This document shows positions 1 to 34,512 of a stretch of 34,512 bases of DNA, one piece after another (positions within the stretch are counted from its first letter, which is position 1; the number at the start of each line of letters is the position of its first letter). The stretch comes from Callorhinchus milii (taxonomy: Eukaryota). Location: the NCBI RefSeq assembly GCF_018977255.1, contig NW_024705561.1, positions 1-34,512 of the forward strand, in the 5' to 3' direction. The notes beneath the pieces are model-generated. The model saw nothing but the letters and a program-made list of their open reading frames with translations. It did not search any database and was not told the origin of the DNA. A program made the translations under genes and the position numbers.

Positions 1-225
1 CATCCCTTCGCCTTGCTTCCTCCCTCGCATCCTTCAAGGTCGGTATCAAGACCTTTCTCTTCACCGTGTCTTTGGTCTCCCTCCCACCTTCCTGGCTCCC
101 CTCACCGCTACTACACCCTTCCTCCATTCTCGGCCCCCGACAGCTGACTGTTCAGCGCTTTGGGACGTCCTCCCGACGTGAAAGGCGCTCTATAAGTGTA
201 ATTTTGTCGATGTTGTCGTTGATAT
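1..225 (+). mobile_element. L2 LINE 3' end
   Basis: Pyrimidine-rich L2 3' region ending in CAGCGCTTTGGGACGTCCTCCCGACGTGAAAGGCGCTCTATAAGT plus a short TTG-type tail; the same tail recurs at ~27100-27150 and in the SINEs. Confidence 0.8.
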
Positions 226-534
226 GGAATCGCCGTTCCCGTTTCAATAACAAAGTATACATCAATTCACTTTTCTGTTGATTTCGTGAAGTGATTTATT
301 TAATCTCAATCAAGTGATAAAGCAAGGATTCTTTTATTATATCTTTCTGGGCCATTGCACAATTAGTGATGAAGAGCTGTGCATGCAGCTGCAACAACTT
401 TACATAACTTTTTCCTTTTAAAATGACGGTGCTGATGTGACTCAGATAGATTCGACCGATTAATGCAGGTTGGATTCTTGGAGCGCTTAACAGTGCCATA
501 GACCTTTAATGTTTCACGGCCCTTTCAGTCATCC

Positions 535-1125
535 TCAGTCATCAGAGTCATCAGGGTTATGCCAACGCCCTGATTTTCGGCCTTTACAACTCTTCCCTAT
601 AGAAGCTGCACATCATCTCAAACTCTGGAGCTCGTTTCCTCTCCCGCTCTAGACTCCGTGACTCCATCAACACCCCCTCGCCACTGGCTTCCCAACCCTC
701 AGAGGATCGAGTTCAAAATTCTGGAGTTCACCTTCAAAGCTCTCCATGGCCTTGGCCCTCTAACTCTCCGACCTGATAACTCCTTGTCAACCTGTTCGCT
801 CCCTCTGCTCAGCGAGTTCCGGCTTTCTACTCGTCTCCCAAATGGCCGGTCCCACCTTGGGTGGTAGAGCCTTGAGCATCTCTGATCCCATCATCTGGAA
901 CTCCATCCAATATTTCCTTCAATTCGCTCCCTTCCTTTTGTCCTTGAAGGCACATCTCAAGACCTGCCTCTTCGACCGCCTCTTTGGCCACCATCGTACC
1001 CTCTCTGACTGCCACCTTCCCTGATCCTTAATAACAATCCGCTCGGCTCCTAATCCCTGACTCTTCAGCGACATCGTATATCCTCCTGTCGTGAAATACG
1101 CTTTACAAATAATCTTGTGTTGTCT
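535..1125 (+). mobile_element. L2 LINE 3' fragment (degenerate ORF2 C-terminus and tail)
   Basis: Translates to HWLPNPQRIEFKILEFTFKALHGLGP, matching the L2 ORF2 C-terminal motif; ends in GTCGTGAAATACGCTTTACAAAT tail. Confidence 0.85.
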
Positions 1126-1601
1126 CAGCGGAAAGGAGGAATAGGTGACTGTAGGTGTGAGTCAAAGAACCGATGCCTAGTTCTGGCATAGACCCTGGAC
1201 TGCCGTGCCTCATCAGTATCAATCTATCAGATTTCAAATTATTTGCTTTGCGGTGAAATTGGAATTGAAACACGTGTTGAAATAATCAGTAACTTTTAAC
1301 GACAGTGGAGTTCATGCTTTAATGTAACCATTCAGCGGCGCTACAGGAGCTTTTCGGAAACCTGAACACTGTTAGTGCTGTTAATCAGTAATGGCAATTT
1401 GGACCGATGAGATGTTTGAGCAGCGAGAAACTTGAGTAGCATTTGGATTCTATGACTTTCAAATGAATCTGAACAAAACAACTTTGCTTCATCTGATGAT
1501 ATATTGGTAACCGAAGCCTGCAGCGGTAAAGAGATTTTTTTTATAAAGCGTCTATATATTAATTCACCCACTACTTCACAGAATATCTATCATTTAAACA
1601 A

Positions 1602-1709
1602 CCCATCCAGCTGACCATCGCTGATCATCACATCCACCTGACCATCACAGGTCCACACATCCACCTGACCATCACAGGTCCACACATCCACATGATCCTC
1701 AAAGGTCAA
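1602..1709. repeat. 27-bp tandem repeat, 4 copies (unit CACATCCACCTGACCATCACAGGTCCA)
   Basis: Two identical copies at 1629-1655 and 1656-1682; diverged copies at 1602-1628 and 1683-1709. Confidence 0.85.
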
Positions 1710-2289
1710 CGCACCCATACTTCCATCCAGTCTTCAACCTAACCAATCAATCCTTCCGTGCAAACGCCCAGCTTGGCTTTTGAAACGAATTACAAGCAAA
1801 CATTACAAGGAGACAAGCGATGAGGAGCAGAGACTGTTGTTTGTAAAATGATCCAAGGCCTACTCATCTATGAGACCAGGTAATCTAGATCGTTGAGATC
1901 ATCTGGTTTTAAAATGTACAATTATCCTGTGGAAAATTAAGTTTGGAAATAAAGTTATTCATTTGAATAATTGTGGGCCGATGCTTCAGTTGATGTTCAA
2001 ATGTTCTTATTTAATTGGGATTTGTCTCTTCAAATATCACTGACTTTTTTCGCAGCCAATGAGAGAAAGCTTTGTATGTCATCACTGTGGTGGATAAGTT
2101 CTCCAACGTTTGCACTCATGCGATTTTCATCTGCAAATCAACAGGAAACGACTCACTGCCCACAGAGCACAGATTTCTGCAGATAGCAAACCATGGCAGA
2201 TGATATGTGTAACTCATTGTAACTACCCATTTGTTCTTTGTTTCAAAACGTTTCCATATTAAAATAATAATTCATATTAATAATCCATG

Positions 2290-2560
2290 TATATTATACA
2301 GTGCTTTTCACATCTTCTAGATGTCACAAAGTGCTTCACAAAATATTCTACGATATAAGTTAGCTGTACGTTTGTGGACAAACCTAGGCAGTCTATTGCA
2401 GTGTGTCAAACACAGTTCTCGTTTGAAATGACCGATTTATTATTCTTAGTTTTCTCTTGAGGGATTAATGTTAGATTCGTGGAGTCGGGAAACTTGTCCA
2501 AAGTTTCGCCCTGCCGGGAATCGAAGCGAGAACGCTTCCTTGAGAGGCGAGCGATCTACA
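2290..2560 (-). mobile_element. tRNA-derived SINE with L2-type tail
   Basis: Reverse complement of a tRNA-like head (B box GTTCGATTCCC-like, ~2510-2530) and tail (TGAAGCACTTTGTGACATC) near 2300-2340. Confidence 0.7.
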
Positions 2561-3069
2561 AATAATAAACAGATGATCTGGGAGTGACAGGATATCTGAT
2601 AAGTAAAACATAAGGGATGGTCTTGTAAAAATCGTCTAAATTATTGGTGGGCGGGTGGATGGGTCGAGGGCCTATGACGTGGGGGGCAGCTTGATAGAGA
2701 TCGAGAGTTTTTAATACAGATAAATTATTTTCACGGTCGTTCAAGTCATTGACTAAAGGCTTTAATTTAGATATTTGGCTATGGAATGCCTGACAGGAGC
2801 AATGTTTGTGACAGAACCATATACATTTTCACAAGATAGCCAGAGACATATCTAAAAGAGCATCAAATGTAGAGCAAGTATATTGGCTGAAAAGGATTGT
2901 CCTTCAAGTAGCCAGCAGACATTCAATGGAGCAAATTGTCACTTTTTTGCTCCAAACGTCTTATTTTCTATAATCAATGGACTGATAGACACTGTATTAT
3001 TGCTCTCAACTGTTGTTTCAACTGATGTTGGTTATTCAGTTTCAGTTTGAATACTTTTTGCGGGGTGGG

Positions 3070-3300
3070 TGTCGTGGGGGTAAGTTTCCTTACTCCACAC
3101 GCCTGATAATATTCCCTCTGCAAAATAAAACAAGATATAGTTGTTCTCTTCAAAAAACGACTGTTTGCTGGACACTGCTGTGCGCAATTGACTGCCGCAT
3201 TTCGCCCACTAGTATCCTGTCAATTCACTTCACAGTCTATTTGGGACGTCGAGATGACTTGAAAAGCGCTATACGAAAGGATTATTATTATTATATATGT
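3070..3300 (+). mobile_element. SINE (body and L2-type tail)
   Basis: Shared body motif GCGCAATTGACTGCCGCATTT and tail TTTGGGACGTC...GAAAAGCGCTATA...GGATTATTATT. Confidence 0.7.
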
Positions 3301-3544
3301 TATTTAATACACAGCGTCGCCAAATCGAGGATAATAATCTTTACATTTTATACAGCGTATTTCCTGGCTGAAGATATCTTAATCGCTTCAAATGATTTAC
3401 TGCAGAGCTTAGTGACTGTATGATGCAGGTGAATGAAACGCAGCCACGAAATGTTTATCAGTCTGTTTCACATGGCAGTAGTTTCGCCTCTGACAAGTGA
3501 TTGTGTGTCAACATTGACATTTTGACTCATGTAGTCCCTCCTGA

Positions 3545-3960
3545 TAATGCAACACAGTGCTCGGGTTGTGCCGCATAGTGAGGCTGCAATCTTTCCGGTG
3601 GGATATTAAACCGAGGTTTGTCTGTCTGTGTAAATGGAGGTTAAAGATTTCAGGGCACTATGTGAAATAAAACGGGAGATTCTCCCGTGTCCTGGCCAAC
3701 AATCCTACTCTGAGAATCCTCAACAGCACGAAATAACGGCGTCTGAAATGCTGATATTATTATGGTGCAATATAAAGTAATATTAATAAGAAGAAATTGG
3801 TCATTCCACTGCTTGTCTTTTGGTGGAACATTGCTGGGTGCAATTGACCGCCACATTCTCCCACAAATTAAAAAGTCAATTTACTTCACATTATATTGTC
3901 TGAAGCACTTACAGACGAATTTAACACGTTGTATCGAATGCAAGGATTATTTTTATTAGT
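3545..3960 (+). mobile_element. SINE (Deu-domain-like core, L2-type tail)
   Basis: Contains GTGTCCTGGCCAAC core, GTGCAATTGACCGCC body and CGAATGCAAGGATTATT tail as in the other copies. Confidence 0.65.
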
Positions 3961-4099
3961 AATTTAATGTTAACGTGTACAGTGGTGATTTTTGTCCGAT
4001 TAGTTTGAGCTATTCTCTCTTTATGAAAACAGGGGTATGGGACATCTATAAAGTAAATAAGAAGTGAGAGAAAATCTCCAACAATGTAGTTCACCCCCT

Positions 4100-4210
4100 G
4101 CACTGTATTACAGTGTCGGCCTGGAATTCATCAGTTTCACATGCAGACATGGGGCTTGAACCCACGGCCTTCTGACTGACAGGCCAGAGTGCTGACAACT
4201 GAGCCAGGTT
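4100..4210 (-). mobile_element. SINE tRNA-like head
   Basis: Reverse complement reads TGGCTCAGTTGTCAGCACTCTGGCC...GTGGGTTCAAGCCCC (A and B boxes); similar to 24240-24300. Confidence 0.65.
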
Positions 4211-5689
4211 ACTGCATATGTTTAATGGTACACTCTGCGTTCAAAGTCTCAATGTGGGGATTGAGCGAAATGATCCTAATTAATGGACACACTGCAGGTT
4301 AACATCAGCATTCGGACAGACAGAATAAGAAGCATCTTACGTCAACTTCCTCAGACATGAAAGTTACAATATTTCCTATATACTATTGATTTCAAAATAA
4401 TATTCCCTAAAACACATGTCCAAAGATCATTGGAGCGTTTCTGTTTCACTCACTGAAAGCAACTAACACGTTCACACACGTTCCTTGTTTAGCTATTAAT
4501 TTTCAATAATTAATGCTGCCATAATACCTACTGTAGATTGTTATTCTTTCTGGTGCGGATTATTCTACGCTAGTCAGCAGTAGGTTTCGAACTTTTTTTN
4601 GCTTCTGAAATATAAAGTTTGCGTGGAGAGGTTATAATTATATAAACATTAAATAATCAAGGAATGTCTGTCCAAAAATTTACTTTCTGGAAGACGTTAA
4701 GCTTTGTAAGATACGCATTTGTCGTGAATTTGCTACCCGGCAAAATTAAAGCTGTCTTGTGAAGCATTCTCCAATAGATACAAATAACCTTCAACAGCTT
4801 TATATCCCCTGCAGAACAATTTCTGGTAGAACTATTTGATTTCCACTGGCATGAGGCGTGTATGGAAAAGACACTGTGTTGTTTTTTGTAATATTTTTAA
4901 CTAGTTTCTGGCAGCTGGTTTAAGGTTAGGTTTATATTGAGATGAAGCTGCTCTAATTTAGTTTGAGAAAGTGCAGGTGTTTCCTGCAGATAAGAAACTG
5001 ATTCACTCTCAGAACATCACGTGACCAATGTCAGTGTTTTCTTATAAATGTTGTTTGATGGATTCAGTAAAGTGTTCATTAAAGTTAGTTACCCTCCAAA
5101 CCTCAGCGATTGTTAAATTTGATTTCACTCAAGTTTATAAATCGTGGATATATTCGTTGTATTCTATTCTGCCTTTGGTTATTGTGGCCAGAATTGGTGT
5201 GCGGTGCGGAGGGGAAGGGGTGAGAGGAGGAAACGGGTCTGACTGGAGCTTAACTGATTCCAGGTTGGGACAGTTGGCATAAAATATGGTAATTGAATAA
5301 AGCCTTTGTAGTGATCTCGATCATTGTGTTCCTGAGCCAAGTGAGTCCTTAATATTTCACGCCGTGTTGTTGACAAACCAGTCAACCTGACTGCCTCATT
5401 CGAAGGACCAGAGTGGCAAACTGTTTAAGGTGGCATTTGAAATGTGTTTAATTTCGGTCATGCTAACACTGTAGGCCAAAGCAATAACTGACAGGATAAT
5501 TCTAATTGGTCAGGACATAGGAAACTGGCCAGACATTACATGCACTTGCAGATAAATTCCATTCCTGCAACAAGAGTTTCCAATGTTGCTAGTTTCCTGA
5601 AAATATATTGCTATTAAACTGTCCCCTAAATTGAGTCCGGATTCCTGCAGCTTTGTTCAGTGCAAATTATTCCCCAACCAGCCTCCTTC

Positions 5690-5800
5690 CCTCTCTATCT
5701 CTTTCTTTCTTTATTTCTCTCTCCCTTCTCTCTCTCGCCCTGTTTCTCTTTCTCTCTCTCCCTCTCTCTCTTTGACACAAACACACACACATATACATAC
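5690..5800. repeat. (CT)n/(CA)n compound microsatellite
   Basis: Visible CT-rich run followed by CACACACA. Confidence 0.85.
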
Positions 5801-6239
5801 AACATCATATATTACAATTTCATATGAATGTACACTCCAGTTTATTAATTGTTCCTCATAGAACATCAACCTCACTGAGGAAATAAGCCTCGCTGTTCTC
5901 TGTGCAGTATCTTGTCCAGGCTCTTTCATTTGGACAATCAGTCTGAACAATGTCTGTGCAGCTTCATGACGTTTTCCGAGGATTTGAGCCTCAACTGGTT
6001 AAGCATGTTGCACAACATCCTATTTGCTTTCTCAGGCCATAGCATGGCATGGTCTGTGCTGCTTTAAGATTATAGAAATGAACATCCTTCTCTTGTTGCA
6101 GAATAATTTCTTCCTATATTTCCATTGCAAGACGCAAACATCCTTGGATTGATAGCTGAATAGAAAAATTGTGAAGTAAATGAAGGATTGTTTTGGACAG
6201 GACGATTCTACTTGATATGGAAAGTGTTCATGGGCTGAA

Positions 6240-6860
6240 ATCCACCAGAGTCTAAATATACTTTATTCATGTAACATTTTGAAATTTGTAGAATTTGGCA
6301 AGTCTTTGAAATCAGTACATACACAATACTGACTTTATTTTGGCAGTAATTAACAACTTCCAATTGCTGGATGCAAAAAAATTCTGCATAAAAGTGTCAA
6401 GATTTATACAAGTATGATTCCTTACCTACAGGGATCATTCACAAGTATGGTAATGGTAAGAGGCCTACAGTGTTTTGGTCAAAACAGAGGACATTTCCTG
6501 CAATTAAACGTCAAAGCAAAGCTCTGTACACACTATTTCAGTGAGTGAGCAATAAATGTATGGAACAGGATTCTTCCGGAGACGGTGAAAGCAGAAAGTT
6601 TGATTCTTTCAAAAGCAAACAAGATAGATATGTTTCAGGAAATAATCTTGGAGGACAGTAAATGTATAGAACAGGATTGCTCTGGAGACGGTGAACGCAG
6701 AAATTGTAGATGATTTCAAAAGCATATGGGATAGACCTTATTCAGGAAATTATAACTTGGGGGACGGTAAAGATTTGGGGCCATGACAAGTGAATTTCAC
6801 TATGAGGATAGTGGAAGTTGAACTGGATGGTCTCTGGTCTTCTATTGTAACACCATTCTT
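6240..6860 (+). mobile_element. Degenerate CR1 LINE 3' fragment with an internally duplicated ~105-bp segment
   Basis: GGAGACGGTGAA(A/C)GCAGAAA...TTCAAAAGCA...GATAGA occurs twice (~6570 and ~6680); a similar segment lies at ~18170. Confidence 0.55.
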
Positions 6861-7953
6861 ATGTTCCAACTAAGCTGTTGGATTGGATCAGATCAGATTG
6901 AAAGCAGATATAACTGAGGATGTTAAACGTAGTGAACACAGGATACAGTAAGGATTGTGCTTTTTAGTTAGCAGGATAATCAAGGTCAATATTGCACCAC
7001 ATTTCTGCACGGTTAATCCCCAAATCATTAATAGGGTTGGCTGGAAATGCAGAGGTTGGATGACGAGAGGTCAAAACAGAACATGGTACAAAAAAAATGA
7101 TGTATGTTTTGAGAGAGCTGGAAAATTATTCACATGTAAGATACGTGAATACTAATGTAGATGAAACAAACGGCAGAAGTGGTCACAGAATGGTCAGAAC
7201 AAATGTACTTTTGTGCAGGGAATTTCCTCCTTACTGTGCAATTGTGACTATTTAGTTATTGATCTGTCAACTTATTTTTTTCCCATGAAGCTGCTCGGTT
7301 CAAATTGTGCAGCTCAGCAGAGGCAGGAGATAAATCTATGTCAATGCATAAACAGATTGAACACGCGCATTGTTCCATAAATACTCTAACACATAAATGC
7401 ATGTTATTCTATTAGAATAGCCACGTGTCTGAAGCTGTATCTGGGTGTGGGGCAGATCATTGTGGACGGAAGCAGCTGCCAGTCACTGGAGCAAAGAATA
7501 ACTCAAGTGGAACAATTTTATAGCAAAGCTATATCTGAAGTAGGACATTACATTTAACAGCTTTTGTTTAATGCTGACTTACTGGAATCTGTCGAATTTG
7601 GAAATCAGGAGCAAAGGCAAAATTGACACAAAAGGAACAGGAAATAAAAATATCAAACAGCTCAATCAGCCGTCACATCTTTATTGATATATCACGGTAA
7701 CAATATAGAGAATCTGCAGACATTAAGAAACAGGAGTGAATACATATATAGAGCATCAAATTAATATCAAAGCATAGATACATCAGTCAATGTCTTTCGG
7801 TATCGTTACATCACAAAAAAATTAAACAGCAAATGAAGACTATCAGCGAGCCGTGATGGTAACATTATTAGTTATTGTTTCCAAAAGGCATATTGTAAAA
7901 TAAACTAAAGATAAGAAAAGCTACTAAAATTCACATAGTTGCACAACACATTG

Positions 7954-7959
7954 TTTATT
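7954..7959 (-). terminator. Candidate poly(A) signal for the membrane IgH transcript
   Basis: TTTATT on + = AATAAA on -, about 110 nt downstream of the putative TM2 stop. Confidence 0.5.
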
Positions 7960-8069
7960 TTCAGCTGATTTCTATAATGGGGGAAAAAAGACAGCACATA
8001 ATCAGTCTCAAGACACCGTTGTTAAACACAGACGGACGAGACACATCGATGAATATGATCTGAAGAAAC

Positions 8070-8078
8070 TCAATTTAT
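8070..8078 (-). CDS. Probable IgH TM2 exon coding part (ATA AAT TGA = I-N-stop)
   Basis: Strong acceptor CTTTTATTTTCCAG followed by two codons and a stop in phase 0, the usual TM2 architecture, 542 bp past the TM1 donor; AATAAA follows. Residues differ from canonical VK. Confidence 0.6.
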   Translation of the reverse strand: MN

Positions 8079-8620
8079 CTGGAAAATAAAAGCAAATATA
8101 TAATGAATGATTTCAGCCGAGATAGAGAATTCATGTTCAGGCATATGTTTAATGTTCTATATATATATATCAACACAGACACTAACACACTAAGAAGAAT
8201 AAATACACAAAAACAAATACAAATAAACAAACACACACACACACAGTCACACATACACGAATCCAACTGATTGTCTTTTAATTTTTAGTTGCTTGCTGGG
8301 AACTGTGGCAGACAGAACGATTTCATGATGCTTTAAATTGTCCACAATGTACAGACAGAGGTACATAATCTGTAGAGATCCATTAGCCCTTGCCTAGTCT
8401 ATACCAGGTGAGCATATCTCAGGTGCGATAGGGTGTGTAATGGAGAGGATATTCTCATCACCTTCACACAGCCCAGTAACAAGGAACTTGGCCTAAAAAG
8501 AAAGGGAAAGTTCTCAGCAGAGTGGTGGCAATGAGAATGACAATGAGGGTTCCTATGGAACAAGTATTCAACATCAGCTGCTACATCATATCATGGCGTC
8601 AAATAATTTATTCTCATCAC

Positions 8621-8751
8621 CTTAATTAAAGTGACGGCTGCGCTGTACATAATACTCAGGAAGAAGAGGATGATGAAGGTGGAAGCAGTAGGCCACAGGT
8701 TGTCACTTGGTACTTCTTGAAAACCTTTCAGCATCATCTCGGTTGGGAAAT
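8621..8751 (-). CDS. IgH transmembrane exon TM1: (D)FPTEMMLKGFQEVPSDNLWPTASTFIILFFLSIMYSAAVTLIK
   Basis: Acceptor TTTTTTTTATCCTAACAG; phase fits the Cmu4 internal donor; CART motif TASTFxxLFxLSxxYSxxVT; donor AAG|GTGATG. Confidence 0.92.
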
Positions 8752-10680
8752 CTGTTAGGATAAAAAAAAGGAAATATCTTTAGAGGGGATTCAAACCTGA
8801 GGCCTTTCTGCTTTCAACGTATTATTGTTAATGTATATGCATTTTCCCAGTTGATCACGGGCTCCCTCACTTTAATAAACTGCACGTTCCCTTCGATCAA
8901 TTTTTCTAAATGTTTAGTTTTAACAGAAGTAAAGGAATCTTGGTTTTATTTTTTCTTCCTCACAATTAATGAATCCAAAAAAGAACTGGGGGAACATTTT
9001 GGGAAATTAAAATTCGTGGAATAACAGAAGGATGGAAATACTACCATTGAGATTCCGCTGTTAGAAAATGGACATATCGTCCCCAACCATCCAATTCCTC
9101 CTTTCTGCCTATATTGTACGTTTGAGATATTGAGATATTGAGATAAAGCATAATATATTCTAAAATATCTGAATTTATGAATTGACTAATCCTTCATATG
9201 TTACAGTGGCTTTCCTGCATGTTTTATCCCGTTTGTATGGATACAATCCTCTTTCGTTGCTTCAGTCTTTGAAGACTTCATGGATTTAAATGCTTTGGTA
9301 CGACTCTCTTCAATTTTTCTTTTACTTTCTGTTTTTAGAAGTACAGCAACAATATTTGTAGCTGTTCGCTGCAGCGCCAATCACAGGCATTATTTTCATG
9401 GTCTTTGTGTAACTGCCCAAAACCCTCTCAGCAGCTCTTATGTCCTTTGTGTGATAAATTGTCCAGAACCACATGTAGTGATCCACTCACAATCCCGTTA
9501 ACTTGAAATGTCATTGACAGTCGATTAACTTTGCGAAAATCACAGAATCTGTTTCAGTGATCTTCCGATACGTTTTCCAATCGACGTGTCCTCCAAGTTT
9601 TTTGCCATTCCACTTATAACAGAATTATTTTGCTGCTATTCCTACAGTGATTATTTTACTATAAATATACTTCAACAAACTGGTGTCTCAACATTGAACT
9701 ACATTTCCACCTCTCTGGAAACTCAGTTAAAATGTCTGTTACATTACGCAATTCCCCAGGTTATTCCTCAATTTGTCAGCGTCCCCTACTCTTTCATCAT
9801 CAACGTTTTTATAAATGGCACCATTTCTATTTCAAAATGGCTGATATTGTTGTAAAGCAATAGAACAACCAGCAAAAACATTTGTGTAAATCAACTAAAC
9901 AGATTGAGGTATAAGTGAACAGGGTTCATCCCTGAGGGCCATCAAGTGTGTGAGGGGCCTGGGTTGGTGTGAATGTAGTTAAGTGCGTGCGAGACTGGGT
10001 GGAAGTGTCTGTGTGTGAGTTAGTGTGGGCCTGGGTGGATATGGTTGTGAATGAGTGTGCGAAGGTCTCGGTGTATGAGTGCAAATGTGGACTTGGGTGG
10101 ATTGAGCGTGTGTGAAGTTTGTGAATGAGTGTATTTATTTACAAAGGCGTGGCTAAGCGAGTGCTCAAGTGAATATGTAACCGTATCCAGATCTTTTCTG
10201 TGGAACAAGTATCATTGTTACAGGAAATTTACCAAAATGGCCACAGTTTACATCTGAGAAGTTGTTTCGTGTGGAATGCGATGCTGTTCAGTGATTGAGA
10301 AAATATCCTGCAAGGGAAAAGGTGTAGCTGTGCTGTGCAATTATAAAACAAACTGCAAATAAAATTCGTTTTGAGATTGGATTATAACCAGTGATGTTGA
10401 ATTAGTGGGGACTTTATTATCAACTTATTTTTTTTGGGGGGAGGGTTGTGTGTGGGTGGTGGGGCGTAGGGGTGTGGGGTGGACGCGCTGGTCCGCCCGG
10501 CGTATGACACATGTGGAAATATATCACCACGCTTAAGTGTAAATACGAAAATGACTGCGGTAATAACTTAATATTAGCTTTTCTTCCAAAAAAAATGCAT
10601 CAGTCCTCACGCTGGAAAATATCTGTTTGAATAATTTTAAATCACTCCGAAGTACCTGACACGTCAATAAAACAATGATC

Positions 10681-10686
10681 TTTATT
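10681..10686 (-). terminator. Poly(A) signal for the secreted IgH transcript
   Basis: AATAAA on the minus strand ~83 nt after the tailpiece stop codon. Confidence 0.75.
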
Positions 10687-10768
10687 TGATTTAATTGTTG
10701 AAAACTGACAATGCAATGGCAAGAAGGTGGGTGCACAAAAGGATAAGCAAGATGGTATTGAGAGACAC

Positions 10769-11160
10769 TCAGTGACACGGATTCACGGTGTCCATCAGGA
10801 CAAGTGCAAGGTTTACAAAACTCGGTTTACCGCTGGATTTATTTACGGTTCTGGTCAGGGTCTTCAGTGGGAACGTTTCGTGGCCCACCACACATGAGTA
10901 GGAGGGTCTTCTGTTCCACTCATCGACTGAGAGGGTTAACATGCTGTACATGGAGTAGTTGAGATCTTCACTGTCTGCCATCACCTCGGTGTTTCTGTAC
11001 TTGTTGGCATCAATCAACTGGTCATTCACAGTCCACTGCACAAAGATCTCTTTGGGAGCGAAGTCCTTCACCAGGCAGGTCAAGGTGACAAACTGCTGAG
11101 CAGCCATTTCTTCTGCCGAGGGGAGGAGCAGATACACTGAAGGTTGTTTTGTGTACACAA
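10769..11160 (-). CDS. IGHM-like: IgH constant exon 2 (IgM Cmu4-like C1-set domain) plus secretory tailpiece GKPSFVNLALVLMDTVNPCH
   Basis: Acceptor TTCTTCCTACAG; PSVYLLLP...TLTCLVKDFAPKEIFVQW...YSCVVGHE; internal donor G|GTAAA at 10831/10830 for TM splicing; penultimate tailpiece Cys; stop at 10769-10771. Confidence 0.96.
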
Positions 11161-11650
11161 CTGTAGGAAGAATGCAATCAGATCAATACAATGATGGTGT
11201 CAATCATAGAATATTTTGAAGCATCAGATCTTGCAGAACAAGCTGAGAATAATGTTTGTGTCTCTGTTAAATCTGTGCTCAGTGGTTTGTAATTGTTGGT
11301 GTGACTAGGAACATTGGTGTGGGTTGAAATCCCCGACAGGACTTTATTATATGCACCCAGTGACCAGCGGTTCAGATATGGTAACTCTGCTCCCTGAGAA
11401 CATGTGTAAACATCCTCCAGGTGATGGTTAGATTCTTGTTGATATAATTCATGTGGGTGAATGTACTTAACAAATTTTATCTATAAATTGTTGTCCGACG
11501 TTCGTGAGAGATTATAAATCTATCGAAAGACAAACAGAAAAAGAAGCAAACAGAGAGCTGATCATTGTATTCCCAGTTGTTTCTGTTGATTGAAATCTGA
11601 AATTACAATAAACAAATAAATCATTTATTTCCTGAAATATGGCTACTCAC

Positions 11651-11962
11651 CTTTCCTCTTAAATGTCTTTTCACCGATGGGAGTTGGGATATCTTCATGA
11701 TTGGCAAGGCAGAAGAATTCTTTCCCACTCTTCCAGTCTTGTGTAGAAACGTTTAATTTACTGATCACTTCCTGAGGCTCAGTGGCAGACGTTTTCCCAT
11801 ATCCAGACTGTAAATGTGTCTTTCCTTGTGTCCAAGTCACGTTGACGTCAAGTGGTGCATTGGCCACGACACATGTCAGCGTTACAGTGGACTCCATTAA
11901 AACCTGTTGCTGCGAGGGTGGCAGGAAAGAGACCTTCACACCCCCAGTGGGTTGCTCACATT
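11651..11962 (-). CDS. IGHM-like: IgH constant exon 1 (IgM Cmu3-like C1-set domain)
   Basis: Acceptor TTTTCCTTTTCTAG, donor G|GTGAGT, 312 bp, phase 1/1; (E)CEQPTGGVKVSFLPPSQQQVLMESTVTLTCVVANAP...W...LNVSTQDWKSGKEFFCLANHEDIPTP resembles chondrichthyan Cmu3 (recognised from memory, not aligned). Confidence 0.94.
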
Positions 11963-12819
11963 CTAGAAAAGGAAAAGACACATGAAACTGGATTAACAGC
12001 CAATATCCAGGATTTCATATTCGGTCAGTTAAACAATACTGTTCATGAATATTCTCACACTGTGGGTGAGCTGAACACAGATTGCTGATTCCGAATATGC
12101 TCATCATTTGGTGTTGGAATAATTTACTGGAATACTGAACAAGACTTCCTGAAGGACTGCGTGATATTGCACCTGTTGAGTTTCAATTCCCTCTGACTGA
12201 ATACCACTCAGGAATAAACACGTGTATTGGTTGACTTGTAACTGTGCATTTAACTGTATACCTTCTCGGATTAACCCAAATTCACTCTTTGTGTCCAGGA
12301 AACAAAGTGGAAGTAATTGTTGAGGAAGTGTGTGGTATAGCTCTGCGGATAAAAGGCTGTAGATTGCGGCCCGATTTCTTCATGTTGCTCAGTTCAATAA
12401 ACTTGGGGTCAAAGCTCGCATGTGTATTGCTTTCATTGAAACACCAAAAAGGGGCGCTACACAAATGAAGGTAGCATTGTCAGGCCAAGCAGGTTCTCTG
12501 TTTGTATGTGTGTGTGTTCATGTGTGTGTATGTATGTATGTATGTATGCAGTTTTTAGAAAAGCCGCTGAAACTAAACTGTTGCATCAATTTCCTAATCG
12601 TCTGTTTCATTTGCTAAAATATTTTTGTTTCAAGGTTACTAAGACGTTTGCGTAATCTTAAATTTTGATGCAATCGTCAGAAGATTTCAAACATATTTCT
12701 TTGCGGCTCTGATATGTATTAAAACAAGTTACTCTGCTCAGATTGATGACAGAATCGACACAGTCAATGGCCACCAGACAGCCGATGTGTTTTGTTAAAA
12801 TAGTACATTAAATATTGAT

Positions 12820-12950
12820 AAGAATAATATCACTTGCATTGGAAATAGCGTCTTATCAAGTCTTTGAGATATTTCAATGCGCTTCACAGAATACAGTGTG
12901 AAGTGAAATCAGTCTATATTGTCTGTGCGAAAAATATTTGATTGACTGTT
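12820..12950 (-). mobile_element. SINE 3' tail fragment in the J-C intron
   Basis: Reverse complement reads TGAAGCGCATTGAAATATCTCAAAGACTTGATAAGACGCTATTTCCAATGCAAG, the shared tail. Confidence 0.65.
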
Positions 12951-13224
12951 GAAGAATTTTGATCCCTCTTTATTTTGTAATCTACAAAATTAGAAAACGA
13001 TTAAAATGGTTAGGTTCAGTGTTTACATGAGGAATGAAGGACTGCAATCAGTGTTGTGCCCAGGACACGGAAATACCCAACATATCTATTGGTATTTTTG
13101 TCGCAATCAGCTGTGAAATGGTTAAATAAAGGCAGAAGCCGCTGTCCGGCGTTTGATGTTAGTGACGGTGCATTGCCTAACGGGCAAAGCAATATTACAT
13201 TCACATTTGAAACTATAAATAGAA

Positions 13225-13605
13225 TATTCCTTGCATTTGTTATAGCGACATATCACGTCTTTGAGACGTCTCCAACTGCTTCAAAGAATACACTGTAAAG
13301 TGAATTCACTGTATGTTTGAGGGCGAAATGCGGCATCCAAATGCGTACAGCAGTTTTCCACAAACAGTCGTGGATTCAGTGACAAATTTATTGTTAATAT
13401 TTTGAAGAGAGTAATACTTCCGGGGAAGCAATCGGTTGATTGACTAACAGGTGTGTTGCTACGTACTGTAAGGCAAACCGAATTGTTGTTGTGAGTGTGG
13501 AGTAAGTAGACTTTCCTGACTTTTCGCCCTGCCCGGGAATCAAACACAGGTTGTCTATCCTGCGAGGCGAGTGCTCTAAACTCTGAGCTATAGGACTCCA
13601 CAGAG
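13225..13605 (-). mobile_element. Full-length tRNA-derived SINE in the J-C intron
   Basis: Head TAGCTCAGAGTTTAGAGCACTCGCC...GTTTGATTCCCGGGCAGGGCGAAA; tail GAGACGTCTCAAAGACGTGATATGTCGCTATAACAAATGCAAGG. Confidence 0.8.
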
Positions 13606-14656
13606 TGGAAAACATTCTGCTTTGCTTCACAGTCTGTATTACCCTGAATTGTGTTAGATCCATGTGGTGACAGTTGAATGTCCTGTTGTCACGCTGCATT
13701 CATGCCACACAGGCTGACAGACAGAGGCCGGTGATATAAATATATAAAACAAGCAGTGCTGGTGTCTGTGGGTCTGTTTCCAGCCCCTGCGGTCACCGAC
13801 TTGTTAGCTATCAATAAATTAAATTAACTAATGATACAAATAGAGACATTATTCACTTCTGAGATCCAAATCCTCAAGTAATAATAAACATTTGTAGATT
13901 ATAAAACTTTACTTTAAGATTTCGCGGAAGTGTATAATAATCTTAAATTTACTTTAAATTTGGATTCCGGTTCTTCTTAAGAATTCGGGAAACCTCTTTT
14001 TAGAAATCAATCTGAATTTAACAAATATTTACAAATCTGCGGGATTGACGTCAGTTCATGTTTCGACCTCTGGAAAGATATTTTGTGAAACAAACCTTCA
14101 CATTGCTCTTTCCTATCCCTCGATCTGAAGGTTAAACTTGAACCGAGCTCACAGCCGCTCTCCCCACAGTGAGATATCCCCGTTCAGCAATTTGCAATTA
14201 CACTGTTCAATGCCGTTTACTCAGGTCTCACACACAGTCACAGCCTGAACCCTCACATCTTAAACACACATTGTTTCCATCCAATTACCCACAGGTCACT
14301 CCATGTTCTCCTTCCCTCAGCCTGAAGCTGTCAGTAACCGCACAGCAGCTCACACATTCTCCATCCACATCACACACGATGCATTCTACATTTTGCAAAG
14401 TAACTCACGGACACAATTCCCTGCAGCTCAAACAGTTACACAGAATACCTAATTCATGTATTTACAGTGGAATGAGCTACTGATTCCTTTCACGCTCATC
14501 TCTGCTGAGTCTGGAGTTTGAGCTGGTCAGTTTTGGTACCATTAGCTGCATGTCTGTGACCAGTTTCGCTGTGTGTTAACCATCTCATAAACAAATGTAT
14601 CTGATACATTGCAGCGTGTTATTCAGAGTTTACCATTTGTTTACTCAAAAAAAAAA

Positions 14657-14664
14657 ATTTGCAT
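14657..14664 (-). promoter_or_regulatory. Perfect octamer (ATGCAAAT) in the J-C intron
   Basis: ATTTGCAT on + strand; function is inferred only. Confidence 0.45.
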
Positions 14665-15709
14665 TTATTTCTGCTGATCAGTTAATGCAAAACAGGAAAC
14701 TCATATTTGTAGATCAACAGATACATAGAATAACTAAAGCATGTGATTACAGTAAAATGAGAGATTTCTTCCTTTCACCCTCATCTCTGCCAACTCTGAA
14801 GTTTTAGATAATCAACTACGATATCATTAGTTTGATGTCAGCGACCAGTTTCGCTTTGTGTTGAACATGTCATTAATAATTGGATCTCTTACAATGCAGT
14901 CTGCTATTCAAACTTGAACACACGTTTGATGAATACATCTGTGTTTTTCTACACGATAGTTAGTGTAAAGCGGAAAGCTGATGATTGTAGATGAACACCG
15001 ACCTGTGTACACTCTGAGGAATGGAAGTAAGTTTAAATCAACCGCTGGCGATATCAATTGAAATGAAGCATTAAATCAAAGAGTAGCTGAATGTTATCGT
15101 GACTGGTGTATGGGCAGCTGAGGAAAAGAAACTGTGAGCAACACGTTAATGCTAATATTACTTGAAATAAAAACATTCACTCATATTTCTGTAACATTCG
15201 TGCAGATTTGAGTTGTCAGTCACACCGCAGCAATGTAAACCCGCTTTACTCTCTCACTCACCTCCTCCCAGATGAACATCTTTAACCCACAGCAGCGTTC
15301 CTTATATTAAACAACAGATTGAAATACATATCGGAATCGATCCGATAACCTTCGCGTCACTCATCCCACGATATTCAGGTCCTCATTTCCAAATCTTGGG
15401 CACAGTTTCAAACACTTTAATAGAACTCTCGGCATCATTATACCCGAAACCCAGCAGCTGCCATTCACCGCGAACAAACATTATGGAAAGTCCTTTAGAG
15501 TAATCACCAAAAATATCACCAACAAAAACTAAAGAGAATAGTACATGTTATTGAAAGCAATGGCAGGTAAAAATCTTTAGCGTCGCTTAAACTGTGAGTT
15601 TTCCCGTCCACGAAGAATTCATTACATTATATAGGTGTTAAAGTGAAAAAAAACAAATATACAAAGAGACAAGTTCAGTGAATTGAGTGAGATAATGTCT
15701 GCTACTCAC

Positions 15710-15748
15710 CATCCGTCACAGTCAACACGGTGCCTTGACCCATGTAGT
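15710..15748 (-). CDS. IGHJ: IgH J segment (Y-M-G-Q-G-T-V-L-T-V-T-D)
   Basis: GxGT-xx-TV motif, 23-RSS directly upstream, phase-1 donor G|GTGAGT. Confidence 0.93.
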
Positions 15749-15787
15749 CACTGTGCTACAGTCAGTGTGCTGCCCACTGCAACAACC
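15749..15787 (+). promoter_or_regulatory. J 23-RSS (CACTGTG / 23 bp / GCAACAACC)
   Basis: Heptamer 15749-15755, spacer 15756-15778, nonamer 15779-15787. Confidence 0.88.
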
Positions 15788-16124
15788 TGCTGTGCGGGCA
15801 GGACACACAAACACAACCTTACTGTAAATGTTGGCTCTCCCAAACCAAATACAATACCCAATATATGTCTGTAACGTTCTGAAAACAATTGCTTGACTCT
15901 GTGTTTACCTGTTAAATGTTTGCATCTTTGCCAGTTTGCAGTGTTCATGTCAAACACGTTTTATTGTGACCAACAGATTGGAGATGAAATGTAATGTTTT
16001 ATGTCTATTAAATCTGGCAATTTGCTCAGCGCTCGGCAGCATTTTACGAATAACAAATCCCCGCATATTCAGTGGGACTCACACAAGCGAACAGAGTGAG
16101 AGATTAGCTGCTTTGGTGTTGGAC

Positions 16125-16201
16125 GGTTTTTGTATTGACAGTTAATGCCGTGGTGTTTATCTCACTGTGCTGCAGTCAGTGTGCTGCCCACTGCAACAAC
16201 C
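16125..16201 (-). other. D3 segment (16153-16162, sense AGATAAACAC) with V-side 23-RSS and J-side 12-RSS
   Basis: J side: CACGGCA/12/ACAAAAACC (16152-16125). V side: CACTGTG/23/GCAACAACC (16163-16201). Confidence 0.85.
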
Positions 16202-16535
16202 TGCTGTGAGGACAAGGCACACAAATAAAATAGTAGTAAATGTTGGTTTCCCCAAACCAAATAAAGTGCACAATATATTTCTGTAATTTTCTGAAAACAA
16301 TTGCTTGGCTCTGTGTTTACCTGTTCAGTGGTTGTATTTTTGCCGGTTTGCAGCACTCATCTCAAACACATGTTGTTGTCAAGAACAGATTGAAGAATAA
16401 ATATGATGTTTTGTGTCTGTTAAAGTGGTAAAATCCTAAGCGATCGACACCATTTTACAAATGCCAGTTCCTCACGTATTCAGTGGGACCCACACAAGCG
16501 AACAGTGATAGAGATTAGCTGGTTTGGTGTTCAAG

Positions 16536-16601
16536 GGTTTTTGTATTGATTGTTAATGCTGTGTGTTGCTTGTCACAGTGATACACAATATGACAAAATC
16601 T
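16536..16601 (-). other. D2 segment (16564-16573, sense ACAAGCAACA) with 12-RSS on both sides
   Basis: J side: CACAGCA/12/ACAAAAACC (16563-16536). V side: CACAGTG/12/ACAAAATCT (16574-16601). Confidence 0.9.
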
Positions 16602-16916
16602 CCTGCACAGGACGAACTAACAAATATTGACCCGGAATTCCTGGCAACGGCTGGTCCTCAGTTCACAGAATCCTTTGATGACTCCTGTGATATTTCAGTC
16701 AGAATAAATTCTTATGTTTTCCAGAGACTTTCGTTTAATGTCCGAACAGATCCAGAGACGTCAATTTCGTTGAGTACCATCCTATAATCCAAATTAACCG
16801 CAATAAATCTGCTAAACACTATGTTATTATCGATTATCGATTATCGATTTTCAGGGCCATTTATTTCGGTGTGTCGGTGTTGTTTGATGACTGGAGTCAG
16901 CAGTCTCTGTGGCAGG

Positions 16917-16993
16917 GGTTTTTGTATGAGGAGGTGGTTGTATGCAGCATTGTGTCTTTTCTTTACACAGTGATACAGTCCAATACAAATACT
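16917..16993 (-). other. D1 segment (16955-16965, sense TAAAGAAAAGA) with V-side 12-RSS and J-side 22-RSS
   Basis: J side: CACAATG/22/ACAAAAACC (16954-16917). V side: CACAGTG/12/ACAAATACT (16966-16993). Confidence 0.92.
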
Positions 16994-17392
16994 GATCCCC
17001 CATATGTGTACAATATCGGCTGCCAAAATTCACTGAAAGTGACTATTCTCCTCTGACGTGACGCAGAATCTGTCTCATAGTTTCCTCATAACAACAGAAA
17101 CATTATGCAATTATTTCCAACAGCTTGTGACTTGGTGATGTTTTTGAACCGTCATTTATTGCGGTTCTTCCCACCTCAACAGCACAGTGTCACTGACTAT
17201 CTGAAATCACAGAATACTACAGCACAGATAAGCAGTTCATTCACTTAAATCAAACAACGATTCAATGTGCGGGATCTGTCAGATAATAAATGTATCTTCA
17301 GCTTTTCCTTTAAACTTGGGCACAAAACAGCATTGACACCATGTTTGCCCCTCAGTCAGTTTAGGGTGGGAGGGGCTGCCTTTCTCCCCTTG

Positions 17393-17431
17393 TGTATTTG
17401 TAGGAGTTCAGCCCCGTTTCGTCTCACTGTG
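17393..17431 (-). promoter_or_regulatory. V 23-RSS (CACAGTG / 23 bp / ACAAATACA)
   Basis: Consensus heptamer directly after YYCARA, 23-bp spacer, near-consensus nonamer. Confidence 0.93.
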
Positions 17432-17737
17432 ACGCTCTTGCACAATAATAGGTGGCGGTGTCGTGCACTGTCGGGCATTTGATGATCAGATCGAAGATGC
17501 TTTGGGAATCTTCTCTGATGACAGTGACACGGTTTTCAATCCCGGACCCGAATGACTCGATGGATGAGCCGTCATGTACGAGCAGCTTTTCCCGCTGCTT
17601 CCCGGGAAGCTGCCGGAACCAGCCCGTGTAATTTCTGCTGAGATCAATCCCATTGGTTTCACAGGTCAGTCTCAGGGCCTGGCCGGTTTTCCCGGTTAGA
17701 GTCGGCGGCTGTGTGAGAACCAAATCTGCCTGGACAC
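17432..17737 (-). CDS. IGHV: IgH-type V exon, open: VQA-DLVLTQPPTLTGKTGQALRLTCETNGIDLSRNYTGWFRQLPGKQREKLLVHDGSSIESFGSGIENRVTVIREDSQSIFDLIIKCPTVHDTATYYCARA
   Basis: Acceptor TTATCATTTACAG; canonical Cys22, Trp36 and DTATYYC; full-length CDR2; ends at RSS. Confidence 0.96.
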
Positions 17738-17853
17738 CTGTAAATGATAAACGGTCAAAGATTAATGACTGTGAAATGTCCTGTTTCTGTGACATTGCGG
17801 AGAGAATAACACCGACACAGGAACAGTGAGACTGTCAGAATAATAGCACTCAC

Positions 17854-17899
17854 GGGAGAAGGCAGCCAGCAACACACTGAGAGAAATCAGGGTCCTCAT
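17854..17899 (-). CDS. IgH leader exon MRTLISLSVLLAAFS(R)
   Basis: ATG at 17899, hydrophobic signal peptide, phase-1 donor C|GTGAGT, 116-bp intron in frame with V. Confidence 0.93.
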
Positions 17900-17990
17900 G
17901 TTTCTGGGCACTTGTCAGAACTGAGACTTGAGCCGAATAACCGAGGGACAGAGAGCCGCCGGACAGATGGCTTCAGTCCACAGTGACCGG

Positions 17991-18066
17991 TATTTAACAA
18001 GGTCCAGTGGGGCATGTGTTTGAGAATCTACCAATAGCTCCAGGACTGAGGGGAGTCACGTGTCAC
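17991..18066 (-). promoter_or_regulatory. Putative V promoter: TATA-like TTAAATA (17991-17997), CCAAT (18031-18035), GTCACGTGTCAC E-box/CRE-like element (18055-18066); no octamer seen
   Basis: Motifs lie 90-170 bp upstream of the leader ATG; lack of an octamer fits what is established for chondrichthyan VH promoters. Confidence 0.5.
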
Positions 18067-18149
18067 ATTCCCTCTGACTTATACAGATCAGAAATTGTAC
18101 CTTTGTGTTGAAAGGTACACTATTTCAGGTAGTGTGTGATAAATATGTG

Positions 18150-18740
18150 GAAACGTGTCCCTGGGATGATGGTGAAAGCAGAAAGTTTTGCTCTATTAAA
18201 AGCAAGTTAGTTGGATTACTTTTAGGAAATAATATCTGGGAATGTAATATTTTATTTGGAATATTACACGTCATTCCATTGCCTGGATGTTGGAGGCATA
18301 GAGTCGACAGTCATTGGCCCTCTTTCGTCTATCAATGCCTACGTATTTAATATAAAAATTACAATGGATACAATGCCGTATCAGGTCAATAAAATGGCTC
18401 AATGCGCTTCACAACATCACACAGCACTTCAGAAAAGTATGTTGTGGCCGAAAATGTAGATTGTATCCTCTCGTTGTGCAATCCAGAACAAGGAGCACCA
18501 TCTAAATTAGACCTAGGCTATTTAGGAGTCAATGGACAAATGGTGGTGGAAATCTGGAACTCTGCCCCAAAGGGATGTGAATAGTGGATCCATTCATTTT
18601 TTCGGGACTTAGATGGATAGATATTTGAAAAAAGCTTATCAAGGAATATGTGGCAAAGGCGGTTATTTGGACTTCAGGTATAGATCTGCTTTGTTGTTAA
18701 AGAATGAGGAACAGTCTCGAGGTCCTGAATTGCCTACTGA
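18150..18740 (+). mobile_element. Degenerate CR1 3' fragments
   Basis: GATGGTGAAAGCAGAAAG...AAAAGCAAGTTAG and TCTGGAACTCTGCCCCAAAGGGATGTG...GATGGATAGATATTTG, typical of CR1 3' ends. Confidence 0.55.
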
Positions 18741-19359
18741 AACGTATATGTTCTTATGTAAAATATTGACTATTTTCTATATTTGAAGAGGTTCTGAACT
18801 GCAGCAGATGATTGTCGCGAATTTGTATGTCTTCTCGTGTCCCTTTTGTGCATGATGACATAAATGGCATTGTTTTCTCCACCGCCGTTTTGCTGGGTAT
18901 ATGTTCATAATACCCTATTATTTTCCTTGCCATTTTAGTAACTGCTTCTCTTTTGTTCCTTGTGAGCATGTTTTTATGTCTTACACCTACTATTTGCTCT
19001 CTTTTTCCTTACATAGAGTGATCGTCCTTGGGTAACTCCTCACAATATTTATCTTTGGTCTCATGGAAAATATGTAGAAACTCAGCATTTGGGACACATC
19101 TGGTCGTACTCGTTACTGCCTTCAGTCCCCATATTTATTGAAATCATAACCTTGATTGGAGATGAAATAGTGTAGTGACTGTGATTTTTTTCATTGGTGG
19201 CTCACGCTTTCAAGTCGGGCGTGAATTGATCACTTGGGGTAAGAAGCCAGATGGAGACGGCTGCTGCTGCAATGGTAACCATGTGAAATATAAGGACTGT
19301 CACACTCCTTTAGGACAAGCAGAGAAGAAACTGAGGAGAAAAGTGAAAATAAATCAATG

Positions 19360-19650
19360 TGACGTGAAATTTGGATTCGATGTAATACCAGTGGCGCATT
19401 CCTCCAACTCCAATTCCCTTACTCCACACATCTGTTTAACTCGGAGTAAGTAGGAACACGGTTTTTATTTGATTGACGGATCACTCTACTCTGGTTCCGA
19501 ATCCTTTCAAGAAACATTGATAAATTGGTCACAGAATCCACAAGTGTTTGGTGGACATTGCAACGCGCAATTGGCTGCAGCGTTTCACCCACAAAATATA
19601 CAGTCCGATCACCTTAGAGTTTTTTTATACGAAGCACTTTGAGATAGTGT
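19360..19650 (+). mobile_element. Degenerate SINE
   Basis: Shares CCTTACTCCACAC, GTAAGTAGGAAC and GCGCAATTGGCTGC motifs with other copies. Confidence 0.6.
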
Positions 19651-20384
19651 TATGCCAACTACAAGGACTGTGAACCCCTGAAAACCTGCAGCTGACAATA
19701 AGGAGGAGGAGAGTATAAAACGGACTCTGATCAGACACAATGTTTTGTTCTCCTTGACTGTTTGATGCTCATGTTCCAGTTACCACATGCATTGTAACTC
19801 AGAAACTATATCACTGGCGTAATGAAGCAGAGATAAACAGACTCATTATCCTGAACATAATCATATAGCCTTACACTCAACTTGTGATATGGCCTGTTAT
19901 TCTCTGGATAGATAAGCCGGTTTCAACACATCAGTAACCTTACATAAAAAATAAATCAACTGCCTTTATTTAGCAACCGACATAAATTACGGCAAGTCCT
20001 GTGTCTCGCTATATTGTTATATTGGTTTGGAATTCATTTTCTTGCCCACAGTTCAAGACTGCGAGTTCACAGAAAAAGATTGTTTGCAGATTTTATACAA
20101 CAGCTTAAGCTGAAAAGCAGTTTATGTACAAAATGCTAAACAAGTTGCTTATTTTCATGTGTAAAGCCTTTTTGTTCTGCTCACTGTGGAAACCCGCTTG
20201 ACAGGAAGACTCAGACTAATTTCGGGTGGGAAGGAAACTCAGTGCACAATATTCAGGAAGCAGCTGTGATTGTGTGCAGTCAGTCAGTGATTATCTTCCT
20301 GCCCTCACACCCGGAGCCCACAGCCTGACCTTTCATATGTCATTTGCCTTCACACCTGCCACAGCAGCAACAGCAGCAGCTGCA

Positions 20385-20654
20385 GCTGGTCATCTCAAGC
20401 TGCTAAGTCATCGCAATCCGTCAGGTCATGTCCACCTGTCTGGTCATCTCAAGCTGTCAGGTTATCCCTAAATGTCATTTCATCTCAAGCTGGTTGGTCA
20501 TCTCAAGCTCTCTGTTCATCTCAGTCTGTCTGGTCATCTCAATCTGTCCGGTCATCTCAAACTGTCTGGTCATCTCAAACTGTCTGGTCATCTCAAACTG
20601 TCAGGTCATCTCAAGCTTTCTGGTCATCTCAAACTGTCTGTTCATCTCAAGATG
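20385..20654. repeat. 18-bp minisatellite, 15 copies, no indels (consensus TCTGGTCATCTCAARCTG)
   Basis: Counted unit by unit; reads (SGHLKL)n in one + frame with one in-frame TAA. Confidence 0.95.
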
Positions 20655-21079
20655 CGTTGAGGAAGGATTTCGGAAAATATAATAAACAACAGTCAGCAGC
20701 CACTAAGCACCAGTGGCTAAGTGTGTGTCTGTGTGTTCCTCTGTGAGTGGGAGAGAGTATGTTTCTTTGTGTGTGTGTGTCTGAGTATGTTTTTTGCTGT
20801 GTGTACGTCCTCATACTGATATTCACGATGCAACCTCTATATAGTTTGATATCACCAGTGAGACTCTCTATGTATGTGCGTTTGTAGCTCTGTGTGTGGC
20901 TCTGTGTGTCTGTGTGTGTGCTGAGTGGCTGTGGCAGGTGTTATTAGCTGTGGCTGGTGTTTTAGTGGCTGTAGCTGGTGCTCAGAAACAGAAGGAGACA
21001 ATTCAGGCAATTGAGTATTTTCCGCTATTCTATAAGATCATTGCTGATCTGCAGCTCAAATCCAATTACTCGCCTTTGA

Positions 21080-21900
21080 CCCATATCCCTTGATAACCTA
21101 ACCTTATCAATATCTATATATCTCAGTTTGAAAATGTGAACGGATCCGGCATCCACTAATATCTGGGTGAAATCTGCTGTTATTTATGCTCCTAAATGGT
21201 TTCGCTCCAATTTTGAGATTTTGCCCACTTGTTTTGGTTTCCACAGCAAAGGAATAGTTTCTATGTAACTACACTATCCCATCGCTTTATTATTTTTGGA
21301 AAAAAAATCAATCAGATCACCCGACAACATTTTCTACTTAAGGGAACAGAGACCGAGTTTATGCAACCGATCCTGATTATATAATCCTTTAAGCCCCGTT
21401 ATCATTCTTGTCAGTCTACGCTGCACCTCGTCCAGAGCGAATGCATGCTTCCTGAGGTGCGATGACCGAAACTGAACACAGTACTCCAGGTGGGGTCTGA
21501 CCGAGCATCTAATCGTTGGAAACATAATTTACTCCTCTTTATATTCTTGAGATAAAGGCAACGTTCCACCAGCTATTTAGATACCGATTTTTGACGTTGA
21601 TAACGGAGGGCTGGTTTTTAGTAATTTGTGGTCGTGGATACCCAAATCCGTTTGCCCTTCCACAGTTCTTAGTTTCTCACCACACTGAAAAGATTCAGTT
21701 TTACACTGTGTTCCATCTGTCACAGTTTGCCCACTCACTTGTTCTGTCCAAGTCCCTCTGCAAGTTGCAGCTCACAATTACACAATTTACTGTTCCTCCT
21801 AACTTTGCATCACTTGTAAATTTGGCACAAACATTTCTATTCCTTTATCCGAATCATTATATGCATATGGTGAAAAGTTGAAGCCCCAGAATAGACCCTT
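21080..21900 (-). mobile_element. CR1 LINE 3' fragment (degenerate ORF2 C-terminus)
   Basis: RPHLEYCVQFRSSHLRK...EVQRRLTRMITGLKGL matches the CR1 RT C-terminal motif. Confidence 0.85.
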
Positions 21901-21974
21901 GGGAAACAGCAGTCTAATTGTGGAGCATTAATTCCATGAGATCACCACAAATCCAGCATAAGATCTGAAGAAGT

Positions 21975-22335
21975 CCTGTCGAGCAGTGTAAAGCAAATGC
22001 GTTCTGTTGTAAAGCCTAAGGACCCTGGTTCGATTCCCTGGTAAGGTGAAATCTTAGGTATGTTTTCTTATTCCACAAGCCTCTATTTACAAGCAGTAAG
22101 TAGGCATGCGGTTGGTAGGCTTTGGCAGATCACATTTTTGGGTGAAAATGCTTCCCAAAAAATTGATCACTCATTGCACGACGATGTGCGGGATGCTGCT
22201 GCGCGACATTGGCTGCCTGGTTCCCCCCACAAATTAAACATTTAAATCACTCTACAAGATTTTATGCAAAACTCTTTGAAATATCTCAACAACGTGAAAA
22301 GGCACTATATCGAATGCAAGGATTATTATTATCTA
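21975..22335 (+). mobile_element. tRNA-derived SINE
   Basis: B box GGTTCGATTCCC at ~22028, GTAAGTAGG core, tail CGTGAAAAGGCACTATATCGAATGCAAGGATTATTATT. Confidence 0.8.
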
Positions 22336-22392
22336 CGGTTGTGCGTAACTCAGCATGAGGCAGTGATGGTGACGGTGACACAGGTAAACGTT

Positions 22393-23294
22393 TCATGATT
22401 TAATCAGCTTCAGCACTGGATTGATAACATACGCAACCATATTCTTAATTTCTTACCTGAATTTTTTTGTGTCACAGCATAAATACATATTTTTGTGGCA
22501 CTGCTTAAACGCTGAGGCATTCTTCCGGAATGATACCGAATAAAGGCTGGGTCATTATAATCTGTGTAAATATAGCTTGCTACTTGCCCACATATGATAT
22601 GTACAAAAGAGGTCATCCAAATTCAGATGAAAGTGCCCGATAGAGTGAATAGCAAAATAATAGATTTTTTCATGTTCTCTGTCTCTGGGATATTGTTACT
22701 CACATAATGTTTCTGGCTGAGAAGAACTCCGCAAATTCTGTTTGCCACAATAATGTGTCTGATAATTAGAGCTTTGAAGAGCAAAATCAGCGAATATGGA
22801 ATTAATGGGATAAAAATGATATCTACCAGATTAAATGATGCCCAAACGCATCTCGTGTGAAAGGTTTTTATCAGTTTACAGAACCAGGGAACATTATTTA
22901 TTACGAAGTTAAATTCAAACGCAAAACACCAGGGAATGTCGCTCAGACAGCTCAGTGTACACTCAATCCCTATAAACAAGGCTGCCGTTCTCTGGGTGCA
23001 ATATTGTCGTTTCAGCTTCTCACAGCAAATAATCACAAAACGATCAAATGTGAAAGCGACTGTTAACCAGACAGAGATGTCAGAAGCTGTAGCATTGGGG
23101 GAAGCTAGCGGTAGTACATGTAGCAGTCAAATCCAGGAATCCAAAAGGAAAATACAGAAAATTAATCCGAGTTTATATCACAGCATCGATAACCACGAGC
23201 AGATCTGTCGTTGACGTGGCAACAAGGTAACGAGTGCCACAGGAGGAGAGACCATACTTTCCACGGGAGAGGATCGCAATGGCAAGTAAGTTTC
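22393..23294 (-). pseudogene. GPR139/GPR142-like class A GPCR pseudogene (main exon)
   Basis: Acceptor CTGCAG then NLLAIAILSRGKYGLSSCGTRYLV...; homologous to 28884-29800; several in-frame stops (e.g. VI*, FI* at 22623-22625) and frameshifts. Confidence 0.9.
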
Positions 23295-24229
23295 CTGCAG
23301 AAATGTAATCATTGATCAGACTCCACGTTACCCACGTTATTGTTAGCTCTTACACATGCTGAAATTCATCTGAACTACACTGAGATTGCTGCATGTACAC
23401 ATGCCATGAAACACACACTCAATTCCTTCAGGGACACACACTACAGTAACAGTTACAGGTTAGTGAACAAAAGCTGGTGGACATCAGAGTATTGTGGGTG
23501 TATTACAGCAGTTGAAACAATTGAAACAGCACATAGCTTGTCCACTGGGAATCTTGCCTATGTGATGTCTACTGCTTGTCCAGCTGGGATTGTATTTGTT
23601 GCAGCATTGGGATTGAAATAAATGGACCGAGTGGGAAGTATCGCTGACCATCCTTAATGCGCTGCTGATGATTAAGGTCTGTTACTGCAGAGCCTTGTGG
23701 ATCGCTTATCGAAAGTCAGGGTGTGAACACTGCCACACAGGGTTGACTTGGTTACGACAACCTGTTGCGAATCTGGAGCGTGTTCAACGAAAATCCACTT
23801 AACTATACCCAAAGCACCCTAAAGAAGAATTACCAAATTGGTCATTTGACATCGAACACGTCGACGTTCGAGCGCTAACTAGGTGGGTGGCAATCACAAG
23901 GAAATCCATCAGAGCGAACTGATGATCACAACTCAACATGAAATACATGAGAGCTTTACCACCATCTTGTTGCCCACATCACACTCATACACATTGCATC
24001 ATGGTGCCATCAGTTGGCATTGCGGGGCTTGAGGATCATCATCTTACCTTGAAAGTTAGAACGTAAACGGCTGCAGGGCTAAGTTTAAATAAGTATCAGT
24101 TCCTCAAACTTATTGCATATTAAACCAATTACATACACACGACTGTATTTGCATCACTGTAATGGAATCGATGTGGCGGAATCATTGGCGGTAAACTATG
24201 CAATGGTTATTAGCATATTTAGTGTGCTA

Positions 24230-24420
24230 ATCGTGCCAACGTGGCTCAGTTGGTGGCACTTTTGCCTCTCAGTTTTGAGGTTGTGGGTTGAAGCCCAAGC
24301 AAGACTTTCATCATGCTGTCCAGGCTGATAGTCCAATACAGTGGAGGGTGAGCACTGCTTTGCCAGCAGACCTGCCTGAGATGAGGCAGTAAGTTGAGGT
24401 CCATTTGTGACCGTTAACAT
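24230..24420 (+). mobile_element. SINE head/body
   Basis: GTGGCTCAGTTGGTGGCAC (A box) and GGGTTGAAGCCC (B-box-like). Confidence 0.7.
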
Positions 24421-24499
24421 TTTATAGAAAAATAACACGCACCTTCTAAATCAGGTTGCAATCAAACTGAATTTAAAAAATCAGACTTTTTAAATTGTC

Positions 24500-26260
24500 A
24501 TACTTGCTTTAAATCAATTGAGCGTGAAAATCTGAGTCAAACGAAACCACCTATCTGATAGCTTACCAAGCCCTCTGATTTTAACGTTGTGACCCCTGGT
24601 TTAATTTCTCCAACCGGGGGCCACAATATCCCACTATCTACTCTATCATGCCCTTTGATGATCTTATTGGTTTCTATAAGATCTCCTATAATTCTTCTAT
24701 ATTCGGGAAAATATAGGCCCAAATTGCTAAGTCTATCCTAGTAACTCAACCCCTTCATCCCTGGCACTAACCTAGTAAACATACGCTGATCCGCTCCAAG
24801 GCAAGTACATCCTTCGTTCAATGAGGAGACCAAAACTGGACACATTGTTGCAGGTGTTTGTCTAACCAGAGCCCCAACCAGTTGCAGCAAGACTTCCCTA
24901 CTCTTGTACACTAATCCTTTCATAATGAATGCTAACATACCATTCGCCTTCCTAATCACTTGCTGCACCTGCAGAAGAACTTTCTGTGATTGTTGTGCAA
25001 GGACACCCAAGTCCTTCTGGACGCTAAAACATTCCAATCTCTCCCATTCTAAAAAATAACCCGCTCTTACTATTTTGCTCCTAGGAGGATGACTTCGCAC
25101 TTCCCTACATTATACTTAATCTGACACTAACCTACCTGCCCATTTACTTAACCTGCCTATGTCTCGCTGCATTTTTGTAATGCCGTCCTCTGTGTTGGCA
25201 CTTCCTCCTAGTGTTGTGTCATCCGCGCATTTAAATATGTTAACTTTGATGTCCTCATCTGGATCGTTGATGAAGATGGTAAATAGCTGAGGCCCAAGGA
25301 CTGATCCTTGTGGAACGCCACTGGTCACATCCCGACAATCTGAAAAGGACACGTTTTTCCCTACTCGTTGTTTCCTACCCGTTAACAATTCTCCAATCCA
25401 CGTTAATATGCTCCACCCAATTCCATGGGCCCTTATCTTTCGGATTAACCTTTTATGCGACACCTTATCCAATGCCTTCTGGATGTCCAAGTAGACCACA
25501 TCCACTGATTCACCTTTATCTAATTTACTGGAAATATCCTCGAAAAGCTCTATGCGATTTGTCAAACATGACTTCCCTTTTGTCAAGCAGTGTAGACTTG
25601 GCCTAATTATATTGTGCTCTCCTAAATACCGCACTACGACACCCTTAATCAACGATTCTATTTTTTTTCCTATCACTGATGTGAGAATAACAGACACATA
25701 GATACCCACCTTTTCCTTTCCACCTTTTTTACACAGCGTTGTGATATTTGCAATCTTCCAATCCATAGCGATTATGCCAGAATACAAGGAATTTTTGTAA
25801 GATCAGTCACCAGGCCTCAACTAGCTCATAAGCTACCACTTTTTAAACCCTGGTATGCAAGCCATCCAGAACAGGGGGGTTTGTCACATTTTATTGCTAA
25901 CAGTTTCCCCAGCACCAATTCTCTGCTAATGAAAATTTCCCTAAGTTGGCCCCTGTCCTTATCCTATTGGTGCATCTCTATTGTTGGCAGATTTGTTGTG
26001 TCTTCTCGGGTGAAGACAGATGCAAAGTACCCATTTAAGGACTCTGCCATGTCCTTTTTTCCCATTACAACTTCTCCCCACTCTGATTGAATTGGACCTA
26101 AGGTTTACCTTCACTAGCCTTTTCCTTTTAATGTATTTGTAAAAACGTCTCCAATCAGACGTAATGGTCCTAGCTAGCTTAACCTCATACTCTTTTACTC
26201 GCTCTTAATTACATTTTTTTGGGCTGCTTTCTAAAATTTTGACTGGTTACTGAAACTGCT
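24500..26260 (-). mobile_element. 5'-truncated CR1 LINE, frameshifted reverse transcriptase ORF2
   Basis: RT motifs YLDIQKALDKVSHKRL, GVPQGSVLGPQLFTIFIND and degenerate CADDT; continues as VQQVIRKANGMLAFI...RFTRLVPGMKGLSY in another frame. Confidence 0.93.
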
Positions 26261-26369
26261 GGGAACTAAATTCATGTCTCTCCCTTGAAAAGCGAGTTTT
26301 TGAGTTACAGAGCTCCAGAATTACTAGAATTCCTAACGGATAATATTACAATATGTAACGTAGCGCAAC

Positions 26370-27155
26370 CTTTGACATTCAGTCGGATTTGCATATTGCT
26401 TTTCGGCCCGTGCCAGGGGCTCCGCACCTCAGTTGCTGGCAGCATCAGCCTCAATGGCTGCACACTCAACCTCATTGAGCCAGTAAGAAACCGGGGTGTC
26501 TTATTTGACCACATGTACGTCATGAACGGCACTGCCTGCCACCACCTCCGCAACATTGCCTAATTCCGCCTGTGCCTCACCCTTCAGACTGCCGAAACCC
26601 TCACCCACGCATACGTCACCTCAAGGCTTGATTACTGGAACAACCTCCTCATTCGGCCTTCACAACTCTTCCCTTCACAAGGTGCAGATCATCCAAAATT
26701 CCGCAGCCCATGTAATCTCACGCACAGGCTCCGTGACACCATTATTGCCACCCTCGCCCGACTCCACCGGCTCCCCATCCCTCAGAGGATCGAGTTCAAG
26801 ATCCTCGTCCTCACCTTGACTCCCCCCCAACATGCCCGCTCCCTCCGTTCAGCGGGCTCCAGTCTCCATGTCTCCCGCCCGACCCACGCTACCGTCGGTG
26901 GCCGGGCTTTCTGCCTCTATGCTCCCACACTCTGGAAGTCCATCCCACGGTCCCCTTGCCTCGCTTGCTCGCTCGCATCCTTTAACGCCCATCTCAAGAA
27001 TCATCTTTCTACAGTGCCTTTGGTCTCCGTCCCACCACTCTGCCTTCCCTCTACGCTACACCATCCCTCCCGCATCCTCTAGCATCGACAGCTGATTGAT
27101 CAATGCTTTGGGACTTACTCCCGACGAGAAAGGCGCTCAATAAATATACTTTTTT
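26370..27155 (+). mobile_element. L2 LINE 3' fragment
   Basis: VRNRGVLFD and LHKVQIIQNSAA motifs, CCCTCAGAGGATCGAGTTCAAGATCCTC, and tail GCTTTGGGAC...GAAAGGCGCTCAATAAAT. Confidence 0.88.
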
Positions 27156-28149
27156 GTGATGTCACCTTCTTCATGAATATTTGTCCTGGGTCTTCTTCAG
27201 TGACATGCAACAATATTGTGAGAGTTTAAATTAAAAATAGATCGACGCACTGAAATACTATATGCTGATTGGAAAATGTTCATGTAGTTTGTTTTTGGAA
27301 ACACATGTAATGACATTTTGTATAGAAGACATTCACCATAGCCACGTCAGTGCCTATGAATAAGCTTCGTGTGAAAAATGAGGACACTTAAACATTTGAT
27401 GAAAGTAACAGGTTTTTCTCCGCGACAAATAACAAACAGATGATGACCCACCGGCTCCCCATTAGGTGAACGCAAGCTTGTGAAAGGTTAAGTGTAAAGC
27501 CTTAATTCACGGTAACTACACTTTTGAATGTTGAATAAGATTACGGTAAAAAAAAATTGTTAGGTTTAACCACTTGCAATGTGGTAATGTGTGTTTTCTC
27601 CAAAATTCATGTACTGTTAAGTTACTCCAATCCCAACATGTGTGGCTGTCAAGCGGCGTACCATTTTGACTGAAGATATTAGACCAACTTTTCCTCTTTC
27701 TATCTCTCTTCACTACCCTCTTCAAACCAACTTTTTGCTTAAGTTCTGGTTGTTCCTTCATGGTTTTTATAACATCGAGGCTTGAATGTGCAAACTCTTT
27801 GTTTTTGGGCCTCCCCAACTCCTCTCTTTAAAAACACTTCATTTACTATAATGACCTTTTTACTGGCTTTCCCCTATCATACACATGCAGAAGCAGAGGG
27901 AGAAAAATACACATGCACAAACACTTGAAAGGATTCGCAAAGAAAATCACTTGTTTGTTTGTAAGTTTCTTTATTATCAATACAAAACAGTCCAATCCAA
28001 TATCTATAAGGCAACTGTTGTTCCATTTTCATTGTCCGATTGCACTTCATGTCTTCATCTCGTTAACTTTTTTTCTGAAATCCAAATTTGCCTATAAATG
28101 GATAAACTACCGAAAGGAGTTAGGCTTCGAGCTTTCCTGCTTCTCTCAG

Positions 28150-28830
28150 CCTGATCCGGGAGCAAGGACGGACAGTCGACACGGAGCTTTTGTGTCTCTC
28201 AAACTCTGACCTGGAAGTGTGGACGCCCAGTGCAGAAGCAGCTTTGCTGTTCCTCAATCCCTGACCTAGATGAGCGGACGTACATTTTAGAGGGATCTTT
28301 ACTGTGTCCGTAATCCTGATCTTGGAGTGTGGATGCATAGTGTAGAGGGAGCATGTTTGTGTCTCTATCCTTGAACTGGGAGTGTCGACGGATAGCATAG
28401 GGAACTTTTCTGCCTCTTTAATCCCTGAACTGTGAGTGTGGACGCACAGTGCAGAGGAAACTTTACAGGGTCTGTGTCAATGACATGTGATTGTGGCCAA
28501 TCAGTTTAGAGGGAGCTGTACTATGTCGCTAAATCTGTCCTTGGAATTATGATAGGCAGTTCAGAGGCAGATACATTCTGACGTTAATCCCAACCTGCAA
28601 GTGCGTACAGACAGTACAGACGGAGAATTATTCTATCTTAAACCATGATCTGGATGTATGGACACACAGCGAGGAGGGAGCTTTTCGCTGTCTTTAACCC
28701 TGAATTGGGTGTGTGAACAAACGATAGAAGGAGCTTTATTATGATTTTGCACCTGATCTTAGATTGTGAACAAGCAGTGTTCAGGGTATTTTTCGCTGTC
28801 GCTAACCCTCTCTTGGGAGTGTGGAGGTAA
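28150..28830. repeat. Diverged ~55-bp satellite, about 12 copies
   Basis: GAGTGTGGAC..CAGTG.AGAGGGAGCTTT..TGT.TCT.AA.CCTGA.CT core recurs at 54-55 bp spacing (28221, 28276, 28331, 28386, 28440...). Confidence 0.85.
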
Positions 28831-28883
28831 ATTTTAGTTTTAATTATTCAAACAGTAGAATGTCGGCAATGATGGAAAAGGTG

Positions 28884-29800
28884 TTAACGAAATACTCTAA
28901 CGACTAAAATAAACGGAAATTTTACCGCTTTACTCAGCTCCTCTCTGAACTTAGTCTGAGTAGCTGCATAAATACATGTGTTTGTACAGGAACTCAAAAG
29001 CTGCAGCATGTAGCCAGTTTCATAGAAAATAAACAACGGTTCATTCGGATCTGTGATGTTACCTGTTTTCGAAATCCTCCCGTATAAGAAAAAGGCTACT
29101 TGTGTTATCCACAATAATATAAAACTGGAGGAAACAGCAAAGAGTAAAACGATGGACTTCCTTCGGTTCTTCATCTCTGGATCACTGTCACTCGCTCCTC
29201 TGTTCCTGTCCCCATAACAGTGTCCCCACAATCGACTGCGGGCTTGACTGGCCACCAGTATGTGTCTGACTGTCAGGGCGTTGAGCAGCAAAATCAGAAA
29301 GAATGGGATAATCGGAGTTAAAGTGATATCGAACAGATCAAACGCTACCCAAATGCGAGAAATGAAAAAGTCTACTTTAAATTCGCAACCCCATGGCATA
29401 TTATTTTCTGTGTGCGATGATGTCCACACAAAATACCAGGGAATGTTTTCCCCAATCAAAAACATGATGACAACGGCTATTATAATACACGTCGATTTTT
29501 CAGTGCAATATTTGTTTTTCAGTTGTTGGCAACAAATAGCCACATATCGATCAAAAGTAAAAGTCACTGTAAGCCAAACTGAAGTTGTCGTTGATGTTGC
29601 CATCATGAAAAATAGAAGCCGACATACATGAGTAATGAACACAAATGAATTTGGAAAGTGATAAGGAATAATACGCCTGAAAATTACTTCGGTGGATACC
29701 AGCATCAGATCCGCCACTGACATGGCCACCAGATAGCGGGTGATGCATTTTGAGAGACCGCACTTCCCTCGAGACAGGATCACAATTGACGCCAGGTTAG
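28884..29800 (-). CDS. GPR139/GPR142-like rhodopsin-class GPCR, main coding exon (first exon not located)
   Basis: Acceptor TTCTCTCCCTGCAG at 29801; open frame to stop at 28884; TM2 DL, TM3 FDRY, TM6 FILLW, TM7 NTCIY. The N-terminus and most of TM1 are missing, so an upstream exon is expected. Confidence 0.88.
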
Positions 29801-30414
29801 CTGCAGGGAGAGAAGAAGAGAAATGGCAATTTATCACGATGGATTGTTACAATTTGTATGGAATTGTTTAAACGAAAGATGCGGTCTCTATTTAACAAAG
29901 CAGTAGTCTTTCCTGGTCAGTCCTTGTTCTCGAACAGTGTTGCCCCATTTTCCATCACCAAACCTGTCTGCATCACCTGCTAAATTATGTGCCATTGCCT
30001 TCAATACATCAAGCTGATTGTCCTCAGTTAATCCATGGTGTCTCAAGAGGTAAAACCTGTTATAGACTCTAAAAATGCTGATGTTAGACTGGCTGACACG
30101 GAAGAATGGAAGGACGGACGGTCGGAAGGACGGATGGAGTTAGACTGATTGACTGACTGATTAATTTGCATGGATTTTAGACTGAATGACTGGACTTCCG
30201 TTTATTTGATGGACCTGTTCTCCACTTAGAAAACGTGCAGTGGAAATAACTAGCTGACAGGCCCCTGATGTACATTTCATATGGAAGGATATTCAGAAAA
30301 TTTAAGCCAGTTTATTTTTATTTTCTTCTCTGCCCTCAGCACATATGTATTTGCTTTTCCACCTACACCAAACGAAACATCATTGATTATATCCTCATTT
30401 TTGGTGTCCTGTAT

Positions 30415-30720
30415 ATCTGTGGTTAGATCACTCGCCACGCAAGCGAGAGACTAGGGTTCATTTCCCGGAAGGGCAAATCTTGGGCCAGTTTACTTACTCG
30501 ACATGCCCGATAATAATACCTCAAGTAAGAAAACAATAATATATTGGTCACTTCAATCGACGACTCTTTGTGGGACACTGCTGTTCACAAGTGGCTGCCG
30601 CGTTGCTCCCACATATATACAGTCACTTCACGTTGCAACATATTCTGTGTAGCGCTTTGGGACGTCTAGAAGATGTGAAAAGCGCTAAATCAAATGCAAG
30701 GATTACTTATTTTTATTATA
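30415..30720 (+). mobile_element. tRNA-derived SINE
   Basis: Head GGGTTCATTTCCCGG, body GTGGCTGCCGCGTT, tail AGCGCTTTGGGACGTC...GTGAAAAGCGCTAAATCAAATGCAAGGATTA. Confidence 0.8.
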
Positions 30721-31639
30721 TAGCGTTTGACCACCCAAACATCCCTCCTCTATCCTGCAGGTTAATAGGTTCCCTTTCTGCAGGGTTTCCAAATTTCCTA
30801 ACATGCTGCAACATTATCTTTTTTAAAAAGCTCCACCTTGTGGCTTTCCAAAATCGAGATATAGTGGTTCATCTCCGTTGCGACTTCTACCTGTGATCAA
30901 GTTTTCACCGCCACTTTATGATCCTGGTCAGTTCTGATGCTCAAGCTCTCTGTTATTCTTCAGCCCTTTCACTACTTAATTGTCTGTGTTTGCCTCTCTG
31001 CAATCCAAATCTGTAGGATCCAAATCTCTTGGTTCCAATTCTACTGGAGCAAATGCATGCATGTTGTCAACTCTAATATTTGCTCCTCCCAACCTCGCAC
31101 CGTGACAGGACATTGAAAACTTCAGGGTTACGTACTGAGACCCAAACCTGTTCCACTGTATAACGTCATTTGTAGTCTGACATAATTTCCATATTTATGT
31201 GGAAAACACCCAAATCTGACCGCTTTTTCAAACACACCAAATTATGAGACAAACTGTGCCACTCAGCACTTTCCTTATAACTCCTTAATTCGCCTCATTC
31301 TGCCACTGAACAAAATCACTTTTCTTCACCTCAGCTATAAACTTCCGAAATTTGCTGATGTTTTACATCAAAACGCTCTGATCCACACTTTCCTTCTGAA
31401 CCCACTCCACTATGGAAATACAATCCTCACCAATTATCAGGTTGCACTTTCCATTATTTCCAGCTTATGCAGTAATCAGAGCATTGCTCTCCTCCTCATC
31501 AGTAACAAACAGTTGTTACGATTTCTTCAAGCTCAATTAGTCGCATTTCTCATCATATTCAAACAAAGTTCCGAAGTATCTTCACACCCCCATAATCATC
31601 GCCATTATATTATTCTCAATAAATACATTTTGGTTTCAA

Positions 31640-32110
31640 GCCTTCAATTTGTAATCAGAGAGGGGAAGGGTGTGAACGATGGCATGGTCAAAGAGGAGGG
31701 TCTTGAATCGGGAATTCAAAGAGGCTATGGAGGGCTAGGGGCTGAGAGACTGGGTGATGAAATTCCAGAGGATGCGGGCAGGGTGTCTGAAGGCTCTCCC
31801 GACATTGTTGGGGCGAGTGGGTTGGGGTACGTGGAGCAGGCCAGGGCATCCTGAGCGGTGGGAACGGGCGGCCTAGTAAGGGGTCAGGACGTCGCAGATG
31901 TAATGTGGGGTGAGGCCATGGAGGTCTTTGTATGTGAGGACCAAGATCTTGGACTGGATCCTCTGAAGAATAGGAAGCCAATGGAGTCGGGCGAGAGTGG
32001 GGGGTTCGGATTACCTGGGGAGTTTGATGCGGGAGAGGACACGGGCTACATGGTTAGTTCTGTAATATGTGCAGCCTTTGCATGGAGGTGTTGTGAAAGC
32101 CGGCAAGCAG
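31640..32110 (-). mobile_element. L2 LINE 3' fragment
   Basis: Reverse complement gives LHWLPILQRIQSKILVLTYKDLHGLTP, the L2 C-terminal motif. Confidence 0.85.
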
Positions 32111-32269
32111 GGCGTTTAAACTTAAGTTAAACCTTGTTCTCACCTGCCTGCTCACACGGACATTAAGGATTACATGGTAGTAATCTGGTATTCTACTCAC
32201 CAATATCCATGAAGTTCATGAACAAGTCCAAAACTGTTTGTGGATCATTGCTGTGGAATCCTTTACCAC

Positions 32270-32620
32270 AGTGGCTGGAGAAATCGCCTCCTATTTCAGA
32301 GACTTGAATTCGATTCCTGGTAGGGCGAAATGTTGGGCAAGTTTCCTTACTTCAAAATGTTATTTGTTTACAATCAGTAAGTAGGAACCCGTGTGTTAGT
32401 TGATTGGCGTATCACTTCATCTGAGGTAATAGATCCTTCAAGAAGAATATAAATTGGGTATTTTCTCCATGAATGTTTCCGCTGCGCACAGTTGCTGCGC
32501 ACAATTGCCTTTCAAGTTTCTCTCTTTCATATGCAGTCAATTGTATTTACAGCATATTCAATAAGGAGCTTGGTGATGTCTCGAAGAGATGACATCTAAA
32601 TGGGAGATTTATCATTAATA
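32270..32620 (+). mobile_element. tRNA-derived SINE
   Basis: TTCGATTCCTGGTAGGGCGAAATGTTGGGCAAGTTTCCTTAC and GTAAGTAGGAAC as in the 21975 copy. Confidence 0.72.
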
Positions 32621-32734
32621 TTCTCAGGTTTTCAGGCAATTTTCATCTCATCATGAAATACAAACAAGAGCCAACCGAGAAAATTTCCCTCTCAGTCTAG
32701 CTTCAATAACCATTGAATCAATGCCCATTTAATT

Positions 32735-34230
32735 TACGATCAAGAAGCATTTAGCTTGTACAGCCATCCACATGAGCGCACACATTAGGAATTGATTGAA
32801 AACTCTTGATTTAACTACACAAATTATTCTGTTCCAGAGTGCTGATGAAATGTTGCATGGATAGAATATATAAATAGCTGTAACTGGAATTAATAATAAG
32901 AATCCTTGTATTGGACAGAGTGCATCTCCAAACATCTCAGTAGAACATAATATTTTACGGCAAGGACTCTCCATGTAGGCAAACGAGTCAGCTTCTCGTC
33001 ACACAATCAGCCTTGAATGAGTGAACAATTTTATTTTGCAGGCCGTATGCTAGGAAACTAGGAAAATGTCTCTTTCCCTTTCACGCAAAATACCAAAAAA
33101 TCTGCTTGCGGGTCCGTCTCAAGCCAAAGCAAATCCGAAATCCTGCTCTGCAAAAACACTTGTGAAAATATCCAAAAAAGACCAAACTATCCACGCCAAC
33201 AACAAATTTAAATAATTACTTATCTGGAATTGAAGCCTCACTACTTTCATGGAGATAGAAAACCTGCTTAACTGACGCCGCAGAGTAACTTTGCAAGAAA
33301 CGAAGCTTTTCGACCCAATAAGTAAGCGCATTTGCAAATTTGTTTCACTAAAATATCCAAACTAGACTGGGAGATCTACAAATGCAATCCATTTAAACGA
33401 TAAATGTCTAAGCCACACCGTGTCTCGGACAGAAAGGACATTCTCTCACTTAAATTACTTACTTACCTGCCTACCTACACCTGCCTACCTACCTACCAAC
33501 CTACTACCGTCCTTCCTTCCTTCCTTCCTTCATTCATATGCCTTCTGTTTACATTCACGAAGTATTTACTTTGAGCAGCAACTCACATTATTACACAGAA
33601 TACTTGTCGATGGATCACTATTGGTTTCACTAATCAAATTATTCCACTCTAATCAGTTTGCAAATGCACTGCTGCATTGACATCATGTACTGTAGACAGT
33701 ATCTTGAATTAATAGTAAGCATCCTTGCATTGGACCGAAAGCATCTAAAAATATTTCAGTACCGCAGAATATTTTCCTGGAAACGCTCTAATTTGTAGGC
33801 AAATCAGTAAGCTTGTCAGCACACAAGCAGCCTTGAATGAATGAGGAATTATATCTGCGAGACTCTATGCAGGAAACCAGGCAAAATATCCTTCCCTTTT
33901 AAGAGAATGCCATCAGGTTTTCTCACAGATAATTACCGAGGCCAACTGCAAACCCTGAAATCCAGTTCGGCAAATTCCTTTGTGAAAACTTCCAAACAGG
34001 GTCCACCTATCCACAAGACTAAATATTCAAATCACTCCGTGTCCGGATTTGAACAGTCATACTCTCCCTGGAGGCGCAAACCCTCTCAACTGACACCACA
34101 GTCTTTTTGGAGCAGATTTGCGTGAAGCAAACCTTCGGGACAAAAGAAGAAGGCTCACCTGCAAATTTTGCTGTGACTAAAATATCCCGGCTATACTTAA
34201 AGATCTACAAATGGAACTGTTTAAAATTCG
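32735..34230. repeat. Diverged direct duplication (~32735-33400 and ~33550-34230)
   Basis: Colinear shared blocks at 815-830 bp offset: CAAATTATTC, ATCCTTGyATTGGAC, CAGCCTTGAATGA, ACTAAAATATCC, AGATCTACAAATG. Confidence 0.85.
33455..33540. repeat. Compound tetranucleotide microsatellite (TACT)(CCTA)(CCTT)
   Basis: Directly visible. Confidence 0.85.
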
Positions 34231-34512
34231 GCATCTTTGGCTTCTCATTATAAAGAAAGAGTTCCTTAATTGAAGCCAAAACGCGAGCACTGGGTTTGAG
34301 TGTCTCCAGTGTGACTAACATAGCGCTAGAAAGTAGGCTGTCTGACTTGGAGGGGAGAGAGTGCTGCAAACAGGCTCAGTATGAACACTTTACTACATAT
34401 GCCCCAAAGTAACATACTGGTTAAATCAGTTGCCAGTAACTCCAACAGCGGCGAGAACCGGATAGTAAATGTATTGAATCCTGTAAATTAGTGGAACTGT
34501 CATTCTGACAGA

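Follow-up and report, generated by a model that had tools for sequence, protein, structure and literature searches.

A chimaera IgM-derived heavy-chain cluster that retains only Cmu3- and Cmu4-type constant exons and probably encodes a light-chain-free antibody

Organization of the cluster

The window analysed here, a 34,512-nucleotide (34.5 kb) stretch of the genome of Callorhinchus milii (elephant shark, a chimaera), contains an antibody heavy-chain (Ig) cluster that runs uninterrupted along the minus strand from 17899 to 8621 (Table 1). Its order is leader, V, D1, D2, D3, J, Cmu3, Cmu4 with a secretory tailpiece, and TM1, so that every element of the complete L-V-D-D-D-J-Cmu3-Cmu4-tail/TM gene proposed from an initial reading of the DNA (the original prediction) is present, with the Cmu3 acceptor exactly where it had been placed, at 11962. 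All exons are open, every junction is in phase 1 and the splice phases are compatible. Pfam recognizes a V-set domain and two C1-set domains (5.6e-12 and 3.6e-22 for the two C exons), matching the predicted chain of one V and two C domains. The sole N in the window lies at 4600, outside the locus, which therefore contains no assembly gap.

Table 1. Features of the heavy-chain cluster, in order of transcription
Feature	Position	Strand	Details
Leader exon	17854..17899	-	encodes MRTLISLSVLLAAFS + 1 nt; donor C/GTGAGT
V exon	17432..17737	-	ends ...YYCARA; Pfam V-set 1.3e-11
V 23-RSS	17393..17431	-	CACAGTG-23-ACAAATACA
D1 unit	16917..16993	-	D1 16965-16955, TAAAGAAAAGA; 5′ 12-RSS 16993-16966; 3′ RSS 16954-16917, 22-nt spacer
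D2 unit	16536..16601	-	D2 16573-16564, ACAAGCAACA; 12-RSS on both sides (5′ and 3′)
D3 unit	16125..16201	-	D3 16162-16153, AGATAAACAC; 5′ 23-RSS; 3′ 12-RSS, weak heptamer CACGGCA
Tandem duplication	15748..16585	-	two copies, period ~412 bp, 77-90% identical
J unit	15710..15787	-	J 23-RSS 15787-15749; J 15748-15710, YMGQGTVLTVTD; donor G/GTGAGT
J-C intron	11963..15709	-	3.7 kb; without CH1 or CH2 exon or remnant
Cmu3-type exon	11651..11962	-	starts ECEQPTGGVKVSF; Pfam C1-set
Cmu4-type exon	10769..11160	-	with secretory tailpiece GKPSFVNLALVLMDTVNPCH and stop; Pfam C1-set
TM1 exon	8621..8751	-	(D)FPTEMMLKGFQEVPSDNLWPTASTFIILFFLSIMYSAAVTLIK; 70-83% identical to TM1 of C. milii IgM gene models P0022, P0027, P0029
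Candidate TM2 exon or 3′ region (uncertain)	8399..8492	-	ag/GCCAAGTTC...

The leader is 81% identical to that of conventional C. milii IgM, and the V is identical to UniProt A0A4W3GAQ7; its FR2 reads WFRQLPGKQREKLL (codons 17621-17580), and FR3 contains an additional Cys (17477-17475). Within the Cmu4 exon, a cryptic TM donor (AGCG/GTAAAC, between 10831 and 10830) would lead to TM1. Poly(A) signals lie at 10695 and 10686. The tailpiece has kept its penultimate Cys and lost its N-glycan sequon (NLA in place of NIS or NVS), which leaves its polymerization behavior uncertain. No match to the octamer ATGCAAAT, with up to one mismatch allowed, was found on the gene strand in the ~900 bp upstream of the ATG. 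A search for a canonical TM2 exon (VK-stop) found none, so the 3′ limit of 8070 given in the original prediction is unsupported; a candidate exon starts at 8492.

Recombination signals and the origin of D3

We scanned for recombination signal sequences (RSSs), allowing up to two mismatches in the heptamer (with CAC fixed), up to two in the nonamer, and spacers of 12 or 23 ± 1 nt. Seven of the cluster's eight RSSs were recovered, all within 15749-17431; the whole window gave 15 matches, whereas 50 shuffles averaged 2.3 and never exceeded 6. The eighth, 3′ of D3, is weaker and is a duplicate of the D2 3′ RSS. The earlier description of open exons, compatible phases and eight recognizable RSSs is thus borne out, although its D1 3′ spacer had to be corrected to 22 nt. 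All eight signals obey the 12/23 rule, and RAG-type joining is possible in the arrangement V(23)-(12)D1(23)-(12)D2(12)-(23)D3(12)-(23)J. Under this rule D2 is obligatory and D1 and D3 can be skipped, giving two to four joining events per assembly. The three D segments are A-rich, with open frames that encode Lys, Glu, Arg, Thr, Ser, Asn, Asp and His; D1 and D3 each have a stop in one reading frame.

D3 was created when the D-J interval was duplicated in tandem with a period of ~412 bp: one unit extends from the D2 3′ RSS to the D3 5′ RSS, and the other from the D3 3′ RSS to the J RSS. The duplicated 23-RSSs are identical at 49 of 50 positions, versus ~80% for the surrounding interval, indicating constraint or gene conversion acting on the recombination signals.

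The constant region consists of Cmu3 and Cmu4 only

The two C exons are 76% (Cmu3) and 79% (Cmu4) identical to their conventional C. milii counterparts, and their joint alignment to human Cmu3-Cmu4-tailpiece (8gzn_A residues 221-453, E 2.5e-50) runs from end to end. Based on these domains, the mu tailpiece and the mu-type TM exon, the constant region is derived from IgM by sequence homology, and the matches to human and C. milii Cmu3 and Cmu4, together with the C tree, bear out the initial assignment. That tree and the V tree below had been proposed as checks. In the C tree, the C region of the window forms a clade with P0004 and P0007 (100/100; stem 0.16) apart from conventional Cmu. Among the subfamily-specific changes of this C region is the tail NLALVLMDTVNPCH, which is absent from conventional clusters.

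The absence of CH1, also claimed at the outset, held up when the whole 34.5 kb window was searched by tblastn with CH1 and CH2 of C. milii and CH1 of the ratfish: no CH1 or CH2 remnant was found, and the matches obtained were either chance (E >1) or cross-hits to Cmu4. Likewise, the J-C intron contains no stop-free Ig-like segment, and no Cmu2-like sequence, whether kept or duplicated in the place of CH1 as in the ratfish type, is present in the window. None of the database proteins carries the J-Cmu3 junction.

The VL-contact face of the V domain

Conventional C. milii VH and this V share 57% identity. At Kabat positions 37/44/45/47 the V has F/Q/R/K, and Trp103 of the J is replaced by Met, whereas the conventional VH domains retrieved have V or I37, G44, L45, W47 and W103, a set that is near-invariant in sharks, lungfish and Xenopus and largely kept in teleosts. 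The hydrophilic FR2 face and the loss of the J Trp that had been read from the sequence are thus both confirmed. In the V tree, all V genes with this KQRE-type FR2 fall into one clade (99/96) apart from conventional holocephalan VH. Across this holocephalan clade the four FR2 positions are F/Y/K, Q, R/Q and K/N/Q/S/I. It includes the old UniParc entry UPI0000114065, in which V-D-J is spliced straight onto a Cmu2-like domain; both this protein and another clade member, P0005, still have Trp103.

CDR2 is as long as in conventional holocephalan VH. AlphaFold predicts, with moderate confidence (pLDDT 71), the complete set of nine V strands, C′ and C″ among them, with strands at residues 46-52 and 57-59, and the best PDB matches of the model are nanobodies and VH domains (TM 0.72-0.81).

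Comparison with known antibody systems

An IgM-derived heavy-chain-only antibody (HCAb) class is already recognized in chimaeras, its protein hardly studied, and a 2022 paper by Anumukonda et al. (Eur J Immunol 52:247) is reportedly dedicated to it. A 2024 review lists "Holocephalin IgM HCAbs". The CH1-less IgM cluster of the spotted ratfish (Rast et al. 1998, Immunogenetics 47:234, as summarized by Flajnik, Deschacht & Muyldermans 2011, PMC3149040) lost CH1 along with a CH2 duplication; its product was predicted to be an H-chain dimer without light chain, and the protein had yet to be studied as of 2011 (PMC3149040). The two-C-domain, Cos5-type holocephalan cluster named in the original prediction does not agree with this literature, which describes CH1 loss with CH2 duplication. 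Our locus resembles the ratfish and other holocephalan HCAb clusters in its holocephalan host, its derivation from IgM, its absent CH1 exon and a V in the same divergent clade (Q44/R45-type FR2). In contrast to the ratfish cluster, with its duplicated CH2, Cmu2 is gone here too and Cmu3-Cmu4 alone are left; three unjoined D segments, Met103, the extra FR3 Cys and the loss of the tailpiece sequon also set it apart from the holocephalan clusters. The host, C. milii by its top protein matches (V 94-98%, C 97%), and the position of the V in the holocephalan clade (99/96) agree with the suggested membership in this little-studied class, and we consider it likely that the cluster belongs to the holocephalan, IgM-derived heavy-chain-only lineage.

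Elasmobranch IgNAR, too, is of heavy-chain-only design and comes from a cartilaginous fish, and it shares with the locus its cluster organization, three D segments and as many as four joining events (three D segments and four rearrangements are quoted for IgNAR). However, the IgNAR V lacks CDR2 and the C′-C″ strands, whereas a full-length VH is found here, and IgNAR has three or five IgW-type C domains rather than Cmu3 and Cmu4 with an IgM tailpiece. The full-length CDR2, the C′-C″ strands and the two Cmu-type C domains rule out IgNAR, as originally stated, and the C. milii genome is reported to lack IgNAR. As the third D arose by local duplication inside an IgM-type cluster, the resemblance is convergent.

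Like the camelid IgG2/IgG3 HCAbs, the mature chain would lack CH1, FR2 positions 37, 44, 45 and 47 have changed from hydrophobic to polar or charged, and the V model is structurally most similar to nanobodies. The camelid CH1 exon, however, is present but skipped through a splice-site mutation, whereas here it is physically absent, and camelid HCAbs are hinged IgGs from a translocon shared with conventional VH, whereas this is an IgM-like chain with a tailpiece from a dedicated cluster. The physical absence of CH1 and the mu-like isotype rule out a camelid-type HCAb, and the VHH hallmark substitutions are analogous, not homologous, to those of camelids.

The conventional chondrichthyan IgM cluster (V-D1-D2-J-Cmu1-4) has homologous leader, V and J framework, Cmu3, Cmu4, tailpiece, TM1 and cryptic TM donor, with 57-83% identity between the parts of this cluster and C. 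milii IgM. It differs in having four C exons rather than two, two D segments rather than three, and unreplaced VL-interface residues; our locus cannot be assigned to it, lacking the four Cmu exons, the two-D layout and G44/L45/W47/W103. Nurse shark IgM1gj (P0031, 473 aa) is another heavy chain of IgM origin that falls short of four C domains, but it has CH1, a conventional FR2 (GQGLEWL) and W103, is germline-joined, and is missing only the Cmu2-type domain.

Predicted product and alternative explanations

CH1 is the domain that BiP retains, that pairs with CL and that carries the light-chain-binding cysteine. With CH1 and CH2 deleted, the J donor would splice directly to the Cmu3-type exon, and the splice sites and phases predict a V-Cmu3-Cmu4 chain of ~39 kDa whose tailpiece has a penultimate Cys. 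Alternative splicing from the cryptic Cmu4 donor to TM1 would yield a membrane form. Lacking a BiP-retained, CL-pairing domain, the chain could, from general Ig biology, exit the ER without a light chain. F37, Q44, R45, K47 and M103 are predicted to turn the former VL-contact face hydrophilic, so that the V should act as an autonomous single binding domain, by analogy with camelid VHH. H-H dimers would be expected from the ECEQ Cys at the start of Cmu3, which conventional clusters also have, and the tailpiece Cys may allow polymers. Given the loss of the two V-proximal constant domains together with these camel-nanobody-like changes, the likely product of the gene is an antibody without light chains.

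Ig clusters present in many copies are easily mis-assembled, and the locus comes from one assembly only, so collapse or wrong joining of similar IgM clusters might have fused the V-D-J of one cluster with the Cmu3-Cmu4 of a second, with loss of CH1-CH2. We regard such an artefact as very improbable. The locus is ungapped, and its C region carries subfamily-specific changes, including the tail missing from conventional clusters. The V and C phylogenies agree, each placing the window with P0090/P0004 and then P0007. An independent gene model, P0007/P0091, links a sister V to a sister C of the same subtypes, and the intron stretch lying 150-250 nt upstream of Cmu3 is shared by P0004. This repeated pairing of V and C subtypes in paralogous loci makes an assembly chimera unlikely and, with the P0004 intron match, implies that the architecture is a family trait.

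The cluster could instead be genuine yet silent, a relic that lost CH1-CH2 by deletion and has ceased to rearrange or be expressed, its intact look being due to slow evolution or to gene conversion by neighboring clusters. The missing octamer and TM2, the odd A-rich D segments with their stops and the lack of transcript-derived protein in the databases would fit, as would the report that the genome of C. milii evolves the most slowly among vertebrates (PMC3964593). We nevertheless think it unlikely: exons, splice sites and all eight RSSs are kept, the design recurs in at least two paralogues, the changes cluster at VL-interface hallmark positions rather than at random, and a subfamily so far from conventional clusters (stems of 0.16 for C and 0.24 for V; V identity 57%) has acquired zero disabling changes. 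A slightly smaller chance attaches to an expressed chain whose V has a pairing partner despite the lack of CH1: a light chain, some other V-bearing chain, or a second copy of itself in a V-V homodimer. Without CH1 there is nothing to pair with CL and no light-chain-binding CH1 cysteine, and positions 37, 44, 45, 47 and 103 are all replaced by residues that we class as polar or charged; in camelid VHH, such replacements abolish VL pairing. In favor of such pairing are the Trp103 kept by the clade relatives P0005 and UPI0000114065, the precedent of IgM1gj as an IgM heavy chain shortened by one C domain in a cartilaginous fish, and the homodimers formed by UrIg2 V domains (PMC12227049).

Returning to the light-chain-free reading, we tentatively raise the possibility, which we hold to be less probable than not, that the V-Cmu3-Cmu4 clusters (the window, P0090/P0004 and P0007/P0080/P0086) form a distinct, not yet published sub-class of chimaera heavy-chain-only antibodies, with two C domains only, three hydrophilic D segments (the third from D-J duplication), a replaced Trp103, a subfamily-specific FR3 Cys and a non-glycosylated tailpiece. 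If so, the tailpiece might build multivalent "mini-IgM" polymers of single-domain binders.

Organization of the cluster

The minus-strand cluster is a real, intact, rearranging IgM-derived locus that lacks both CH1 and Cmu2, and it is a member of the known holocephalan heavy-chain-only lineage. Its exons are all open and its junctions are all phase 1, as judged from a six-frame list of open segments and from reading of the splice sites, confirming the original prediction of a cluster with open exons and compatible phases. Because the sole N of the window is at position 4600, no exon is concealed in a gap. Pfam assigns the V exon to the V-set and both C exons to the C1-set, and in the PDB sequences the two C exons are colinear with human Cmu3-Cmu4-tailpiece (8gzn_A residues 221-453, E 2.5e-50). 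By tblastn, identity to conventional C. milii secretory IgM (P0002) is 57% for V, 76% for Cmu3 and 79% for Cmu4; for TM1, identity to the C. milii IgM models is 70-83%. A TTAAATA box lies ~100 bp upstream of the ATG.

Features of the cluster (slashes mark splice boundaries)
Feature	Coordinates	Strand	Size	Details
Leader exon	17899-17854	minus	46 nt	MRTLISLSVLLAAFS, donor C/GTGAGT
V exon	17737-17432	minus		end ...TATYYCARA, adjoins V RSS CACAGTG-23-ACAAATACA
D1	16965-16955	minus		RSS on both sides, spacers 12 and 22 nt
D2	16573-16564	minus		RSS on both sides, spacers 12 and 12 nt
D3	16162-16153	minus		RSS on both sides, spacers 23 and 12 nt
J	15748-15710	minus		23-RSS before, G/GTGAGT donor after
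J-C intron		minus	3.7 kb	between J and first C exon
C1-set exons (Cmu3-type, Cmu4-type)	11962-11651 and 11160-10769	minus
Cmu4-type exon 3' end		minus		GKPSFVNLALVLMDTVNPCH-stop; poly(A) signals 75-85 nt further downstream
TM1 exon	8751-8621	minus		2 kb beyond last C exon; cryptic donor AGCG/GTAAAC within last C exon

A tblastn search of the whole window for a concealed or decayed exon encoding CH1 or CH2 (queries from C. milii and ratfish, E up to 10) returned only chance matches or Cmu4 cross-hits, and the six-frame list of open segments contained neither exon. The predicted absence of CH1 is thus borne out. The 3' breakpoint of the deletion appears to lie within ~30 nt of the Cmu3 acceptor.

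For the steps past recombination, we infer that J would splice onto the Cmu3-type exon (15710/11962), giving the junction peptide TVTD-ECEQPTGGVK and, as an illustration, a mature chain of ~353 residues (39 kDa) that has five N-glycosylation sequons, including one in CDR1. The Cys that opens the Cmu3 exon (ECEQ) is common to conventional clusters and is likely to form the bridge between heavy chains. The penultimate Cys of the tailpiece is retained, so polymers would be possible. In the subfamily formed by the window and its paralogues, however, NLA stands where every conventional IgM retrieved from sharks and chimaeras has an NIS or NVS N-glycosylation sequon, and the C-terminus is PCH rather than ACQ or SCQ (10769-10830, minus strand; the tail at this locus is NLALVLMDTVNPCH); sequon loss and the PCH end could alter polymerisation.

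A membrane form would use the conserved cryptic donor together with TM1. A pattern search for a canonical TM2 (VK-stop) exon was negative, leaving the predicted 3' limit of 8070 unsupported. The TM1 donor is directly followed by an AATAAA signal (8612; 8606-8621, minus strand), and the string AAGGTGATGAGAATA at the donor region is repeated ~165 nt downstream, at ~8440-8460 (minus strand), inside the candidate TM2 region.

Recombination signals and D segments

A simple scan recovered seven of the eight recombination signals (RSSs) within 1.7 kb, and the window as a whole held 15 RSS matches versus 2.3 expected from shuffles. The eighth, 3' of D3 (heptamer CACGGCA), is recognisable as a diverged duplicate of the D2 3' RSS, so that the eight signals originally described all stand, with one correction: the 3' spacer of D1 is 22 nt rather than 23. 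D3 itself originated by tandem duplication of the D-J interval, of which two ~412-bp copies (the D2-to-D3 and D3-to-J intervals, window 15748-16585) are 77-90% identical. Their 23-RSS portion is identical at 49/50 positions, which implies constraint or gene conversion acting on the signal.

Under the 12/23 rule, V (23) would join the 5' 12-RSS of D1 or D2, the D1 3' RSS (22/23) would join D2 5' (12), the D2 3' RSS (12) would join either D3 5' (23) or J (23), and the D3 3' RSS (12) would join J (23). These permitted joins make D2 obligatory and D1 and D3 optional, giving two to four joining events as in IgNAR, for which three D segments and four joining events are quoted in a 2014 review; the gain of a third D by duplication of the D-J interval also parallels IgNAR.

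D1, D2 and D3 are all rich in A, and their open frames encode charged or polar residues (KEK/KKR for D1, TSN/QAT/KQ for D2 and DKH/IN for D3); there is a TAA stop in one frame each of D1 and D3, and Cys occurs solely in inverted frames. D segments usually encode Gly, Tyr and Ser. Given this A-rich composition and these polar open frames, the CDR3s should be long and polar.

The V domain and predicted light-chain independence

We tabulated FR2 and J for every retrieved V-bearing protein. Conventional VH domains (from sharks, ratfish, elephant shark, lungfish and Xenopus) almost invariably have V or I37, G44, L45, W47 and W103, and those of teleosts are largely alike, whereas the holocephalan V clade to which the window belongs carries F/Y/K37, Q44, R/Q45 and K/N/Q/S/I47. 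Substitutions at 37/44/45/47 define the camelid VHH, and the locus is changed at the same four framework positions. At residue 103 the window has Met, and P0007, a related C. milii gene model, has Val; both the hydrophilic FR2 face and the loss of the J Trp noted in the original prediction therefore hold.

BiP normally retains CH1 until it is displaced by CL, and the light-chain-binding Cys is normally a CH1 residue. With CH1 physically missing and the hallmark positions substituted, a light-chain-free product is the reading best supported by the sequence. The hydrophilic-FR2 clade has support of 99/96 in the V tree, and it includes a very old UniParc entry, UPI0000114065, in which a rearranged V-D-J is directly followed by a Cmu2-like domain; this entry presumably represents the ratfish sequence from Rast et al. 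1998.

The AlphaFold model of the V exon, whose moderate confidence (pLDDT 71) led us to use it for strand count and fold class only, contains the complete V strand set, including C' and C'', and its best structural matches are nanobodies and VH domains (TM 0.72-0.81). These two strands, together with a full-length CDR2, exclude an IgNAR-type V. Membership of IgNAR is ruled out by V length and by the Cmu-type C domains, in agreement with the original prediction, and both IgW and IgNAR are reported missing from C. milii (2014 genome paper, PMC3964593).

An additional FR3 Cys (17477-17475, minus strand; DLIIKCPTV, approximately Kabat 82b) is limited to the V-Cmu3-Cmu4-type subfamily (the window, its V paralogue P0090, P0007, and the related V genes P0080 and P0086), the residue being Ser in every other holocephalan V gene. 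Since it lies at the membrane-proximal end of V, it might form a disulfide with the ECEQ Cys two residues past J, a putative pairing. Outside the window, four C. milii V genes of the hydrophilic-FR2 clade (P0082, P0083, P0084 and P0087) have an extra Cys ending CDR1 (YYCM), and P0082 has a further one in CDR2 (SDC). The pattern is reminiscent of the non-canonical disulfides found in camel VHH and in type II IgNAR.

Paralogues and integrity of the locus

The best matches of a large protein search were from Callorhinchus milii. The window V corresponds to UniProt A0A4W3GAQ7, and near-identical paralogues exist for V (P0090, 98%) and for C (P0004, 97%). On the C-region tree, the window, P0004 and P0007 form one group (100/100); a long stem sets it apart both from the conventional Cmu of C. 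milii and from a third cluster of sequences, which contains V-Cmu2-Cmu3-Cmu4 models. On the V tree, the window pairs first with P0090, and P0007 and P0080 join next (99/98). V and C thus have congruent histories, and the gene model P0007/P0091 independently pairs a sister V with a sister C. When the intron 150-250 nt ahead of Cmu3 is translated, P0004 and the window agree at 28/31 residues, and P0091 and the window share 3'-flank sequence. An assembly chimera is made very unlikely by the congruent trees and by the architecture common to the paralogues, and the trees, the P0007/P0091 linkage and the shared flanks argue against a one-off deletion. The derived characters common to the subfamily are the NLA/PCH tailpiece, the FR3 Cys (KCP) and the loss of J Trp103.

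It is also quite improbable that the cluster is a silent relic. What gives that reading some weight is that two large protein searches returned no chain with the J-Cmu3 junction, the matches being genome-derived C. milii models and conventional IgM cDNAs. The octamer ATGCAAAT (≤1 mismatch) was not found on the gene strand in the ~900 bp upstream of the ATG (17900-18800), its count across the window being at chance level, and the missing canonical TM2 points the same way. Against this, the locus is wholly intact in spite of substantial divergence, its changes are aimed at the VL interface, and its paralogues keep the same design, all of which speak against the relic reading.

An open segment of the J-C intron (12116-12208, minus strand; SGIQSEGIETQQVQYHAVLQEVLFSIP) is a coding 5' exon in the Ensembl/UniProt model A0A4W3GLZ0 (P0004), where it could reflect either an artefact of the model or an exon of sterile transcripts. 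Several C. milii models (P0005, P0010, P0092-P0094 and P0007/P0091) run straight through V-D-J (YYCGARSHDYADYWGQGT; YYCQIKTHDYVGRGT), which suggests germline-joined clusters of the heavy-chain-only antibody (HCAb) type. The P0005 group is V-Cmu2-Cmu3-Cmu4, CH1-less with Cmu2 kept.

Relation to known heavy-chain-only antibodies

Light-chain-free antibodies are a textbook case of convergence (camelid HCAbs and shark IgNAR) and the origin of nanobody technology; a chimaera IgM-derived HCAb is a third, independent solution, for which we found no protein characterisation in the accessible literature. As a germline template the locus is complete (V, three D, J, an Fc-like Cmu3-Cmu4, tailpiece and TM), and with it one can test whether CH1 removal plus FR2 remodelling is the general path to heavy-chain-only antibodies, whether a mu Fc of two domains can still form polymers, and whether chimaera V domains are usable as single-domain scaffolds. 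Two things limit its value: the class has been recognised before, and a 2022 paper by Anumukonda et al. (Eur J Immunol 52:247, PMC9590256), judged by its title and authors, probably covers the C. milii HCAb genes and D segments. A specialist would not be surprised by the locus, though its biology is attractive and testable.

The CH1-less ratfish cluster was predicted to encode a light-chain-less H-chain dimer, the protein being unexamined (PMC3149040), and "holocephalin IgM HCAbs" are listed in a 2024 review, so the holocephalan HCAb class invoked by the original prediction does exist in the literature; its two-C-domain "Cos5" type, however, is at odds with the published ratfish description (PMC3149040). 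Unlike the ratfish type, the locus lacks Cmu2 entirely, has three unjoined D segments, has Trp103 replaced, carries the FR3 Cys and has lost the tailpiece sequon. A 2014 review credits the 2014 genome paper with ~10 C. milii IgM genes, and Anumukonda et al. 2022 is cited as the origin of a single-domain IgM V from Hydrolagus. Outside Anumukonda et al. 2022, Rast et al. 1998 and the 2014 genome supplement, a keyword literature search found no further account of C. milii HCAb clusters. The locus may already be published, and it is somewhat doubtful that the two-C-domain, three-D subtype is still undescribed.

Other features of the window

Two neighbours unrelated to the Ig cluster are an intact 320-aa rhodopsin-family GPCR ORF (28887-29846, minus strand; 7tm_1 7.2e-24) and a second GPCR fragment (22626-23126, minus strand; 5.7e-08). 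Scans for tRNA/SINE and Rfam elements found no match in the window. There is a reverse-transcriptase fragment (25119-25802, minus strand; RVT_1 2.3e-17), and the open segments 574-1021 and 26564-27079 (plus strand) are repeated and have the motif PQRIEFKIL in common, making them probable retroposon copies. In a minisatellite-like stretch (20291-20743, plus strand), the translation repeats (V/A)(W/R)SSQ many times. Outside the window, the database entry P0040, deposited as an Aeromonas veronii "hypothetical protein" on a 742-bp contig, is a shark IgM Cmu3-Cmu4 fragment and almost certainly represents host contamination in a bacterial assembly.

What the first reader, a model, noticed from the sequence alone, without database searches (positions are those of the whole stretch)
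15749..16563. D3 looks like a fossil germline RAG signal joint: the D2-J spacer is duplicated exactly heptamer to heptamer
Seen: 15749-16152 (404 bp) and 16163-16563 (401 bp) are colinear copies (roughly three-quarters identical by eye); each begins at the 23-RSS heptamer and ends at the 12-RSS heptamer, and only the 10 bp of D3 separates them. D3 therefore has J's RSS on one side and D2's on the other. Inference: RAG cutting at the J RSS of one chromatid and the D2 3' RSS of the other, followed by signal-end joining with about 10 inserted nucleotides, gives exactly this structure and creates a new D. Established: germline RAG activity in cartilaginous fish is known from pre-joined Ig genes, and signal joints have been proposed as a source of new D segments. 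Caveats: unequal crossover within short coding ends can mimic this, and D3 is AT-rich for an N region.
Basis: partly seen in the sequence, partly recalled or inferred. Interest (0 to 1): 0.85.

Follow-up and report, generated by a model that had tools for sequence, protein, structure and literature searches.

The report
Duplicated spacer created third D segment
In an elephant-shark antibody gene of the light-chain-free type, the DNA between the second D segment and J has been duplicated from one recombination signal to the other, making a third D segment; this may be a relic of the recombinase acting in germ cells, but one gene copy cannot prove it.

Summary
Window 15749-16152 and 16163-16563 are colinear copies (330 of 405 columns, 81.5% identical, z about 200). 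Each runs from a 23-RSS heptamer to a 12-RSS heptamer, and the 10-bp D3 lies between them. Homology stops within 1 nt at J. It runs at most 5 nt into D2/D3, which is not significant (P about 0.1).

The setting is a Callorhinchus milii IgM-derived heavy-chain-only antibody cluster on the minus strand: L-V-D1-D2-D3-J-Cmu3-Cmu4-TM, with no CH1 or CH2. This gene type was published in 2022.

It is still not proven. A duplication that carried D2 along gives the same layout, either through heptamer microhomology or through a RAG hybrid joint, and 10 nt cannot separate the models.

One new lead: D3 matches 9 of 10 bases of a 10-mer inside both spacer copies (P 0.02-0.05). That suggests templated filler rather than an N region.

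RAG transposition is rejected because there is no target-site duplication. No paralogous C. milii clusters were reachable, and they would decide the matter.

The parts
15710..15748 (-). J segment. It encodes (D)YMGQGTVLTVTD and is followed by the splice donor GTGAGT (15709-15704).
   Evidence: Sequence reading; tblastn of C. milii IgM J residues.
15749..15787 (-). J 23-RSS: heptamer 15749-15755, 23-nt spacer, nonamer 15779-15787. This is the J-proximal end of repeat copy 1.
   Evidence: RSS scan.
15749..16152 (-). Repeat copy 1, the D3-J intersegment (404 nt), running from the 23-RSS heptamer to the 12-RSS heptamer.
   Evidence: Alignments.
16125..16152 (-). D3 3' 12-RSS: heptamer CACGGCA at 16152-16146, 12-nt spacer, nonamer ACAAAAACC at 16133-16125.
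   Evidence: RSS scan.
16153..16162 (-). D3, 10 nt. The coding strand reads AGATAAACAC.
   Evidence: It lies between two heptamers. Its similarity to D2 and J was tested.
16163..16201 (-). D3 5' 23-RSS, 39 of 40 identical to the J 23-RSS.
16163..16563 (-). Repeat copy 2, the D2-D3 intersegment (401 nt).
16536..16563 (-). D2 3' 12-RSS: heptamer CACAGCA, 12-nt spacer, nonamer ACAAAAACC.
16564..16573 (-). D2, 10 nt. The coding strand reads ACAAGCAACA.
16574..16601 (-). D2 5' 12-RSS: CACAGTG-12-ACAAAATCT as read on the + strand.
16917..16954 (-). D1 3' RSS with a 22-nt spacer: heptamer CACAATG, nonamer ACAAAAACC.
16955..16965 (-). D1, 11 nt. The coding strand reads TAAAGAAAAGA.
16966..16993 (-). 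D1 5' 12-RSS.
17393..17431 (-). V 23-RSS: CACAGTG-23-ACAAATACA.
17432..17737 (-). V exon. The leader exon lies at 17854-17899. Framework 2 reads WFRQLPGKQREKLLV.
   Evidence: Pfam V-set E=1.5e-11. P0058 is the same V in UniProt C. milii models.
11651..11962 (-). Cmu3-like exon. It is the first C exon after J, and its splice phase is compatible with the J donor.
   Evidence: C1-set; tblastn to residues 348-464 of C. milii IgM.
10769..11160 (-). Cmu4-like exon with the secretory tail (GKPSFVNLALVLMDTVNPCH) and stop codon.
8618..8707 (-). Transmembrane exon (…TASTFIILFFLSIMYSAAVTLIKV).
   Evidence: tblastn with the Heterodontus membrane-form mu chain.
15901..15910 (+). A 10-mer, GTGTTTACCT, inside copy 1 that matches D3 at 9 of 10 positions. 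Its homologue in copy 2 lies at 16313-16322.

Best explanation
Shown: D3 is a real, RSS-flanked third D segment. It was made when the whole D2-J intersegment (12-RSS, about 330 nt of spacer, 23-RSS) was duplicated in tandem, with both ends of the duplication at heptamer/coding borders.

Inferred: RAG acted in the germ line and cut the D2 3' 12-RSS on one chromatid (or cluster) and the J 23-RSS on the other, which is the physiological 12/23 pair. The two signal ends were then joined in trans, so the signal joint stayed in the chromosome instead of being lost on a circle. Ten nucleotides of filler were trapped between the heptamers and became D3. I suggest the filler was templated from a 10-mer about 250 nt inside the spacer rather than added by TdT.

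Consequences for recombination:
- The new element has a 23-RSS on its 5' side and a 12-RSS on its 3' side, so the 12/23 rule allows D2 to D3 to J, or D2 to J directly.
- V and D1 cannot reach D3 directly.
- The cluster can therefore make four joins, as IgNAR does, lengthening CDR3 in an antibody that binds without a light chain.
For: - Two colinear copies at 81.5% identity, each bounded by heptamers.
- Homology ends 1 nt from the J heptamer. The 4-5 nt extension into D2/D3 is at chance level (P 0.09-0.12 for random 10-mers, 0.45 for T-rich ones).
- D3 is not J-like (2 of 10 by eye; the J-side flank matches at 8 of 40).
- An ungapped D2 copy is 3 of 10 identical, where about 8 of 10 is expected (binomial P about 0.001, my calculation). 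A gapped D2 copy evolving at the spacer's rate would be this dissimilar with P 0.05-0.12.
- D3 matches, 9 of 10 on the same strand, a 10-mer present at homologous positions in both copies. The match is confined to the 10 nt (P 0.017-0.053). D1, D2 and the J end show no such match.
- Both 23-RSSs are 39 of 40 identical, against about 80% elsewhere, so both are probably under selection and D3 is probably in use.
- Germline RAG joining is documented in cartilaginous fish, and this exact route to new D segments was proposed by Lewis and Wu (PMC2193153).
- A germline VDD-joined cluster was seen here in Chiloscyllium punctatum (L001).
Against: - Signal joints are normally precise (PMC2193153). A 10-nt insert is unusually long, and trans recombination is much rarer than cis (my own knowledge).
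- D3 is 30% G+C and A-rich on the coding strand, like D1 and D2. That fits a D-derived sequence or later selection as well as it fits filler.
- D3 has the same length as D2 (10 nt).
- The internal 10-mer match was found post hoc and has only P about 0.02-0.05.
- No reciprocal D2-J-joined cluster and no paralogous or orthologous cluster could be examined.
- All discriminating information rests on 10 nucleotides.
Confidence: 0.4

Rival explanations
1. Ordinary tandem duplication without RAG. Unequal exchange or replication slippage occurred between the J 23-RSS heptamer and the D2 5' 12-RSS heptamer. These lie in the same orientation and share GTCAC(A/T)GTG. The event duplicated the unit [23-RSS ... 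12-RSS + D2], so D3 is a D2 paralogue that has since diverged.
For: - Start-to-start spacing is 411-414 nt, with the array ending at D2 next to a heptamer that resembles the one at its start.
- The microhomology GTCAC is present at both borders.
- D3 and D2 are both 10 nt long and A-rich on the coding strand, as D1 is.
- There is a 4-5 nt match next to the 12-RSS heptamer.
- Tandem duplication is common and needs no special enzyme (my own knowledge).
Against: - D3 against D2 is 3 of 10 ungapped (binomial P about 0.001 at 80% expected identity). Gapped, the similarity is no better than chance, and it is low for a copy of this age (P 0.05-0.12). This model therefore needs strongly accelerated divergence confined to the 10 nt while the neighbouring RSSs stayed conserved.
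- Both breakpoints landing exactly on heptamer borders must be ascribed to a 5-9 nt microhomology among many available ones.
- It does not explain the 9 of 10 match to the spacer-internal 10-mer.
Confidence: 0.3
2. RAG-mediated trans hybrid joint. RAG cut the D2 5' 12-RSS on one chromatid and the J 23-RSS on the other. The J-RSS signal end was then joined to the D2 5' coding end. D3 is a D2 copy whose 5' end was trimmed or filled during hairpin processing, while its 3' end and 12-RSS stayed intact.
For: - It gives exactly the observed layout and obeys the 12/23 rule.
- The only D2-D3 similarity lies at the 3' end (coding strand AACA next to the 12-RSS heptamer), while the 5' halves differ.
- A germline hybrid joint has been inferred in shark clusters before (PMC2193153).
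Against: - Hybrid joints are a minor outcome, and in trans rarer still (my own knowledge).
- The 3' match needs a 1-nt slip and is not significant.
- No P-nucleotide palindrome of the D2 5' end is visible in D3.
Confidence: 0.15
3. RAG transposition. The excised signal-ended D2-J fragment was reinserted into the ancestral D2, splitting it into D2 and D3.
For: It would also give a 12/12 D followed by a 23/12 D, with a heptamer-to-heptamer copy of the spacer. RAG can transpose signal-ended DNA in vitro (PMC2193153).
Against: Transposition predicts a 3-5 bp target-site duplication, that is, the last bases of D2 should equal the first bases of D3 on the coding strand. CAACA against AGATA matches at 2 of 5 (sequence).
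Confidence: 0.03

Closest known systems
De novo D segments from germline intercluster signal joints with junctional insertions (Lewis and Wu 2000, J Exp Med 191:1631, Fig. 2B-ii; PMC2193153)
   Same: A 12-RSS and a 23-RSS lie head to head with a short insert between the heptamers, and each RSS is followed by the sequence that normally flanks D2 or J. This is the structure that model predicts.
   Different: That was a proposal without an example; the authors stated that only scenarios i and iii had evidence from sharks. Here the insert is 10 nt, A/T-rich and possibly templated, and the joint type is not proven.
Germline-joined (VD-J, VDD-J, VDJ) Ig clusters of cartilaginous fish
   Same: Both would be relics of RAG acting in germ cells on the same kind of minilocus. 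A VDD-joined example was seen in Chiloscyllium punctatum, L001 9530-9610.
   Different: Those are coding joints that remove segments and reduce diversity. This would be the retained reciprocal product, which adds a segment.
IgNAR clusters (V-D1-D2-D3-J)
   Same: Three D segments and up to four rearrangements, concentrating diversity in CDR3 of a light-chain-free antibody (PMC5192425).
   Different: A different isotype (IgW-related C exons, NAR-type V) found in elasmobranchs. Here the C exons are IgM-type and the V is VH-type, in a holocephalan. I could not check whether IgNAR D spacers show the same repeat.
Holocephalan IgM-derived heavy-chain-only antibody genes (Anumukonda, Francis, Currie, Tulenko, Hsu 2022, Eur J Immunol 52:247; cited in PMC12227049 and PMC11659936)
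   Same: Same species group, VH-type V with VHH-like framework-2 residues, no CH1, IgM-type C exons.
   Different: The paper is not in the held library, so I could not check whether it already describes this cluster, its three D segments or the spacer duplication.

Membership tests
Retained RAG signal joint (germline fossil) | A 12-RSS and a 23-RSS heptamer lie head to head, nonamers outward. | tested here: met
   Heptamers at 16146-16152 and 16163-16169, with nonamers at 16125-16133 and 16193-16201.
Retained RAG signal joint (germline fossil) | The DNA behind each RSS is the DNA that flanks the partner coding segments (D2 3' side, J 5' side). | tested here: met
   Colinear copies, 81.5% identical over about 400 nt.
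Retained RAG signal joint (germline fossil) | Heptamers are fused precisely or with only a few added bases, with no coding-segment bases at the joint. | tested here: inconclusive
   There are 10 nt between the heptamers. Their similarity to D2 is at chance level (P about 0.1) but a diverged D2 copy is not excluded; there is no similarity to J.
Retained RAG signal joint (germline fossil) | A reciprocal coding-joint product (germline D2-J-joined cluster) exists in the lineage. | not testable with these tools
   No C. milii genomic paralogues were retrievable. The gene models P0005 and P0007, with contiguous V-J, are only leads.
Functional D gene segment | RSSs on both sides, with CAC heptamers, A-rich nonamers and 12- or 23-nt spacers compatible with the neighbouring segments. 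| tested here: met
   5' 23-RSS (heptamer 7/7 on the coding strand, nonamer 7/9) and 3' 12-RSS (heptamer CACGGCA, nonamer 9/9). The order is V23 / 12-D1-22 / 12-D2-12 / 23-D3-12 / 23-J.
Functional D gene segment | Use in rearranged transcripts. | not testable with these tools
   No cDNA of this cluster type was found in the protein collection.
Simple tandem duplication (unequal exchange or slippage) | Adjacent copies with nothing foreign at the junction, meaning D3 is homologous to D2 (or to the J end). | tested here: inconclusive
   D3 against D2 is 3 of 10 ungapped, or about 6 of 11 with two gaps, which is not above chance. D3 against the J end is 2 of 10.
Simple tandem duplication (unequal exchange or slippage) | Microhomology at the two breakpoints. 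| tested here: met
   GTCAC(T/A)GTG is present at the J/23-RSS border and at the D2/5' 12-RSS border.
RAG transposon insertion | A 3-5 bp target-site duplication flanks the RSS-ended insert. | tested here: not met
   CAACA (D2 3' end) against AGATA (D3 5' end) matches at 2 of 5.
Holocephalan IgM-type heavy-chain-only antibody gene | A rearranging VH-type cluster whose C region lacks CH1. | tested here: met
   tblastn with C. milii, Hydrolagus and other IgM chains finds V, J, Cmu3 and Cmu4 only, with nothing for Cmu1 or Cmu2 in the 3.7 kb between J and Cmu3. Splice phases fit.
Holocephalan IgM-type heavy-chain-only antibody gene | Hydrophilic substitutions at the VH-VL interface positions of framework 2. 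| tested here: met
   WFRQLPGKQREKLL here, against WVRQVPGKGLEWLL in conventional C. milii IgM P0001.
Holocephalan IgM-type heavy-chain-only antibody gene | The protein is secreted without a light chain. | not testable with these tools
   This needs protein work.

The most novel reading that the evidence does not exclude
D3 is the first physical example of a D gene segment born from a chromosomally retained germline RAG signal joint, the reciprocal product of germline D-J joining. Its coding bases were supplied by templated filler copied from the adjacent spacer. This would show that RAG activity in germ cells can add recombining segments as well as remove them.
Probability: 0.35. Interest if true: 0.8.

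Novelty: new variant of a known kind. Interest (0 to 1): 0.55.

Why it matters
How D segments arose, apparently several times, is an open question in the evolution of antigen-receptor loci. The two standing ideas are paired transposon insertions and signal joints with insertions, and neither has a documented example.

This locus has the layout the signal-joint idea predicts. It also lies in a gene family with many paralogues and a slowly evolving genome, so comparing clusters could settle the question directly.

It also shows how a light-chain-free antibody gene acquired the extra D that lengthens CDR3, in parallel with IgNAR.

Tried and rejected
- A third, degenerate repeat copy covering J and the J-C intron. 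It was suggested by a 27-nt, 74% match at spacing 409, but it is not supported (z about 1).
- Homology of the D1-D2 or V-D1 spacers to the repeat, direct or inverted, testing for an older duplication or a hybrid-joint inversion. There is none beyond the nonamer.
- Conservation of the spacer with an elasmobranch D-J spacer (L001). Only the nonamer matches.
- RAG transposition. There is no target-site duplication.
- Assembly artefact. Rejected because of the 18% divergence.
- Retrieval of paralogous C. milii clusters. The V-exon protein search found only UniProt models without contigs, and look-up of P0007 returned nothing on record.
- Reading the key 2022 paper. Three identifiers were tried and none is held. 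Roux 1998 was tried under a guessed PMC id and is also not held.
- I ran no further search on IgNAR loci. Spacers that old are unlikely to align, and a negative result would say nothing.

Full report
**What the window is.** Protein searches place the window in Callorhinchus milii, the elephant shark, a holocephalan. The best hits are C. milii Ig models at 94-97% identity, and P0058 is this window's own V.

One Ig minilocus lies on the minus strand:

| Element | Coordinates |
|---|---|
| Leader | 17899-17854 |
| V exon | 17737-17432 |
| D1 | 16965-16955 |
| D2 | 16573-16564 |
| D3 | 16162-16153 |
| J | 15748-15710 |
| Cmu3-like exon | 11962-11651 |
| Cmu4-like exon with secretory tail | 11160-10769 |
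| Transmembrane exon | about 8707-8618 |

All exons are open and their splice phases fit. tblastn with four full-length holocephalan and other IgM chains finds no trace of Cmu1 or Cmu2 between J and Cmu3.

Framework 2 of the V reads WFRQLPGKQREKLL, where conventional C. milii IgM has WVRQVPGKGLEWLL. These are the four positions that distinguish camelid VHH (my own knowledge).

This is therefore a holocephalan IgM-derived heavy-chain-only antibody gene. That type is reported by Anumukonda et al. 2022, which is cited in PMC12227049 and alluded to in PMC11659936. I could not obtain the paper.

**The observation.**
- 330 of 405 columns are identical (81.5%), with 5 gap columns and a K2P distance of about 0.20.
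- The local score is about 200 standard deviations above shuffles.

An independent RSS scan finds eight signals and no others in the cluster. The resulting order is V-23 / 12-D1-22 / 12-D2-12 / 23-D3-12 / 23-J.

Copy 1 runs from the J 23-RSS heptamer to the D3 3' 12-RSS heptamer. Copy 2 runs from the D3 5' 23-RSS heptamer to the D2 3' 12-RSS heptamer. Ten bases, D3, lie between them.

**Where homology stops.**
- On the J side the local alignment extends one base beyond the heptamer. The next 40 bases match at 8 of 40.
- On the D2 side it extends through GTGTT against TGTT with a one-base slip.
- I simulated that extension. Random 10-mers do as well in 9-12% of trials, and T-rich ones in 45%.
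- A D2 copy evolving at the spacer's own rate would be this dissimilar in only 5-12% of trials. Ungapped identity is 3 of 10, where about 8 is expected (binomial P about 0.001, my calculation).
- D3 is also unlike the J end (2 of 10).

Equally, 10 nt cannot prove non-homology.

**Models that give this layout.**

| Model | Event | What D3 would be |
|---|---|---|
| M2 | Non-RAG tandem duplication of [23-RSS ... 12-RSS + D2] through the GTCAC(A/T)GTG shared by the J heptamer border and the D2 5' heptamer border | A diverged D2 copy |
| M3 | Trans hybrid joint of the J-RSS signal end to the D2 5' coding end | D2 with a processed 5' end |
| M4 | RAG transposition of the excised spacer into D2 | The distal part of a split D2 |

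M4 predicts a target-site duplication, D2 3' end equal to D3 5' end. That is absent: CAACA against AGATA.

How the evidence bears on M1 to M3:
- M1 explains the exact borders and the lack of D2 or J similarity, but it needs an unusually long insert.
- M2 needs several-fold accelerated divergence confined to 10 nt while the adjoining 23-RSS stayed 39 of 40 identical.
- M3 fits the fact that the only D2-like bases are at the D3 3' end, but that match is not significant.

**A new lead.**
- D3 (+ strand GTGTTTATCT) matches a 10-mer, GTGTTTACCT, at 9 of 10 positions on the same strand.
- That 10-mer is present at homologous positions in both copies (15901-15910 and 16313-16322), so it predates the duplication.
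- The match is confined to the 10 nt.
- The chance of such a hit in a 404-nt copy is 0.017 with genomic composition, or 0.053 permuting D3's own letters.
- D1, D2 and the J end have no comparable hit.

If real, D3 is templated filler copied from the spacer at the joint. The match was found post hoc and is weak, so I treat it as a lead only.

**Other checks.**
- The D1-D2 and V-D1 spacers and the J-C intron show no homology to the repeat in either orientation. There are exactly two copies, and there is no sign of an older array or an inverted copy.
- The spacer is not conserved with the D-J spacer of a bamboo-shark IgM cluster. That cluster is itself germline VDD-joined.
- All three D segments are A-rich on the coding strand and encode hydrophilic residues: KEK and KKR for D1; TSN, QAT and KQ for D2; DKH and IN for D3. 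D1 and D3 each have a stop in one frame.

**How it would work.** Under the 12/23 rule, D3 can be reached only from D2, and D3 can join J. D2 can also join J directly. With D3 the cluster can make four joins, as IgNAR does (PMC5192425), lengthening and diversifying CDR3 of a single-domain binding site. The near-identity of the two 23-RSSs suggests that both are maintained.

**Comparison with what is known.** Lewis and Wu (PMC2193153) drew exactly this origin for D segments and stated that only their other two scenarios, germline coding joints and a hybrid-joint inversion, had evidence from sharks. The gene type is known, and three-D clusters are known from IgNAR. A retained germline signal joint as the source of a D segment has, as far as I could find, no documented case. 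I could not check whether the 2022 paper noticed the spacer duplication.

| Explanation | My weight |
|---|---|
| M1, trans signal joint | about 0.4 |
| M2, non-RAG tandem duplication | about 0.3 |
| M3, trans hybrid joint | about 0.15 |
| Transposition and anything else | the remainder |

RAG involvement of some kind is therefore a little better than even. The question can be decided by comparing paralogous and orthologous clusters, which these tools could not reach.

Noticed in passing
window 10769-17899, minus strand: The cluster has no Cmu1 or Cmu2 exon, and J splices in phase to a Cmu3-like exon that begins with a cysteine (ECEQPTGG). Framework 2 of the V carries VHH-like residues (F37, Q44, R45, K47 by analogy). 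This is a 'short' IgM-type heavy-chain-only antibody gene with both a secretory tail and a TM exon.
   Followed up: partly
window 15710-15748: The J encodes DYMGQGTVLTVTD, with Met where the conserved interface Trp (WGxG) normally sits. The related C. milii model P0007 has Val at that position.
   Followed up: no
window 15749-15795 vs 16163-16209: The 23-RSS ends of the two copies are 46 of 47 identical, including the 23-nt spacer and 8 nt beyond the nonamer, against about 80% elsewhere. This points to selection on the whole RSS or to gene conversion.
   Followed up: partly
window 15885-15915 and 16297-16327: This is the best conserved internal block of the spacer (29 of 30). It contains the D3-like 10-mer and, on the minus strand, a cryptic heptamer CACAGAG. 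In copy 2 the cryptic heptamer has a weak nonamer at 24 nt (16315-16276). It could be a relic D/RSS or a regulatory site.
   Followed up: no
proteins P0005, P0007, P0008 (C. milii UniProt models): These are gene models of the same V family with V and J contiguous (for example YYCQIKTHDYVGRGTVLTVTD), spliced to Cmu2 or directly to Cmu4. They may be germline-joined heavy-chain-only clusters, and so candidates for the reciprocal product. Their loci could not be fetched.
   Followed up: partly
L001 9530-10020 (Chiloscyllium punctatum BEZZ01000461.1): This bamboo-shark IgM cluster is germline VDD-joined. The V runs on through about 25 nt of D-like sequence into a 12-RSS (CACTGCA-12-ACAAAAACC), followed by about 370 nt and then a J preceded by the heptamer CACTGTG.
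   Followed up: partly
window 28887-29837 (-), 22626-23036 (-): An intronless rhodopsin-family 7TM receptor ORF of 317 aa (Pfam 7tm_1, E=7e-24) lies upstream of the Ig cluster. A shorter ORF resembling part of it (similar by eye, no Pfam hit) lies at 22626-23036.
   Followed up: partly
window 25119-25787 (-), 20385-20655: A reverse-transcriptase fragment of a retroelement (RVT_1, E=2e-17) and an 18-nt-period minisatellite (about 15 copies).
   Followed up: no
protein P0041: A 232-aa 'hypothetical protein' filed under Aeromonas veronii is 50% identical to this IgM constant region. It is probably fish-host DNA contaminating a bacterial assembly.
   Followed up: no
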